A DNA stretch of 64,000 bases from Myxococcota bacterium (GCA_035541475.1 DATKND010000172.1:5040-69039), one strand, 5' to 3'; shown: positions 1 through 64,000, counted from the stretch's first letter. Numbers and translations are program-made. The notes: a model not told the origin generated them from the letters alone.

Positions 1-1193
1 CCGATCAGGTAGAAGCGCTTCGCACCGGCGCGATCGGCGTCCGCGAGCGCGCGCTTGAGCTTCGAATCGGATAGCGAGAGCTCGACCGACTCGCCGCGGG
101 CGCGCAGCGCCGAGGCCAGGCGGATCGCGGCGGGCTGCTGCGCCTCGCCGAGCGCGAAGACGAAGGCGTCGAGCGCGCGCGGGAGCTCGGGCCACAGTCC
201 CTTGTCGGCCAGCAACTCGCCGATCACGGCGTCGCCGAAGCCGAAGCCGGCGGCCGGCAGCGCCGGGCCGCCGAGCGATTCGAGCAGGCGGTCGTAGCGG
301 CCGCCGCCGCAGATCGCGCGGAGCTTCCGCTCGGCGTCGAAGGCCTCGAAGACGATGCCCGTGTAGTAGGCGAGGCCGCGCACGATCGAGGCGTCGAAGA
401 CGACCCGGTCGCGCACGCCGTAGGCGTCGAGCAGGCCGAAGAGCTCCTCGAGCTCGCGGCGGGCGCGAGAGTCGCTCGGCAGCCCGGCGGCCGCCTCCTC
501 GACGCTGGAGAGCCGCAGCCAGTCGACCACGTGGCGCGCGTCGGGCAGCGGCAGCGCGATCCCGCCCGACGGCGCGGTCAAGAGCGCGATGACCTCGTCG
601 GCGCCGATCTTCCCGAGCTTGTCGATCGCCACGCAGAGCGCCGGGAAGACCTCCGGGCGCTCGCGCAGCACGCCGCGGCGGAGCGTCTCCTCGAGCAGCG
701 CGCGGCTCGAGACGCCGACCTTGAGATCGCCGCGGGCGAGGCCGAGGCGGTCGGAGAGCGCGAAGACCGCCGCGATCAGCTCGGCCTCCGCCGAGACGCC
801 GGGCTCGCCCCAGATGTCCAGGTTCCACTGGTAGTGCTCGCGTCGGCGGCCGCGCGTGGTGCGCTCGTATCGCCAGCACTGCGGGATGGCGGTCCAGCGG
901 ATGGGCAGGCGCAGCCCGCCCGCGCGCGCCATCACCATGCGCGCGAGCGAGGGCGTGAACTCGCCGCGCAGCGCGTAGCGACGCCCGTGCAGCTCGAAGT
1001 GGTAGAGCTGCTCGACGATCTCTTCACCCGCCTTGCGCGTGAAGAGCTCCTCGTGCTCGAGGACGGGCGCGTCCACCTCCTCGTACCCGAAGGCGCGTGC
1101 GACGGCGCGGAAGTGGCCGAAGAGCCAGTCGCGGCGGCGCAGGTCCTCGGGATAGAAGTCGCGCGTGCCGCGCGGCGGCTGGAGGGTCGTCAC
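1..1193 (-). CDS. hisS: histidine--tRNA ligase (3' end cut by window edge)
   Basis: Not in the ORF track because it runs off the edge. My minus-strand translation from GTG at 1193 reads VTTLQPPRGTRDFYPEDL...RYERTTRGRRREHYQWNLDIWG...ICGGGRYDRL, which matches HisRS-type class II motifs 2 and 3. Confidence 0.85.
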   Translation of the reverse strand, partial: MTTLQPPRGTRDFYPEDLRRRDWLFGHFRAVARAFGYEEVDAPVLEHEELFTRKAGEEIVEQLYHFELHGRRYALRGEFTPSLARMVMARAGGLRLPIRWTAIPQCWRYERTTRGRRREHYQWNLDIWGEPGVSAEAELIAAVFALSDRLGLARGDLKVGVSSRALLEETLRRGVLRERPEVFPALCVAIDKLGKIGADEVIALLTAPSGGIALPLPDARHVVDWLRLSSVEEAAAGLPSDSRARRELEELFGLLDAYGVRDRVVFDASIVRGLAYYTGIVFEAFDAERKLRAICGGGRYDRLLESLGGPALPAAGFGFGDAVIGELLADKGLWPELPRALDAFVFALGEAQQPAAIRLASALRARGESVELSLSDSKLKRALADADRAGAKRFYLI

Positions 1194-1299
1194 GCGCCTC
1201 GGGATATCACACCCGCCCGCGCGATACCCGCCGGTCCCCCGAGCCCGACACCGCGCGGCGCCTGTTTGCTACACCCCGGCCCCTCGCACGGAGGAGTCC

Positions 1300-2643
1300 A
1301 TGCCGCGTTCGCGCGCCCTCTTGGGACTGACTCTCGCGCTGCTCGGCGCAGCGGCCTGCGGGAGATCCGAGGAGCCGAGGATCATCCGGCCCCCGCACCC
1401 GGAGTCGGAGCCGGAGCCCGAGGCCTTCGGGATCGTCTCGACCGCTACGCCGGCCGATCTGCCGCGCGGCATCGTGCTCGCGCTCGCGCAGTTCCGGGAC
1501 GAGCGCGACGAGAAGACCGGCAAGACGACGCCGATCCCCGGGCCCGCGCGCCTGGAATTCCTGGTGCGCAAGAACGGAGAGTGGCACGTCACGGCGCTCG
1601 AAGATCCGGAGAGCAACGTCTTCCACAAGGCGATGACCTACGGCTCGGGCGACTCTGCGCGCCTGCTCACGCTCGGCGGCACCGCCGCGAAGGTGAAGCT
1701 CTGGAAGCCCGACGGCTCCGGGAAGCTCGTCGCGCAGACGATCTGGGAGAAGGACTTCGGCGGAAAGTTCAGCCGCATGCGCGACGCCGAGGTCGCGGAC
1801 CTCTACGGCGACGGCGGCGCCAGCATCGCGGTCGCGACGCACGACCAGGGCGTGGTCGCGGTGCTGCGCCCGCACGGAGACGCCTTCGAGGCCATCGAGC
1901 TCGATCGCCGACCCGACACCTTCGTGCACGAGATCGAGATCGGCGATCTCGACGGCGACGGCGTGCTCGAGGTGTACGCGACGCCCTCCGAGCCGAATCG
2001 CCTCGACGGCACCGTGCAGTCCGGCGAGGTCGTGCGCTACGTGCCGGCCCGCGGCGGCGAGCGCACGGTGGTCGCGGCGCTCGGCGATCGCCACGCGAAG
2101 GAGATCCTCGTCGCCGACGTGGATGGCGACGGCCGCGACGAGCTCTATGTCGCCGTCGAAGGTCACGTCGACGAGAACAAGGTGCTCGTGCACCCGGTCG
2201 AGATCCGGCGCTACGACGCCGGCACGCCGCCCGACGCCGGCAAGACGATCGCGACCTTGAACGACCGCCAGACGCGCTTCCTCACCGCCGGCGACATCGA
2301 GGGCGACGGCCACCGCGAGATCGTGGCCGCGACCTTCAGCAGCGGACTCTGGCTGCTGCGTCCGCCGAAGGAGCCGGGCGGGAGCTGGAGCACGGAGCTG
2401 ATCGACTCCGACTCCGGCGGCTTCGAGCACGCGGCGATCCTCACGGACCTCGACGGCGATGGGAAGGACGAGCTCTACGTCGCGAGCGACAACCACAAGC
2501 AGGTACGCCGCTATGTGTGGGACGGGAATCGGCTCGTGCGCGAGGTCATCTACACGCGGCCCGACGATCGGTCGGTGTTCACCTGGAACCTGATGCCGTT
2601 CCCCGTGGGGCTTGCGCCGACCGAGTCACCCGTACAGAGATAG
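1300..2643 (+). CDS. FG-GAP/VCBS-repeat lipoprotein (beta-propeller-like)
   Basis: Same frame as ORF 1165..2643. ATG 1300 is preceded by GGAGGA. Signal peptide with lipobox LLGAAAC. Repeated Ca-binding-like DxDGDG motifs: DLYGDGG, IGDLDGDGVLE, VADVDGDGRDE, AGDIEGDGHRE, LTDLDGDGKDE. Confidence 0.8.
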   Translation: MPRSRALLGLTLALLGAAACGRSEEPRIIRPPHPESEPEPEAFGIVSTATPADLPRGIVLALAQFRDERDEKTGKTTPIPGPARLEFLVRKNGEWHVTALEDPESNVFHKAMTYGSGDSARLLTLGGTAAKVKLWKPDGSGKLVAQTIWEKDFGGKFSRMRDAEVADLYGDGGASIAVATHDQGVVAVLRPHGDAFEAIELDRRPDTFVHEIEIGDLDGDGVLEVYATPSEPNRLDGTVQSGEVVRYVPARGGERTVVAALGDRHAKEILVADVDGDGRDELYVAVEGHVDENKVLVHPVEIRRYDAGTPPDAGKTIATLNDRQTRFLTAGDIEGDGHREIVAATFSSGLWLLRPPKEPGGSWSTELIDSDSGGFEHAAILTDLDGDGKDELYVASDNHKQVRRYVWDGNRLVREVIYTRPDDRSVFTWNLMPFPVGLAPTESPVQR

Positions 2644-2656
2644 GGAGACGTTCGCG

Positions 2657-3049
<393 letters not shown>

Positions 3050-3148
3050 TCAAGCTCCTGTCGTGATTCCCCGACTGCTCTCTGGCTTTTTTCGAACGGC
3101 GTCTCGCGCTGCGCTGGTTGTCACGCCGCGAGGCGCTGGGCTAAGAGG

Positions 3149-5965
3149 ATGATCGATCGAGGAGCTGCCCCAGAGGGACGACACACATTGGCGAAGGCGC
3201 TGATCATCACCGAGAAACCGAGCGTCGCGAACGACATCGCGAAGGCGCTCGGAGGCTTCACCGAGCACGACGGCTGGTTCGAGAGCGACGACTTCGTGCT
3301 GACGTACGCGGTCGGCCACCTGTTCGAGCTGCTGCCGCCCGAGGAGATCGACGACAAGTACAAGCGCTGGACCCTCGACGTGCTGCCGATCCTGCCGGAC
3401 GAGTTCCGCTACAAGCCGAAGCCGGGACAGTCCGAGCGCGTGCGCACCATCCGGCGCCTGCTCGAGCGCAAGGACGTCGACTCGGTGATCAACGCCTGCG
3501 ACGCCGGTCGCGAGGGCGAGCTGATCTTCCGCGAGATCGTCGAGCACCTCGGCTCGCAGAAGCCGATCCGCCGGCTGTGGCTCCAGTCGATGACGGACGA
3601 CGCGATCCGCGACGGCTTCGCACGGCTGCGGCCGGGCGAGGAGCTGCAGGGCCTCGCCGACGCCGCCGCCTGTCGCGCGCAGTCCGACTGGCTGATCGGC
3701 ATGAACGCGACGCGCGCGCTGACCAAGCGGCTCAAGAGCCGCAAGGAGAAGACGGCCTGGTCGGCGGGCCGCGTGCAGACGCCGACGCTCGCGATGCTGG
3801 TCGACAAGGAGATCGAGGTGCTGGCGCACGTGCCGCGCCCGTTCTGGCGGGTCACCGCTCGCTTCGAGCACGCCGGACAGAGCTACGACGCCACCTGGTT
3901 CGACTCGCGCTTCGAGGCCGACGACGACCCCGAGCGCCGCGACGACCGCATCTTCGACGAGGCGCGCGCGGCGGCCATCGTCGCGGCGGTGTCGGGCCGC
4001 GCCGGCAGCGCCGAGGAGACGCGCAAGCCCTCGCGCGAGTCGGCGCCGCCGCTCTTCGACTTGACCAGCCTCCAGCGCGAGGGCAACCGCCGCTTCGGCT
4101 GGTCCGCGCGCCGGACGCTCTCGGCCGCGCAGCGCTGCTACGAGCGACACAAGGTGTTGACCTACCCGCGCACCGACTCGCGCTGCCTGCCGAACGACTA
4201 CCGCGCGACGGTGGGCCGCACGCTCGACGCCTTCGCGTCGTCGCGCAGCGGCGAGGAGGGCTACGCCGACTACGCGCGCGCCGCGAAGCACCTGAAGCAG
4301 GCGGGCCTGCAGAACGAAGGCCGCATCTTCGACAACGCCGGGGTCTCGGATCACTTCGCGATCGTGCCGACGGGCTCGTTCCCGCCGGCGCCGCTCTCGG
4401 GCGACGACAAGCGCCTCTTCGACCTGGTGGTGCGCCGCTTCCTCGGCGCCTTCCATCCGCCCGCGCTCTGGGAGCGCGTCGAGCGGACGAGCGCGGTCGG
4501 CGACGAACGCTTCCGCACGCGTGCGCGCACCCTGGTCGAGCCGGGCTGGCGCAGCGTGCTGCCGGACCTGGCCGAGGGCGAGGACGTCGCGCCGCTGCCG
4601 CCGCTCGTGCCCGGGCAGAGCGAGGCGTCGGGCGTCGCGGTGCGAAACGTCGAGGCCGCGTCGCAGCAGGAGGAGACCAAGCCGCCCGCGCGCATCACCG
4701 AGGCGCGCCTTCTCTCGCTGATGGAGAACGCGGGCAAGCAGATCGACGACGAGGACTTCGCGGCGGTGCTGCACGAGAAGGGCATCGGGACGCCGGCGAC
4801 GCGCGCCGACATCATCGAGAACCTGATCGCGAAGGGCTACGTCGTGCGCGTCGGCAAGGCGCTGCGCCCGACGGTCAAGGGCATCCGCATGATCGACACG
4901 CTCCGGCGTATCCACGTCGATCGCCTGACCTCGCCCGAGCTGACCGGCGAGCTCGAGTTCCACCTGCGCCAGGTGGAGCAGCGCAACCGCACGAAGCGCG
5001 ACTTCATGGAGGAGATCTCCGACTACACCGTCGAGATCGTGGACCGCGCGAAGGGCTTCTCGTACGAGTCGCTCTACGACGCGAACGACGTGCTCGGCGC
5101 GTGTCCCGCCTGCGGCCGGCCCGTGATCGAGATGGCCTGGTTCTATCGCTGCAAGGAGGATCCGCCGCGCGATCCGGACTGCCCGCTGCGCATCTGGAAG
5201 GACACGTCGGGCCGCTACATCGACCGCGCGACGGTGCGCGCGCTGCTGAAGGACGGCAAGAGCGGCGTGATCGACGGCTTCACGGCGCGCGACGGCCGCA
5301 CCTACCGTGGCACGCTCGAGATCGTGCCCGGCGAGTGGACCTTGGCCGTGCGTCCGGCCGGCTGGAACGAGGATGCGAGCAACGCCGAGCCCGAGTTCGA
5401 GGTGAACCCCGAGCCGCTCGGCCGCTGCCCCTTCGAAGAAGACTGCATGGTGGTCGAGTCGCCGACGCAGTTCGTGTGCGAGCGGAAGCTGAAGGAGGCC
5501 GAGCTCTCGCGCGAGGAGCGCGCGCGGCTCGCCGCCGAGGGCGCACCGCAGAGCTGCGGCTTCGTCCTGCCGCGCACGGTGTGCAAGCGCGAGATCACGC
5601 GTGACGAAGCGCTCATCTATCGGGCCGACGGCAAGACCGCGTTGCTGACCGACTTCACTTCGCGCTTCGGCCGACCGTTCTCCGCGACCCTGGTGCTGAA
5701 GGAGAACGGGCGCCACGGGTTCGAGTTCCCGCCGCGGAAAGCGCGCGGTGCCGAGACCTCCGACACCAAGGCCGGGAGCGCGGACAGCGACGCGGCGACG
5801 ACCGCGAAGCCCGCGCGCGCCGGCGGCCGCAAGAAGGCGGCCGCGCGCAAGCCGAAGGCGGCGTCCGCGAAGGCCGCGACCGGCGGGCGCGCGCGCACGC
5901 GCAAGACCTCGTCGCGCCGCAAGCAGGCCCGGCGCGCCGACGCCGACAGTTCTTCGGGCGAATAA
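3149..5965 (+). CDS. topB: DNA topoisomerase III with C-terminal zinc ribbons, two topoisomerase C-terminal repeats and a basic tail
   Basis: 938-aa ORF. Toprim start LIITEKPSVA, DAGREGE cluster, type IA core. C-terminal CPACG..C ribbons, GVIDGFTARDGRTYRG and LLTDFTSRFGRPFSA repeats, then a K/R/A-rich tail. A possible alternative TTG start at 3188 gives MAKALIITEKPS. Confidence 0.85.
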   Translation: MIDRGAAPEGRHTLAKALIITEKPSVANDIAKALGGFTEHDGWFESDDFVLTYAVGHLFELLPPEEIDDKYKRWTLDVLPILPDEFRYKPKPGQSERVRTIRRLLERKDVDSVINACDAGREGELIFREIVEHLGSQKPIRRLWLQSMTDDAIRDGFARLRPGEELQGLADAAACRAQSDWLIGMNATRALTKRLKSRKEKTAWSAGRVQTPTLAMLVDKEIEVLAHVPRPFWRVTARFEHAGQSYDATWFDSRFEADDDPERRDDRIFDEARAAAIVAAVSGRAGSAEETRKPSRESAPPLFDLTSLQREGNRRFGWSARRTLSAAQRCYERHKVLTYPRTDSRCLPNDYRATVGRTLDAFASSRSGEEGYADYARAAKHLKQAGLQNEGRIFDNAGVSDHFAIVPTGSFPPAPLSGDDKRLFDLVVRRFLGAFHPPALWERVERTSAVGDERFRTRARTLVEPGWRSVLPDLAEGEDVAPLPPLVPGQSEASGVAVRNVEAASQQEETKPPARITEARLLSLMENAGKQIDDEDFAAVLHEKGIGTPATRADIIENLIAKGYVVRVGKALRPTVKGIRMIDTLRRIHVDRLTSPELTGELEFHLRQVEQRNRTKRDFMEEISDYTVEIVDRAKGFSYESLYDANDVLGACPACGRPVIEMAWFYRCKEDPPRDPDCPLRIWKDTSGRYIDRATVRALLKDGKSGVIDGFTARDGRTYRGTLEIVPGEWTLAVRPAGWNEDASNAEPEFEVNPEPLGRCPFEEDCMVVESPTQFVCERKLKEAELSREERARLAAEGAPQSCGFVLPRTVCKREITRDEALIYRADGKTALLTDFTSRFGRPFSATLVLKENGRHGFEFPPRKARGAETSDTKAGSADSDAATTAKPARAGGRKKAAARKPKAASAKAATGGRARTRKTSSRRKQARRADADSSSGE

Positions 5966-6207
5966 CCCGAAGCAACTCGCGCTCGCGTTCGCGCGCGGTC
6001 GAAACTGATCGGTACCGCGACGCGCCGCGTCGAGTCGCGCGCGAGCCGCGCACGAACGGTGTCGTTCGTCGAAAAATCGGATGACACCTCCGTCGCGACG
6101 GGTGTAAAACAATGCCCGGGAAAAGCGCCGGGACGGAGTTCACTGCGAAGCAGGCGGTGTGCTGCCGCGCCCGCTCGGTTGCAGACACGCAGACACGAGG
6201 AGGGTTC

Positions 6208-9200
6208 ATGGCGGGTGCCGCTGCGAGTCGAGGGTTCGCGCGCTGTCTCTCGCTCGCCGCACTGGCCGCCGCGAGCCTCGCGCTGACTGCGAGCGGCGCG
6301 CGCGCGATCGAAGCGCTCGACGGACGCTTGCAGTTCCACGGCTACGCCGAGATGCAGCTGCGCGCGCTCGACGAGAAGTTCTCGCAGGAGCTCGACCTCT
6401 CGCAGTGGTACAACGTCCTCAACCTCGAGCTCGAGTTCGACATCGCGCCCGACGGCATCGGCCCGATCAACCTGATGTCGGCGTACGTCCGCGCCGAGGC
6501 CCGCTACGACGCGATCTACAACAACGGCTTCTACATGTTCCCGTCGATCGACACGTACGGGAACGCCTCCAGGAACCTGCCGAAGCGGCTGCGCGACGCC
6601 GAGACCAAGCAGATGGGCGGCGTCATCAAGACGGTCGATCGCTTCGGCGAGTTCAAGACGCAGCGCATCACCAACCGCGATCCGTTCCCGATCGCGCCGC
6701 CGGTCCAGACCGTTCCCGGCTCGAACATCGACATCGGCCACGGATTCAATGATCCAACCGCCGAGAGCCTGTACCCCGACGGCCTCAACGTCGCGAAGGG
6801 CGGCCCCGACGAGATCCCGGCCGACGGACGCCAGAGCGACTACGGCATGCGCCGCGGCTACCCGGGCTTCGACACGTTCTTCACGCAGGCCGGACCCGAC
6901 AACCAGTTCGGCACCGACGACGACCCGGCTCGCTACGTGATGCGCCACGTGCGCGACTTCGAGTTCACGTTCAAGGACATCCGCGGCCCGCTCGGCAACG
7001 ACACGATGATCATGGGCCCGTGGCTGCCGAAGAACTTCATCACGGCCAATGCGCTGAACACCGATCGCGGCAATCCGTTCCGCGGCCGCATCGCGCCGAC
7101 GCCGCCGATGCTGCTCAACAACTTCTTCATCAATCAGAGCTTCGGCGACGCGCAGATCGGCGCGATCCGCTTCCACGAGGGCGACCTGATCGTCAATCCG
7201 GCGGCGCTCGCGTCGACCATCCCGCTGCCCGCGCCGGGCGAGCTGAGCTACGCCAAGATCGACATCCTCGATCCCACGCTCATGCGCATCCTGACGGCGC
7301 CCGGCCAGGTCCCGACGAACGCCGCGACGGTCAACCCGAACCTCGTCTACCTGGACCTGCGCGGCTTCCCGGTTCTCGGAGGGCCCAACGGCGGGACAAT
7401 CCCGGCCTTGCTCAGCGCCACCTTCCCGGGCCGTTGGACGTACTCGTCGTTCTCCTCGACAGGCGTCACGGCCAACACGCTGCTGACGGACGACGTCGGC
7501 GGCGACTTCATGGGCGGCATCGTGCCCTGCGCCGACCCGACGGTCCAGCCTGCGAACCACATTGCGAACTCCTACCGCGCGGGCACCGCTCCGACGCCTC
7601 CGGATAGCCTGTGCGTCGAGAGCGCGAGCACCGGCGGAGGTCCCGGACCCGGCACGACGGGCCAGACCGGCGGCACGCCGGGCAACCCGGCGAACGTCGA
7701 CCCGGGCGATCCGAAGGGCTCCTACACGTCGCCGGGTCTGACAAAGATGACGGGCGGCTTCAGCCAGATCGTCTTTCAGAACGGCCAGTTCGTGCTCCAG
7801 ACGATTCCCGACAACCACGGCGAGACGCCCTTCCGCCCCGCGCCGGATCTCCCGAACCTGGGCCAGCGCCTGATCGCGCGCGACAGCACGGGCGCTCTGA
7901 TCGACATGGGCCAGGTCCCGAATCTCAACCAGAACCACGATCAGGCGCAGGGCCTGTACATCCCGAGCAAGGGCGCGCTGCGCGAGATCCGCAGCGACCA
8001 CCTCGACAGCCTCGAGTTCAACTTCGACGAGACCGATCGCGCCTGGAACCACGGGCAGGACCAGCAGGAGAACCGGGAGCTGAAGGAGGCCTACACCGAC
8101 ATCGAGGTGCTCGACAGCCGCCTGTGGATGCGCCTCGGCCTCCAGAACATCGTGTGGGGCAAGACGGAGCTCTTCCGCACCACCGACCAGTTCAACCCGC
8201 AGGACCTGGCGCTCTCCTCACTGCCCTCGCTTGAGGAGTCGCGCATCGCGCTGTGGTCCGCGCGCTTCGTCTACTCGCTCTACGACATCGGCCCTCTCGA
8301 GGACGTCCGCGCGGAGTTCGCGATGAACCTCGATCAGTACAAGCCGAACGACCTCGGCGCCTGCGGCGAGCCCTACACGCCGGACGTCGTCTGCACGCTC
8401 ACCAACGGCATCTTCGCCCACGGCCTCGTCGGCGTCGGCGTGATCGGCATCGACCGTCCCGAGGCCCCGTGGAAGAAGCTCAGCGACCTCGAGTTGGGCG
8501 GCCGCATCGAGTGGCGCTGGGACCGCTTCAGCTTCGCCCTGATGGACTTCTGGGGCTTCAGCGACTTCCCGCACCCGGAGGCGCAGTGGTACTACGACCG
8601 CTCGGTCGACGTCGACACGGGTCGCCCGCTGGTCGGCGTGCTGCCGACCCAGCAGCCCGGGAAGTGCGGCGCCTTCGCGGGCGAGAGTGTCGTCGACACC
8701 ATGAACGCGACGGTGAACGGTGTGGCGACCAAGCCGTTCGTGCCGAGCAATACCCCAGGCTTTGCACCGGTCAACATCGCCTACAACTCGTCGTTCGCGT
8801 CGCACCCCTTCTCCGTCACGACCGGCGCACCGGTGCTCGACCCGCTCGCGCCCGGCTTCACGACCTTGAAGCGCGGCGGCATCGGGCGCGATCCAGACTG
8901 CCTGCGGCCGGGCGGCGCGCCGGGCAGCGCAAACGCCTTCGCGTTCGACCAGGACATCCTCGCCCAGACCAACGCCCTCTACAATCACTCGGTCAACCAG
9001 CAGATCTTCGCATGGATCTGCGCGGGCACGATCGGCATCGCCGCAAGTCTCGATGCAGGCTCCTGCGCCTGGACCATCTTCGCCAGCGACGCGGTGCTGC
9101 AGAAGCAGCTCCTGCCGATCTCGTTCGTCGAATCGCTCACGACGTTGTTTGCCGGCGAGCAGTCGGGCAGCGCGGGCCCGCCCCAGTTCATGGGCCTCAT

Positions 9201-11304
9201 CGCGAACACCATCAAGACTACACAAGCTGCCGCGGGCATGTCGGCCTTCCCGTTGGCATCGCTGAACATGCTCTACAACAACCCGGCCGCGCCCTTCGAC
9301 CGCAACGGAAACGGCGTGGTCGACCGGACGAACTGCAACGACGCCACGAATCTCAGCAACTGCGATCTCGGCGGCTTCGACGGATTCGACGGCCGCGTGC
9401 AGATCAACGGCCGGCAGCCCGCGGCGGTGAATGCCAACCAGGTCTCGGGCTTCATCACGCTCGACCAGTCGCTCACCAACGAGCAGCGCGCGCTGCTCGG
9501 CTGCGGTCCGTTCTATGGCAGCCGCTGCGACTCCTCGCTGCGCTACCGCGACACGAATCGAGACACCTACTTCGGCAGCTATGGCGGCCTCGACTTCATG
9601 AACATGGAGGCCTCCGCCCTGGTGCAGTCGTGGCCCGGCGTCGAGGGCACCGTCAAGACCGACACGACGACCTCGAACAAGATTCAGCCGGGCACCGTCG
9701 GCTGGGTTCCGACCATGGACGATCGCGGCAGCTTCAACAACGGCATCGGCGGTCCGATCTGCACGCACTTCGTGATGAGCGAACACCGCGAGGTGAAGCT
9801 TCCCGGCTGTCGCGGCGTGCAGACGCTCCAGGTCACCCATACGGCGAACGGCGATCCAGTCGTCCTGGTCTCCTTCGAGCAGGGCTACCTGCCCTCGATC
9901 GACGGCTGCGTGATCGGCACGCAGATCAACAATCCGGGTCACAGCCCGGTGCAGGTGGTGTTCGACCCGAACGGGCCCGCGCCGAGCGCGCAGCTCAAGA
10001 CGGAGCTCGGCTTGTGCAACGGCGCGCGCACGAAGCAGGTCCAGCCGCGGCGCGTCATGATCTTCAACCCGGATGGAACACCGGTCACGGTGAACGGCCA
10101 GCCGCAGTTCACGGCCGCCAACCCGTGTACAGGGGTGGGCAACATCGGCATCGGGCCCGGCTTGCCGGACGACCCGCTTCGCGTCTGCAACGCAAAGACG
10201 GTCACGTTGCAGGATCTCCCTCTCTTCCATCCGACGGCCGGCTGCGTTGCCTCCGGCTTCTCCTTCCAGGTGCCGGGGGCCACGCCCGACGACTGTCGCT
10301 ACTGGATGTACCGGAACTACGTGCAGGAGTTCTTCAACGGCACCGCGCAGCTCTTCCAGAACGAGTTGGCGGCCTTCTCGTGGAACTTCCTGATGTTCCT
10401 GACCTTGACGTCCTGCAACCTCACGAGCTTCGACCTCGACGGCAACGACCACCTCCTGACGAACGGCGGACCGCGCTCCCAGGGGCCGGGGCCGGCCGGT
10501 CCGGGCGACCCGAACTGCTTCGACCCGAACAATCCCTACACGAAGGGACGTTGCTCGATCTCGACGCCGGAGTTCTGCACGAACGTGAAGGGCTTCCTGA
10601 CGGCGGCTGGCGTCGAGAAGAACACCGCGCTCGCGGGCGGCAACAACCGCTTCGGACGCCGCACCTTCATCTGGGACAGCGGCGGCGAGCTCACGCTCGA
10701 CTACCAGCAGCGCAACGTGCTCGGTCTCTCGTCCGACTTCGCCGAGGACCACACCAAAACCAATTGGGGCGTCGAGTTCACCTACATCGGGAAGGAGCCG
10801 TTCCAGGACAACGCCTCGATGGTGGGCGTGAGCCAGTCGTCGTCGCTCAACCTGACGGTCTCGGTCGATCGCCCGACCTTCATCAACTTCCTGAACCCGA
10901 ACCGGACCTTCTTCTTCAACAGCCAGTGGTTCTTCAACTACCTGACGAACTACCACGACACCTACAACTTCGACGGTCCGTTCAACGTGCTCTTCACGTT
11001 CGCGATGTTCACGGGCTACTTCCAGGACCGCGTGCAGCCACAGCTCGTCACGGTCTTCGACTTCAAGTCGCAATCCGGCGGCCTGCTGCCATCGTTCCAG
11101 TACCGCTTCACGGATTCGTTCTCCGTGACGATCGGGACGTTCTACTTCTTCGGCCACACGGAGCTGAAGGACATGCCCGTGCGCGACTTCGCCCCAGCCG
11201 CGAACCGCTCGGGCGCGAACGCCTACGAGAACGGCGTGGACAACATCCTCGCGTTGATCCGCCAACGCGACGAGGTGTTCATGCGGCTCAGGTATACGTT
11301 CTAG
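6208..11304 (+). CDS. giant DUF1302-like outer-membrane beta-barrel protein with two large Cys-rich insertions
   Basis: Frame of ORF 6112..11304. ATG 6208 follows GAGGAGGG. Signal peptide ends ...LTASGARA. DUF1302-like islands are IEALDGRLQFHGYAEMQ, WMRLGLQNIVWGKTELF and NSQWFFNYL. The C-terminus ...MRLRYTF ends in Phe (OMP beta-signal). I count 24 Cys in the mature part. Confidence 0.75.
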   Translation: MAGAAASRGFARCLSLAALAAASLALTASGARAIEALDGRLQFHGYAEMQLRALDEKFSQELDLSQWYNVLNLELEFDIAPDGIGPINLMSAYVRAEARYDAIYNNGFYMFPSIDTYGNASRNLPKRLRDAETKQMGGVIKTVDRFGEFKTQRITNRDPFPIAPPVQTVPGSNIDIGHGFNDPTAESLYPDGLNVAKGGPDEIPADGRQSDYGMRRGYPGFDTFFTQAGPDNQFGTDDDPARYVMRHVRDFEFTFKDIRGPLGNDTMIMGPWLPKNFITANALNTDRGNPFRGRIAPTPPMLLNNFFINQSFGDAQIGAIRFHEGDLIVNPAALASTIPLPAPGELSYAKIDILDPTLMRILTAPGQVPTNAATVNPNLVYLDLRGFPVLGGPNGGTIPALLSATFPGRWTYSSFSSTGVTANTLLTDDVGGDFMGGIVPCADPTVQPANHIANSYRAGTAPTPPDSLCVESASTGGGPGPGTTGQTGGTPGNPANVDPGDPKGSYTSPGLTKMTGGFSQIVFQNGQFVLQTIPDNHGETPFRPAPDLPNLGQRLIARDSTGALIDMGQVPNLNQNHDQAQGLYIPSKGALREIRSDHLDSLEFNFDETDRAWNHGQDQQENRELKEAYTDIEVLDSRLWMRLGLQNIVWGKTELFRTTDQFNPQDLALSSLPSLEESRIALWSARFVYSLYDIGPLEDVRAEFAMNLDQYKPNDLGACGEPYTPDVVCTLTNGIFAHGLVGVGVIGIDRPEAPWKKLSDLELGGRIEWRWDRFSFALMDFWGFSDFPHPEAQWYYDRSVDVDTGRPLVGVLPTQQPGKCGAFAGESVVDTMNATVNGVATKPFVPSNTPGFAPVNIAYNSSFASHPFSVTTGAPVLDPLAPGFTTLKRGGIGRDPDCLRPGGAPGSANAFAFDQDILAQTNALYNHSVNQQIFAWICAGTIGIAASLDAGSCAWTIFASDAVLQKQLLPISFVESLTTLFAGEQSGSAGPPQFMGLIANTIKTTQAAAGMSAFPLASLNMLYNNPAAPFDRNGNGVVDRTNCNDATNLSNCDLGGFDGFDGRVQINGRQPAAVNANQVSGFITLDQSLTNEQRALLGCGPFYGSRCDSSLRYRDTNRDTYFGSYGGLDFMNMEASALVQSWPGVEGTVKTDTTTSNKIQPGTVGWVPTMDDRGSFNNGIGGPICTHFVMSEHREVKLPGCRGVQTLQVTHTANGDPVVLVSFEQGYLPSIDGCVIGTQINNPGHSPVQVVFDPNGPAPSAQLKTELGLCNGARTKQVQPRRVMIFNPDGTPVTVNGQPQFTAANPCTGVGNIGIGPGLPDDPLRVCNAKTVTLQDLPLFHPTAGCVASGFSFQVPGATPDDCRYWMYRNYVQEFFNGTAQLFQNELAAFSWNFLMFLTLTSCNLTSFDLDGNDHLLTNGGPRSQGPGPAGPGDPNCFDPNNPYTKGRCSISTPEFCTNVKGFLTAAGVEKNTALAGGNNRFGRRTFIWDSGGELTLDYQQRNVLGLSSDFAEDHTKTNWGVEFTYIGKEPFQDNASMVGVSQSSSLNLTVSVDRPTFINFLNPNRTFFFNSQWFFNYLTNYHDTYNFDGPFNVLFTFAMFTGYFQDRVQPQLVTVFDFKSQSGGLLPSFQYRFTDSFSVTIGTFYFFGHTELKDMPVRDFAPAANRSGANAYENGVDNILALIRQRDEVFMRLRYTF

Positions 11305-11328
11305 CAATCCGCCGCGCGGCGCGGCTGG

Positions 11329-12798
11329 CTAGTGCAAGCGATCGAGCACCGCGGGTGACGTGAGGCGGTGCAGCTCCGAGTCCTCGGGCGGCGTCGACAC
11401 GATGTCGTAGCTCTCGCGGCGCCAACCGCTGCCGCCCTCGAGCGCGTCGTAGAAGACCTCCGCGACCGGATCGAAGACGTTGGCCTTCGCGCCGCCGGGC
11501 CAGTCCGGGTAGCGCGTCAGGTCGCCGCTGTAGCGCGACACCAGGATGCCCACCTCCTCCATCTGCTGTCCACCCTTGCGGCGCGTCACGACGTAGAGGG
11601 GCTGCCCCGTCTGGTAGTCGATCCAGAGCGTCAGGAAGTCGTACTCGAGTCCGCGCTCCTTCAAGGTGCCCTGCAGCACGACCGCGTAGCGGACGTCCCA
11701 GCGGTCGTTGCCGACCGAGAGCCCGCTCTCGCCGAAGTTGCGGTTGCGATCCTCCGGATAGCCGGTGCGCGTGATGTTGATCGGCGCGAGCACCACGCGT
11801 TCGCTCTGTAACCGCCAGATGTAGGCGTTCGGTCGCAGCGAGAGGCCGGTGAAGCCGCGGCGCAGGTTCTCCGTCACCTGGATCGACTCGCCGGCCGTCG
11901 GATTGATCGCGCCGTTGGTCGCGATGCCGCCGCCGATCGGGAGCGCGCCGCCACCGGCGTCGCCCGACACGCGGTAGCGAGGCATGTAGAGCCCGTCGAC
12001 CCAGCCGGATCCCGCGCGGCGCATCTTCTTCATCGTCGGCACGTACACGAAGGTGTCGTCGGGGCGCTCGTAGTCCAGCGCGACCTGGAGCGGCCGCAGC
12101 TGCCGCCAGGCGAGATTGCGCGCGGGGGTCGGCTCGGCGAAGTAGCCGCCGGCCACCCACTCGGTGTCCGGCGCAACCGGGAGCGCGTAATTGCTCGCGG
12201 CGAGATCCGCGCGGTGGCTCGTCTGGAGCCAGAACCAGTTGCCCTCGTAGGTCTGGATGCCGCCGACGCGGCTCGGCATGTCGACGAGGCGGAACTTGCC
12301 GATCGGTCCGGAGCCCCGGTAGCGAAGCTCCGCGTTCCAGGCCCAGCGAACCGCCGCGTCGGGCGACGCCGGATCGATCGTGTCGGGCGGGAAGGGCAGG
12401 CCGGCGACGTAGCCGCGCAGGTTGCCGTCCTCGTCGACCTTCGCCTGACCCGCGAAGCGCTTCGTCGCTGCGTCGTACCACTCGGCGGTCGCGTAGCGGC
12501 GGTGGCAGGGCCCGATCTCGAGGCGCATGCCGTCGTGGAAGAAGGTGTCGCGGTTCCTCCAGACCTCCGGCGGCAGCAGGCTGCCGAGCAGCAGCACGTC
12601 CTCGAAGTGCAGCTCGATGCCCTCGCGCAGGCGGAACGAGGTCGCGTCCTCGGCCGGGCTCGCCCCCGGGATGTTGGTCAACACGGGGCACTCGTTCTCG
12701 GGCGGGAGGCCTCCGCCTGCGGCGGCCGCCCCCGCCAATAGCAGGGCGAACGCGACGAGGCCTCGCGAGACGCGTGAGCGCGCGCGGATCCAGAACAT
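11329..12798 (-). CDS. DUF1329-family (LolA-like) periplasmic protein
   Basis: 489-aa ORF. Signal peptide MFWIRARSRVSRGLVAFALLLAGAAAAGG. GYVAGLPFPP motif and an overall DUF1329-like sequence. Its stop lies 24 nt from the DUF1302-like stop (convergent). Confidence 0.8.
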   Translation of the reverse strand: MFWIRARSRVSRGLVAFALLLAGAAAAGGGLPPENECPVLTNIPGASPAEDATSFRLREGIELHFEDVLLLGSLLPPEVWRNRDTFFHDGMRLEIGPCHRRYATAEWYDAATKRFAGQAKVDEDGNLRGYVAGLPFPPDTIDPASPDAAVRWAWNAELRYRGSGPIGKFRLVDMPSRVGGIQTYEGNWFWLQTSHRADLAASNYALPVAPDTEWVAGGYFAEPTPARNLAWRQLRPLQVALDYERPDDTFVYVPTMKKMRRAGSGWVDGLYMPRYRVSGDAGGGALPIGGGIATNGAINPTAGESIQVTENLRRGFTGLSLRPNAYIWRLQSERVVLAPINITRTGYPEDRNRNFGESGLSVGNDRWDVRYAVVLQGTLKERGLEYDFLTLWIDYQTGQPLYVVTRRKGGQQMEEVGILVSRYSGDLTRYPDWPGGAKANVFDPVAEVFYDALEGGSGWRRESYDIVSTPPEDSELHRLTSPAVLDRLH

Positions 12799-13804
12799 GG
12801 GGGGCAGCCTCCGGGTTGCGACGCGGCGACGCGGTCGCGCCTACTTTACCCTGCGCCTGGAGCTGGATCGCGCCGTGCGCCGTTCGATCGGACTTCCGCT
12901 CGCGCTCGGGATCGTGCTGGTGATCCTGCTGCTGGCCCTCGCCGTCGGCTGGCAGATCCTCGTGGTCGCCAACCCGCGCCCCGGCCTCTCGTCGCTCGAC
13001 TGGGCGCTGCTGATCCTCGGCACGCTCTTCTTCGCCCTCGTGCTGGCGGGGCTCGTGTGGCTCTCGACGTGGCTGATCCGCGAGATGCGGCTCAACCAGC
13101 GCCAGCGCGCCTTCCTCGACGCCGTCACGCACGAGATGAAGACACCGCTCGCGTCGCTGCGGCTCTACGTCGACACGTTGACCCGCCACGATCCGGAGCC
13201 CGAGCGGCGGCGCCACTTCCTCGCGCTGATGCAGGACGACCTCGCCCGCATCGATCGCACCGTCGACCAGGTGCTCACGGCCGCGCGCGCCGAGGAGCCG
13301 GGCCGGCGCGCGCAGCGCGGGCGCGTGCGGCTCGCCGGGGTCCTGCGCGACTGCATCCGCGAGGTGCAGAGCCGCCACGCGCTGCCGGACGAGTCGATGC
13401 AGCTCGAGTGCGCGTCGGATCCGGCGGTGCGCGGCGACGCCGGCGAGCTCGGCGTGGTGTTCCGCAACCTGCTCGAGAACGCAGTGAAGTACTCCGACGC
13501 GCCGATCGAGGTGCGCGTGCGCGTGGCCGAGATCGGCGGCGACCGCGTCGACGTCGACATCTCGGATCGCGGCATCGGGATCCCGGCGCGCGAGCTCCGC
13601 AAGATCTTCCAGCGCTTCTATCGCGCCGGCCGCGACGTGCAGCGCACGGCGGCGGGCCTCGGCCTCGGTCTCTTCATCGTGCGCAACCTGGTGCGGCGCC
13701 AGGGCGGCCGCGTCGTGGCGAAGAGCGAGGGCTCCGGCGCGGGCAGCCGCTTCGTGGTGACGCTCCGCGCGGCGGCAAGCGCGGCGGAGCCGCGCGCGCA
13801 GTGA
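12797..13804 (+). CDS. sensor histidine kinase (two TM segments, HisKA + HATPase_c)
   Basis: Frame of ORF 12527..13804. H-box FLDAVTHEMKTPLASL, N-box FRNLLENAVKY, G-boxes DRGIGI and GLGLGL. Start is either ATG 12797, which overlaps the divergent DUF1329 ATG, or in-frame GTG 12875. Confidence 0.85.
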   Translation: MGGSLRVATRRRGRAYFTLRLELDRAVRRSIGLPLALGIVLVILLLALAVGWQILVVANPRPGLSSLDWALLILGTLFFALVLAGLVWLSTWLIREMRLNQRQRAFLDAVTHEMKTPLASLRLYVDTLTRHDPEPERRRHFLALMQDDLARIDRTVDQVLTAARAEEPGRRAQRGRVRLAGVLRDCIREVQSRHALPDESMQLECASDPAVRGDAGELGVVFRNLLENAVKYSDAPIEVRVRVAEIGGDRVDVDISDRGIGIPARELRKIFQRFYRAGRDVQRTAAGLGLGLFIVRNLVRRQGGRVVAKSEGSGAGSRFVVTLRAAASAAEPRAQ

Positions 13805-13829
13805 GCCGCAGGCGAACGGAGTTCAGAAG
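13803..13829 (+). repeat. 27-nt direct repeat, copy 1 (overlaps the kinase stop codon)
   Basis: gagccgcaggcgaacggagttcagaag. Matches 25 of 27 positions with copy 2 at 14598. Confidence 0.8.
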
Positions 13830-13870
13830 GGAATGACGCCGTCTGCAGAAAGGTCGGGGAGCGCTTTGCC

Positions 13871-14569
13871 ATGGCGCGGATCCTCGTCGTCGAGGACGAA
13901 GAGCATCTCGCCGAGGGACTCCAGTTCAACCTCGAGGCCGAGGGCCACGAGGTGGTGGTCGCGTCCGACGGCTCCGACGCGAGCGAGCGCATCCTCGCGG
14001 GGGGCGGTGGCTTCGACCTCGTGCTGCTCGACCTGATGCTCCCGGGACTCTCGGGCTTCGAGGTGCTGCGCCGCATTCGCGCGGCCGGCGTCTTCGTGCC
14101 CGTGCTCGTGCTGACCGCCAAGGACGAGACGGCCGATCGCGTGCGTGGTCTCGAGGAAGGCGCCGACGACTACCTCACGAAGCCCTTCCACCTCGACGAG
14201 CTGCTCGCGCGCGTGCGCGGTCTGTTGCGGCGCCGTCGCTGGGACGGCGCGTCGGAGCCGGCCGCGACTCCGCCGCTCCAGATCGGCGTCGCGACGGTGC
14301 ACTTCGACCGCTTCGAGCTCGAGACGCCGCAGGGGACGATCCGTCTCACCACGCGCGAGCTCGGTCTCCTGCGCGCGCTCGCCGACCGCGAAGGCGAAGC
14401 GGTGACGCGCGGCGAGCTGCTCGAGTCGGTCTGGGGACTTCGCCCCGACACGAACACGCGCGTGGTCGACAGCTTCGTCGTGCGGCTCCGCCGCTACGTC
14501 GAGCCGGATCCGTCTCGTCCTCGCCACATCGTGTCCGTTCGCGGTCACGGGTATCGCCTGGTGAGGTAA
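13871..14569 (+). CDS. OmpR/PhoB-family response regulator
   Basis: 232 aa. MARILVVEDEE, receiver Asp in VLLDLMLPG, TKPF, and a winged-helix C-terminus ...VRGHGYRL. Confidence 0.9.
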   Translation: MARILVVEDEEHLAEGLQFNLEAEGHEVVVASDGSDASERILAGGGGFDLVLLDLMLPGLSGFEVLRRIRAAGVFVPVLVLTAKDETADRVRGLEEGADDYLTKPFHLDELLARVRGLLRRRRWDGASEPAATPPLQIGVATVHFDRFELETPQGTIRLTTRELGLLRALADREGEAVTRGELLESVWGLRPDTNTRVVDSFVVRLRRYVEPDPSRPRHIVSVRGHGYRLVR

Positions 14570-14597
14570 CTGCAAGCCGCCGAAGGCGGCGCGCAGC

Positions 14598-14624
14598 GAG
14601 CCGCAGGCGAGCGAAGTTCAGAAG
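14598..14624 (+). repeat. 27-nt direct repeat, copy 2 (downstream of the response regulator)
   Basis: gagccgcaggcgagcgaagttcagaag. Preceded by a small GCCGCC-GAA-GGCGGC hairpin at 14576-14590. Confidence 0.8.
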
Positions 14625-14704
14625 TACAGACCCGGGCGGTGACGTCTCGAGGAATGTTTGCGTTGCGCTTGTCTCTTTGAGCCCGCTCATGCGAACCTCA
14701 GGGT

Positions 14705-15484
14705 GTGAGCGACGCGCTCCGCTTCGAGGTCGAGCCTCGGCTGCACGACGCCTGCATGATCGCCGCGTTCGAGGGGTGGAACGACGCGGGCGAGGCCGCG
14801 ACGTCCGCGCTCCGCTATCTCGCCGCCGCGATCCGCTCGGTGCCGGTCGCGGAGATCGACGGCGAGGAGTTCCTCGACTTCACCGTGCGAAGACCGATGG
14901 TGCGCTTCGACGCCGACGGCGCGCGCGTGATCGACTGGCCCGACACGCGCTTCCGCTTCGGGTCCGCGGATCCGTCGCGCGAGCTCGTCGTCGCGCACGG
15001 AGTCGAGCCGCACGTGCAGTGGCGCCGCTACTGCGATCTCTTCGCCACGGTCGTCGCGCGGCTGCGCGTCTCGCGCGTGGTGCTGCTCGGCGCCTACGTC
15101 GCCGACGTCGTCTACTCGCGTCCGGTCGGTGTCACGGGCTTCGCGAGCGACGCGGGTCTGCTCGAGAGCCTCGAGGTGCTGCCGTCGAGCTACGAGGGCC
15201 CGACTGGCATCGTCGGCGTGCTCGCCGACAGACTCCAGCGCGACGGCGTCGAGGTGATGAGCCTGTGGGCCGGGCTGCCGCACTACATCTCGGCGTCGCC
15301 GAATCCGCGTGGCGCGCTGGCGCTGCTCCAGAAGCTCGAGGCGTGCCTGAAGCTCGGCGTCGACCTCGAGCCGCTGCGCCGCGAGGCGGCCACGTTCGAG
15401 GAGAAGATCTCGGCGATCGTCGCCTCGGATCCGGAGCTCTCGGAGTACGTGCGGCAGCTCAAGCGGCGGGAGTTCGCGCAGTAG
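14705..15484 (+). CDS. PAC2-family (proteasome-assembly-chaperone-like) protein
   Basis: 259-aa ORF with a GTG start. AAFEGWNDAGEAAT, VLLGAYVADV and YEGPTGIVGVL resemble bacterial PAC2-family proteins. Assigned by eye only. Confidence 0.6.
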   Translation: MSDALRFEVEPRLHDACMIAAFEGWNDAGEAATSALRYLAAAIRSVPVAEIDGEEFLDFTVRRPMVRFDADGARVIDWPDTRFRFGSADPSRELVVAHGVEPHVQWRRYCDLFATVVARLRVSRVVLLGAYVADVVYSRPVGVTGFASDAGLLESLEVLPSSYEGPTGIVGVLADRLQRDGVEVMSLWAGLPHYISASPNPRGALALLQKLEACLKLGVDLEPLRREAATFEEKISAIVASDPELSEYVRQLKRREFAQ

Positions 15485-15509
15485 GCGCCGAACCACCGAG
15501 CGGCGGCTC

Positions 15510-16181
15510 TCACTCCTCTCCGGCGCGCAGCGCCGCTCCGACGTACACCGTCGCGAGGATCGTGAAGATGTACGCCTGGAGCAGGCCGATCAGCAGGTCG
15601 AGCGCCATGAGCGGCATCGGCACCAGGAAGCCGGCGAGCGCGACCAGCAGCGCAACCACCAGGTGTCCGGACATCATGTTGCCGAAGAGCCGCATCGAGA
15701 GCGCGAGCGTCCGCGACAGCTCCGAGATCGCGTGGAGCGGCGCGAAGAGCGGATTGGGGCGGAAGTAGCTCCGCAGGTAACCGCGCAGGCCGCGCGCGCG
15801 GATCCCCGCGGCGGGTACCGCGAGGAACACGATCGCGGCCAGCGCCGAGGTGGTGGCGAGGCTCGCGGTCGGCGGACGTACGCCCGGGAGCTGGCCCGAG
15901 AGATTGCAGGCGGCGATGAAGAGGAAGAGGCTGCCCGAGAGCGTCGCCAGGCGGGGCTCTGGGCGCCCCGCCACGTCGCGCACCAGCCCGTCGATCCATT
16001 CCACCGCCAGCAGCGCCAGCGCGGCGGGCGTGCCGTTCGGCGCGCGGCGCACGCCGCGCGCCAGCGCCCACGCGAGGAGCAGCAGCGCGAGCGAGATCAC
16101 GAGCGACGTGACCATCGTGGTGGTGATCGGTACGGGGCCGATGGCGAAGAGCGTCTGCTCGCCGAAGATCCGGATCTCCAC
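15510..16181 (-). CDS. atpB: ATPase Fo subunit a
   Basis: Frame of ORF 15510..16310. GTG 16181 (VEIRIFGEQ...) lies 2 nt after the upstream stop. Contains the conserved LSMRLFGNMMSGH arginine motif and a multi-TM profile. Confidence 0.85.
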   Translation of the reverse strand: MEIRIFGEQTLFAIGPVPITTTMVTSLVISLALLLLAWALARGVRRAPNGTPAALALLAVEWIDGLVRDVAGRPEPRLATLSGSLFLFIAACNLSGQLPGVRPPTASLATTSALAAIVFLAVPAAGIRARGLRGYLRSYFRPNPLFAPLHAISELSRTLALSMRLFGNMMSGHLVVALLVALAGFLVPMPLMALDLLIGLLQAYIFTILATVYVGAALRAGEE

Positions 16182-16183
16182 GG

Positions 16184-16455
16184 TCAGCTCCGATGCTCGC
16201 GGATCGCGCGCCAGGCGATCGCGCAGCCGAGCGCCAGGCCTGCCACGAGCAGCATCAAGGTGAAGCGCACGCCGCTCTCGAAGCGGGAATCGAGGTGGTG
16301 TCCGAGCCATGCGCCGCCCGCTGCCGGCAACGCGATCGACCAGCCGATCGTGCCCAGCGCGGAGAGCGAGCGCCAGAAGGAGGATCCCGACGGATCCCTG
16401 CGCGCGAGCCGCCTCGCATCGCGCTCGAGCGAGCGCTGCGCGTCGTCGCGGCGCT

Positions 16456-16459
<4 letters not shown>
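16184..16459 (-). CDS. AtpZ/AtpI-family small membrane protein (AtpQ-like)
   Basis: Within ORF 16184..16837. GTG 16459 overlaps the atpC stop (GTGA). VKRRDDAQRSLERDARR... is followed by two hydrophobic helices (SLSALGTIGWSIALPAAGGAWLG, FTLMLLVAGLALGCAIAW). Confidence 0.6.
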
Positions 16460-19064
<2,605 letters not shown>

Positions 19065-19068
<4 letters not shown>

Positions 19069-20573
19069 CGCGCCGGCTCCTGCGCGGCCGCGCGGACCTG
19101 CTGCGCGAGCGCGCGCAGTCGCTCCAGCGAGGCGTCGGAGGCCTCGTCCTGCTCGATCGCGGCGGCGACGTCGGGAGCGTCGCTCCGCACGCGAGCCAGC
19201 AGCCTCGCGACGAAGGGCGGAGCCTGCTCGGGAGCCAGTCCGTCGACCCAGCCCTCGCTCACCGAGAGGACGCACAGGAGCTCCTCGCACCGGCCGCGAG
19301 GCGCGAGTCGGCGCTGGCGGAGCAGGGCCCGCAGCAGCCGACCGCGCGCGATGTCGCGCTCGACACCCGGGTCGAGCTCGAGCCCGACACGCGAGAGTGA
19401 CTCGAGCTCCTCGAAGCGCGAGTACAGGATACGGAGGTTGCGGGCGGCCTCCCGGATCGCGCGCGGCTGCGCGGCGCCGCCGATGCGCGACACGCTGCGG
19501 CCGATGTCGACCGCCGGCCGCTCGTTGCGCGCGAAGCGCGCGCCGTCGAGGTAGATCTGTCCGTCGGTGATCGAGATCGCGTTGGTCGGGATGTAGGCTG
19601 CGATGTCACCCTCGGTGGTCTCGACGATGGGCAGGGCCGTGACCGTGCCGCCGCCGGCCGCGCGGTTGCGCGCCGCCGCGCGCTCGAGCAGCTCGGCGTG
19701 GAGGTAGAAGACGTCGCCCGGAAACGCCTCGCGTCCGGGGGGTCGCTCGAGCAGCAGGCTCAGCTCGCGATAGGAGTCGGCGTGCTTCGTGAGGTCGTCG
19801 TAGACGACGAGCGCGTGCCCACCCTGGTCGCGGAACCACTCCGCCACCGACGCTCCGGCGTAGGGCGCGAGATAGCGCATGCCGGGCGGCATCGACGCGT
19901 CCGCGGCCACGATCGCGGTGTTGGGGAGCGCGCCCGCGCGCAGCAGCGTCTCGCGCAGCGCCATCACGCGCGAGATCGGCTGTCCCACCACGACGTACAC
20001 GCAAGCGACGTCACCGGCTCTCTGGGCGACCACGAAGTCCTCGGCGAGCGCGGTCTTGCCGGTGTTGCGATCGCCGATGACGAGCTCGCGCTGGCCGCGG
20101 CCGATGGGGATCGCCGCGTCGACGACCAGCACTCCCGTGTGCAGGGGCATCTGCACGCGCTCGCGCTCCACGAGCTCGGGAGCGGGGCGGAAGAGCTCGC
20201 GCCGCGGCAGGTCGGGCAGGGTGCCGTTGCCGTCCAGCGGACGGCCGAGGGGGTCGATCACGCGGCCGAGGGTGGCCGTCCCGACCGGGAGCGCGGGAAG
20301 CTCGCCGGTGGCGAGCGCGCCGTCGCCCGCCTGCACGGTCTCGGCGTCCGAGAGCAGAAGCACGCCGGTCGTGTTCGCACGCAGGTCGAAGGCGAGGCCG
20401 AGCGCGCCGCAGTCGAATCGAACCAGCTCGTCGTAGGCCACGCGTTCGAGCCCGGCCACGCGGGCGACGGCGTCGCCGACGCTCGTCACGATCCCGCGCG
20501 GGCGCAGCGCGGCGCCGAATTCGAGCTCGCGCGCCGCACGCAGCAGCGACGCTCCGCCCTGCGCGTCAGTCAT
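19065..20573 (-). CDS. atpA: ATPase F1 subunit alpha
   Basis: 502 aa. Walker A GDRNTGKTALA, plus VVYDDLTKHADSYRELSLLLERPPGREAFPGDVFYLH. Confidence 0.95.
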
Positions 20574-21300
20574 GACCGGCCGTCGTCTCCTCGAGTCGGC
20601 TCACGAGCAGCCGCTCGGCCTGCGCGGAGGCGCCCGCTGCGGTCGCATCCACCAGTCCGCGCGCGGTGTGGACGCGCAGCCCGGCGATCAGCTCGGGATT
20701 CAGCCGCTCGCTCGCTGCGCCGTTCGGCGCGCCCGCCGCCGACAGCACGCGCGCGCGGGATTCGGGCGCCAGCGGCTCGACCGATTCGATCACGATCGGC
20801 GCGAGCGCGCCTCGCTCGCGCAGGCGCTCGAGCTCGCGGCAGGCGGCGCCGGCGAGCATCTCCTCGAGCTCGGGCCCGCGGATCTCGGCGAGGAGCTGTC
20901 GCACCACCTCGCGCGCCGCACGGGCGGCGTCGCGCGCGCCGGTGCGCACCTGCTCCCGGCGCTGCGCGAGCAGCTCCTGCTCGAGGCGTTTGCGTTCCTG
21001 CTGCATCTCCGCGCGCGCGTCGGCGAGCGTTCGCTCCTTCTCGGCCTCGAGCTCGCGCGACAGCCGTTCGCGCAGCGCGTCGAGCTGTGACTCCTGCTCG
21101 CGCCTCTGCGCGAGCGCCTGCGCGCGCTCGTGCTCGGCCTGCTCGCGCGCGGCGGCTGCGGTGCGCTGCTCGCCCTCGATCTGGCTGCGGCGCCGCTCGA
21201 TCGCTGCGCGCACGGGCCGGAAGAAGAGCCAGCCGAGCAACGCCGCCAGCAGCAGGAAGTTCGCCGCTTCGAAGGCGAAGGTGGCCCAGCTCTCCGACAC
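20566..21300 (-). CDS. atpF: ATPase Fo subunit b, long form with a delta-like C-terminal segment
   Basis: 244 aa. One N-terminal TM (FEAANFLLLAALLGWLFF), a long charged coiled coil, and a C-terminal LIAGLRVHTARGLVDATAAG segment resembling the delta/OSCP C-terminus. No separate delta gene is present. Confidence 0.75.
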   Translation of the reverse strand: MSESWATFAFEAANFLLLAALLGWLFFRPVRAAIERRRSQIEGEQRTAAAAREQAEHERAQALAQRREQESQLDALRERLSRELEAEKERTLADARAEMQQERKRLEQELLAQRREQVRTGARDAARAAREVVRQLLAEIRGPELEEMLAGAACRELERLRERGALAPIVIESVEPLAPESRARVLSAAGAPNGAASERLNPELIAGLRVHTARGLVDATAAGASAQAERLLVSRLEETTAGHD

Positions 21301-21314
21301 CGCGCTCGGTCCGC

Positions 21315-21569
21315 CTAGCGCGCGAACGGGTTGGCGAAGAGCAGGATCAGGGCGATCACCAGACAGAAGATCGCGGTGGACTCCACCATGGCGAGGCTCA
21401 CGAAGAGCGTGCGGGTGATCGAGGCCGCTTCGTCCGGCTGGCGCGCGAGCGCGTCCATGGCCGCGGCTCCGATGCGGCTCTCGCCGATCGCCGCGCCGAC
21501 CGCGCCGGCCGCCATCGTGAGCGCCGCCGACGCGATCGAGATGATGACCAGCCAGTCGTGTCCGCTCAT
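21315..21569 (-). CDS. atpE: ATPase Fo subunit c (two-carboxylate type)
   Basis: 84 aa forming a helical hairpin. Helix 1 has AIGESRIG...ALARQP and helix 2 has FVSLAMVESTAIF. GGAGG lies upstream of the ATG. Confidence 0.9.
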   Translation of the reverse strand: MSGHDWLVIISIASAALTMAAGAVGAAIGESRIGAAAMDALARQPDEAASITRTLFVSLAMVESTAIFCLVIALILLFANPFAR

Positions 21570-21603
21570 GCGTGCCTGCCTCCGCCCGGCCGGGCGCCCG
21601 CGC

Positions 21604-21852
21604 CTACAGCTCGATCGACTCCTCGATCAGCATCACCGGGATGTCGTCGTCGATCACGTAGAGGACCTTGCGGTCCTCGCGCACCAGACCTTCGTCGATG
21701 CGCTTCGACACCTTGTCGCCGCCGCGGTTGCGGAGCCGGCCGGCGTCGATCTCGGCGTTGAGTCGCGCGAGCACGTCGGCGCCGGCGGGGGCGAGCGGCT
21801 GGCGCGTCTCGGGGCACACCAGGATCTCGAGCAGCTGCGCGTCGATCGGCAT
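21604..21852 (-). CDS. Trm112/UPF0434-family small zinc-ribbon-like protein
   Basis: Within ORF 21604..21942. ATG 21852 is preceded by AGGAG. MPIDAQLLEILVCPETRQPL ... VLYVIDDDIPVMLIEESI is typical of Trm112/YcaR. Confidence 0.7.
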   Translation of the reverse strand: MPIDAQLLEILVCPETRQPLAPAGADVLARLNAEIDAGRLRNRGGDKVSKRIDEGLVREDRKVLYVIDDDIPVMLIEESIEL

Positions 21853-21928
21853 CGTCACTCCTGTGTTTCCCGGCTCTGGTCCTCGCTCGCCTGCGGCTCG
21901 CTGCGCGCCGCCTGCGGCGGCTTGCTCC

Positions 21929-23155
<1,227 letters not shown>

Positions 23156-23180
23156 GATCCCTCCTCCGCGCGGCGCCGCG

Positions 23181-24266
23181 CTAGACGAGCGAGAGGCCCT
23201 CGAAGCAGGCGAAGCCGCGTGCGTTCCGCAGGCACAGCTCCGGCAGGTACTCGCGCGTGTAGCCGTGGCCGCCGAGCACCTGCACGGCGGCGTCGCTCAC
23301 CTCGAGCGCGACCTTCTGCGCCTGCCGGTGCGCGAGGAACACCGCGCGCGCCGCGTCGCGCGCGGTGTCGAGGTGCCAGGCCGCCTCCCATACGAGCAGG
23401 CGCGCCGCGTCGATCTCGATCGCCATGTCGGCGAGCTTGAAGGCGATCGCCTGCTTGGTCGCGATCGGCGCGCCGAACGCCCGACGCTCCTTCGCGTAGT
23501 CGCGTGCGACCTCGTAGGCCGCGCGCGCGACCCCGATCGCCATCGCGCCCTGCGCCACGCGCCCGCGCTGCACGACCGAGGCGAGGCCGTCGCGGGCGGG
23601 GGGCAGCGCGTCGTCGGCCGCCACGCGCACGGCCTGGAGCGAGAGCTCGACCGTCGGCAGCGCCTGGATGCCCATGTAGCGCGCCGGCGTGGCGCGCAGC
23701 CCCATGGCCTGGCGCGCCACGCGGAAGAGCTGCGGGCCGGTGTCGCCCGTGGCCGACACCAGCACGTGATCGCCGCCCTCGACCCAGGGCACGAGGCACT
23801 TCTCGCCGTCGAGCCGGTAGCCGGCGCCGTCGCGGCGCGCGCGCGTGTGCGGCGTCAGCGGATCCGCGCCGTAGTGCGGCTCGACGAGCGCGAGCGCGCC
23901 GGGCCGGAAGCGCTCGCCGACGAGCCCCGGCAGCCAGAGCTGCTTCTGCGCGTCGCTCGCGAGATCCGACACCGGGACGCTCTCGAGCGACGGCGACAGG
24001 ATGGCCGCCGCGATCGAGAGGTCGCCCCACGCGAGCTCCTCCGCGACGAGCGCTCCCGTCAGCGCGCTGCGTTCGCCGCCGCCGCCGAAGCGCTCGTCGA
24101 TGCCGCTCGCGACGAGTCCGAGCGCGTGCGCTTCGTGCAGCAGCTCCGCGGGCAGCTTCGCGGCCTCGTCGCACTCGCGCGCGCGAGGTCGCACCTCGTT
24201 CCGTGCGAACTGTCGCACCGTCTCGACGATGAGCTGCTGCTCTTCGCTGGGATCGAAGTCGATCAC
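23181..24266 (-). CDS. acyl-CoA dehydrogenase paralogue (shorter, 361 aa)
   Basis: Within ORF 23181..24743, with GTG at 24266 (VIDFDPSEEQQLIVETVRQFA). ACAD fold motifs LVEPHYGAD and GGHGYTREYLPELCLRNARGF. Ends shortly after FEG. Confidence 0.85.
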   Translation of the reverse strand: MIDFDPSEEQQLIVETVRQFARNEVRPRARECDEAAKLPAELLHEAHALGLVASGIDERFGGGGERSALTGALVAEELAWGDLSIAAAILSPSLESVPVSDLASDAQKQLWLPGLVGERFRPGALALVEPHYGADPLTPHTRARRDGAGYRLDGEKCLVPWVEGGDHVLVSATGDTGPQLFRVARQAMGLRATPARYMGIQALPTVELSLQAVRVAADDALPPARDGLASVVQRGRVAQGAMAIGVARAAYEVARDYAKERRAFGAPIATKQAIAFKLADMAIEIDAARLLVWEAAWHLDTARDAARAVFLAHRQAQKVALEVSDAAVQVLGGHGYTREYLPELCLRNARGFACFEGLSLV

Positions 24267-24426
24267 GGAGTCCTGCGCTGCGCTCCGACCGGCGCACGCG
24301 CGCCGCGCGCTCAGACGATCTGTGCGAAATCGCTCACGAAAAAGCGCGCGCGAGTCTATCAGCTCGAAGCCTTCGTCGCAGCGCGCGCAGAGGTGTCGTC
24401 GAATGCGAATTTCTCCTTGACGCGAC

Positions 24427-24455
24427 GGGGCTTCCGGGATATCACACCGCGCGTT
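24427..24455 (+). promoter_or_regulatory. candidate sigma70-type promoter for the act operon
   Basis: TTGACG (24427-24432), 17-nt spacer, TATCAC (24450-24455). About 150 nt upstream of the actA ATG, inside a 336-nt divergent intergenic region. Confidence 0.35.
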
Positions 24456-24602
24456 TCGGTGGCCGCGCAGCTCGCGCGCGTCGGTCTCGGTCTCATCCCC
24501 AAGGCGACTGTGCTCTCGCATCCGCGTCCATGCGGCGCGTCGGGCCGTCGCGCACTCCCGCCCACTCCATCCGCCTGGTCCACGAGAGAAGACCCACCTC
24601 GC

Positions 24603-25328
24603 ATGAAGCCGAGCCCGCTCCACGCCCTCGTCGCCGCGCTCGGCGCGCTCGGCGTATTCTCGCTGTGGACGGGTCTCGGCGCGTCGCGCGTGGAGGCGGC
24701 CGACGACGGCCCGCTCGTCGCGCACAGCGTTTGCGAGGCGCACGAGCTCGAGGCGCGCAAGGCCGCGGACCCGAGCTTGCAGATCGAGATCCCTCAGGAG
24801 TTCGCGTCGCCGTGGCCGAGCCGCGCGGCGTGTCTCTCACACACCGCGGCCGAGGATGCGTCGACGCCGGGGCCGGTGCAGCCCATTCCCTTCAGCCACA
24901 AGCACCACGCGGGCCTCTTCCAGATCGATTGCCAGTACTGCCATACCGGCACCGATCGCTCGCGAGCGGCGGGCGTCCCGTCGGTCCAGCTCTGCATGGG
25001 CTGCCACTCGCAGTTCCCGCCGACCTACGACGAGCTCGCCGGCATCCGCACCTTGAAGCAGCACTGGGAAGAGAAGAAGACGATCGAGTGGGAGCAGATC
25101 TACCGGCTGCCCGAGTACGTCAAGTTCCAGCACCGCGCCCACGTCCAGAGGGGCGTTGCCTGCCAGACCTGCCACGGCCCCATCGAGGAGATGGACAAGG
25201 TCTACATGACCTCCGACACCGTGTGGTGGCCGTGGCTGCTGCCCGCTCACAAGCCCGAGATGGGCTGGTGCATCGACTGTCATCGCCGGAACGGCGCCAC
25301 GCAGGACTGCCAGGCCTGCCATTACTAG
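24603..25328 (+). CDS. actA: alternative complex III, pentahaem cytochrome c subunit ActA
   Basis: Within ORF 23133..25328, with ATG at 24603. Signal/anchor MKPSPLHALVAALGALGVF. Five CxxCH motifs: CQYCH, CMGCH, CQTCH, CIDCH, CQACH. Confidence 0.9.
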   Translation: MKPSPLHALVAALGALGVFSLWTGLGASRVEAADDGPLVAHSVCEAHELEARKAADPSLQIEIPQEFASPWPSRAACLSHTAAEDASTPGPVQPIPFSHKHHAGLFQIDCQYCHTGTDRSRAAGVPSVQLCMGCHSQFPPTYDELAGIRTLKQHWEEKKTIEWEQIYRLPEYVKFQHRAHVQRGVACQTCHGPIEEMDKVYMTSDTVWWPWLLPAHKPEMGWCIDCHRRNGATQDCQACHY

Positions 25329-25352
25329 AAGGACGCGAGGCCAGCCTCGACG

Positions 25353-28300
25353 ATGTCCGAGATCGATCGACGAGAGTTCCTGAAGATCGTGGGAGTGGGC
25401 GCCGGCGCCGCCGCCGCGGCCGGCTGCTACCGCTATTCCGAGCTGCCCGAGAAGCTGATCCCCTACGTGATCCAGGACGAGGAGATCATCCCGGGCCTCC
25501 CGGTCATCTACGCTTCGACCTGTCAGGAGTGCAGCGCGGGCTGCGGCGTGCACGTGCGCACGCGCGAGAGCCGCCCGATCAAGCTCGAAGGCAACCCGCA
25601 GCACCCGATCAACCGCGGCAGCTTGTGCGCGCGCGGTCAGGCGGGAATCGGTCGCACCTATCATCCGGACCGCTACGTGGGTCCGTTGCAGCGCGGATCC
25701 GACGGCGCGTTCGCGAAGACGACGTGGGACGACGCGCAGCACACGGTCGCGGCCCGGATCGCCGCCGCGCAGGGGAAGGTGGCGGTGCTCGGCGCCCCGA
25801 CCGGCCCCGCGCTCTCGCGCCTGATCGACGCCTGGCTCGCGGCGGTCGGCGGCGGCTCGCGCGTCGTGTACGAGCCCTTCGCGCGCGAGGCGCTGCGCGA
25901 GGCCACCTCGGCCGTCTTCGGCGTGGCCAGCGAGCCGATCTTCGACCTCGAGGGCTGCGATCTCGTGATCGACTTCGGCGCCGACTCCGTCGGCGGCAGC
26001 GGTCGTTCGCCGGTCGAGCACGCGCGCCAGCTGATGGCCGCGCGCGACGTCGCGAAGGAAGAGGGGCGCGCCTCGCGGCTCGTGTACGTGGGCCCGCGCC
26101 TCGACGAGACCGCCAGCGTCGCCGACGAGTGGCTTCCGGCGAAGCCCGGCAGCGAGGGCGTGCTCGCGCTCGCGGTGGCGCGCGTCGCCTTCGAGACGCG
26201 CTCGAAGGGCGCGCCCGGCTCGGAGGCGTCGCTGCAGGGCGTGCTCGCCGGCTTCTCGCCGGAGAGCGCGGCCGAACGCACGGGCGTGTCGGCCGACGCG
26301 ATCCGGCGGCTCGGGCGCGCGGTCGCCGCGGCGAAGAAGGCGGTGGCGCTGCCGCCGGGCGTCGCGCTGACGAGCCGCCGCGCGGTCGCGACCAACGCCG
26401 CAGTGCTCGTGCTCGACGTCGTGGCCGGCGCGGTCGGCACGTCGCTGCACATCCCGCCCGCGACGGAGACGCGCGTCGCCAGCTTCCGCGACGCCGTGAA
26501 GCTGATCGACGCGATGAAGTCGGGCGACGTGAAGGTGCTGCTCGTCCACGGCGGCGCGAATCCCGTGCACACGCTGCCCCCGGACTCCGGCTTCACGGCG
26601 GCGCTCGAGAAGGTCGGGACGGTGGTGTCGTTCGCGTCGCTGCCGGACGAGACGAGCGAGCGCGCGCACTTCGTGCTGCCCGACCACACGCCGCTCGAGT
26701 CGTGGGGCGACGCCGCGCCGCGGCCCGGCGTGCGCTCGCTGGTGCAGCCGACGATCCGCCCGCTCTTCGACACGCAGGCGCTCGGCGACAGCCTGCTCGG
26801 CATCGCACGCGCGATGGGCGACGGCGTGGCCGGCTCGCTGCCGGCCGGCTCGTTCCGCGGCGTGGTCGAATCGGCCTGGTCGGGGACGTCGCTGCGCGCG
26901 GCGCTCGAGCGCGGCGGCGAGTTCGGCGAGGGCAGCTACGCGTCGCCGTCGCTCTCCGCGAGCCTCGCACGCATCGAGTGGCGCGAGCCGCAGCTCGAGG
27001 GCGAGGGCGAGTTCGTGCTGCTGCCGGTTCCGTCTCCGCTGCTCGGCGACGGCAGCGGCGCGCACCTTCCCTGGCTCCAGGAGACGCCCGATCCGATCAC
27101 GAAGATCACCTGGCAGTCGTGGGCCGAGATCAGCGAGCGCGCGGCCGCATCGCTCGGCGTGCGGCCGGGCGACGTGCTGAAGGTCGAGACGCCCTTCGGC
27201 TCGCTCGAGGTGCCGGTCTGGCCGCGCGGCGGCATCCGCGACGACGTGATCGCGGTGGCGATCGGGCAGGGCCACACCGTCGGGCGTTACGCCGCGGTGC
27301 AGACGCCGGACGGGTCCAGCGCGCCGCGCGGCGTGAACGTGATCTCGGTGCTGCCGTCGCTGACCGACGAGGCCGGCGGGCGCGCCTGGCTCGCCGCGAA
27401 GGCGCGCGTCCGCGCCGCCGGCCGCTTCGAGCGCCTGCCCTTCACGCAGGAGACCGACGACAAGCGCGGCCGCATGCTCGGCGAGGCGATTTCCCTGGTC
27501 GCGCTCGCCGAGGGCGGACCGTCGCCGTGGGCGCCGAACCAGGCCGCGGCGGTGGTCGATCACGGCACGCCGATCACAGGCGCCGCGGCCGCCGCTACCC
27601 CTCTGGGCGAGGTCGCACCCGGAGAGCACGCGGGCGAGGGCGACAAACATCACGAGCCCGAGATCCTGCGCGCCTACGACGCCGTCGCCGACTCGCTGCC
27701 GACCGATCCCTTCCGATGGGGCATGACGATCGACGTCGACCGCTGCACCGGCTGCAGCGCCTGCGTGGTCGCGTGCTCGATCGAGAACAACGTCCCGATC
27801 GTCGGCGAGACGCAGGTGAAGCGCGCGCGCATCATGTCGTGGCTGCGCATCGAGCGCTACGTCGGTACCGGCGAGCCGACGCTACAGCCTGCCCGCCCGG
27901 GACCGCAGAACCACGAAGAGCTCGGCAAGACCGATGTGCGCAACTCGCCGATGCTGTGTCAGCACTGCGGCGCGGCGCCCTGCGAGCCGGTCTGCCCCGT
28001 GCTCGCGACCTATCACTCGCCGTCCGGCCTGAACGGCATGATCTACAACCGCTGCATCGGCACGCGGTACTGTTCGAACAACTGTCCCTACAAGGTGCGG
28101 CGCTTCAACTGGTACGACTACCAGATCGAGACCTGGCCGCAGCCGCAGCCGCTGATGCTGAATCCGGACGTCACGGTGCGCGCGCAGGGCGTGATGGAGA
28201 AGTGCACCTTCTGCATCCAGCGCATCCAGGCCGGTCGCCTGCTGGCGAAGACCGAGGGCAACGCGACGCCCGCCGACGGCGCCGTGAAGACGGCCTGCCA

Positions 28301-28481
28301 GCAGACCTGTCCGACCGGCGCCATCCACTTCGGGAACCTGAAGGACGAGAAGAGCGAGGTGCGCGAAGCCGCCGCGCAGGGCGCGGGACGCGCCTACCAC
28401 GCGCTCCACGATCTCAACACGCGTCCGGCCATCACCTATCTCGCCCGCGTCCGGCGCGAGGGCGAGGACCACTCCGCGTGA
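25353..28481 (+). CDS. actB: alternative complex III ActB (molybdopterin-like domain fused to 4Fe-4S domain)
   Basis: 1042 aa. Tat signal DRREFLKIVGVGAGAAAAAGC. Cys cluster CQECSAGCG. C-terminal ferredoxin clusters CTGCSACVVAC, CQHCGAAPCEPVCP, CIGTRYCSNNCPY. Confidence 0.9.
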   Translation: MSEIDRREFLKIVGVGAGAAAAAGCYRYSELPEKLIPYVIQDEEIIPGLPVIYASTCQECSAGCGVHVRTRESRPIKLEGNPQHPINRGSLCARGQAGIGRTYHPDRYVGPLQRGSDGAFAKTTWDDAQHTVAARIAAAQGKVAVLGAPTGPALSRLIDAWLAAVGGGSRVVYEPFAREALREATSAVFGVASEPIFDLEGCDLVIDFGADSVGGSGRSPVEHARQLMAARDVAKEEGRASRLVYVGPRLDETASVADEWLPAKPGSEGVLALAVARVAFETRSKGAPGSEASLQGVLAGFSPESAAERTGVSADAIRRLGRAVAAAKKAVALPPGVALTSRRAVATNAAVLVLDVVAGAVGTSLHIPPATETRVASFRDAVKLIDAMKSGDVKVLLVHGGANPVHTLPPDSGFTAALEKVGTVVSFASLPDETSERAHFVLPDHTPLESWGDAAPRPGVRSLVQPTIRPLFDTQALGDSLLGIARAMGDGVAGSLPAGSFRGVVESAWSGTSLRAALERGGEFGEGSYASPSLSASLARIEWREPQLEGEGEFVLLPVPSPLLGDGSGAHLPWLQETPDPITKITWQSWAEISERAAASLGVRPGDVLKVETPFGSLEVPVWPRGGIRDDVIAVAIGQGHTVGRYAAVQTPDGSSAPRGVNVISVLPSLTDEAGGRAWLAAKARVRAAGRFERLPFTQETDDKRGRMLGEAISLVALAEGGPSPWAPNQAAAVVDHGTPITGAAAAATPLGEVAPGEHAGEGDKHHEPEILRAYDAVADSLPTDPFRWGMTIDVDRCTGCSACVVACSIENNVPIVGETQVKRARIMSWLRIERYVGTGEPTLQPARPGPQNHEELGKTDVRNSPMLCQHCGAAPCEPVCPVLATYHSPSGLNGMIYNRCIGTRYCSNNCPYKVRRFNWYDYQIETWPQPQPLMLNPDVTVRAQGVMEKCTFCIQRIQAGRLLAKTEGNATPADGAVKTACQQTCPTGAIHFGNLKDEKSEVREAAAQGAGRAYHALHDLNTRPAITYLARVRREGEDHSA

Positions 28482-28488
28482 GGACCGC

Positions 28489-29856
28489 ATGACGCCGCCG
28501 CCCGCCGAACCCGTCGCCGCGCTGATCCGCCCCCCGCCCGTGGCCCGCGACTCGCAGGTCAACCGCGACCTGCTGCGCGTGATGGACGGCGTGTCGGTCG
28601 GCTACTTCGGCGTGCTCGCGCTGGCGCTCGGCTTCATGTTCGCGGCCGGAGGCGTCTGGATCTACCAGGTCTACAAGGGCCTCGGCATCGCGGGCTACGC
28701 GCACCCGATCTTCTGGGGCTCCTACATCGTCACCTTCGTGTTCTGGGTCGGCATCGCGCACGCGGGCACCCTGATCTCGGCCATCCTCTATCTCTTTCGC
28801 GCGAAGTGGCGCAACGCCATCAACCGCAGCGCCGAGGCGATGACGGTGTTCGCGGTGCTGACGGCCGCGCAGTTCCTCGGCATCCACGTCGGCCGCATCT
28901 GGAAGTCCTACTTCATCCTGCCGTACCCGAATCAGCGCGCGCTGTGGGTCAACTTCAAGAGTCCGCTGCTCTGGGACACCTTCGCGATCACGACCTACGC
29001 GACGATCTCGATCGTGTTCTTCTACGTCGGCCTGATCCCCGACCTCGCGATCGCGCGCGACCGCTCTACCGGCTGGCGCCGCGCGCTCTACACGGTGCTC
29101 TCGCTCGGCTGGGAGGGCACGTCGCGGCAGTGGAAGTCGCACAACCGCACCGTGCTCCACCTCTCGGGGCTGGCCACGCCGCTCGTGCTCTCGGTCCACA
29201 GCGTGGTGTCCTGGGACTTCGCGATGTCGATCGTCCCGACCTGGCACGCGACGATCTTCGCCCCGTACTTCGTGGCCGGCGCGATCTTCTCGGGCTTCGC
29301 GATGGTGCTGACGATGATGATCCCGGTGCGCCGGATCTACGGCCTCGAGCACATCATCACCGACTACCACTTCGAGAACATGTCGAGGTTCCTGCTGCTG
29401 ACCTCGCTGATCGTCGGCTACGCCTACTGCGCCGAGTACTTCATCGCCTGGTACAGCGGCGTCGAGGCGGAGCAGACGTCGTTCTGGAGCCGCGCCTTCG
29501 GACCCTACTGGATCTCGACCTGGGTCATGATCTCGTGCAACGCGATCTTCCCGCAGATCCTGTGGTTCAAGAAGGCGCGCACGCACGTGCCGACGCTCTT
29601 CGTGCTCTCGGTGCTGATCAACATCGGCATGTGGTTCGAGCGCTACGTGATCATCATCGGCGGGCTTTCGCGCGAGTACGACCCGGCCGTCTGGGGCACC
29701 TACACGCCGCAGTGGACCGAGCTGATCATCGTTGCCGGCTCCTTCGGCTTCTTCTGCCAGTTCTTCCTGATGTTCCTGAAGGTCTTCCCGGTCGTGGCGA
29801 TCGCGGAGGTGAAGGAGATCGAGATCCACGCCAGGGCGCACGGAGAGGGACACTGA
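28489..29856 (+). CDS. actC: alternative complex III ActC (NrfD/PsrC-like quinol-interacting membrane subunit)
   Basis: 455 aa polytopic protein with an NrfD-like sequence (FWGSYIVTFVFWVGIAHAGTLISA). Operon position directly after actB. Confidence 0.85.
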   Translation: MTPPPAEPVAALIRPPPVARDSQVNRDLLRVMDGVSVGYFGVLALALGFMFAAGGVWIYQVYKGLGIAGYAHPIFWGSYIVTFVFWVGIAHAGTLISAILYLFRAKWRNAINRSAEAMTVFAVLTAAQFLGIHVGRIWKSYFILPYPNQRALWVNFKSPLLWDTFAITTYATISIVFFYVGLIPDLAIARDRSTGWRRALYTVLSLGWEGTSRQWKSHNRTVLHLSGLATPLVLSVHSVVSWDFAMSIVPTWHATIFAPYFVAGAIFSGFAMVLTMMIPVRRIYGLEHIITDYHFENMSRFLLLTSLIVGYAYCAEYFIAWYSGVEAEQTSFWSRAFGPYWISTWVMISCNAIFPQILWFKKARTHVPTLFVLSVLINIGMWFERYVIIIGGLSREYDPAVWGTYTPQWTELIIVAGSFGFFCQFFLMFLKVFPVVAIAEVKEIEIHARAHGEGH

Positions 29857-30359
29857 TGCCGCAGCTCCTCGGCGTCTTCACGGAGCCCGCGCACGTCGCG
29901 GCGGCGGTGCACCGATTGCGCGGCCGCGGCTTCACCGACCTCGAGACCTTCTCGCCGGCACCCTTCGCGGAGATCGATGACGCGATGCTGCCGAAGCCCT
30001 CGGGTGTGCGCGGCTGGACCCTGGTCGGCGGACTCACGGGCGTCGTCACCGGCTACGCGCTGACCCTGTGGATGGCCAACAACTGGCAGATCATGCTCGG
30101 CGGCAAGCCCTTCTCGTCGATCCCGCCGTACACGATCATCGCCTTCGAGCTGACCATCCTCTTCGGCGGCCTGATGACGTTCTTCGGCCTGCTGGTCGTC
30201 GGCCGCCTGCCGTCGTTCCGCTCGCACAAGGGCTACAGCGCGCGCTTTTCGGCGGAGGACTTCGGCCTCGTGGTGCGCTGCCGCGAGCGCGACGTGGCGG
30301 AGATCGACGGGCTCCTGCGCGAGCACCACGCGACGGAGGTCAGCCTTGTCGAGGCATAG
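29856..30359 (+). CDS. actD: alternative complex III ActD
   Basis: Within ORF 28806..30359. The ATG overlaps the actC stop (TGATG). MPQLLGVFTEPAHVAAAVHRLRGRGF followed by two TM helices. Confidence 0.75.
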   Translation: MPQLLGVFTEPAHVAAAVHRLRGRGFTDLETFSPAPFAEIDDAMLPKPSGVRGWTLVGGLTGVVTGYALTLWMANNWQIMLGGKPFSSIPPYTIIAFELTILFGGLMTFFGLLVVGRLPSFRSHKGYSARFSAEDFGLVVRCRERDVAEIDGLLREHHATEVSLVEA

Positions 30360-30921
30360 GCTCGGCCACTCGCTCTTCACGCTGACGGCCTTCCTGCTCT
30401 GCGGCAGCGTGGGCTGCTGGGAGCAGTGGTCCGACACCTGGTTCCCGCAGATGAAGAAGCAGAAGTCGATCCAGGCGTTCGAGGCGCTGGACTTCCAGGG
30501 CCAGGTCGCGCCGATGTCGCCGCCCGAGGGCGCTGTGCCGGTGAACGCGGGCCAGGCGCCGATCACGCCGACCGACGAGGCCGCCGCGGACGCGGTGCAG
30601 AACCCGGTGCCGATGTCGCTCGCCTCGCTCGAGGACGGCCGCCTGCTCTTCAACCGCTACTGCGCCGCCTGCCACGGCAAGCAGGGGCTCGGCGACGGGC
30701 CGGTCTCGATGACGAGCCCGCAGCAGGGTCCCTTCGCCGGCGTGCTCCCGATCGCGGGGCCCGCGAGCATCGCGAAGATCCGCAGCGACGGACACATCTT
30801 TGCGACGATCCGCTACGGACGCCGCCGCATGCCGTCCTACCAGCGCATCCCCGAGGAGGGCCGCTGGGACATCATCAACTACGTCCGATACCTGAACGGC
30901 CAGAAGGGAGTCGCGCAGTGA
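30346..30921 (+). CDS. actE: alternative complex III ActE (monohaem cytochrome c lipoprotein)
   Basis: 191 aa with a TTG start. Lipobox-like LLCGSVGC and a single CAACHG haem motif. Confidence 0.8.
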   Translation: MSRHRLGHSLFTLTAFLLCGSVGCWEQWSDTWFPQMKKQKSIQAFEALDFQGQVAPMSPPEGAVPVNAGQAPITPTDEAAADAVQNPVPMSLASLEDGRLLFNRYCAACHGKQGLGDGPVSMTSPQQGPFAGVLPIAGPASIAKIRSDGHIFATIRYGRRRMPSYQRIPEEGRWDIINYVRYLNGQKGVAQ

Positions 30922-32195
30922 GCGCCGAGGCCCCCCGACTCGTGGCGAACCCGCGCGAGCTGCCGGGCGCGCTCGTCGCGGTCTGCATCGCGCTGATGCT
31001 GGTGGGCGCGGCCTGCTTCGCGCTCGGCCTCTCGAGCGACCCGGCGACGGCCTGGCGCGCCTTCCACGTGAACTTCCTCTACTTCGGCAACATCGCGCAG
31101 GCGGCCGTGGTGGTGGCCTGTGCGCTCGTCATCGTCGGCGCGCGCTGGGCCGGTCCGATCCGGCACATCGCCGAGGGGCTCGGCGCCTGGGTGCCGATCT
31201 CGGTCGTGCTCTTCCTCGTCGACAGTCTCTTCGGCCGCGAGTACATCTACACCAATTGGTTGCACAACCCGCCGCCCGGCAAGGAGTTCTGGCTGTCCTT
31301 CCCGCGCGTGTTCTGGACCGACCTCGCGCTGCTCGTCGTCGGCGCGCTGCTGACCCTCGTCTACCTGCGCGCCTCGTTCCGCCCGACGCTTGCCGGCGCC
31401 GCGGAGCGGGCCCCGCGCGCGAAGGGCCTGTTCGAGAGCTGGACCGCGGGCTGGCGCGGCGACGAGGTCGAGCGCGCGGAGTCGGAGCGCCGCATCAAGG
31501 TGCTGGCCCCGATCATCTGCCTCTTCTACGCCTTCGGCTTGAGCTTCATCGCCTTCGACCAGGTGATGTCGCTGACGCCGACCTGGTTCTCGAACATCTT
31601 CGGCTGGTACTACCTGTGGGGCGGCTTCCTGTCGGCCGTCGCCGCGACGGCGCTGATCAGCGTGCTGCTGCGCGCGACGTCGCCGGGCTGGGACGCGCAG
31701 ATCACGCGGGCGCGCATGCACGACCTCGGGAAGATGATCTTCGCGTTCTCGATCTTCTGGATGTACCTGTTCTTCGCGCAGTACATCGTGATCTGGTACG
31801 GCAACCTGCCCGAGGAGACGCAGTTCTTCCGCATGCGCCTCGGCACGGGCTTCCTGCAGGACACCTGGACCTTCGTGCTCTCCCGCTTCGACGAGCCGTA
31901 TGTGAGGCTCTCGCTCACCGCCTGGATCGGCTGCTGGTGGATTCCCTTCTGGGTGCTCCTCGGGCAGACGCCGAAGAAGACCCCGGCGATCCTCGGCGGC
32001 GTCGCGGCCGCGGTGCTGACGGGCTTCTGGCTCGAGCGCAACGCGCTGGTCTGGCCGTCGCTCGTGCCGGCGAACGGAATGGCCTGGCTCGGCCTCGTGC
32101 AGCTCGGCATCGGCGCGGGCTTCCTCGGCGCCTTCGCGCTGGTCTTCCTGATCTTCAGCCGCGTATTCCCGTCGCTGCCGCTCCCGCGTCACTAG
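30918..32195 (+). CDS. actF: alternative complex III ActF (second NrfD-like membrane subunit)
   Basis: Within ORF 30426..32195. GTG 30918 overlaps the actE stop (GTGA). Polytopic. Assigned from operon position and hydrophobic profile. Confidence 0.8.
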   Translation: MSAEAPRLVANPRELPGALVAVCIALMLVGAACFALGLSSDPATAWRAFHVNFLYFGNIAQAAVVVACALVIVGARWAGPIRHIAEGLGAWVPISVVLFLVDSLFGREYIYTNWLHNPPPGKEFWLSFPRVFWTDLALLVVGALLTLVYLRASFRPTLAGAAERAPRAKGLFESWTAGWRGDEVERAESERRIKVLAPIICLFYAFGLSFIAFDQVMSLTPTWFSNIFGWYYLWGGFLSAVAATALISVLLRATSPGWDAQITRARMHDLGKMIFAFSIFWMYLFFAQYIVIWYGNLPEETQFFRMRLGTGFLQDTWTFVLSRFDEPYVRLSLTAWIGCWWIPFWVLLGQTPKKTPAILGGVAAAVLTGFWLERNALVWPSLVPANGMAWLGLVQLGIGAGFLGAFALVFLIFSRVFPSLPLPRH

Positions 32196-32218
32196 CGCCG
32201 TCCGCTAGCCTCGCGTTC

Positions 32219-33619
32219 GTGGAAGACGTGGACGCCGCGCACCAGGCGCTGTCGTTTCCCCTGCGCGGTCACGCGGGGCCCGTCGTGCTCGACGCGCGCG
32301 GCGTGCACCACCCGCTGTCGGCGCGCGGGGGGCGCACCTTCACGCCCTACGAGGACCTCGTCCACCTGACGCTCTCGCGCCGCGCGCTCTGGATCGGAGC
32401 GCGCCGCGACGTGGCCGTACTGCCGCGCAAGGCCTTCGTGCGCGCCGACGCGCCCGAGGCGCTCGCGCACGCGCTGCTCGAGAAGCTGACGGATCGGCCC
32501 GGCTCGCGCGCGCAGCTCGCGCGCATGGCGGAGATCGAGGAGCGCGCGCGCGCCTGCCCTCCGTCGTACGCGACCTGGGGGCTCGCGATCCTGTGCGTCG
32601 TCGTGTACGCGCTCCAGCTCTCGCTCGGCCACGACGTCTACATCGTCGGGCACATGAGCCCTCCGCTCGTGGCCGACGGCGACGCCTGGCGGCTCGTGAC
32701 CGCGAACCTGCTGCACGACGACACCATGCTGCCGTTCCACATCCACATCGTGATGAACCTGCTCGGGCTGCTGACCTTCGGGTCGCTCTGCGAGCGACCG
32801 CTCGGCGCCGCACGCACGCTCGCCGTGATGGGAGTCTCGGGCCTCGCGGCGATGACCGCGTGCGCCTGGCAGTCGCTGCCCGTCGTCGGTGTCTCGGGGG
32901 TAGTCTTCGGCCTCGTCGGCGCGGTCACCTGGCTCGAGCTCTTCCGCGCCGGGTCGCTGCCCGCGTGGTGGCGCGTCCCGCGGCGCCCGCTCTACACGAT
33001 GCTCGCGGTCTCGTTCCTGCTCGGCGCACTGATCCCCTTCATCGCGGGCGCGGCGCACGTGGCGGGCTTCGCCGCCGGCGCGCTCGTCGCGGCGCTGCTG
33101 TCGGATCGGGATCTGCGGGTCCGCAGCGCGCCGGCGCCGGTGCGCGCGCTCGCAGCGCTCGTCATCGCCGCGACCGTGGCGGGAATCGCGGCGGCGGCGT
33201 CGCAGCTGATGGCGCCCGGTGACTTCGGCGCGCGTCACCTCGCGCGCATCGCCACCTTGCGCGGGATCTCGCCGGAAGAGCTGAACAACCAGGCCTGGTT
33301 CGTCGCGATCGACGACGCTTCCTCGCGCGAGAAGCTCCTCGCGGCATTGTCGCTGGCCGAGCGCGCCGTGCGCGAGACCGACCGCCGCGAGCCGACCATC
33401 CTCGACACCCTGGCCGAGCTCCAGTTCCTGACGGGCGAGAAGGACGCCGCCGTCGCGACGATCGAGGAGGCGATGGCGCTCGCGCCGAGCGAGCCCTACT
33501 ACGCCGAGCAGCGACGGCGCTTCCTCGGCGAGCGGAAGGACCGGCCGGAGTACACGGACCCGTACCCGCGCGCGCCGCAGCCGCCCGCGCCCGCGCAGGG
33601 CAACGAGGTCACGGCGTGA
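32219..33619 (+). CDS. rhomboid-family intramembrane serine protease with N-terminal soluble domain and C-terminal helical-repeat domain
   Basis: Frame of ORF 31256..33619, with GTG at 32219. Rhomboid motifs WRLVTANLLH, HIVMNLL, catalytic GVSGVVFG and AAHVAGF. Confidence 0.8.
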   Translation: MEDVDAAHQALSFPLRGHAGPVVLDARGVHHPLSARGGRTFTPYEDLVHLTLSRRALWIGARRDVAVLPRKAFVRADAPEALAHALLEKLTDRPGSRAQLARMAEIEERARACPPSYATWGLAILCVVVYALQLSLGHDVYIVGHMSPPLVADGDAWRLVTANLLHDDTMLPFHIHIVMNLLGLLTFGSLCERPLGAARTLAVMGVSGLAAMTACAWQSLPVVGVSGVVFGLVGAVTWLELFRAGSLPAWWRVPRRPLYTMLAVSFLLGALIPFIAGAAHVAGFAAGALVAALLSDRDLRVRSAPAPVRALAALVIAATVAGIAAAASQLMAPGDFGARHLARIATLRGISPEELNNQAWFVAIDDASSREKLLAALSLAERAVRETDRREPTILDTLAELQFLTGEKDAAVATIEEAMALAPSEPYYAEQRRRFLGERKDRPEYTDPYPRAPQPPAPAQGNEVTA

Positions 33620-34589
33620 TCTCCTCCCCATCGTCCGGGACGACGATCCGCCCCGCGAAGGCATCGTCGACCTGCGAGGTGATCTGGAAGGCGAAAACGG
33701 GAGGCGGCCACAGCCGCACGAGCACCAGGGTCTCGGTGCCGGCGCGATGCGCCAGCACGCCCGACTGCGCGACGGAGGTCCAGAGCGCCGCCTCGTGGCG
33801 CAATCTCTCGGGATCGGCCTCGACACCGAACTCCTTCACCTGCTCCGGTGTCGGCAGCATCACCGCCTCGTGGAGCCAGAGCTGCGCGCCGCGCGCCTCG
33901 CGCGCGAGCGCGTCCGGGGCGAAGCCGACGCTCGAGACGAGCGCGCTGCGACCGCGCCACTCCGCGCGCCACGCGAGCGCCGGCACCGGCCCGCCGGGCA
34001 ACGCGCCCGCGCGCAGCGTCAGCTCGTCCTGCGCGAGCGTGAAGCCGTCGTCGACGTCGTGGGCCTCGAGGCCCGGCGGCTCGCCCGCGATGCCGAGCGC
34101 GCCCCAGAGCGAGCGGCCGGAGCTTCGGAGCGCCGACTCGAGCTCGCGCGTGAGCGCGGCCGTGCCCGGCGGACCGTAGAGCCGCAGCGGTGTCGTCTCG
34201 CCCGTCTGCCAGCGCGCCGCGAGCAAGTCGTCGAGTCCGACCGCGTTCTCGGGGAGCCCGCTCGAGAGCAGCACGATCCCCGGCTGTGTCACCGGGAGCT
34301 TCGCGGCGCGCAGCCCTTCGGCGACGCCGCGGCCGGCGTCGACCAGCACGACGTCCTTTCCGGCCGCCAGCGCCACCGCGGGTCCGCGCCGATTCGGGTC
34401 CGGGTGCGGGCCGCCGCTGCCGAGCACGATGACGGTCAGGCGCTCGAACTCGCGCGGGTCGAGCGGCACGACGCCCGCGGCGACGCGGTCGAAGCGCCAG
34501 GCCGCGCAGGTCAGCGCCCAGCACGCCGCCACGACGGCGAAGGCGATCCCGATCCCGACCAGGCGGACGCTCGACGGGCCGGAAGTCAC
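33609..34589 (-). CDS. membrane-anchored MBL-fold/RNase Z-like protein lacking the HxHxDH motif
   Basis: Frame of ORF 33609..34643. GTG 34589 overlaps the purU stop (GTGA). TM anchor LVGIGIAFAVVAACWAL. VIVLGSGGP, VLVDAGRG and LWLHEAV resemble the MBL/RNase Z fold, but the His-motif position reads LLSSGLPENAVG. Confidence 0.6.
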   Translation of the reverse strand: MTSGPSSVRLVGIGIAFAVVAACWALTCAAWRFDRVAAGVVPLDPREFERLTVIVLGSGGPHPDPNRRGPAVALAAGKDVVLVDAGRGVAEGLRAAKLPVTQPGIVLLSSGLPENAVGLDDLLAARWQTGETTPLRLYGPPGTAALTRELESALRSSGRSLWGALGIAGEPPGLEAHDVDDGFTLAQDELTLRAGALPGGPVPALAWRAEWRGRSALVSSVGFAPDALAREARGAQLWLHEAVMLPTPEQVKEFGVEADPERLRHEAALWTSVAQSGVLAHRAGTETLVLVRLWPPPVFAFQITSQVDDAFAGRIVVPDDGEEITP

Positions 34590-35446
34590 GAGAAGACGAC
34601 GGTCTTGTTGCCGTAGACGAGCACGCGGTCGTCGAGGTGCCAACGCACCGCGCGCGAGAGCACCGCGCGCTCGACGTCGCGGCCCAGGCGCACCAGGTCG
34701 TCGACGGTGTCGCGGTGCGAGGCGCGGATCACGTCCTGCTCGATGATCGGGCCCTCGTCGAGGTCCTTCGTCGCGTAGTGCGCGGTCGCGCCGATCAGCT
34801 TGACGCCGCGCGCGTGCGCCTGGTGGTAGGGCCGACCGCCGCTGAAGGCCGGCAGGAAGGAGTGGTGGATGTTGATGATGCGGCCGTGGTAGCGCTCCAC
34901 GAACTGCGGCGAGAGCACCTGCATGTAGCGGGCGAGCACGACGAGGTCGACGCGCAGCTCGTCGAGCAGCGCCTGCTCCGCCTCCTCCTGGCGTCGCTTG
35001 CTCTCGGTGGTGATCTCGAAGACGCGGTACGCGATTCCGAAATGGCGCGCGACCGGCTCGAGCTCCGGGTGGTTGCTCACGACCAGCGGGATGTCGCAGT
35101 CGAGCTCACCCGCGCGGTGGCGGAGCAGCAGGTCGTACAGACAGTGGTCGGTCTTCGAGACGAAGATCGCCATGCGCTTGCGCGCGTCGGCGTACGCGAG
35201 GCGCCAGTCCATGCGCAGCCTCTCCGCCACCTCGCGGATCGCCTGCTCGAGCGCAGTGCGATCGGTGCGCAGCTCCGCGAGGTCGAAGCGGATGCGCTGG
35301 AAGAAGACGCCCGCGCGCGCGTCGGTGTGCTGGTCGGCGTCGAGGATGTTCGCGCCGTGGCCGTAGAGCAGTTGCGCGAGCGCCGCGACGATCCCGCGCT
35401 GATCGGGGCACGAGACGAGCAGGGTGGCGGTCCGGGGCGCCGGCAT
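34586..35446 (-). CDS. purU: formyltetrahydrofolate deformylase
   Basis: 286 aa. ACT domain LLVSCPDQRGIVAALAQLL, formyltransferase core RIINIHHSFLPAFSGGRPYHQA. Confidence 0.9.
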   Translation of the reverse strand: MPAPRTATLLVSCPDQRGIVAALAQLLYGHGANILDADQHTDARAGVFFQRIRFDLAELRTDRTALEQAIREVAERLRMDWRLAYADARKRMAIFVSKTDHCLYDLLLRHRAGELDCDIPLVVSNHPELEPVARHFGIAYRVFEITTESKRRQEEAEQALLDELRVDLVVLARYMQVLSPQFVERYHGRIINIHHSFLPAFSGGRPYHQAHARGVKLIGATAHYATKDLDEGPIIEQDVIRASHRDTVDDLVRLGRDVERAVLSRAVRWHLDDRVLVYGNKTVVFS

Positions 35447-35460
35447 GGACGCGCGATTCT

Positions 35461-35527
35461 AGAAAAAAGAGGCCCCGAGAGCGGGCGATTCGCCCTTTCG
35501 CGGCTACGGCAACCGCGCTCTCGGGGC
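35461..35527 (-). terminator. intrinsic-terminator-like structure ending 14 nt upstream of the purU ATG
   Basis: Minus strand. A perfect 12-bp stem (35527-35516 pairs with 35483-35472) encloses two small hairpins and is followed directly by TCTTTTTTCT (35470-35461). Confidence 0.55.
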
Positions 35528-36069
35528 GGTGGCGCTGGGGACCAAATCGCGTCCCGGATCACGCCGAGAAGAATCGATTCGGCGTGGCGCTAGGACGCCG
35601 CCACCTCACTCGCCGTAGTACATGCATGTTGCACCGAATCACCTCCGTCCCGGCGTGGAGTACATCCAGCGAGGCCCAGACCCCGCTTCGGCCCGTCTCA
35701 GGGTGGTCGCCGATCCCGCCCCTATCGGGTCGCCCCACGGTCGGTCCCGACGTGGAAACCGTCGCAGGACTCGGGGGCGAGTGAAGCCCCCTCGCCGAGC
35801 AAGTTATCAAACCTCTTCGAGGCGCAAGCGAGCCGCGACTGTGACCGGGCGCACGGACGCGCCGGGCGGGTCGCGTCAGTCTCCGCATGCCGCGCGGGCC
35901 GCGCCGCGAGCTCCCGTCCAGCGGAGGGTCCGCGGACGTCATCCCGTCCGAGCTCGCGGCGGGTCCGCGCGGTCGCCCGCCTCTCGCCGATCTTCGCACG
36001 CCGAAGGGCCGTCTCGCGGCTGCGTCGCGGTGGTCGCCCCCAGGGCTCACCCATAGAATGGGGCGCCGG

Positions 36070-37686
36070 ATGAGCGCGCCCACCGCGAATCGCGACCCGC
36101 TGACCCCGCTCGCGCTGCTCGAGCGCACCCTGCGCGTCTTCCCCGACCAGACGGCCGTCGTCCACGGCGACGCGCGCTGGACCTGGCGCGAGTTCTCGGA
36201 GCTCTGCGGGCGATTCGCTGCGGGTCTGGCACGCGCAGGCGTAGGTCCGGGGGATCGCGTCGCGGTGCTCGCGCCGAACGTCCCCGCGCTGCTCGCCGCG
36301 CACTTCGCCGTCCCGCGCCTGCGCGCGGCGCTCGTCGCGATCAACACGCGGCTCTCGCCCGCGGAGGTCGGCTACATCCTCGATCACTGCGGGGCGGAGG
36401 TCGTGCTCGTCGACCCGGAGCTCGCGCCGCGCGTGGCCGAGGCGCCGGGCGGCCTCGCCGCGCGGCCGCTGCTGGTGAACCTCGAGGATCCGGAGTCCGG
36501 AGTGGTCGGGCGCCCGCTCGCGGGCCCCTCGTTCGCGGAGCTGATCGGCGGCGCGACCCCGCTCTCGATGCAGGCCGGCGTCGACGACGAAGAGCGCGTG
36601 CTCGCGATCAACTACACGTCGGGCACGACCGGCCGCCCGAAGGGCGTGATGTACACGCACCGCGGCGCGACGCTCAACGCGCTCGGCGAGATCATCGTCC
36701 ACCGGCTGACGCGCGACTCGGTCTTTCTGTGGACCTTGCCGCTCTTCCACTGCAACGGCTGGTGCTTCCCGTGGGCTGTGACCGCGACCGGCGGCGCGCA
36801 CGTGATGCTGCGCGCGCTCGAGCCGGCGCGCATCATCGCGCTGATCCGCGAGCACCGCGTTACGCACTTCAACGGCGCGCCGACCGTGCTCCTGATGATC
36901 GCCGAGGCGCCCGAGGCGCGCGGCGTCCGCTTCGACCCGCGCGTGCGCGTCGCGACCGGCGGCTCGCCGCCCTCGCCGACGATCCTCGCGCGCATGGACG
37001 CGATGGGGGTCGAGGTCACGCACCTCTACGGGCTCACCGAGACCTACGGCCCGCACGTGATCTGCGAGCTCCAGCGCGGCTGGGAGGGGCTCCCGCCCGA
37101 GCAGCGCGCGCGCGTGATGGCGCGCCAGGGCGTGCCGATGCACGTGACGACGCATTGTCGCGTCGTCGACGCCGAGCTGCGCGACGTCCCCGCCGACGGC
37201 GAGACCATGGGCGAGGTGGTCATGCGCGGAAACAACGTGATGAAGGGCTACTACGAGGATCCGGAGGCGACCGCGCAGGCCTTCGCCGGCGGCTGGTTCC
37301 ACTCCGGCGACCTCGGCGTGATGCATGCGGACGGCTACATCGAGCTGCGCGACCGCAAGAAGGACATCATCATCAGCGGCGGCGAGAACATCTCGACCAT
37401 CGAGGTGGAGCACACGCTGGTCCAGCATCCGGCCGTGCTCGAATGCGCGGTGGTCTCCATGCCGCACGAGAAGTGGGGCGAGGTGCCGAAGGCCTTCGTC
37501 TCGCTGCGCTCCGGCCGGAGCGCCAGCGAGCAGGAGCTGATCGACTTCTGCCGCGGCCGGCTCGCGCACTTCAAGTGCCCGAAGTCAATCGAGTTCGGCG
37601 AGCTGCCGAAGACGTCCACCGGCAAGATCCAGAAGTTCGTGCTGCGCGAGAAGGCCTGGGCCGGGACGGGTCGGCGCATCCAGTAG
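36070..37686 (+). CDS. AMP-forming acyl-CoA synthetase/ligase (medium-chain type)
   Basis: Frame of ORF 35887..37686, with ATG at 36070 (an alternative ATG is at 36058). Motifs YTSGTTGRPKG, GWFHSGDLG, ISGGENIS, PKTSTGKIQK. Confidence 0.9.
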   Translation: MSAPTANRDPLTPLALLERTLRVFPDQTAVVHGDARWTWREFSELCGRFAAGLARAGVGPGDRVAVLAPNVPALLAAHFAVPRLRAALVAINTRLSPAEVGYILDHCGAEVVLVDPELAPRVAEAPGGLAARPLLVNLEDPESGVVGRPLAGPSFAELIGGATPLSMQAGVDDEERVLAINYTSGTTGRPKGVMYTHRGATLNALGEIIVHRLTRDSVFLWTLPLFHCNGWCFPWAVTATGGAHVMLRALEPARIIALIREHRVTHFNGAPTVLLMIAEAPEARGVRFDPRVRVATGGSPPSPTILARMDAMGVEVTHLYGLTETYGPHVICELQRGWEGLPPEQRARVMARQGVPMHVTTHCRVVDAELRDVPADGETMGEVVMRGNNVMKGYYEDPEATAQAFAGGWFHSGDLGVMHADGYIELRDRKKDIIISGGENISTIEVEHTLVQHPAVLECAVVSMPHEKWGEVPKAFVSLRSGRSASEQELIDFCRGRLAHFKCPKSIEFGELPKTSTGKIQKFVLREKAWAGTGRRIQ

Positions 37687-37726
37687 CGCCCTCCGCTCGC
37701 GGGGTCGGACGAACGAGGAGGTCCGG

Positions 37727-38818
37727 GTGCGGATCGTCAACGTGGTGGGCGCGCGCCCGAACCTGATGAAGATCGCGCCCCTGATGGACGCCTACGCGCG
37801 CGCACCCGAGATCGAGCCGCTGCTCGTCCACACCGGGCAGCACTACGACGCCAACATGAGCGAGCTCTTCTTCCGACAGCTCGGCATCCCGGAGCCCCAC
37901 CTCAACCTCGAAGTCGGCAGCGCCTCGCACGCCGTGCAGACCGCCGAGATCATGAAGGCCTTCGAGCCGGTCGTGCTCGAGCGGCGTCCCGACGCGGTGC
38001 TGGTGGTCGGCGACGTGAACAGCACGATCGCCTGCGGGCTCGTGGCCGTGAAGCTCGGCGTCCGGCTGGTGCACGTCGAGGCCGGCCTGCGGAGCTTCGA
38101 CCGCGACATGCCGGAGGAGATCAACCGCGTGCTGACCGACGCGATCAGCGATCTGCTCTTCTGCACGGAGCAGAGCGGCGTCGACAATCTGCGCCGCGAG
38201 GGCGTCGCGGAGCGGAAGATCCACCTGGTCGGCAACGTGATGATCGACACCTTGATGCGACACCGCGAGCGCGCGGAGGCGTCTCCGATCCTCGAGAGCC
38301 TGCGACTCGAGGCGCGCGGCTACGCGGTGCTGACCTTGCACCGGCCCTCGAACGTCGACGATCCCGCCGTGCTCGCGAAGCTCCTCGACGTGGTGGAGGG
38401 AGTGCTCGCGGATCAGGTCCTGGTCTTTCCCGTGCACCCGCGCACGCGCGCGAAGCTCGCGCACCACGGGCTCTCGGCGCGCATCGCCGGGAACCCGCGG
38501 CTGCGGCTCGTCGACCCGCTCGGCTACCTCGACTTCTTGAAGCTGATGGCGCACGCGCGCGTCGTGCTGACGGACTCGGGCGGCATCCAGGAGGAGACGA
38601 CGATCCTCGGCGTCCCGTGCCTCACCTTGCGCGAGAACACCGAGCGACCGGTGACGGTCGAGGTCGGCACCAATCGGCTGGTCGGCCAGCAGCCCGAGCG
38701 GATCCTCGCGGCCTACCGCGACGTCATGGCGGGCCGCGGCGCGCCGGGTCGCACGCCGCCGCTCTGGGACGGCAGCGCGTCGGCGCGCATCGTCGAGGTG
38801 CTGCGCCAGGCGCTCTAG
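37727..38818 (+). CDS. wecB: UDP-N-acetylglucosamine 2-epimerase (non-hydrolysing)
   Basis: 363 aa. GTG start after GAGGAGG. VVGARPNLMKIAPL, HTGQHYD, VGDVNST, HVEAGLRSFDRDMPEEINR, DSGGIQEE. Confidence 0.9.
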   Translation: MRIVNVVGARPNLMKIAPLMDAYARAPEIEPLLVHTGQHYDANMSELFFRQLGIPEPHLNLEVGSASHAVQTAEIMKAFEPVVLERRPDAVLVVGDVNSTIACGLVAVKLGVRLVHVEAGLRSFDRDMPEEINRVLTDAISDLLFCTEQSGVDNLRREGVAERKIHLVGNVMIDTLMRHRERAEASPILESLRLEARGYAVLTLHRPSNVDDPAVLAKLLDVVEGVLADQVLVFPVHPRTRAKLAHHGLSARIAGNPRLRLVDPLGYLDFLKLMAHARVVLTDSGGIQEETTILGVPCLTLRENTERPVTVEVGTNRLVGQQPERILAAYRDVMAGRGAPGRTPPLWDGSASARIVEVLRQAL

Positions 38819-38853
38819 CGGGCGGAGGTCGCCCCCCGACCGATCGTGCTCGC

Positions 38854-39807
38854 CTACTTGATCGCCAGCGGGTTGATCGGCGAGCCGACCGCGCCGGTGA
38901 TCGGCAGCGGCGGCGCGCAGAACAGGAAGGCGTAGCGCCCGTCCTCGGCGCAGGCGGCGGCGAGCGCGTCGAGGTGGAAGATCTCGCCGAAGAGCAGCCC
39001 CGTGTTGCGGAGCGAGATCATGTGCAGCGGCTGGAAGCAGTCGCGCGTCTCGTTGGGGATCACCTCGACGCCCCAGGTGTCGGTCGCGACCGCCGCGACC
39101 TCGCGCTCGTAGAGCCAGCGCGCGCAGTGGACGGAGAGCCCTGGCGCGGGGCCGCCGCAGTAGCCCTTCCACGACTTCTGCTCGAGGCAGCGGGTCATCA
39201 TGCCGGTGCGGACGAGCAGGATGTCGCCCGGCTCGATCGCGACGCCGCACGACTCGGCGCAGGCGTCGAGGTGCTGCGGCAGGATGCGCGTGCCGTCGTC
39301 GAGCCAGCGCTGCTGCGTCACGCGCGGCAGATCGAGCAGCACGCCGCGGCCGACCACGCCGTTCGCGATGCGATCGATCGAGTTCGCGCGCGCGCCGCGG
39401 CTGGTCACGAGGCGGACGTCGCGGCCGCCGTACATGCGCCCGTCGTAGAAGACGTGCGCGAGCGAATCCCACTGCGTGCCGCACTGGAGCGGCATCGTGA
39501 CCGCGTCGTCCGCGTAGTTGAACCCGCCCGGCAGGAAGTCCTGCGCGCCGGCCAGCGCGTCCGCGCCCGTCGCCAGCATGCTGTGGATCGGGTTGTGGCG
39601 GCCGCCGACGCCGCTCTGCGGGCCCTTCGCGTCGAAGGGCAGCGCGCACGAGATGACGAGTCCGCGGCGGGGCAGGGCGCAGGCGCCGAGCACGCGCTCC
39701 TTCGTGATGAAGTTCAAGGTGCCGCGCTCGTCGTCCTCGCCCCAGCGGCCCCAGTTCGAGTAGAGCTCGCCCCACTCGCGTACCTGCCGTGCATCGATCT
39801 CCGACAC
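38854..39807 (-). CDS. putative cyclase-family protein (kynurenine-formamidase-like fold)
   Basis: 317 aa. GELYSNWGRWGEDDERGTLN, QCGTQWDSLAHV and GDILLVRTG resemble the putative cyclase family. Confidence 0.75.
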   Translation of the reverse strand: MSEIDARQVREWGELYSNWGRWGEDDERGTLNFITKERVLGACALPRRGLVISCALPFDAKGPQSGVGGRHNPIHSMLATGADALAGAQDFLPGGFNYADDAVTMPLQCGTQWDSLAHVFYDGRMYGGRDVRLVTSRGARANSIDRIANGVVGRGVLLDLPRVTQQRWLDDGTRILPQHLDACAESCGVAIEPGDILLVRTGMMTRCLEQKSWKGYCGGPAPGLSVHCARWLYEREVAAVATDTWGVEVIPNETRDCFQPLHMISLRNTGLLFGEIFHLDALAAACAEDGRYAFLFCAPPLPITGAVGSPINPLAIK

Positions 39808-39831
39808 CGCGCGCCTCGCGAGGTCCGGAGC

Positions 39832-40563
39832 TCAGCGGCGCTCGCGCAGCGCCGCTTCGACCAGCGCCACGTCGCCCGGCACGTCGACCGCGACGCTGCG
39901 CCAGCCCTCGACGATCGCGCAGCGGATCTCGTGGCCGTGCTCGAGCGCGCGCAGCTGCTCGAGGCACTCGCTGCGCTCGGCGAAGGTCGGCGCCATGCGG
40001 ATGAAGCGCAACAGGAAGTCGCGCCGATAGGCGTAGAGCCCGACGTGCTGCCAGAGCGGCCCGCGCACGGACGGGTCGCGCGGATACGGAATCGCGGAGC
40101 GCGAGAAGTAGAGCGCGCGGCCGCGGTGGTCGAGCACCACTTTGACCCGGTTCGGGTCGTCGCGATCGGCCGGATCGAGCGGGTGCACGACTGTCGCGAT
40201 CGGGACCTCGGCGTCCTCGCGCAGCGCGTCCACCGCGGCGTCGACCACGAAGCCCCGCATCAGCGGCTCGTCGCCCTGGATGTTGACCACGATGTCGTCC
40301 TCGAGCTTCGCGGCGACCTCGCCGATGCGGTCGCTGCCGCTCTGGTGATCGCCGCGCGTCATCGCGACCTCGGCGCCGAACGCGCGACAGGCGTCCGCGA
40401 TGCGCGGGTCGTCGGTCGCGACGATCACCGCGCGCAGGCTCTTGGCCTCGCGCGCCCCTTCGTACACCCGCTGAATCATGCTGCGGCCCGCAATCGGCGC
40501 GAGCGGTTTTCCCGGGAAGCGCGAGGCCGCGAAACGCGCCGGGATCAGGCCGACCGCTGTCAT
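39832..40563 (-). CDS. kdsB: 3-deoxy-manno-octulosonate cytidylyltransferase (CMP-KDO synthetase)
   Basis: Within ORF 39832..41484, with ATG at 40563. MTAVGLIPARFAASRFPGKPL, ATDD, HQSGSDR, VNIQGDEPL, HVGLYAYR. Confidence 0.9.
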   Translation of the reverse strand: MTAVGLIPARFAASRFPGKPLAPIAGRSMIQRVYEGAREAKSLRAVIVATDDPRIADACRAFGAEVAMTRGDHQSGSDRIGEVAAKLEDDIVVNIQGDEPLMRGFVVDAAVDALREDAEVPIATVVHPLDPADRDDPNRVKVVLDHRGRALYFSRSAIPYPRDPSVRGPLWQHVGLYAYRRDFLLRFIRMAPTFAERSECLEQLRALEHGHEIRCAIVEGWRSVAVDVPGDVALVEAALRERR

Positions 40564-40600
40564 GGCGGCATCGTACTCGATCGGTATTTTTCCCGCCGGC

Positions 40601-41506
40601 ATGGATGATCCCCAGAACGGGCCCGATGCCCCGGCGATCGGCCCCGTCGTCGCGGTCTCGTCGAACAAGGGCGGCGTCGGCAAGACCACGCTCGCCACGA
40701 ACCTCGCGGTGTATGCGCGCGCGCTGCGCGAGGACCTGCCGGTGCTCGTCGTCGGACTCGACGACCAGCGCACGATCGATCGCATGTTCGGCCTGCGCGC
40801 GCCGCAGCCGGGCGAGGCGAATCTCAAGCACGCGTGGGCGGAGCGCAGCCTCGCGGGCGCGATCCAGCTCGGCGAGTACGGCGTCCACTTCGTGCCGTCG
40901 CCGAGCGACGTCGCCCTGCTGAAGGCGCGCGCCGAGGATCCGCGCGCGCTCGCGCGCATCCTGCGCGCGTCGGAGTGGCCGGGGCTCCTGATCCTCGACA
41001 CGAAGAGCGACCTCGAGGCGCTGACGCAGAACGCCTGGCACGCGGCGGATCGCATCCTGGTGCCCGTGGCGGACCGCGCGTCGCTCGAAGAGGCCGGCAA
41101 GATCTTTCGCGGGCTCGAGCGCGCCGGCCTCGACGCGTCGCGCGCGCGCGTGGTCTTCACGCTCGTCGACCGGCGCACGCGCGACGAGGGCGGCGGCGGC
41201 GCGCTCTTCGAGCGGCTGGTCGCGGAGGTGCACCGGCGCGGCTGGCCGCGCTGCGAGACGACCCTCTCGCGCAGCCCGCGCGTCGAGTCGCTCAACTCGG
41301 GCAGCGAGAAGCCGCGCTCGATCCTGCACCACGCGCGCGGGACCGCGATCCACGCCGAGATGGGCGCGCTCTGCCGCGAGCTGCTGCGCGACCTCGCGCC
41401 CACGCTCTCGGGTCGGCGGGCCGCGCCCGGCGACGGGGAGCACTGGGGCGCGCGCATCGGCACCGTGACCCCGCTGCAGCGCACCAGCTGGTGGCGGCGT
41501 TCATGA
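40601..41506 (+). CDS. orphan ParA/MinD-like P-loop ATPase
   Basis: Within ORF 40478..41506, with ATG at 40601. Deviant Walker A VSSNKGGVGKTTLATNLA and Walker B-like LLILDT. Only 37 nt from the divergent kdsB start. Confidence 0.8.
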   Translation: MDDPQNGPDAPAIGPVVAVSSNKGGVGKTTLATNLAVYARALREDLPVLVVGLDDQRTIDRMFGLRAPQPGEANLKHAWAERSLAGAIQLGEYGVHFVPSPSDVALLKARAEDPRALARILRASEWPGLLILDTKSDLEALTQNAWHAADRILVPVADRASLEEAGKIFRGLERAGLDASRARVVFTLVDRRTRDEGGGGALFERLVAEVHRRGWPRCETTLSRSPRVESLNSGSEKPRSILHHARGTAIHAEMGALCRELLRDLAPTLSGRRAAPGDGEHWGARIGTVTPLQRTSWWRRS

Positions 41507-41516
41507 ACACGGAGGA

Positions 41517-42749
41517 GTGATGAGCACGTTCGCGATCTCCGTCGGGGGCGGCCCGGCGCCCGGCATCAACGGCGTGATCGGCGCGGCGGCCACCCTGGCC
41601 TGTCGCCGCGGACACCGCGTGCTCGGCATCCTCGACGGCTTCTCGCACATCATGAAGGGCGACACCAGCCAGGTGCTGGAGCTCGACGAGGCGCGCGTCG
41701 CACGCATCCACCTCGAGGGCGGCTCGATCCTGCGCACCTCGCGCGCGAACCCGACGAAGAAGCCCGAGGACCTCGCCGCCGTGGTGAAGTCGCTCGGCTC
41801 GCTCGGTGTCGAGTACCTGATCACGATCGGCGGCGACGACACCGCATCCTCCGCCAACCGAATCGCCGGCGAGGTGCAGGGCCGCATCAAGGTCGCGCAC
41901 GTGCCGAAGACGATCGACAACGATCTCCCGCTGCCGAAGGGCATCCCGACCTTCGGCTTCGAGACCGCGCGCGAGCTCGGCAGCGCCGTGGTCGAACGCC
42001 TGCTCGTCGATTGCCAGACCACGAACCGCTGGTTCTTCGTCGTGATGATGGGGCGCTCGGCCGGCCATCTCGCGCTCGGCACGGGCAAGTCGGCCGGCGC
42101 GCCGGTGATGGTGATCCCCGAGGAGTTCCACAAGCGGCCGATCGAGCTCGAGGACGTCGTGCGCGTGATCGAGGGCGCGATCGTGAAGCGGCTGGCGAAC
42201 GGGCGTCCCGACGGCGTGGCGGTGATCGCCGAGGGCATCGCCGAGTACATGGACGAGAACGACCCGCTGCTGCGCGACACCCCGCGCGACGAGCACGGTC
42301 ACATCCGGCTCGCAGAGGTGCCGATCGGGCGCGTGCTGCGCCAGGCGGTGTCGGCGTCGCTCGAGAAGCGCGGGATCAAGGTCGCGACCGGCGACAAGGA
42401 CGTCGGCTACGAGCTGCGCTGCGGGTACCCGACCGCCTTCGACCGCGACTACACGCGCGACCTCGGCGTCGGCGCGGTGGACGCGCTGCTCTCGGGCCGC
42501 TCGGCCGTGCTGATCACGCGCCAGGAGGGCCGCATCGTGCCGATCCCCTTCGCCGAGATCATCGATCCGAAGACCAACAAGTCGCGCGTGCGCGGCGTCG
42601 ACGTCGAGTCGGACTCCTACCGGAACGCGCTCGCCCTCCAGGAGCGGATCCGCAGCGAGGACCTGGCCGATCCGGCGACTCTCGCCGGCCTGGCGCGCGC
42701 CGCGAAGCTCTCTCCGGAAGAGACGAAGGCGCGCTACACACCGAGGTGA
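41517..42749 (+). CDS. pfp: 6-phosphofructokinase, probably pyrophosphate-dependent
   Basis: 410 aa. GGGPAPGINGVI, GGDDT (rather than GGDGS), PKTIDNDL, MGRSAGHLAL. GGAGGAG lies upstream. Confidence 0.85.
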   Translation: MMSTFAISVGGGPAPGINGVIGAAATLACRRGHRVLGILDGFSHIMKGDTSQVLELDEARVARIHLEGGSILRTSRANPTKKPEDLAAVVKSLGSLGVEYLITIGGDDTASSANRIAGEVQGRIKVAHVPKTIDNDLPLPKGIPTFGFETARELGSAVVERLLVDCQTTNRWFFVVMMGRSAGHLALGTGKSAGAPVMVIPEEFHKRPIELEDVVRVIEGAIVKRLANGRPDGVAVIAEGIAEYMDENDPLLRDTPRDEHGHIRLAEVPIGRVLRQAVSASLEKRGIKVATGDKDVGYELRCGYPTAFDRDYTRDLGVGAVDALLSGRSAVLITRQEGRIVPIPFAEIIDPKTNKSRVRGVDVESDSYRNALALQERIRSEDLADPATLAGLARAAKLSPEETKARYTPR

Positions 42750-42762
42750 GGAGGGCGCGCCG

Positions 42763-44007
42763 GTGGAGGCTGCGGGCGGGCGCGAAGAGCGCGAGAAGAG
42801 CCTCGAGCGGCGGATCCGCGCCTTCCACTGGGTGAGGCTGCTCTCCGAGCTGCCGGCGCGCTGCGCGGGCGGGGAGGGCGAGCGAGAGGCCGCGACGCGC
42901 GTCGAGGCCTGGATGCGCGAGATCGGTTTTGCCGAGGTCGCCCCTGGACTCGTCGCCTCGCGACCGGAGCGCGGCGGCGTGGTGGCGCTCCACGCCGGGC
43001 TCGCCGCGCTCGCTTGCGCGATCGGCGGCTACTCGGGCTTCGCCGTGGCGGCGCTCTCGGCGCTCTCGCTCCGGCGCGAGCGCACACGCGCCGCGCCGCT
43101 CCTCTCGCGTTGGCTGCCAGCGCCCGACGCCACGCAGGTCCGCGCGCGCGCCGGATCGACGCGACCGCGGCGGCGCATCGTGCTCTCGGCGCCGCTCGAC
43201 GCGCCGCGCGCGGGACTCCTCTTCGCGTCGCCGTGGCGGCGGCGCTGGCTCGGACCGGCGGCCGCTTCACGGGTCACGGCGCCGGCCGGTCTCGACGCCT
43301 GGCTGCTGCGCCTGCTCGCGGCGGCCGCGGTCGTCACCGCGGCTTCCGCAGTCGGCGGAGGCTCGACCGCGCTCTGGCTCGCTCGAGTCGTCGTCGCGCT
43401 GCTCGCCGCCGGGGTCGCGCTCGCGGGTCTCGAGTGGGCGCGCGCGCCCGCGTGTCCGGGCGCGTGCTCGAGCGCGTCCGGCGTCGCGGCGATGCTGACG
43501 TGCGCCGAGCAGCTGCTCGCGCAGCTCCGCGACGACGAGGAGCTCTGGCTGGTCGCGACGGGTGCGCAGGAGACGGGCGCCGGCGGCCTCGCCGACTCCC
43601 TCGACACGCGGGCCGGGCCGGCCGCGCGCGACACGCTCGTCGTCCACTTCGAGCGGCTCGGCAGCGACGCGCTCGCGCGCGTCGCGGCGGAGGTCGGGCT
43701 CGAGCGCTGCGTCCACCCGCCGCGCCTCGCCGAGCTCGCGCGCCGGCTCGCGGAGAGCGGCGCCTTCGGCGAGATCGGCGCGGTCGACTGGATCGGCGCG
43801 ACCGGCGTCGCGGCGCTCGCCGCGCGCGGCCTGCCGGTGCTCGCGCTGGTGTCGACCGACCCCGACGGCCTGCCGCGCAACGACCATCGGCCGATCGATC
43901 CGCCCGAGAACGTCGACATCGCGTGCGTCGTGCGCGCGGCCGACTTCGCCGCGGCGGTGGTCGAGGCGTCGCGCCGCGGCGAAGGCGACGCGCTCGCCAT
44001 CATTTAA
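42763..44007 (+). CDS. hypothetical membrane protein, degenerate M28-peptidase-like
   Basis: 414-aa ORF with a GTG start. Weak M28-like layout (ATRVEAWMREIGF, LWLVATGAQETGAGG, C-terminal NDHRPIDPPENVD) with hydrophobic segments inserted. The competing antisense ORF is Ser/Arg-rich. Confidence 0.45.
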   Translation: MEAAGGREEREKSLERRIRAFHWVRLLSELPARCAGGEGEREAATRVEAWMREIGFAEVAPGLVASRPERGGVVALHAGLAALACAIGGYSGFAVAALSALSLRRERTRAAPLLSRWLPAPDATQVRARAGSTRPRRRIVLSAPLDAPRAGLLFASPWRRRWLGPAAASRVTAPAGLDAWLLRLLAAAAVVTAASAVGGGSTALWLARVVVALLAAGVALAGLEWARAPACPGACSSASGVAAMLTCAEQLLAQLRDDEELWLVATGAQETGAGGLADSLDTRAGPAARDTLVVHFERLGSDALARVAAEVGLERCVHPPRLAELARRLAESGAFGEIGAVDWIGATGVAALAARGLPVLALVSTDPDGLPRNDHRPIDPPENVDIACVVRAADFAAAVVEASRRGEGDALAII

Positions 44008-44594
44008 AGCCGAATCCTCGGCGTGCGCTGGCGTCGCGACGAGATCACGTGGATCAGCCAGCCGATCAGCATGCCCGTCCCGAGGATCCCGGCGCCGACG
44101 ATGCGCTCCGGCCACGCCGCGCCGGCCTTCAGCTCGAGGTTCTCGCGCGTCAGCGCCTCGATCTCCTTGCGCTGCGAGGCGTCGCGCTGGCCGAACGACT
44201 GGTTCTCCTCGCCGAGCTTCGCGGTCTGCGCCTCGAGCGCGTTGACGCGCCCCGAGAGCTCCGACGCCTTGCCCTGCGCATCGGCGAGCAGCGCGCTGGC
44301 CGGCGGCTCGTTCTGGAGAAAGCCCTCCGGCACCCAGCCCTCGCGATCGCCCGAGCGGATGCGGGTCCAGCCCTCGCCGTTCTCGAGCACGTCGACCTTG
44401 TCGCCGGTGTGGAGCTCGTCGAGGATCCGGTACTCGTTGCTCGGACCGGTCCGCACGTTGAGGCGCACCTCGCCCTTCACCCACGCGGAGGCGGCGTGCG
44501 CCGACTCCGCCGTCAGCCCCGCGAGCCCGATCGCCAGCGCGCACACGAGTGCGCGGGCGGGACCCGCGAAATCTCCCGCTTGCATCGAGGTCAT
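44004..44594 (-). CDS. SH3-domain protein (YgiM/TIGR04211-like: SH3, coiled coil, C-terminal TM)
   Basis: 196 aa. Signal peptide, SH3b segment VRLNVRTGPSNEYRILDELHTGDKVDVLENGEGWTRIR, coiled coil, and a C-terminal TM IVGAGILGTGMLIGWLI. Confidence 0.75.
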   Translation of the reverse strand: MTSMQAGDFAGPARALVCALAIGLAGLTAESAHAASAWVKGEVRLNVRTGPSNEYRILDELHTGDKVDVLENGEGWTRIRSGDREGWVPEGFLQNEPPASALLADAQGKASELSGRVNALEAQTAKLGEENQSFGQRDASQRKEIEALTRENLELKAGAAWPERIVGAGILGTGMLIGWLIHVISSRRQRTPRIRL

Positions 44595-44605
44595 CTCGTC
44601 TCCCC

Positions 44606-44634
44606 GCTCGACGCCGCCCGTTCCGGCGTCGAGC
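44606..44634 (-). terminator. 10-bp hairpin downstream of tRNA-Asn
   Basis: GCTCGACGCC, 9-nt loop, GGCGTCGAGC. No clear U-tract. Confidence 0.3.
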
Positions 44635-44669
44635 CAAGTCTGTCGGGGGGACGGATCGACTCTGCGCGG

Positions 44670-44745
44670 TGGCTCCCCGGGTAGGACTCGAACCTACGAC
44701 CCGGCGGTTAACAGCCGCCTGCTCTGCCAGCTGAGCTACCGGGGA
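44670..44745 (-). tRNA. tRNA-Asn (anticodon GTT), CCA encoded
   Basis: Reverse complement reads TCCCCGGTAGCTCAGCTGGCAGAGCAGGCGGCTGTTAACCGCCGGGTCGTAGGTTCGAGTCCTACCCGGGGAGCCA. Cloverleaf with 7-bp acceptor stem, GTTCGAG T-loop and anticodon loop CTGTTAA. Confidence 0.95.
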
Positions 44746-44787
44746 AGAAAAACCGAGGGCGGGATTCTACGAGGCTCGTCCCGAAAA

Positions 44788-46104
44788 TCAACGAATCTCG
44801 CCGTCTTCCGGGACGTGGACCTCGAGCGGCTCGGAGGGCGGCGCCTCGCTGCCGTCGGAGCGGATCAGCACGACGATGTAGTGATACGAGCGCCCCGGCA
44901 CGACCTCCGCGTCGACGAAGCGGCCGTCGCTGGTGCGGCCGATCTCGCGCGCTCCGAGCCAGTTCGTGCGCGAGACGCGCGCCTGCGGAAACTCCTCGGC
45001 ATGCGGAGTCCAGTGCAGCGCGACCTCGTGCGGGCTCGACGAGGCCTCGAGGTCGTAGTCGAGGCTCTGCACGCGGATCGGCTCCGACGCCCGGCTCTCG
45101 AGCCCGTCGCGATCGATCGCCACCACCGCGTAGCGCGCGTTCTCCCCGGCGTTGACGGTGCGGTCCTCGGCTCGAGTGACGTCGGCCGTCACGGACGCGA
45201 TGAGCGTCGGCCGTCCGTTCTTGTGCAGCCGGAGCAGCCGATAGCTCGCGATGTCGGCCTCGATGTTCGGATCCCAGGCGAGCACGTTGCGGCCGAGCGA
45301 CGACTCGGCCACGTGGAGTCCGATCGGCGGCAGCGGCTCCGGCTTCGTCACGGCGCGCACGGGATCGCCGGGCGGACCGCTCGCGCCCGACGGCGTCGTG
45401 GTCGAGACGCGGTAGTAGAGCACGCGCAGATTGCCGAGCCCGCGGTCGACGTAGGAGGTCGAGAGGCGGCCGGGGATGCTCGCCACCACCTCGTAGGGTC
45501 CGTCCTCGGCGGGGCTTCGCTCGACCACGTAGCCCGCGGCGGTCTCGCTGTGCGACGGGTGCCAGGCGAGCGGGATCTCGCGCGGCTGCCGGCTGAAGGC
45601 GCGCAGCGCGGGCGGAGGATCCGGCAGCGGCGCTGTGCTGCCCGCGACGACCATCGAGGTCTCCCCCGCGAGATGGCCGTCGCTCGCGAAGGGCCGCAGC
45701 CGATACCAGGCGGTGACGCCGTCGGCGAGCTTCTTCGCGCCGCCGTCGTCGACGTAGACGGATTGCCCGCGCCCCCACAAGGTCGCGATCGGCTCGAAGC
45801 GACCGTCTTGCGCCGCGGCGCGCTCGACCACGTAGCCCGCGACCGCGCTCCGCAGCACCGGCTCCCACTGCAGCGCGATCACGCGGTAGCCGTCGTCGCC
45901 CGCGCGCACGTGCTCGGGCAGCGGCAGATCGGCGGGCGGCGAGGCGACCAGCGGCGTCGCCTCCGGAGGCAGCGCCGTCGGCGCCCGCAGGCTCGGCCAG
46001 TGCAGCCGCCAGCTCGCGCAGCCGGCCTGCGTCGCGCCGGCCGCCAGCGCCAGGACGATCGCGAGCGAGCGGCGCAGCGCCCGCTTCGTTCGCGCGCGCG
46101 TCAC
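44788..46104 (-). CDS. lipoprotein with four fibronectin-type-III-like modules
   Basis: Within ORF 44788..47169. GTG 46104 overlaps the upstream stop (GTGA). Lipobox ALAAGATQAGC. Repeated modules are LQWEPV...AGYVVERA, LAWHPS...AGYVVERS, LAWDPN...ASYRLLRL and LHWTPH. Confidence 0.7.
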   Translation of the reverse strand: MTRARTKRALRRSLAIVLALAAGATQAGCASWRLHWPSLRAPTALPPEATPLVASPPADLPLPEHVRAGDDGYRVIALQWEPVLRSAVAGYVVERAAAQDGRFEPIATLWGRGQSVYVDDGGAKKLADGVTAWYRLRPFASDGHLAGETSMVVAGSTAPLPDPPPALRAFSRQPREIPLAWHPSHSETAAGYVVERSPAEDGPYEVVASIPGRLSTSYVDRGLGNLRVLYYRVSTTTPSGASGPPGDPVRAVTKPEPLPPIGLHVAESSLGRNVLAWDPNIEADIASYRLLRLHKNGRPTLIASVTADVTRAEDRTVNAGENARYAVVAIDRDGLESRASEPIRVQSLDYDLEASSSPHEVALHWTPHAEEFPQARVSRTNWLGAREIGRTSDGRFVDAEVVPGRSYHYIVVLIRSDGSEAPPSEPLEVHVPEDGEIR

Positions 46105-47006
46105 GGTGCGCTCACGTCGGGTAGCTCGCGCAGCGCCTCGAGTCGCTGGAGCTCGCGCTCCGCATGCTCGATGTAGGCGCGCACGCGCTCGTTCTGGGGA
46201 TCGATGCGCCGGGCCTGACGCCACAGCACGAGCGCCGTCTCGAGCCGCTCCTCGGCGAACGCGGTGCGGCCCGCCTCGATCAGCTGCTCGACCTCCTCTT
46301 CGTTCGGGCCGCGCGCGTGCACCCGATCCTTGCGCGACTGGAGCGCCAGGCCCGCGTCGAGCTGTCGCTCCTCGATGTCGAGCTCGGTGTCGAAGGGATC
46401 GAGCGCGCGCAGCTCGAGCAGCGACGCGCGCGCCGCCTGGAGATCGCCGAGCGCGAGCTGGCGGCGGTACTCCTCGCCGAGCTCCGCCTTGCGGCGGACG
46501 CGCTCCTGCACGAGCTCGGCCTGCAGCTGGCGCTCCTCGATCTCGAACTCCGGCTCGAAGGGATCGAGCGTGCGCAGGCGCACGAGGGCGACCTGCGCTC
46601 CCTGGAGGTCGCCCGCGGCGCGCAGCCCGCGGTACTCCGCCGTCAGCTCGGCCTTGCGCGCTGCGAACTCGCGCGCGAGCTGCTGCACGTGCGCCCAGCC
46701 CGTCGCGTCCTCCGGCTCGAGCGCGAGCGCGAGCCGATGATCGAGCAGCGCCTCGGCCAGGCGTCCCTCGCGTTCGCGCTGCGCCGCGCTCTCCTCGTAG
46801 CCTCGAGCGCGACCGACGAACTCGGCCTCGACCTGCGAGATCCGCTGCGCGACCTCGACGCCTTCGGTGTCGTCCTCGGGCACCGCGCGCCAGACCTCGA
46901 GCGCGCCGCGCGCGTCGCCCTGCCGGTAGAGCGCCTCGCCCTGCTCGAGCGGCGTCGCGCAGCCTCCGAGGGCGAGGAGCGCGAGCGCCGCCGCGCGCCG
47001 ATTCAT
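46101..47006 (-). CDS. lipoprotein with TPR-like helical repeats
   Basis: 301 aa. Lipobox ALLALGGC. Helical repeats include a 55-residue tandem duplication. The ATG overlaps the cyclase stop (ATGA, 47003-47006). Confidence 0.7.
   Translation of the reverse strand: MNRRAAALALLALGGCATPLEQGEALYRQGDARGALEVWRAVPEDDTEGVEVAQRISQVEAEFVGRARGYEESAAQREREGRLAEALLDHRLALALEPEDATGWAHVQQLAREFAARKAELTAEYRGLRAAGDLQGAQVALVRLRTLDPFEPEFEIEERQLQAELVQERVRRKAELGEEYRRQLALGDLQAARASLLELRALDPFDTELDIEERQLDAGLALQSRKDRVHARGPNEEEVEQLIEAGRTAFAEERLETALVLWRQARRIDPQNERVRAYIEHAERELQRLEALRELPDVSAP
46359..46688 (-). repeat. in-frame tandem duplication, period 165 nt (55 codons), inside the lipoprotein gene
   Basis: Units start at 46359 and 46524 (plus coordinates). 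Encoded units are KAELGEEYRRQLALGDLQAARASLLELRALDPFDTELDIEERQL and KAELTAEYRGLRAAGDLQGAQVALVRLRTLDPFEPEFEIEERQL, identical at 29 of 48 positions by my count. Confidence 0.8.
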
Positions 47007-48418
47007 GCGGCCGGATGCACCTCTCCGTCGGACGCGGCCCTGCGGTCGCGCTCGACGGAGTAGACGTGCACAGGCTCCTCTCGTCCAGAGAGCTGGCGCT
47101 CGCCCTCGAAGCGCAGGCGCAGCGCGCCGCGAACGCGCCGCTGCACCGCCTCCGAGACGAGGATCTCACCCGGCTGCGCGAGCTTCTCCAGCCGGTGAGC
47201 GACGTTCACCGCGTCGCCGACGGCCGTGAAGTCCGTGCGCCGATCCGAGCCGATGTTGCCGACGATCACCGTGCCCGCGTGGATGCCGATGCCCATCGCG
47301 ACTCCGGTGCCCGCGTGGCCGCTCGCGTCGACGTGGTTGTTGCGGCGCTCGATCGCGCGCTGGATCTCGACGGCGCAGGTCACGGCGCGCAGCGCGTGGT
47401 CGGGCTGCGACACGGGCGCGCCGAAGTACGCCATCACGGAGTCGCCGATGAACTTGTCGATCGTGCCGCCGCGCTCGAGGATCACGTCGGAGGCGAGCTG
47501 GAAGACCTCATTCAGCAGGCCGACGACACCGTGCGCGGGCAGGCCCTCCGACAAGCGCGTGAAGCTGCGAATGTCGGCGAACAGGATCGTCACCTCGCGC
47601 TCCGTGCCCGCCTGCTTCTCGTCTTCGTCGCCGTTCGCGAGGAGCTGGTTCAACACGTAGTCGTCGACGTAGCGGCCGAAGGCGCGCTGGATGCGCTGCT
47701 TCTGCTCGAGCGAGTCGCCCATCTCGTTGAACGCCCGCGTCAGCTCCCCGACCTCGTCTCGCGACGTCGGCGGCACGCGCGCGGTCACGTCGCCCGCGGC
47801 GAGCCGCTCGACGCCGTGGCGGAGCCGCCGCAGCGGACCGACGAGCAGCGCGACGAAGCCGACGCCCGCGAGCACGCCGAGCGCCACGATCAGGACGGCG
47901 GCGCCTAACAACTGGCGCGTGTTGCTCCGCACCACGGGATCGACCAGCACCTTCAGGTCGAAGTCCACCTGCGCCTCGCCGACGCGCACGCCGCTGTAGC
48001 GGATCGGCGCCGCGACCCGTAGCTGTTCGGTGTCGCGCGTCACCCACACGGGATCCGGATCCGAGGCGTCGGCGCGCGCGAGCAGCGGTCGGGTCTTGCC
48101 GCGCTCCGCGGGATCGAGCGACGCGACGATCTCGCCCGTGCGCCCGAGCAGGCGCACGGCCACGACGCCCTCGGCCGCGCCGACCTCGCGGATCAGCTGC
48201 TCGAGCGAGAGCTCGTGTTCGAAGTTGCCCTCGTGCGCCTCGAGGATCGGCGTCTTGGCGGCTCCGGCCAGGCTCGCGGCGAGCGCGCGACCGCGCTTCT
48301 CGACCTCGTCCTCGAGCGCGCTGCGCTCGTGCCGCGTCGCGATCCAGGTGAGCCCGACACACGCCGCGACTAGCAGCGAGACGACGAGCGCGCTGAACTT
48401 GACCTGGAGCGAGCGCAC
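47003..48418 (-). CDS. membrane class III adenylate/guanylate cyclase with periplasmic sensor domain and HAMP
   Basis: 471 aa. TM1, about 150-aa periplasmic segment, TM2, HAMP (LRRLRHGVERLAAGD...DEVGELTRAFNEM), then cyclase core ILFADIRSFT, GDSVMAYFG, GIHAGTVIVGNIGS. Confidence 0.9.
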   Translation of the reverse strand: MRSLQVKFSALVVSLLVAACVGLTWIATRHERSALEDEVEKRGRALAASLAGAAKTPILEAHEGNFEHELSLEQLIREVGAAEGVVAVRLLGRTGEIVASLDPAERGKTRPLLARADASDPDPVWVTRDTEQLRVAAPIRYSGVRVGEAQVDFDLKVLVDPVVRSNTRQLLGAAVLIVALGVLAGVGFVALLVGPLRRLRHGVERLAAGDVTARVPPTSRDEVGELTRAFNEMGDSLEQKQRIQRAFGRYVDDYVLNQLLANGDEDEKQAGTEREVTILFADIRSFTRLSEGLPAHGVVGLLNEVFQLASDVILERGGTIDKFIGDSVMAYFGAPVSQPDHALRAVTCAVEIQRAIERRNNHVDASGHAGTGVAMGIGIHAGTVIVGNIGSDRRTDFTAVGDAVNVAHRLEKLAQPGEILVSEAVQRRVRGALRLRFEGERQLSGREEPVHVYSVERDRRAASDGEVHPAA

Positions 48419-48498
48419 TGGGTGGGGGTTCCTCTCCGATCCGAGACGGGATCGGGAGGCAGAACGCCACCTTCCGAGCCCGGCCTAGCGTATCGGTG

Positions 48499-48538
48499 GG
48501 GTCGCGCCGTGGCTAGACAAGAAGTCAGGGCGCGACCC
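48499..48538 (-). terminator. 10-bp hairpin starting 8 nt downstream of the greA stop
   Basis: GGGTCGCGCC, 20-nt loop, GGCGCGACCC. No U-tract. Confidence 0.3.
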
Positions 48539-48545
48539 GGATCTC

Positions 48546-49022
48546 CTACTCGATATGGATCGCGAGGACCTCGAATTCGCGCGTCCCCTTGGGAACCCGC
48601 ACGACCACCGTGTCGTCCACCGTACGCCCGAGCAGCGCACGCGCGATCGGCGAGGTGACCGAGATGCGGCCGCTCGCGACGTCGGACTCGTGCTCGCCGA
48701 CGATGGTGTATCGGACCTCCTCGTCGCTCTCGGTGTCGAGCAGCAGGACGGTCACGCCGAAGCGGACCGTGTGCGGCTGCGACCCCGAGGGGTCGATCAC
48801 CTGTGCGCGCGCCAGCTGGTCCTCGAGCTGGCGGACGCGCGTCTCGATGTGGCTCTGTCGCTCCTTCGCGGCGTGGAACTCGGCGTTCTCCGAGATGTCG
48901 CCGTGTGCGCGGGCAGCCTCGATCTCGCGCACGATCTTCGGCCGCTCGACGGACTTCAAGTGCTTCAGATCGGCCTCGAGCTTCGCGTAGCCGGCGCGCG
49001 TCATCGGAATGCGTTCTGCCAT
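48546..49022 (-). CDS. greA: transcription elongation factor GreA
   Basis: Within ORF 48546..49079, with ATG at 49022. MAERIPMTRAGYAKLEADLKHLK...AAKERQ..., C-terminal SPIARALLGR. Confidence 0.95.
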   Translation of the reverse strand: MAERIPMTRAGYAKLEADLKHLKSVERPKIVREIEAARAHGDISENAEFHAAKERQSHIETRVRQLEDQLARAQVIDPSGSQPHTVRFGVTVLLLDTESDEEVRYTIVGEHESDVASGRISVTSPIARALLGRTVDDTVVVRVPKGTREFEVLAIHIE

Positions 49023-49095
49023 GGGCAGTCTCCGGATCGACTCGCTGCGGTCCCGAACCGCAGAGCCGCGCCAGCACATCGTTACACTGCGGCGC

Positions 49096-49133
49096 GAATG
49101 AAAACCCGACGTCCCCGCGAGGAGGGACGTCGG
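49096..49133 (-). promoter_or_regulatory. terminator-like hairpin plus GUUUUC in the greA 5' leader
   Basis: Minus strand. CCGACGTCCC, 8-nt loop, GGGACGTCGG (49133-49106), followed by GTTTTCATTC. About 75 nt upstream of the greA ATG. Confidence 0.3.
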
Positions 49134-49163
49134 TTCCGCCCCAGCCTATCGACCAGGGTCGGC

Positions 49164-49769
49164 ATGTCAATCGAAAAGGGGCCCGCGCCGGAGGCGAGCG
49201 GACCGGCCTCGGCGACCGGCGAGGCCGACCCCGCGCGCCTCGTCGGGATCGCGATCGTCTTCTATGGGCTGCTCTTCGCCGCCGCGCTGATCTGGACGCG
49301 GCTCGAGAGTCGATCGCTGTGGCTTCGGAGCGCGGGCCTCGAGATCTCGTGGCTGCGCGACGTCTCGCTCGGCGTGATCACGGCCGCCGCGCTCGTCGTG
49401 GCGAGCCGCGCGCTGACGGCCGCGACGTCGGCGGGGCGCGCGCTCGCCGACGCGCTGGCCCGGGTGCTCGGCCGCCCCGGCCTCGGCGCGTGCCTGGCTC
49501 TCGCGGCGATCAGCGGCCTCGCCGAGGAGGCGTTCTTCCGCGGCGCGCTCCAGCCGCGCGTCGGACTCGTCGTCGCGAGTGGGCTCTTCGCCGCCGCGCA
49601 CCTCGCACCGCGCCGCGAGTTCCTGCCGTGGCCCTTCTTCGCCTTCGCGGCGGGCCTCGCCTTCGGCGTGCTCTTCGACGCGACGGGCAATCTCGTCGCG
49701 CCGGTCGTCGCGCACGCGGGGATCAACGCGTGGAATCTGCGCTGGCTCGCGATGCGAACCAGGAATTGA
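49164..49769 (+). CDS. CPBP-family (CAAX-type) intramembrane glutamic protease
   Basis: Frame of ORF 48555..49769, with ATG at 49164. GLAEEAFFRGALQ, FAAAHL, VVAHAGINAW. Confidence 0.8.
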   Translation: MSIEKGPAPEASGPASATGEADPARLVGIAIVFYGLLFAAALIWTRLESRSLWLRSAGLEISWLRDVSLGVITAAALVVASRALTAATSAGRALADALARVLGRPGLGACLALAAISGLAEEAFFRGALQPRVGLVVASGLFAAAHLAPRREFLPWPFFAFAAGLAFGVLFDATGNLVAPVVAHAGINAWNLRWLAMRTRN

Positions 49770-49819
49770 TCTCGTCGCGACGTTGCGCCGTTCGCCTGGA
49801 AGCCCCGGCGAACCGAGTC

Positions 49820-50245
49820 TCATCTTCTGACCTTCACTCGCGTTCGGCTCGCTGCGCGCCGCGCGCTTCGCGCGCGACTTGCGATCGCGTCGATCTCGAT
49901 CAGCGCGCCGAGCGGCAGCGCCGCCACCTGCACCGTCGCGCGCGCGGGGTGCACGCCCGTGAAGAAGCGGCCATACACCGTGTTGATGCGCGCGAAGAGC
50001 GAGAGGTCCGTCACGTAGACGGTCGTGCGCAGCACGCGGTCGAGCCCGCTGCCCGCCTGCTCGAGCACCGCGCGCAGGTTCAGGAGCACGCGCTCGGCCT
50101 GCGCCTCGATCTCGCCCGCGATCAGCTTGCTGCTGGCTGGATCGAGCGGGATCTGCCCCGACGCGAACACCAGATCACCGTGCACCACGGCCTGCGAGTA
50201 GGGACCGACGGGCTTCGGCGCGGACGCCGACAGGACCGCGCGCAC
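49820..50245 (-). CDS. ridA: RidA/YjgF-family reactive-intermediate deaminase with a short basic C-terminal extension
   Basis: 141 aa with a GTG start. APKPVGPYSQAV, SGQIPLDP, TVYVTDL, ARATVQVAALPLGALIEIDAIA, then the tail SRARSARRAASRTRVKVRR. Confidence 0.9.
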   Translation of the reverse strand: MRAVLSASAPKPVGPYSQAVVHGDLVFASGQIPLDPASSKLIAGEIEAQAERVLLNLRAVLEQAGSGLDRVLRTTVYVTDLSLFARINTVYGRFFTGVHPARATVQVAALPLGALIEIDAIASRARSARRAASRTRVKVRR

Positions 50246-50246
50246 G

Positions 50247-50531
50247 TCAGGCGTCGAAGGGCTCGGGCTCGACCGGCAGCCGCTCTTCCAGCAGTCGCAG
50301 CAGATAGCCGAGCAGCATCAGATTGGGCAGGCGCTTGCGCACCGACGCCGGCGTCGCGGTACCCTCGCAGAACTCCTCGGCGTAGGCCCCGAAGAACTCC
50401 AGCGCGTCGAGCGGCACGTTCAGCGCGACCACCTCGTTGAGCTGCTCGACGCGCAGCTCGTCGAAGATCTCGACCAGCTCGCGCGCGAGCTCGAGGCGAG
50501 TCAGCGGCCCGTCGGAGCTCTCGGAATCCAT
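50247..50531 (-). CDS. hypothetical small acidic protein
   Basis: Within ORF 50247..50585. ATG 50531 is preceded by GAGGAAG. Its stop lies 1 nt from the ridA GTG. No family recognised. Confidence 0.5.
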   Translation of the reverse strand: MDSESSDGPLTRLELARELVEIFDELRVEQLNEVVALNVPLDALEFFGAYAEEFCEGTATPASVRKRLPNLMLLGYLLRLLEERLPVEPEPFDA

Positions 50532-50803
50532 TCGACTTCCTCGGCGAGGCTCGTTTCCGAAGCGCTCGTGTGTAGGCGTCGCCACCGACGGTGATCCTCA
50601 CGCCGTCGGACCGTGGCGCGACGTGCGCGCGACGAGAGCGCGATCCTGACAGCGGGATTTTGCAATGTCAACGAAACTGTGGAGCGCCGGAGCGTCGCGC
50701 CTCACGGTTCGCTGCGCGAGTGGGGGCTTTTCCATCGGAGTTGCGCCTGCGCTGCCGGTGAATGCGGCACGCAGCGCGTGCGCGGCCGACCGGCGCAGCG
50801 CGC

Positions 50804-51319
50804 TCAGATCTCGCGGTGCGGCGACTTCCCGTCCGACGCCTCGTCCGCCGCCTGGCCCTGCTCGAAGAGCGGCTCGCGCACGAAGATCGGCGCGTGCGCG
50901 CGCAGTGCGATCGCGATCGCGTCGCTCGGCCGCGCGTCGATCGGGAGCAGGTGTCCGCCGCGCTTCAGCAGCAGGCTCGCGTAGTACGTACCCTCGCGCA
51001 GCTCGGTGACGACCGCGCGCGCGACCTCGGCGTCGAGGTGCTGGATCAGGTCGCGCGCGAGATCGTGCGTGTTCGGCCGCGGCGAGCGCATCGACTCCAT
51101 CTCGAGCGCGATCGAGCGCGCCTCGGCGCTGCCGATCCAGATCGGCAGCCAGCGCGTGCCGCCTTCCTCCTCGAGCACGACGACGGGCGAGTCGTTGTCG
51201 TCGATCACCACGCGATCGACGCGGACGCGCACCTCATGGGCGTCGTCGGACCGCGCACTGCAGCCGACGAGCGCGGCGAGGAGGCCGAGCAGCGGGACGA
51301 GCCCTGCGCGCATGGCCAT
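50804..51319 (-). CDS. bifunctional-nuclease (BFN/DUF151) domain lipoprotein
   Basis: Within ORF 50804..51538, with ATG at 51319. Lipobox LLAALVGC. VVVLEEEGGTRWLPIWIGSAEARSIA, PRPNTHDL, ARPSDAIAIALR. Confidence 0.75.
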   Translation of the reverse strand: MAMRAGLVPLLGLLAALVGCSARSDDAHEVRVRVDRVVIDDNDSPVVVLEEEGGTRWLPIWIGSAEARSIALEMESMRSPRPNTHDLARDLIQHLDAEVARAVVTELREGTYYASLLLKRGGHLLPIDARPSDAIAIALRAHAPIFVREPLFEQGQAADEASDGKSPHREI

Positions 51320-51410
51320 AGGCGACTCCGACGTCCCCAGATTACCACCGTAGCCCCGAATCGCGGCGCCGCGAGCGCGCCCGCCGGAACGCAGGGCGGA
51401 GGGCGGGGAG

Positions 51411-51487
<77 letters not shown>

Positions 51488-51576
51488 AGACTCCCGGCTC
51501 GCGAGGCGCGCAGTATAGAACCTTGCGAGCTGCCTCAACCAGAGGCAGGGACCTCTAGAATTGGGCCCACGCGCCC

Positions 51577-53949
51577 ATGTCGGATCTCCTGCCCCTCGAT
51601 CCGCTGCACTTCTCCGTCGTCGTCTCGCTCGCGCTGTGCGGCGCCATCGCGGCGGTGTCGCTGCGGCCGCTCCTCGTGGTGCGCCATCCGCGCGCGACGC
51701 TCCTCGGGCTCGCGGGTGTCACGCTGCTCGCGTTCGCCGCGATGGTGCGAGTCGACCCCCCCGGTCTGCGCCTCGTGATCGATCCCTCGACCGAGCCGCT
51801 GCTGCCCTGGGGCGATCCGGACATCGCCACCTATCGGCAGGCGATCCGGGACTTCGGCGACGATCAGATGTACGTGATCGCGATGGAGACGCAGCAGGGT
51901 GTCTTCAGCCAGGAGCACCTCTCGGCGCTGCGTCGCGTGCGCGACCGGGTCTCGCGCCTCCCGGGCGTGCGCGCCGCGCAGAGCCTCGTCGGCGCGACCA
52001 CCTTCGGCTACTCGGCGCCGGACGACTGGATCGAGGTCAAGCCCTTCCTCGAGGAGATCCCGTCCGATCCCGCGGCGCTCGACGCGCTGCGCGAGCGCGC
52101 GCTGCACGATCCGCTGTACCTGCGCACCCTGGTGTCGGCCGACGGTCGCGCCGCGGCGCTGAACGTGACCTTCCGCGAGATGACCGACGGCGAGTTCATC
52201 GCCTCCGACCTCGACGGCCGCATCGCGGAGATCCTGCGCGACGAGACGTCGCGGGACCGCGCCTTCCACGTCTCGGGGCGGCCGCACATCAAGGCCGTGA
52301 TGTACCGCGGCATGGTGCGCGACCTCGAAGTGCTCGTGCCCGCCGTGTTCGCCGTGGTGACCGCCGTGCTGCTCCCGCTCGCGGGATCGCTGCGCGGCGT
52401 GCTGCTGCCGCTGATCAACGTCGGGGTCGGGGTGATCTGGACGTTCGGCGGGGTCGCCGCGCTCGGTAGACCGCTCTCGGTGCTGACCGTGCTGCTCGCG
52501 CCGGCGCTGCTCGCGACCGGCAGCGTCTTCGGCGTGCACGTGATCGGGGGCTACGAGGAGGAGGCGGCGCACGCGGCGACGCCCGCCGAGGCGATGGGCC
52601 GGGCGCAAACGACGCTGATCGCGCCCGTGCTGATCTCCGGCATCACCACCGCCATCGGCTTCGGCTCGCTCTGCATCACGGACGTGCCGGCCGTCTTCGA
52701 GCTCGGCGCCTTCTCGGTCCTCGGCGTCGCGTCCGTCACCCTGCTGACGATGGCCGGCGTGCCGGCGGTGCTCGCGCTGCTGCCGCTGCGGAAGGAGCGG
52801 CGCGCGGGGCTCTTCGGCGCGCGCGCGGCCGCCGCGCTCGACACCGGCCTATTGCGGCTCACCGCGTTCTCGCGGCGAAACGCCAGCGCGGTCATCTTCG
52901 CCTGCGCGGCGGTGAGCGCGCTCGGCGTGGCGCTCGTGCCGCGCATCGTGGTCGACACCGACTACCTCTCCTTCTTCGACGCCGACACGCCCGTGCGGCG
53001 CGACTTCGAGCGCGTGAACGCGCTGCTCTCCGGCGCGGTGCCGCTCTTCGTCGTGCTCGACGGCGGCAGTCCGGGCGCGCTGCGCGAGCCCGACAATCTG
53101 CGCGCGATCGAGAGGCTGCAGGGGCGCCTCGACGCGCTGCCGGGCGTCTCGCACACGACGTCGTTTCTCGACACCTTGCGCGTGCTGAACCGCGCGCTCT
53201 CGCGCGACGACCCGGCGCAGGAACGCGTGCCGGACTCGCGCGCCGCCATCGCCGAGCTCCTCTTCATGCTGCCGAAGGCGGACCTCCAGCGCTTCGCCAC
53301 CGTCGACCAGCAGAGCGCCAATCTGATCGTGCGGACGGGCGCGGTCGGCTCCGCGTCGATGCGCGCGCTCGGCGCCCGCATCGACGACGTGCTCTCGCAC
53401 GACACGCCTCCGGGCTTCACGGCGCGCGTGACGGGCAACGCGCTGCTGCTGACGCGCGCCGCGGACGGCGTCGCCGGTGGTCAAGCGAGCAGCCTGCTGG
53501 CCGAGACGCTCGCGATCTTCGCCTTGATGTCGTGGAGCCTCCGCTCCTTCTCGCTGGGATTCATGGCGATGGTCCCGAACCTGGTGCCGGTCGCGATCTT
53601 CTTCGGGATGCTCGGCGCCGGCGTCGCGACGCTCTCGCTGCCGAGCAGCCTGATCGCGGTGGTGTCGCTCGGCCTCGCGATCGACTCGACCGCGCACTTC
53701 CTGTTCCACTATCGCGAGTACCGGCGCGCGGGCGCGACGCCCGATGAGGCGGTGGCGAGCTGCGTGCGGGCGCTCGGCCGGCCGATCGCGATCGCGGAGA
53801 CGATGCTCTGCGTCGGCTTCGCGGCGGTGGCCGCCTCGCACTTCGCCACCTTGCGCGAGTTCGGGATCCTGACCTCGATCAGCGTCGGCGTGTGCCTGAT
53901 CTGCAACCTGATGCTGCTGCCGGCGCTGCTCGTCCGCCTGAAGGTGTAG
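51577..53949 (+). CDS. MMPL/RND-superfamily exporter (HpnN-like architecture)
   Basis: 790 aa. Two blocks, each with one TM, a large periplasmic loop and a five-TM bundle. Typical MMPL sequence features (FGDDQMYVIAME, LLPLINVGVGVIWTFG, AIDSTAHFLF). Confidence 0.8.
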   Translation: MSDLLPLDPLHFSVVVSLALCGAIAAVSLRPLLVVRHPRATLLGLAGVTLLAFAAMVRVDPPGLRLVIDPSTEPLLPWGDPDIATYRQAIRDFGDDQMYVIAMETQQGVFSQEHLSALRRVRDRVSRLPGVRAAQSLVGATTFGYSAPDDWIEVKPFLEEIPSDPAALDALRERALHDPLYLRTLVSADGRAAALNVTFREMTDGEFIASDLDGRIAEILRDETSRDRAFHVSGRPHIKAVMYRGMVRDLEVLVPAVFAVVTAVLLPLAGSLRGVLLPLINVGVGVIWTFGGVAALGRPLSVLTVLLAPALLATGSVFGVHVIGGYEEEAAHAATPAEAMGRAQTTLIAPVLISGITTAIGFGSLCITDVPAVFELGAFSVLGVASVTLLTMAGVPAVLALLPLRKERRAGLFGARAAAALDTGLLRLTAFSRRNASAVIFACAAVSALGVALVPRIVVDTDYLSFFDADTPVRRDFERVNALLSGAVPLFVVLDGGSPGALREPDNLRAIERLQGRLDALPGVSHTTSFLDTLRVLNRALSRDDPAQERVPDSRAAIAELLFMLPKADLQRFATVDQQSANLIVRTGAVGSASMRALGARIDDVLSHDTPPGFTARVTGNALLLTRAADGVAGGQASSLLAETLAIFALMSWSLRSFSLGFMAMVPNLVPVAIFFGMLGAGVATLSLPSSLIAVVSLGLAIDSTAHFLFHYREYRRAGATPDEAVASCVRALGRPIAIAETMLCVGFAAVAASHFATLREFGILTSISVGVCLICNLMLLPALLVRLKV

Positions 53950-53955
53950 GCGGGC

Positions 53956-54792
53956 TCAGTTCTCTTCCTCGAGCTTGCGCAGGTCGAACGCCGAGTCCAG
54001 CAGGTGCGGGTTCGGGTCGAAGCTCAGGATCTCGAAGGTGGTGAAGGACTCGAGCTGCAGGTTTCGCATCGTGACCTTCATCGGCACCTGCACGCCGTCG
54101 AAGTCCTGCACGTCCTGCGGGCGCGTGCGCAGCTCCTTCACCTCGACGCCAGCGAGGTCGAAGTAGCGCACGCGCAGCGGCACCATGCGACGCTTGTCGA
54201 CGTAGAAGAGAAACTTCGAGTAGGCCGACTCGAGCAGCGGCGTCGGGTGCGCCTCCACCACGAAGACCGGCGAGTCGTCGAGCACCGTGTCCTCGAGGCG
54301 CACGTAGGTCGCGTCCTCGAGCTCGTGCGGGATTACGTCCTCGAAGGAGAAATCGGTGCCGAAGACCGCCTTGCCGCGCAGGTTCACGCGGATGGTGCGG
54401 CGCCGGCTCGGCAGGTAGAGGAAGTGGTCGTCGAGGCGGCCGGCGTTCTGGATCGCGAGGTAGCCCGAGTGGCGCAGGTCGAAGGGATACTCGTACTTGA
54501 TCAGCACCTTGGAATCGATGCCGCGTATCGGCTGGTCGTGCTCGTCGTGGAACTGCTTGAAGATGATCGTCATGCGCGCTTCCTGGACGCGGCCCGTGCG
54601 ATCGCCCGACGCCATGCGCGCCTCCTGCGAGAACTCGCGGAAGCGGTTCTTCAGCACGCGCGAGTAGATGTCCTCGGCGGTGAGCTTCGCGTCGTCGGGC
54701 TGCGCGCCCGCGGCGCGGCAGGGCGCCGCGCCGAGCGCCACGACCCACCCGGCGAGAGCGGCGCAGAGCGCCCGCCCTCCGCGCGACCGCAT
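53956..54792 (-). CDS. LolA-like outer-membrane lipoprotein-sorting-family protein
   Basis: Within ORF 53956..56205, with ATG at 54792. Signal peptide. DIYSRVLKNRF..., YLPSRRRTIRV, GTDFSFEDV. Convergent with the MMPL gene, 6 nt between stops. Confidence 0.7.
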   Translation of the reverse strand: MRSRGGRALCAALAGWVVALGAAPCRAAGAQPDDAKLTAEDIYSRVLKNRFREFSQEARMASGDRTGRVQEARMTIIFKQFHDEHDQPIRGIDSKVLIKYEYPFDLRHSGYLAIQNAGRLDDHFLYLPSRRRTIRVNLRGKAVFGTDFSFEDVIPHELEDATYVRLEDTVLDDSPVFVVEAHPTPLLESAYSKFLFYVDKRRMVPLRVRYFDLAGVEVKELRTRPQDVQDFDGVQVPMKVTMRNLQLESFTTFEILSFDPNPHLLDSAFDLRKLEEEN

Positions 54793-54803
54793 CGCTGGCC
54801 CCT

Positions 54804-55472
54804 TCAGCCGGCCCCGGCAGCCCGCCGCAATTCCGCGATCGCCGCCGCGCGATCGCGCGCGCCGAACACTGCCGTGCCGGCCACGAAGACGTCGGCGCCC
54901 GCCCGCGCCGCCGCCCCGATCGTCTCGGGGCCGATGCCGCCGTCCACCTCGAGCGCGACGTCGAGCCCGCGCTCGTCGATCCAGCGCCGGATCTGCTGGA
55001 TCTTGCCGAGCATGCTCGAGATGAATTTCTGTCCGCCGAAGCCCGGGTTGACCGTCATCACCAGCACCTGGTCGACGTCGCCGAGCACGGGCTCGATCGC
55101 GATCGCGGGCGTGGAGGGGTTCAGCACGACGCTGGCGCGCGCGCCGCACTCGCGGATCTGCGCGAGGTTGCGGTGCAGGTGCGGGCAGGTCTCGACGTGC
55201 ACGCCGACCGTCGTCGCGCCGGCGCGCACGAAATCGGGCACGTAGCGCTCCGGCTCGACGATCATCAGGTGGACGTCGAGCGGCAGCGAGGTCGCGCGCT
55301 TCACCGCCTGCACGATCAGCGGTCCAATCGTGATGTTGGGCACGAAGCGGCCGTCCATCACGTCGACGTGAACCCAGTCGGCGCCGCCGCGCTCGACGCT
55401 CGCGAGCTCGGCGGCGAGCTGCGCGAAGTCGGCGGACAGGATCGACGGCGCGATGCGGACGCCGCGACTCAA
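54804..55472 (-). CDS. rpe: ribulose-phosphate 3-epimerase
   Basis: Within ORF 54804..57095. TTG 55472 overlaps the rsmB stop (TTGA). IAPSILSADF, HVDVMDGRFVPN, MTVNPGFGGQ, VDGG. Confidence 0.9.
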   Translation of the reverse strand: MSRGVRIAPSILSADFAQLAAELASVERGGADWVHVDVMDGRFVPNITIGPLIVQAVKRATSLPLDVHLMIVEPERYVPDFVRAGATTVGVHVETCPHLHRNLAQIRECGARASVVLNPSTPAIAIEPVLGDVDQVLVMTVNPGFGGQKFISSMLGKIQQIRRWIDERGLDVALEVDGGIGPETIGAAARAGADVFVAGTAVFGARDRAAAIAELRRAAGAG

Positions 55473-56890
55473 GCGGTTCGCTCGATGCGCGCCGCGAAGA
55501 AGCCGTCGGTGTCGTGGCGATGCGGCAAGGTGCGCAGGAATCCCCGCTCGTCCTGCAGCTCGCGCACAGAGTCCGGCGCGGCATCGCGCGAGGACGCGGC
55601 GAAGCCCTGGGAGTCGCGCAGGAACGCCTCGACCACGGCTTCGTTCTCCTCGGGCAGCAGAGTGCACGTACTGTAGACGACGACACCGCCGGGGCGCAGC
55701 GCGGCGGCGGCATGGCGGAGCAGCGAGCGCTGGGTCTCGGCCAGGCGCGCCGGATCGCTGGGGTGGACGCGCCAGCGCGCGTCGGGATTGCGGCGCAGCG
55801 CGCCGAGCCCGGAGCAGGGCGCATCCACCAGCACGCGGTCGAAGCCGGGGCCGACGAGCCCCGGCGGCAGCGGGCGCGAGGCGTCGAGCGCGCGAGAGAC
55901 GACGTTCTCGAGGCGCAGCCGCCTCGCCGCGCGCTGCACCAGATCGAGGCGGCGTTCGTTGCGGTCCAGCGCGACCACCTCGCCCTCCGGCCCGATGCGC
56001 TCGGCGATCGCGCTGGCCTTGCCGCCCGGCGCGGCGCAGGCGTCGAGCACGCGCTCGCCCGGCTGCGGGTCGAGCAGATCGACCACGAGCTGGCTCGCCT
56101 CGTCCTGCACCGTGAAGCGCCCCTCGCGGAAGGCGGGGTCGAGCGTCGGGTTGCCGCCGCGGCCGAGCACGATGCCGTGTCGGGCGTAGCGGCAGGCGCG
56201 CGCATCCGGGAAGCGCGCGCGCAGCTCGTCCAGCAGCGCGTCGCGCGACACCCGCTGCGGATTGGCGCGCACGCAGAGCGGCGGGACCTCGTTCGACGCG
56301 GCGGCGAGCGCGGCGGCCTCCTCGGCTCCGAAGGTCTCGATCCAGCGCGCCGCGATCCACTGCGGCAGCGAGAGCGCGTGCATCAGGTGGCCGAGCGGAT
56401 CGTCCTCGAGCCGCGGCAGCGCGATCTGCGCGTGCTCGCGCGCTAGGCGGCGGAGCACCGCGTTCACGAGACCCGTCGAGCGCTCGGCGCCGACCGCGCG
56501 CGCACACCGCACCGACTCGTCGACCGCGGCGGACGGCGGCACGCGGTCGACGAAGAGGATCTGATACGCGCCGAGCCGCAGCGCGGTCGCGACGAGCGGC
56601 TCCAGCCGATCGAGATCGCGGTCGAGGCAGCGGCGCAGCAGGTAGTCGATGCGGCCGCGCCAGCGGAGCGTTCCGTAGACGAGCTCGGTGGCGAAGGCGC
56701 GGTCGGCGGCCGAGAGCGGGCTGCGCGCGAGGTTCGCGTGCAGCAGCAGGTCCGCGAAGGCGCCGGCACGCTGGACGCGCTCGAGCACGCGGAGCGCCAG
56801 CAGCCGCGTGCGGGTCGGCGCAGGAGGACGTCCCTCCCCCCGGCGCTCGCGCGACGCGGGCCGCCCGCGCCGCGGTCTGGTGCGTTCCAT
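55469..56890 (-). CDS. rsmB: 16S rRNA (cytosine967-C5)-methyltransferase
   Basis: Within ORF 55469..57295, with ATG at 56890. NusB-like N-terminus, DACAAPGGK, DAPCSGLGALRRNPD, YSTCT. Confidence 0.9.
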   Translation of the reverse strand: MERTRPRRGRPASRERRGEGRPPAPTRTRLLALRVLERVQRAGAFADLLLHANLARSPLSAADRAFATELVYGTLRWRGRIDYLLRRCLDRDLDRLEPLVATALRLGAYQILFVDRVPPSAAVDESVRCARAVGAERSTGLVNAVLRRLAREHAQIALPRLEDDPLGHLMHALSLPQWIAARWIETFGAEEAAALAAASNEVPPLCVRANPQRVSRDALLDELRARFPDARACRYARHGIVLGRGGNPTLDPAFREGRFTVQDEASQLVVDLLDPQPGERVLDACAAPGGKASAIAERIGPEGEVVALDRNERRLDLVQRAARRLRLENVVSRALDASRPLPPGLVGPGFDRVLVDAPCSGLGALRRNPDARWRVHPSDPARLAETQRSLLRHAAAALRPGGVVVYSTCTLLPEENEAVVEAFLRDSQGFAASSRDAAPDSVRELQDERGFLRTLPHRHDTDGFFAARIERTA

Positions 56891-56910
56891 GAAAGCTCCC
56901 GCAGTCGAGC

Positions 56911-57822
56911 TTAGAGGTCGCCCTGCGGCTCCGCACCGAGTCGCGCACCGTCGGGAATCGGGTGTCCGCGCAGGAACGCCGCGATCTCGAGCGGGCGACC
57001 GCCGGGGCGCTGCAGCTCCTGCGGCACGAGCCAGCCGTCGCCGGTGGCGACTCGCAGCGAATGCTTGCCGACGAGTCGCACGCGTCCCGGCACATCCGAC
57101 GTCGCGCCCGGCTCCGCGCGCGCGCGCAGGATCCGCAGCGGCTCTCCCTGGAAGAGCGCGTAGGCGCCGGGGCTCGGCGAGAGCGCGCGCACGCGCCGCG
57201 CGAGCGAGACGGCCGGCTCGTCGAAGCGGAGCCGCGCCTCCTCGCGCTCGAGCTTCGGCGCGAGCGTCGCGCGCGACGCGTCCTGCTCGTGCCATTTCAC
57301 GGTGTCGGCTTCGATCCGCGCGAGCGTCTCGGCGATCGCCTCGGCGGCGAGCGCGGCGAGCCTCGCGCCGAGCTCGCCGCAGGTCTCCTGCTCGCCGATC
57401 GCGAGCTCGCGCACGAGCGCGACGGGCCCGGCGTCCATCTCGCGCTCGACGCGCATCACCGAGATGCCGGTCGTTGCGTCACCGCAGAGGATCGCGCGCG
57501 CGATCGGCGCCGCGCCGCGCCAGCGCGGCAGCAGGCTCGCGTGCGCGTTGATGCAGTAGCCGCGCGCTGGCAAGGTGCGGACGGACTTCGGCAGGAACTG
57601 CCCGTAGGCCACCACCACGCCGACGTCGGGTGCCGCCTCGGCCAGACGCGGCAGCGCGTCGGCGACGCGCTCGGGCCGCAGCAACGGCACGCCCGCCGCC
57701 AGCGCGCGCACCGACACCGGAGACGGATCGGCGCGGCGCCCGCGCCCGCGTGGGCGGTCGGGCTGCGAGACCGCAACCGCGACCGCGTGCGGACCGGTCA
57801 GCAGCCGCTCGAGCGTCGGCAC
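56911..57822 (-). CDS. fmt: methionyl-tRNA formyltransferase (true start probably upstream at a non-canonical codon, up to 57864)
   Basis: ORF track starts at GTG 57822. The conserved N-terminal strand LRIAFFGTPDFA is encoded upstream (57858-57823), where no ATG/GTG/TTG is available. Core motifs INAHASLLPRWRGAAPI. Confidence 0.9.
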   Translation of the reverse strand: MPTLERLLTGPHAVAVAVSQPDRPRGRGRRADPSPVSVRALAAGVPLLRPERVADALPRLAEAAPDVGVVVAYGQFLPKSVRTLPARGYCINAHASLLPRWRGAAPIARAILCGDATTGISVMRVEREMDAGPVALVRELAIGEQETCGELGARLAALAAEAIAETLARIEADTVKWHEQDASRATLAPKLEREEARLRFDEPAVSLARRVRALSPSPGAYALFQGEPLRILRARAEPGATSDVPGRVRLVGKHSLRVATGDGWLVPQELQRPGGRPLEIAAFLRGHPIPDGARLGAEPQGDL

Positions 57823-57873
57823 GGCGAAGTCCGGCGTGCCGAAGAAGGCGATGCGCAGCGCCAGGGCTCTCGC

Positions 57874-58422
57874 CTAGGAGGAATCGGCCGCCGCCGACTC
57901 GCCCTCTTCCTGCTCGCGCCGTAGCTGCTTCTGACGCTTCAGCACGTAGCGGCTCCGCTTCAGATGCGAGATGCGGTCGATGAAGAGCTTGCCGTCGAGG
58001 TGATCGATCTCGTGCTGGAAGCACACCGCCTGGAGTCCCTCGGCGCGGATCGCGACCTCCCCGCGCTCGAGATCCTGCGCAACGAGCAGCACGCGCTCGG
58101 CGCGATCGACCTCGGCCTCGAAGTCCGGCACCGAGAGGCAGCCCTCCTTCCACGTGATCTTCCCCTCGGCCTCGCGCAGCTCGGGGTTCAGCAGGATCAG
58201 CGGGCTCCGCTCGGCGCCTTCCTCGGTCCACTGCGTGTCGACGACGATGAGGCGCACCGACTCCCCGACCTGCGGCGCGGCCAGCCCGATGCCGGGCTCG
58301 TCGTACATCACGTCGCACATGTCGCGCGCGAGCTCGCGCAACGCGTCGGTGACCTCGACGATCGACCGGGACACGTCGCGCAGCCGCGGGTCGGGAAATT
58401 TGAGGACGGGTCGAAGGGCCAA
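57874..58422 (-). CDS. def: peptide deformylase
   Basis: Within ORF 57874..58554. TTG 58422 gives the classic N-terminus MALRPVLKFPDPRL. Motifs GIGLAAPQVG, EGCLSVP, HEIDHLDG. Confidence 0.9.
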   Translation of the reverse strand: MALRPVLKFPDPRLRDVSRSIVEVTDALRELARDMCDVMYDEPGIGLAAPQVGESVRLIVVDTQWTEEGAERSPLILLNPELREAEGKITWKEGCLSVPDFEAEVDRAERVLLVAQDLERGEVAIRAEGLQAVCFQHEIDHLDGKLFIDRISHLKRSRYVLKRQKQLRREQEEGESAAADSS

Positions 58423-58471
58423 GGGCGCCTCGGGGTCGGGCGCGCGGGTGGAAGGCCGCGCGGTCGCGATC

Positions 58472-60916
58472 TCATAGCATGCTCCACGGATCGACGTCCA
58501 CGCTGGCCTGCACCTCCCGCGCGCAGCTTCGCGCGGCCTGCGAGAGCGCCGCACCGGCGCGCCGCGCCGTCGCGGTGCCCCCGGCGACGAGCAGCTGCAT
58601 GCGATGGCGTCCGCGCAGGCGCGCGAGCGGAGCCGGCGCGGGACCCAGACGTGAGTAGTCGTCGGCGCCGTCGGCCGCCTCGTCGGCGATGCGCGCCAGC
58701 GACTCCGCTGCGCGTCGCGCGGCCTCCTCGTCCTCGCTCTGGACGAGGGCCTGCACCAGCCGGCGGAAGGGCGGCAGGCCGAGTGCGGCCCGCTGCGCGA
58801 TCTCCTCGGCGTAGAAGGACTCGTAGTCGTGCTCGCGCACCGGCCGGATCGCGTAGTGCCCGGGCACGAACGTCTGGATCACGACACGGCCGGGCGTCGC
58901 GTCGCGGCCGGCGCGTCCCGCGACCTGCGTGAGCAGCTGGAAGGTGCGCTCCGCGGCCCGGAAATCCGGCATGTGGAGGCCGACGTCCGCGGCCACCACG
59001 CCGACCAGGCGCACGCCCGGGAAGTCGTGGCCCTTGGCGACCATCTGCGTGCCAACCAGCACGTCGATCCGGCGCGCGCGCAGGTCGGCGAGCACGCGCT
59101 GCGCGACGCCGCGTCGCGCCGCGGCGTCGCGATCGAGTCGCGCGATGCGCGCCTCGGGAAAGCTGGCGCGCACCTCCTCCTCGACGCGCTCGGTCCCGAT
59201 CCCGAGCAGCGCGGTCTCGGGCGCGCCGCAGCCCCGGCAGGCATCCGGCGGCTTCTCGCAGTGGTCGCAGTAGTGGCAGCGCAGCGAGCCTTCGCGCGCA
59301 TGGAAGACGAGCGCGAGGTCGCAGTGCGGGCAGCGCTCGGCGTGTCCGCACTCGAAGCAGAGCACGCGCGTCGAGAAGCCGCGGCGGTTGAGGAAGAGGA
59401 TCGTCTGGCCGCCCTCGGCGAGCACCTCGGCCATCGCGCGCCGCAGCACGCGCGAGAGCACGAGCTTGCGCCCGCGCGGCGCGTCGGCGCGCTCGCGCGC
59501 GAGGTCGACGATCTCCACCGCCGGGAGCGGGCGTCCGCCGATCCGCCGCGGCAACGAGAGACGGCGCACGCGGCCCTGGTCGGCGGCGTAGCGGCTCTCG
59601 AGCGACGGCGTCGCCGACCCGAGCACCAGCGGGCAGCCCGCGTGCGCGGCGCGCCGCCCCGCGAGCTCGCGCGCGTGGTAGCGGAAGCCCTCCTCGTTCT
59701 TGTACGCGCCGTCGTGTTCCTCGTCGATCACGATCACGCCGAGGTTCTCGAGCGGCGCGAAGAGCGCCGAGCGCGCGCCGACGGCGATCGGCGCCGCGCC
59801 GCTCGCGAGCCGCTGCCACTGGAGGCTGCGCTCGCCGGGGCGGAGCGCGCTGTGGAGCACGGCGAGCGCGTCGCCGAAGCGCGCGCGCAGCCTGGCCACG
59901 ATCTGGTGGGTGAGCGTGATCTCGGGCACGAGCACCAGCGCCTGGCGGCCGAGTCTCAGCGCGGCTTCCACCGCCCGCAGATACACCTCGGTCTTGCCGC
60001 TGCCGGTCACGCCGTGGAGCAGGAAGGTCTCCGCGCGGCGCTCGCGTACCGCGGCCTCGATCGGCAGGAGCGCGCGCGCCTGATCGGGCGAGAGCTCGAC
60101 GGCGCGGTCCGCCTCGCGCGCCTCGCCGAAGACGTCGCGCTCGGCCGGGCGGTCGGCGATCTGGACCAGCCCGCGTCGCGCGAGCTGACGCGCGAGGCTC
60201 GCATCGAACACGGGCGCGAGCTTCGCGAGCGGCGTCTCGCCGCCGGTCGCGAGGTGTCGCAGCAGCGCGGCCTGGCGCGGCGCGCGCGCGAGCGACGCCA
60301 GCGCTGCCTCGAGGTGGACGCCGGCCGCGAGCGAGACGCAACGCACCTGGGGCGGACGCGCGCCCGGCTTCTCGCCGACGCGCACCTGCGTCACGAGCGC
60401 ATCGCGCTCGAGGCGCTGCCAGAGCGCCGCGTTCAGGCCGCTGGCCTCGAGCTCGCGCAGCGCGATGCCGCCCTCGGCGAGGCGCGCGAGCGCCTCGCGC
60501 TCCGCGCCGCGGGCGGCGCCCGACTCGAGCGCCGCGCGCCCGCGCGGCGTGAGGACGAGCCCCGTCCGCGCGCGCGGCGCGCTGCCCGGCGGCAGCGCCG
60601 CCGCGAGCGCGAGGCCGATCGGGCACAGGAACTCGGCGGCCGCCTCGCGTAGGATCTCGAGCATCGAGGGTGACAGGGCCGGCAGCGGATCGAGCACGCG
60701 TTCGAGCTGGCGCAGCCGCGCGATCGGCGCGTCGGAGAGCTCGATCACGACGCCGACCAGATGCCGCTGTCGGAAGGGGACGAGCACGCGGCAGCCGGGC
60801 CGCGGCGCATCGGGGAGCGAGTCCGGCACCGCGTAGTCGAACAGCGAATCGAGCGGCAGCGGCAGCGCCACGCGCACGACGGCGCTGCGGGGGGCCGCGA
60901 ACAGGGGCTCGGTCAT
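58472..60916 (-). CDS. priA: primosomal replication-restart helicase PriA
   Basis: Within ORF 58472..61186, with ATG at 60916. Walker A GVTGSGKTEVY, DEEH box VIVIDEEHD, zinc-binding CPHC..CHYC..CRGC. Confidence 0.9.
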   Translation of the reverse strand: MTEPLFAAPRSAVVRVALPLPLDSLFDYAVPDSLPDAPRPGCRVLVPFRQRHLVGVVIELSDAPIARLRQLERVLDPLPALSPSMLEILREAAAEFLCPIGLALAAALPPGSAPRARTGLVLTPRGRAALESGAARGAEREALARLAEGGIALRELEASGLNAALWQRLERDALVTQVRVGEKPGARPPQVRCVSLAAGVHLEAALASLARAPRQAALLRHLATGGETPLAKLAPVFDASLARQLARRGLVQIADRPAERDVFGEAREADRAVELSPDQARALLPIEAAVRERRAETFLLHGVTGSGKTEVYLRAVEAALRLGRQALVLVPEITLTHQIVARLRARFGDALAVLHSALRPGERSLQWQRLASGAAPIAVGARSALFAPLENLGVIVIDEEHDGAYKNEEGFRYHARELAGRRAAHAGCPLVLGSATPSLESRYAADQGRVRRLSLPRRIGGRPLPAVEIVDLARERADAPRGRKLVLSRVLRRAMAEVLAEGGQTILFLNRRGFSTRVLCFECGHAERCPHCDLALVFHAREGSLRCHYCDHCEKPPDACRGCGAPETALLGIGTERVEEEVRASFPEARIARLDRDAAARRGVAQRVLADLRARRIDVLVGTQMVAKGHDFPGVRLVGVVAADVGLHMPDFRAAERTFQLLTQVAGRAGRDATPGRVVIQTFVPGHYAIRPVREHDYESFYAEEIAQRAALGLPPFRRLVQALVQSEDEEAARRAAESLARIADEAADGADDYSRLGPAPAPLARLRGRHRMQLLVAGGTATARRAGAALSQAARSCAREVQASVDVDPWSML

Positions 60917-61646
60917 GACGGGATTGTATGCAGCGAGACCGGGACGTCGCCGTGCGGACGCGCGCGTCGAGGTGCGCGAGAGCCGCAACGGTCGCGCGCT
61001 GCGCGTCGACGGCACGTTCGCCTCGTGGTATGTGCCGGGCCGCTCGCACACCGGATCGGTCTGGGACGCCCTCGTCGCGCCGCTCTGCTGGCTGCCGCCG
61101 TCGCGCCGGCGCGCCGTGCTCGTGCTGGGCCTCGGAGCGGGCAGCGCGGCGCGCCTCGTCCGAGCGATCGCGCCGCGCGCCCGCATCGTCGGCGTCGAGC
61201 GCAGCGCGGGGGTGCTGCGCGCCGCGCGGCACCACTTCGACCTCGACGCGCTCGGCGTGGAGGTCGTGCACGCGGACGCGCGCGAGTACCTGGCGCAGAG
61301 CCGCGCGCACTACGACGCCGTGATCGAGGACCTCTTCGTCGGGACGGCGCGCAGCGTGCGGAAACCCGATTGGGTGCTCGAGGCGGGCCTGGCCGCCGCC
61401 GCGCGGCGCCTGCACCCCGGAGGCCTGCTGGTCGCCAACTCGATCGACGAGACCGCGGAGGTCGCGCGCGCGCTCGCGAAGGAGTTCCCGGCGCGCGCGC
61501 TGCTGCGCGTCGCGGGCTGGGACAACGGCATCCTGGTGGGAGGGCCGTCGGGGCTCGACGCGCGCTCGCTGCGCGCCGCGGTGTCGGCGTCGCCGGCGCT
61601 CTCGGCGTCGCTGCGGCGACTCTCGTTCCGCGGGCTGCCGCGCTAG
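60915..61646 (+). CDS. class I SAM-dependent methyltransferase, spermidine-synthase-like
   Basis: 243 aa. VLVLGLGAGSAAR (SAM motif I), VGVERS, and a DLF acidic loop. The ATG overlaps the divergent priA ATG. Alternative GTG at 60972. Confidence 0.7.
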   Translation: MTGLYAARPGRRRADARVEVRESRNGRALRVDGTFASWYVPGRSHTGSVWDALVAPLCWLPPSRRRAVLVLGLGAGSAARLVRAIAPRARIVGVERSAGVLRAARHHFDLDALGVEVVHADAREYLAQSRAHYDAVIEDLFVGTARSVRKPDWVLEAGLAAAARRLHPGGLLVANSIDETAEVARALAKEFPARALLRVAGWDNGILVGGPSGLDARSLRAAVSASPALSASLRRLSFRGLPR

Positions 61647-61681
61647 CAGGTTCCGGAAGAAGGCTCGCGCAGGTCGCGGAG

Positions 61682-61745
61682 GGGGCGAGGCAGAAGTCCC
61701 CTGCGGCGGCCATCTGTTCCTCCTCGGGGACCTCTGCCTCGCCCC
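61682..61745. terminator. long imperfect inverted repeat between convergent genes (bidirectional terminator candidate)
   Basis: GGGGCGAGGCAGAAGTCCCC (61682-61701) pairs with GGGGACCTCTGCCTCGCCCC (61727-61745 region) with one bulge and a ~25-nt loop. No U-tract. Confidence 0.4.
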
Positions 61746-61760
61746 TACCTCGGCCAGCTG

Positions 61761-62582
61761 CTAGCGGCCTTCTGCCAGGAACTGCATCACGGTGCGGTTC
61801 CAGATCGGTGCCGCCTCCACCATCACGAGGTGCGCGGCGCCCGGCACCACCACGAGGCGTGAGTGTCGGATGCCGGCCGCGAGCTCGCGGTGCAGCTTCG
61901 GCGGCGTCAGCAGGTCGTCGGCTCCGCACAAGATCAAGGTCGGCTGCGCGATCTCGGACAGGCGCGCGAGCGCGTCGTGGCCGAGGCAGGCGTCGCACTG
62001 GCGCGCGAACAGCTCGGCTGAGAGCGGCGCGCCGTCGCGCGTGAAGAACTCGATCATCGACTCGATCAGATCCGTCTGCGCGATCGTGTCGTCGTGCGCG
62101 GTCCAGAGCAGGCGGTCGCGCACCATGGCTGACAGCGGCACGTCGGCGCGCGCGAGCTCGCGCCATTGCTCGAGCAGCAGGCGGCGCTTGGCGTCCGCGC
62201 GCGCATAGCTCCCCATCAGCACGAGCCGCTCGACCCGCTGCGGGTGCCGCAGCGCCAGCTCCTGCGCGACCATGCCGCCCATGAACGCGCCGCCGACGTC
62301 CGCGCGCGGCAGGTCGAGCGCATCGAGCAGCGCGGCGGCGGTGTCTGCGAGGTCCGCCGTCGTGAAGGGACCTTCCCGCGGCTCGCTACCGCCGACGCCG
62401 GGGTAGTCGAAGATCAAGGTCGCGCGCTCGCGCGAGAACTCGGGCACCTGGAGCGGCAGCCATCCGCGGCACGAGCCGCCAATTCCGATCGCGAGCAGGA
62501 ACGGCGGGCCCGCCTGCCGGTGTCCGTGGAGCTCGTAGTAGAGCTTGCGGCCGTGAACCACTACATGCGGCACACGCCCCAT
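61761..62582 (-). CDS. alpha/beta-hydrolase-fold protein with the nucleophile serine replaced by Phe
   Basis: 273 aa. The nucleophile elbow reads VGGAFMGGMVA instead of G-x-S-x-G. The Asp (CGADDLLTP) and His (PGAAHLVMVE) positions are retained. Confidence 0.8.
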   Translation of the reverse strand: MGRVPHVVVHGRKLYYELHGHRQAGPPFLLAIGIGGSCRGWLPLQVPEFSRERATLIFDYPGVGGSEPREGPFTTADLADTAAALLDALDLPRADVGGAFMGGMVAQELALRHPQRVERLVLMGSYARADAKRRLLLEQWRELARADVPLSAMVRDRLLWTAHDDTIAQTDLIESMIEFFTRDGAPLSAELFARQCDACLGHDALARLSEIAQPTLILCGADDLLTPPKLHRELAAGIRHSRLVVVPGAAHLVMVEAAPIWNRTVMQFLAEGR

Positions 62583-62600
62583 CTTATAGGGCCGTGCGCC

Positions 62601-63191
62601 CTACTTGCTCATCTGCTTCAGGTCCTGGAGGATCGACCGCGCGACCGCCTTCAAGGTCTCGAACACGCCCTTGCCGCTGGTGGCGCAGGCCTCGAATTCG
62701 GGGACGCCCTTCGGGTTCAGCAGCTTCTTCATCTGCGCGAGCGGCGCTGCGTTCGGCAGGTCGCGCTTGTTGTACTGGATCACGAACGGCGTGCGATCGA
62801 GGTCGGCGCCCTGCTCCTGGAGGTTGATGCGCAGGTTGTCGAGGCTCTCGACGTTGGCCTCCATGCGCTCGTTCTGGCTGTCGGCCACGAACACCACGCC
62901 GTCGACGCCCTTCAGGATCAGCTTGCGGCTGGCGTCGTAGAAAACCTGGCCGGGCACCGTGTAGAGGTGGAAGCGCGTCTTGAAGCCGCGGATCTGTCCG
63001 AGCGCAAGCGGCAGGAAATCGAAGAAGAGCGTGCGCTCCGTCTCGGTCGCGAGCGAGATCATCTTCCCCTTCAGATCGGGGTTGGTCTTGTTGTAGATCC
63101 ACTGCAGGTTGGTCGTCTTGCCGCACAGTCCCGGCCCGTAGTAGACGATCTTGCAGTTGATCTCGCGCGAGGAGTAGTTGATGAACGACAT
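62601..63191 (-). CDS. mglA: Ras-like polarity/motility GTPase MglA
   Basis: 196 aa. [30 protein letters not shown]...[35 protein letters not shown]...[10 protein letters not shown] is nearly collinear with Myxococcus MglA. Confidence 0.95.
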
Positions 63192-63202
63192 TCAGGTGGA
63201 GC

Positions 63203-63691
63203 TCACGAAGAGAACAGGTTGTCGATGTCGTCGTCGGTGATCTCGGCGAACGGCGTGTTGCCCTTCGCCTGCTCCTGGTCGGTCTTCTTCTGCAGCTCCT
63301 CGAAGATGCGAGCGAGCTCGCCGCCGGCCTTCTTGACGCGCAGGCGCACGAGTCCGAGCGAGGAGCGGTCGTCGAAGACCACGACCAGGATGGTGCGACT
63401 CGACACCAGGGTGATGTGCAGGTTGTCGCGCTGACCCTGGTGGAAGTGGACCGGGAAGTCCTCTTCGCCGACTAGCTTCGCGAGCCCGCCCGTCGCGGCG
63501 ATGCAGCCGGCGGTCAGCGACGCGAGGCTCGTCGTGTCGATGCCGCGCAGCTCGCCGGCCTCACCGATCAGCTGGCCGTTGCGATCGACCACGAAGACAC
63601 CCTTGGCGTTGGCGTCGCGCACGAGGCGCTGGATCACCTGGAGGATCCGGCGGTAGTCCTCGTCGTACATCACGAGCTGGGCGCTGCGCAT
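63203..63691 (-). CDS. mglB: MglB (Roadblock/LC7-fold GAP of MglA)
   Basis: 162 aa. LVMYDEDYRRILQVIQRLVRDANAKGVFVVDRNGQLI, with an acidic C-terminal tail. Lies 11 nt upstream of mglA. Confidence 0.9.
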   Translation of the reverse strand: MRSAQLVMYDEDYRRILQVIQRLVRDANAKGVFVVDRNGQLIGEAGELRGIDTTSLASLTAGCIAATGGLAKLVGEEDFPVHFHQGQRDNLHITLVSSRTILVVVFDDRSSLGLVRLRVKKAGGELARIFEELQKKTDQEQAKGNTPFAEITDDDIDNLFSS

Positions 63692-63821
63692 GACGCAATT
63701 GCCTCGCTAGCGGCGCGGAATCACACGGCTTTCTGCGAATCTACCTCGCGCGGCGACCGCTTGTCGATCTCGCACTGGCGGTCTAGTTCGGCGCGCCGCG
63801 CGCCCGCCTTTATCGCCATCT

Positions 63822-64000
63822 CTAGATCGCTCGCCGGTTCTCGATGCAGATGCCGACGGTCACGTGGTCGGCGTACTCGAGGTCGCCGCCGAGCGGCATG
63901 CCGTAGGCAATCCGCGTGAGCCGCACGCCGAGCGGGCGCAGCCGCTCGGAGAGGTAGTGGGCGGTCGCGTCGCCCTCCGCGTTCGGATTGGTCGCGAGCA
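63822..64000 (-). CDS. recR: recombination protein RecR (5' end cut by window edge)
   Basis: Not in the ORF track. My minus-strand translation reads [58 protein letters not shown]-stop, the RecR Toprim/C-terminal region. Confidence 0.85.

Follow-up and report, generated by a model that had tools for sequence, protein, structure and literature searches.

The window analyzed here, a 64,000-nucleotide stretch of DNA from an uncultured myxobacterium-like genome, harbors the gene of a giant outer-membrane protein that is very probably a DUF1302 β-barrel with two expanded loops, one after about strand 3 and the other after the middle segment, accompanied by a DUF1329 partner. The capped barrel and DUF1329 may together form an intake route for hydrophobic molecules, and we place the probability of the whole explanation (architecture, cap build and uptake together) at roughly 0.45.

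DUF1302/DUF1329 make up one of the larger outer-membrane protein families for which, to our knowledge, neither a structure nor a biochemical function is available. Barrel surveys set them apart as a transmembrane barrel type of their own (bioRxiv 10.1101/2022.04.13.488089). AlphaFold-Multimer is reported to give an ipTM of 0.84 for a canonical DUF1302-DUF1329 complex, and the nearest folds of canonical DUF1302 are the alginate exporter AlgE and the Occ channels (PMC13499233). In Pseudomonas, mutation of DUF1302/DUF1329 causes defects on Tween 20 and butyl stearate (bioRxiv 10.1101/2020.07.04.188060), members of the families occur in aromatic, steroid and terpene catabolic clusters, and in Shewanella, Kangiella and Pseudomonas DUF1302 and DUF1329 show cofitness with a BNR protein and an RND exporter (bioRxiv 10.1101/072470). 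The canonical pairs of Pseudomonas putida (PP_0765/PP_0766) and Shewanella amazonensis (Sama_1588/Sama_1589) belong to the same Pfam families as the window pair, and in all of them the barrel gene lies beside that of a LolA-like periplasmic partner with a regulator nearby. The window protein, however, is about three times the canonical length and carries a Cys-rich cap (~1,190 residues) that is absent from the Pfam model; its partner is encoded convergently, whereas the canonical partner shares an operon with the barrel; and the regulator is of the OmpR two-component type rather than LuxR/AraC. Unlike the canonical pairs, the window-type barrel is multicopy, mostly partnerless and restricted to an uncultured Myxococcota-like lineage.

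The barrel gene and its family

The original prediction of a 1698-aa secreted protein was borne out by the reading frame, the start, the signal peptide and the Phe-ending C-terminus (Table 1). The frame is open over 6112..11304 on the + strand, and it reads as coding since its GC3 of 0.92 and GC2 of 0.47, in a window of 72% GC, are typical of coding sequence. ATG 6208 is the favored start, with GGAGG 6 nt upstream and homologues that start at the same Met; an alternative ATG at 6112 falls within the predicted leader. The signal peptide ends in ...SGARA ahead of IEALDG, the mature N-terminus IEALDGR is kept family-wide, and the chain closes on ...FMRLRYTF. Both the Sec signal peptide and the C-terminal aromatic β-signal (...RLRYTF) are conserved in 70+ homologues.

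Table 1. Features of the barrel locus, in window coordinates.
Feature	Coordinates	Strand	Description
Sigma-70-like promoter of barrel gene (predicted)	6081..6110	+	ATGACA-N18-TAAAAC, AT-rich island in 72% GC DNA; read from sequence
Leader hairpin (putative)	6115..6132	+	CCCGG-GAAAAGCG-CCGGG; the window's version of the conserved G-rich leader word GGGGGAA[AG]
Giant DUF1302-family outer-membrane protein gene	6208..11304	+	1698 aa + stop
Signal peptide	6208..6306	+	aa 1-33, cleavage after ARA; read from sequence
Barrel segment N	6307..6510	+	aa 34-101, about 3 strands
Insert 1	6511..8007	+	aa ~102-600, rich in G/P/T/D, Cys pair 441/469
Barrel segment M	8008..8592	+	aa 601-795, about 6 strands, helix, Cys pair 719/729
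Insert 2, Cys-rich cap module	8593..10674	+	aa 796-1489, 20 cysteines
Barrel segment C	10675..11301	+	aa 1490-1698, about 9-10 strands, terminal-Phe β-signal RLRYTF
Gap between convergent barrel and DUF1329 genes	11305..11328	.	24 nt; read from sequence
DUF1329 (LolA-like) periplasmic partner	11329..12798	-	489 aa, signal peptide, no lipobox
Histidine kinase	12875..13804	+	HisKA + HATPase_c; two TM helices, ~11-residue outside loop, then HisKA directly
OmpR/PhoB-type response regulator	13871..14569	+	Receiver + Trans_reg_C

The ends of the protein and one internal island had been proposed to resemble DUF1302, and profile searches with both the intact and an insert-free protein gave matches above the gathering score. 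In the intact 1698-aa protein, only the island held by barrel segment M (aa 620-693; WMRLGLQNIVWGKTELF) matches Pfam DUF1302 (PF06980), at 30.1 bits against a gathering score of 23.2. When the inserts were removed in silico before a second search (aa 136-590 and 801-1465 excised), the resulting 546-aa construct scored 43.6 bits (E 2.8e-11) in one collinear stretch that covers profile positions 81-541 of 541 and that the ends now join. Profile positions 1-80 are unmatched in this construct, and the N-segment alone gives no match. The size of the window protein (1698 aa versus a profile length of 541 and the usual several hundred residues) is a departure in length, not a failure of DUF1302 homology. 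NCBIfam gave no family for the barrel protein, and PDB sequence searches with the protein and with a 62-sequence profile found nothing. Public assemblies, searched for an exact copy of the window protein, contained no record of it.

That these segments form one barrel with two loop insertions, as originally proposed, is supported by the collinearity of the insert-free construct together with a predicted structure, which is that of a natural short homologue (P0069, 1031 aa) and not of the full window protein. The AF2 model of P0069 (pLDDT 84.9, pTM 0.88) has about 18-20 long strands, as counted from the DSSP string, and a Foldseek search of the PDB with it returned outer-membrane barrels only (Omp36, FadL, OmpC; E about 4e-4), over ~220-280 aligned columns with a TM of 0.24-0.33 normalised to target. 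Barrel segment N aligns to strands 34-49, 58-75 and 82-96 of the model; identity across homologues is 61-92% for this segment and 52-92% for segment M. AlgE/OccAB-type 18-stranded barrels, FadL and the porins have the outer-membrane β-barrel fold that is predicted for the window protein but no sequence relationship to it, nor do they carry loop insertions of hundreds of residues; a DUF1302 barrel would seem to tolerate loops enlarged by 500-700 residues, an unusual trait among outer-membrane proteins. AupA/AupB were considered as relatives and set aside, as they are not DUF1302 and AupA is FadL-like according to the literature.

The two inserts and the proposed cap

The insert boundaries, originally placed at residues 130-690 and 900-1470, were re-set to about aa 102-600 and 796-1489, which makes the two loops longer by roughly 500 and 690 residues, some 1,190 in all. 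Insert 1 varies more than any other region, with 10-69% identity and many indels, and contains a disordered Gly/Pro linker at ~476-536; insert 2 has a conserved core at aa ~1077-1245, and among 1.84 billion representative clusters only 213 hold relatives of it. Conservation is higher in the barrel segments than in the inserts, in keeping with what surface loops should show. Counting from the periplasmic N-terminus, both inserts come after odd-numbered strands and hence should face outward, and a back-count from the C-terminal strand puts them on the same side; this predicted orientation of the cap comes from strand parity, not from coordinates.

The barrel protein has 25 cysteines, one of them in the signal peptide. 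The 24 cysteines that the original prediction had assigned to the two blocks agree in number with the mature protein but not in placement: 20 are in block 2, two are in block 1 and two (719/729) belong to a loop within barrel segment M. These 24 are highly conserved, at least seven being invariant across 62 sequences, and their pattern in the alignment indicates that they are gained and lost as sequential pairs, with presence and absence covarying at 1.0 for 719/729, 1.0 for 1185/1201, 0.94 for 1307/1327 and 0.95 for 441/469. This paired covariation, along with the existence of barrel-less secreted paralogues, supports the structural reading of the inserts as disulfide-stapled surface modules.

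The barrel is absent in 12 of the 61 long representatives that carry block 2. These barrel-less paralogues (P0060/P0064/P0068, P0079, P0082, P0083 and others) have block 1 (aa 287-607) and block 2 (aa 796-1467) in common with the window protein at 46-52% identity, including the same conserved cysteines, but they differ from it in having no barrel segments and in having block 1 fused directly to block 2. They come with signal peptides of their own, some of which resemble those of lipoproteins, and several bear C-terminal Asp-rich thrombospondin-3-like repeats. Because the two blocks are fused in these proteins they must share one compartment, and because the proteins are secreted without a barrel the cap can be regarded as an autonomous extracytoplasmic module. 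Being separable and disulfide-rich, and obtainable in soluble form from the barrel-less paralogues, the cap offers an experimental handle for ligand screening. PEP-CTERM/MYXO-CTERM sorting of P0060, P0064 and P0079 was considered and rejected, the motif lying at aa ~170-194 of ~1210-1240 and not at the C-terminus; this internal PEP-CTERM-like motif makes the gene models uncertain, and it is absent from the window protein.

The window fragment aa 290-1489 has a predicted fold with a pTM of 0.82, to which a Foldseek search of the PDB assigned no known fold (best E 0.29); MALT1 and BamA, which came up as candidate relatives of the cap, are noise at that level. Searches of Pfam, NCBIfam and the PDB detected no relative of the cap, and without a relative in fold or sequence nothing points to a binding pocket.

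Partner genes, proposed uptake and its alternatives

The neighbor predicted to converge on the barrel gene across 24 nt is indeed a DUF1329 LolA-like protein, with 70 bits against Pfam PF07044 (cut-off 23.1); NCBIfam gave no family for it and a PDB sequence search only chance-level matches. The gap holds a GC palindrome (GCCGCGC-G-GCGCGGC) that could form a bidirectional hairpin with no U-tract, and that neither the terminator scan nor the repeat finder picked up. On the other side of DUF1329, the domains of the predicted divergent sensor kinase and OmpR-type regulator were both found. The true start of the kinase is about GTG 12875, 76 nt from the DUF1329 start, with a conserved -10-like box in the region between, and the kinase is without a periplasmic sensor domain. 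Neither kinase nor regulator reached the cut-off of an NCBIfam equivalog, so the two-component system has no assigned name.

Long DUF1302 loci number at least 247 in species-representative genomes and reference MAGs, with titles that are nearly all Myxococcota or deltaproteobacteria, and there are several paralogues per genome, much as nutrient receptors expand elsewhere. Homologues in the clade range from 967 to 2461 aa, with a median ORF of 1109 aa across 85 loci. The rarity implied for the long form was accordingly mistaken: the capped-barrel design is unusual, yet it is common, indeed the norm, in this lineage, and none of these loci is characterised. DUF1329 adjoins the barrel gene at 27 orthologous loci, convergently in 26 and co-directionally in one, and the kinase adjoins DUF1329 in 20 of the 22 informative ones. 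At L023, the genes for barrel, DUF1329, kinase, regulator and PAC2 are all co-directional with gaps under 90 nt; the kinase is absent in L073, and a gene is inserted between in L025. The whole neighborhood from topoisomerase I to PAC2 is syntenic across the orthologous loci, and the kinase adjacency may therefore simply be inherited. The link that had been drawn between the kinase-regulator pair and the barrel system thus stands as a conserved adjacency, but as an association only, in a syntenic region and beside a barrel gene with a predicted promoter of its own.

The paralogues differ in this respect: DUF1329 and kinase recur at orthologous loci but the neighborhood survey found no recurring partner elsewhere. 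At 45 paralogue loci (no topoisomerase I), a DUF1329 profile search found no ORF, with a weak co-directional tblastn match in L064, and a search for any conserved partner found none, the 131 ORFs holding 157 Pfam families of which no family occurs in more than 4. A co-directional DUF1329 copy lies beside a topoisomerase I fragment in L017; the divergent copies of L017 and L064 are without a kinase. Since DUF1329 is found at one conserved locus (plus rare co-directional cases) and the barrels are multicopy, most paralogues lack a dedicated partner. In the raw listing, paralogue neighbors include WS/DGAT, enoyl-CoA hydratase, thiolase, acyl-CoA dehydrogenase, PhyH, P450 and acyl-CoA synthetase, WS/DGAT wax-ester synthases adjoining three paralogues; the window itself carries acyl-CoA dehydrogenases and an acyl-CoA synthetase.

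In the mechanism we propose, the two insertions would jointly form a folded cap over the barrel, held by up to 12 disulfides, and the barrel would work with the convergently encoded periplasmic LolA-like DUF1329. At the cell surface, the cap would bind a hydrophobic or lipid-like molecule of poor solubility; the barrel would pass it across the outer membrane, and DUF1329 would take it into its hydrophobic cavity for delivery onward. We advance this intake route tentatively, with somewhat less than an even chance of being right; which class of substrate is carried, in which direction, and what part, if any, the kinase and regulator play are all inferred. Uptake of hydrophobic substrates was drawn from the Pseudomonas ester phenotypes, the catabolic clusters and the lipid-metabolism neighbors of the paralogues; counted against it were the heterogeneity of paralogue neighbors, a cap without relatives, the partnerless state of most paralogues and the export proposal of Price et al.

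Adhesion, export and envelope signaling remain alternatives to uptake, which we take to be the best reading. The barrel might mainly be an anchor that displays the cap as an adhesin or a matrix/cell-contact module, the paralogues having different binding specificities. Such a role would suit the occurrence of the same module in secreted or anchored barrel-less proteins with thrombospondin-3-like Asp repeats or an internal PEP-CTERM-like motif, the faster variation of the inserts relative to the barrel and the missing DUF1329 neighbor at most paralogues. The barrel segments, however, are the best conserved and retain the DUF1302 signature, which argues for a barrel function beyond anchoring, and the LolA-like carrier with which it is consistently paired at the ancestral locus points to transport. 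The repeats of the barrel-less proteins match only the repeat part of the MtsC cell-cohesion model, weakly and far below cut-off (19-38 bits against 350), and we consider adhesion unlikely. We are similarly doubtful of an export conduit, in which the barrel, DUF1329 and an inner-membrane MMPL/RND-type pump would export an envelope lipid or hydrophobic product with the cap as exit chamber. Export by DUF1302/DUF1329/BNR/COG1033 is the hypothesis of Price et al., and the cofitness of DUF1302, DUF1329, BNR and RND exporter in three genera (bioRxiv 10.1101/072470), the resemblance of the DUF1302 fold to AlgE (PMC13499233), the wax-ester synthases beside three paralogues and an MMPL transporter in the window (51577..53949), convergent with a LolA_like protein, all speak for it. 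That MMPL pair nevertheless lies 40 kb from the barrel pair, with a LolA-like partner of its own, no BNR/Ycf48-like gene turned up beside the one pair or the other among the scanned window ORFs, the Pseudomonas phenotypes concern ester substrates that must enter, and a large, variable, ligand-facing cap fits capture better than release.

A trans-envelope sensor, in which the cap binds an external cue and DUF1329 relays it by switching the sensor-less kinase, appears very unlikely. Its precedent is PahS/PahP/PahK/PahR of Cycloclasticus, an outer-membrane protein with a protruding loop, a periplasmic binder, a sensor-less kinase and a regulator (PMC10570129), a gene set that reads alike; the kinase's outside loop of only ~11 residues and its position, with the regulator, directly after DUF1329 in 20/22 informative loci (co-directionally in L023) are consistent with such a relay. 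PahS and PahP, however, come from families other than DUF1302 and DUF1329, which limits the likeness to an analogy of logic; the adjacency may be inherited with the syntenic block and is broken in L073 and L025; the divergent DUF1329 copies of L017 and L064 have no kinase; and a search among relatives for a regulator box common to the sequence upstream of the barrel gene and that between DUF1329 and the kinase found nothing conserved. A broader version is quite unlikely in our view: the cap would be an undescribed autonomous extracellular ligand-capture module with a new fold, used by an uncultured Myxococcota lineage in two formats (halves grafted into separate barrel loops, and free or anchored secreted forms), and at the ancestral locus the capped barrel, DUF1329, the sensor-less kinase and the regulator would together capture insoluble, lipid-like substrates and signal across the envelope. 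If true, it would provide the first mechanistic model for the dark DUF1302/DUF1329 family. The conserved pairing with a sensor-less kinase gives a testable route to the role of DUF1329.

Upstream region and locus variants

The barrel gene has its own near-consensus promoter, as predicted from the sequence (Table 1), with AAATCCGTTGT...GGGTATAAATGC at the same place in orthologous loci; such a promoter would predict strong constitutive expression. Upstream of the gene, the -10-like word is present in 13 of 24 orthologues and in 4 of 69 paralogues, its background frequency being 0.03 per kb. A generic promoter scan did not detect the promoter because it demands T at position 6 of the -10 hexamer. 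An Rfam search of the conserved leader (5900-6300) gave no match, and the GCGACGCG repeats of the window are not kept in relatives. In other MAGs, two tandem ~1000-aa genes occupy the same slot; an origin of the 1698-aa gene by fusion of such a pair was considered and rejected, as the gene encodes a single set of barrel segments and is no closer, to a first approximation, to one tandem copy than to the other.

A DUF1302 barrel with two large insertions

By profile and by fold, the window protein belongs to DUF1302, whose canonical members form an 18-strand barrel of a type of its own with no structure solved (PMC13499233; bioRxiv 10.64898/2026.03.07.710327; bioRxiv 10.1101/2022.04.13.488089). 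The profile search bore out the family match made in the original prediction: the intact protein matches at an island only (aa 620-693; 30.1 bits, gathering score 23.2), and a 546-aa insert-free construct, made by joining aa 33-135, 591-800 and 1466-1698, aligns over its residues 37-546 as one stretch with profile positions 81-541 of 541 (43.6 bits, E 2.8e-11). The three segments are therefore collinear parts of one domain and the two blocks true insertions. P0069, a natural short homologue (1031 aa), has the same three barrel segments and smaller inserts; its AlphaFold2 model (72-sequence alignment; mean pLDDT 84.9, pTM 0.88) runs through three long strands, insert 1 (aa 97-333), the middle strands, insert 2 (aa 505-822) and 9-10 C-terminal strands. 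Against the PDB, Foldseek matched this model to outer-membrane barrels only (Omp36, FadL, OmpC; E ~4e-4, ~220-280 columns), with no PDB match to the inserts. The segment layout of the window protein (see table) was mapped over from this model. Compared with DUF1302 members, the window protein differs in its size, its two-loop cap (both inserts together) of unknown fold, partner orientation, regulator type and copy number.

Features of the window and of the 1698-aa protein
Feature	Position	Strand	Detail
Promoter-like site	6081-6110		AT-rich, ATGACA-N18-TAAAAC
Leader hairpin	6115-6132
Barrel gene	6208..11304	+	1698 aa
DUF1329 gene	11329..12798	-	489 aa; Pfam DUF1329, 70 bits
Histidine kinase	12875..13804	+	start ~GTG 12875
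OmpR-type regulator	13871..14569	+	profile matches
ATP synthase cluster	15510..21300	-	b/delta-like, alpha, probably gamma, beta, epsilon, a subunit last
Acyl-CoA dehydrogenase/oxidoreductase stretch	21929..24743; 25353..29856, 30346..30921, 35887..37686	-; +	in order: two acyl-CoA dehydrogenases; molybdopterin/4Fe-4S oxidoreductase, NrfD-type membrane subunit, cytochrome c; acyl-CoA synthetase
tRNA	44673..44745	-	Rfam, 65 bits
Adenylate/guanylate cyclase	47003..48418	-	membrane; sCache-like, HAMP and cyclase domains
BFN-domain longest-ORF call	50804..51538
tRNA	51414..51487	-	Rfam, 65 bits
MMPL-family RND transporter	51577..53949	+	790 aa; 125 bits
LolA_like protein	53956..~54750	-	PF17131, 114 bits; weak DUF1329 match
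Signal peptide	aa 1-33
Barrel N	aa 34-101
Insert 1	aa ~102-600
Barrel M	aa 601-795
Insert 2	aa 796-1489
Barrel C	aa 1490-1698
Cys pair	aa 719/729		presence/absence agreement 1.0
Cys pair	aa 1185/1201		presence/absence agreement 1.0
Cys pair	aa 441/469		presence/absence agreement 0.95
Cys pair	aa 1307/1327		presence/absence agreement 0.94

The mature protein has the 24 cysteines predicted, but the boundaries proposed for two Cys-rich blocks and the spread of cysteines over them did not hold, as 20 lie in block 2, two in block 1 and two in the middle barrel segment. In a 62-sequence alignment, every sequence has Cys 820, 898, 938, 953, 1107, 1449 and 1457; the remaining cysteines are mostly kept in >90% of sequences, and missing cysteines go as sequential neighbours; such paired loss is what nearest-neighbour disulfides would predict. 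Identity across homologues is 46-92% in the barrel segments and falls to 10-30%, with many indels, in the inserts, the core at aa ~1077-1245 excepted, a conserved-barrel, variable-insert pattern that is typical of exposed loops.

DUF1302 proteins had been taken to be only several hundred residues long; the norm in this lineage is otherwise. Among the 78 relatives from a protein search (967-2461 aa), the few with names are called only 'DUF1302 family protein' (the label NCBI already gives such proteins), 'PEP-CTERM sorting domain-containing protein' or 'hypothetical protein', and all come from Myxococcota metagenome-assembled genomes (MAGs). A scan of species-representative genomes found at least 247 loci, nearly all in MAGs labelled Myxococcota, Myxococcaceae or 'delta proteobacterium', with at least four of them on one contig. 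Since 85 loci hold 103 long DUF1302-like ORFs (median 1109 aa), every one with the block-2 core, the long form is what this lineage normally has, and the 1500-1700-aa class (P0001-P0033, including the window protein) is its most elaborate branch. Among the few papers found to mention DUF1302, none describes the long form.

The cap and its barrel-less relatives

Counting strands in the P0069 model from the periplasmic N-terminus, insert 1 comes after strand 3; a count in reverse, from the last strand with its periplasmic end, puts insert 2 before a downward strand. From both counts we infer that the inserts lie outside the cell. In P0060, P0064 and P0068 (~1210 aa), block 1 (query aa 287-607) is fused straight to block 2 (796-1467) with no barrel segments; both blocks must therefore share one compartment, and they probably form one unit. 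A model of window fragment aa 290-1489 (pLDDT 75.5, pTM 0.82) fits a compact assembly, and aa ~479-536 form a disordered Gly/Pro/Thr linker.

A search with block 2 recovered only 213 clusters at E <= 1e-3 from 1.84 billion representative proteins. All barrel segments are absent from 12 of the 61 block-2 representatives of at least 900 aa; each of the 12 has a signal peptide of its own, in some cases lipoprotein-like, and several carry Asp-rich thrombospondin-3-like repeats, which are typical of myxobacterial surface proteins. The 'PEP-CTERM' name of P0060 comes from an internal motif (aa 170-192). The gene models of P0060 (locus L084, 10001..13630), P0064, P0068 and P0079 run through this PEP-CTERM-like motif at aa ~170-194. 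The motif is followed by RRRRR and then a lipobox-like AALVAAALVAIGC, an arrangement kept in diverged copies. The P0060-type gene model is uncertain: either two genes may have been called as one, or there may be an unusual internal sorting signal.

Gene order and regulation of the locus

The locus is as originally described: a giant ORF, a DUF1329 gene ending 24 nt from its stop, the kinase and regulator, and the 24 mature cysteines. At a window GC of ~72%, one coding ORF spans 6112..11304 (+) (GC3 0.92, GC2 0.47). Its favoured start is ATG 6208, with GGAGG 6 nt upstream and the same start in the closest homologues; the in-frame ATG 6112 falls inside the predicted leader. The product begins with a Sec signal peptide (...SGARA|IEALDG) and ends in ...FMRLRYTF. 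Kinase and regulator diverge from the DUF1329 gene start, and a longer kinase ORF from 12527 runs over the DUF1329 gene.

The order FG-GAP protein, HIT, topoisomerase I, giant DUF1302 (+), DUF1329 (-), kinase, regulator, PAC2 persists at flanking-protein identities from 95% down to ~60%. Of 27 orthologous loci (those at topoisomerase I), 26 have a convergent DUF1329; in the remaining one, L023, barrel, DUF1329, kinase, regulator and PAC2 all point the same way, less than 90 nt apart. Kinase and DUF1329 are neighbours in 20 of the 22 loci with enough sequence (L025 has an extra barrel gene between; L073 has no kinase). The kinase has two TM helices ~11 residues apart with HisKA directly after, and no extracytoplasmic sensor of its own, HAMP or PAS, thus resembling intramembrane-sensing kinases reliant on accessory proteins.

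In some MAGs two tandem ~1000-1350-aa DUF1302 genes occupy the slot (L007, L071, L038 and L055), and in L017 a series of them precedes a co-directional DUF1329. Comparison with the tandem copies led us to reject the window gene as a fusion of such a pair. Taken together, such MAGs have 2-4 tandem long genes in the slot before a single DUF1329 (L007 7908..14196; L071 7830..14429; L017 889..11255; L025 3..11201), so one DUF1329 may serve several barrels.

At positions matching the window's promoter-like site and leader, the orthologous loci have AAATCCGTTGT...GGGTATAAATGC and the G-rich word GGGGGAA[AG]; both show strong enrichment relative to background and to paralogue upstream regions. The sigma-70-like promoter and GGGGGAA[AG] leader (window 6081..6132; L007, L011, L022, L034, L062, L065) are specific to the topoisomerase-I-locus barrel gene. 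To judge from its sequence, the promoter is probably autonomous and strong; the region shows no sign of regulator control, barrel upstream and DUF1329/kinase intergenic region have no common motif, and the leader region has no Rfam match.

A putative gate for hydrophobic cargo

Three lines point to a hydrophobic cargo. To grow on Tween 20 and on butyl stearate, Pseudomonas putida needs canonical DUF1302/DUF1329 genes (bioRxiv 10.1101/2020.07.04.188060); such genes, which occur in catabolic clusters for aromatics and steroids, show cofitness with a BNR protein and with a COG1033 RND exporter (bioRxiv 10.1101/072470); and DUF1329 is LolA/LolB-like (bioRxiv 10.1101/072470). On these grounds our preferred reading is a gate: the cap would take hold of a poorly soluble molecule, the barrel would move it across the outer membrane and DUF1329 would take it onward. 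That the direction is uptake is tentative (probability roughly 0.4), and three rivals are live: export together with an MMPL pump, adhesion at the surface, and a signal passed to the sensor-less kinase. The architecture is striking and offers experimental handles on the dark DUF1302 family; the function is what we infer.

At 45 paralogue loci, which lie away from topoisomerase I, DUF1329 is absent and there is no common partner. Neighbours there include WS/DGAT, enoyl-CoA hydratase, thiolase-like, SDR, acyl-CoA dehydrogenase, PhyH, P450, acyl-CoA synthetase and AcrB proteins, a lipid-metabolism flavour that is a raw tally without background control (131 ORFs, each family at most four times).

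In the window itself, the convergent MMPL and LolA_like genes make a second transporter/LolA-like pair 40 kb from DUF1302/DUF1329 and could supply an inner-membrane partner. A long spurious ORF (53956..56205) has the LolA_like domain at its C-terminal end, which leaves the true start uncertain. The ATP synthase cluster separates PAC2 from the acyl-CoA dehydrogenases and may be an additional ATPase operon with an atypical gene order; it is absent there in L003 and L005, and L001 has other genes after PAC2, so the region right of PAC2 is variable. The oxidoreductase, NrfD and cytochrome c set is alternative-complex-III-like, and L003 keeps the dehydrogenase and oxidoreductase block in synteny. 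The second tRNA overlaps the N-terminal extension of the BFN-domain call; the gene itself therefore begins further in.
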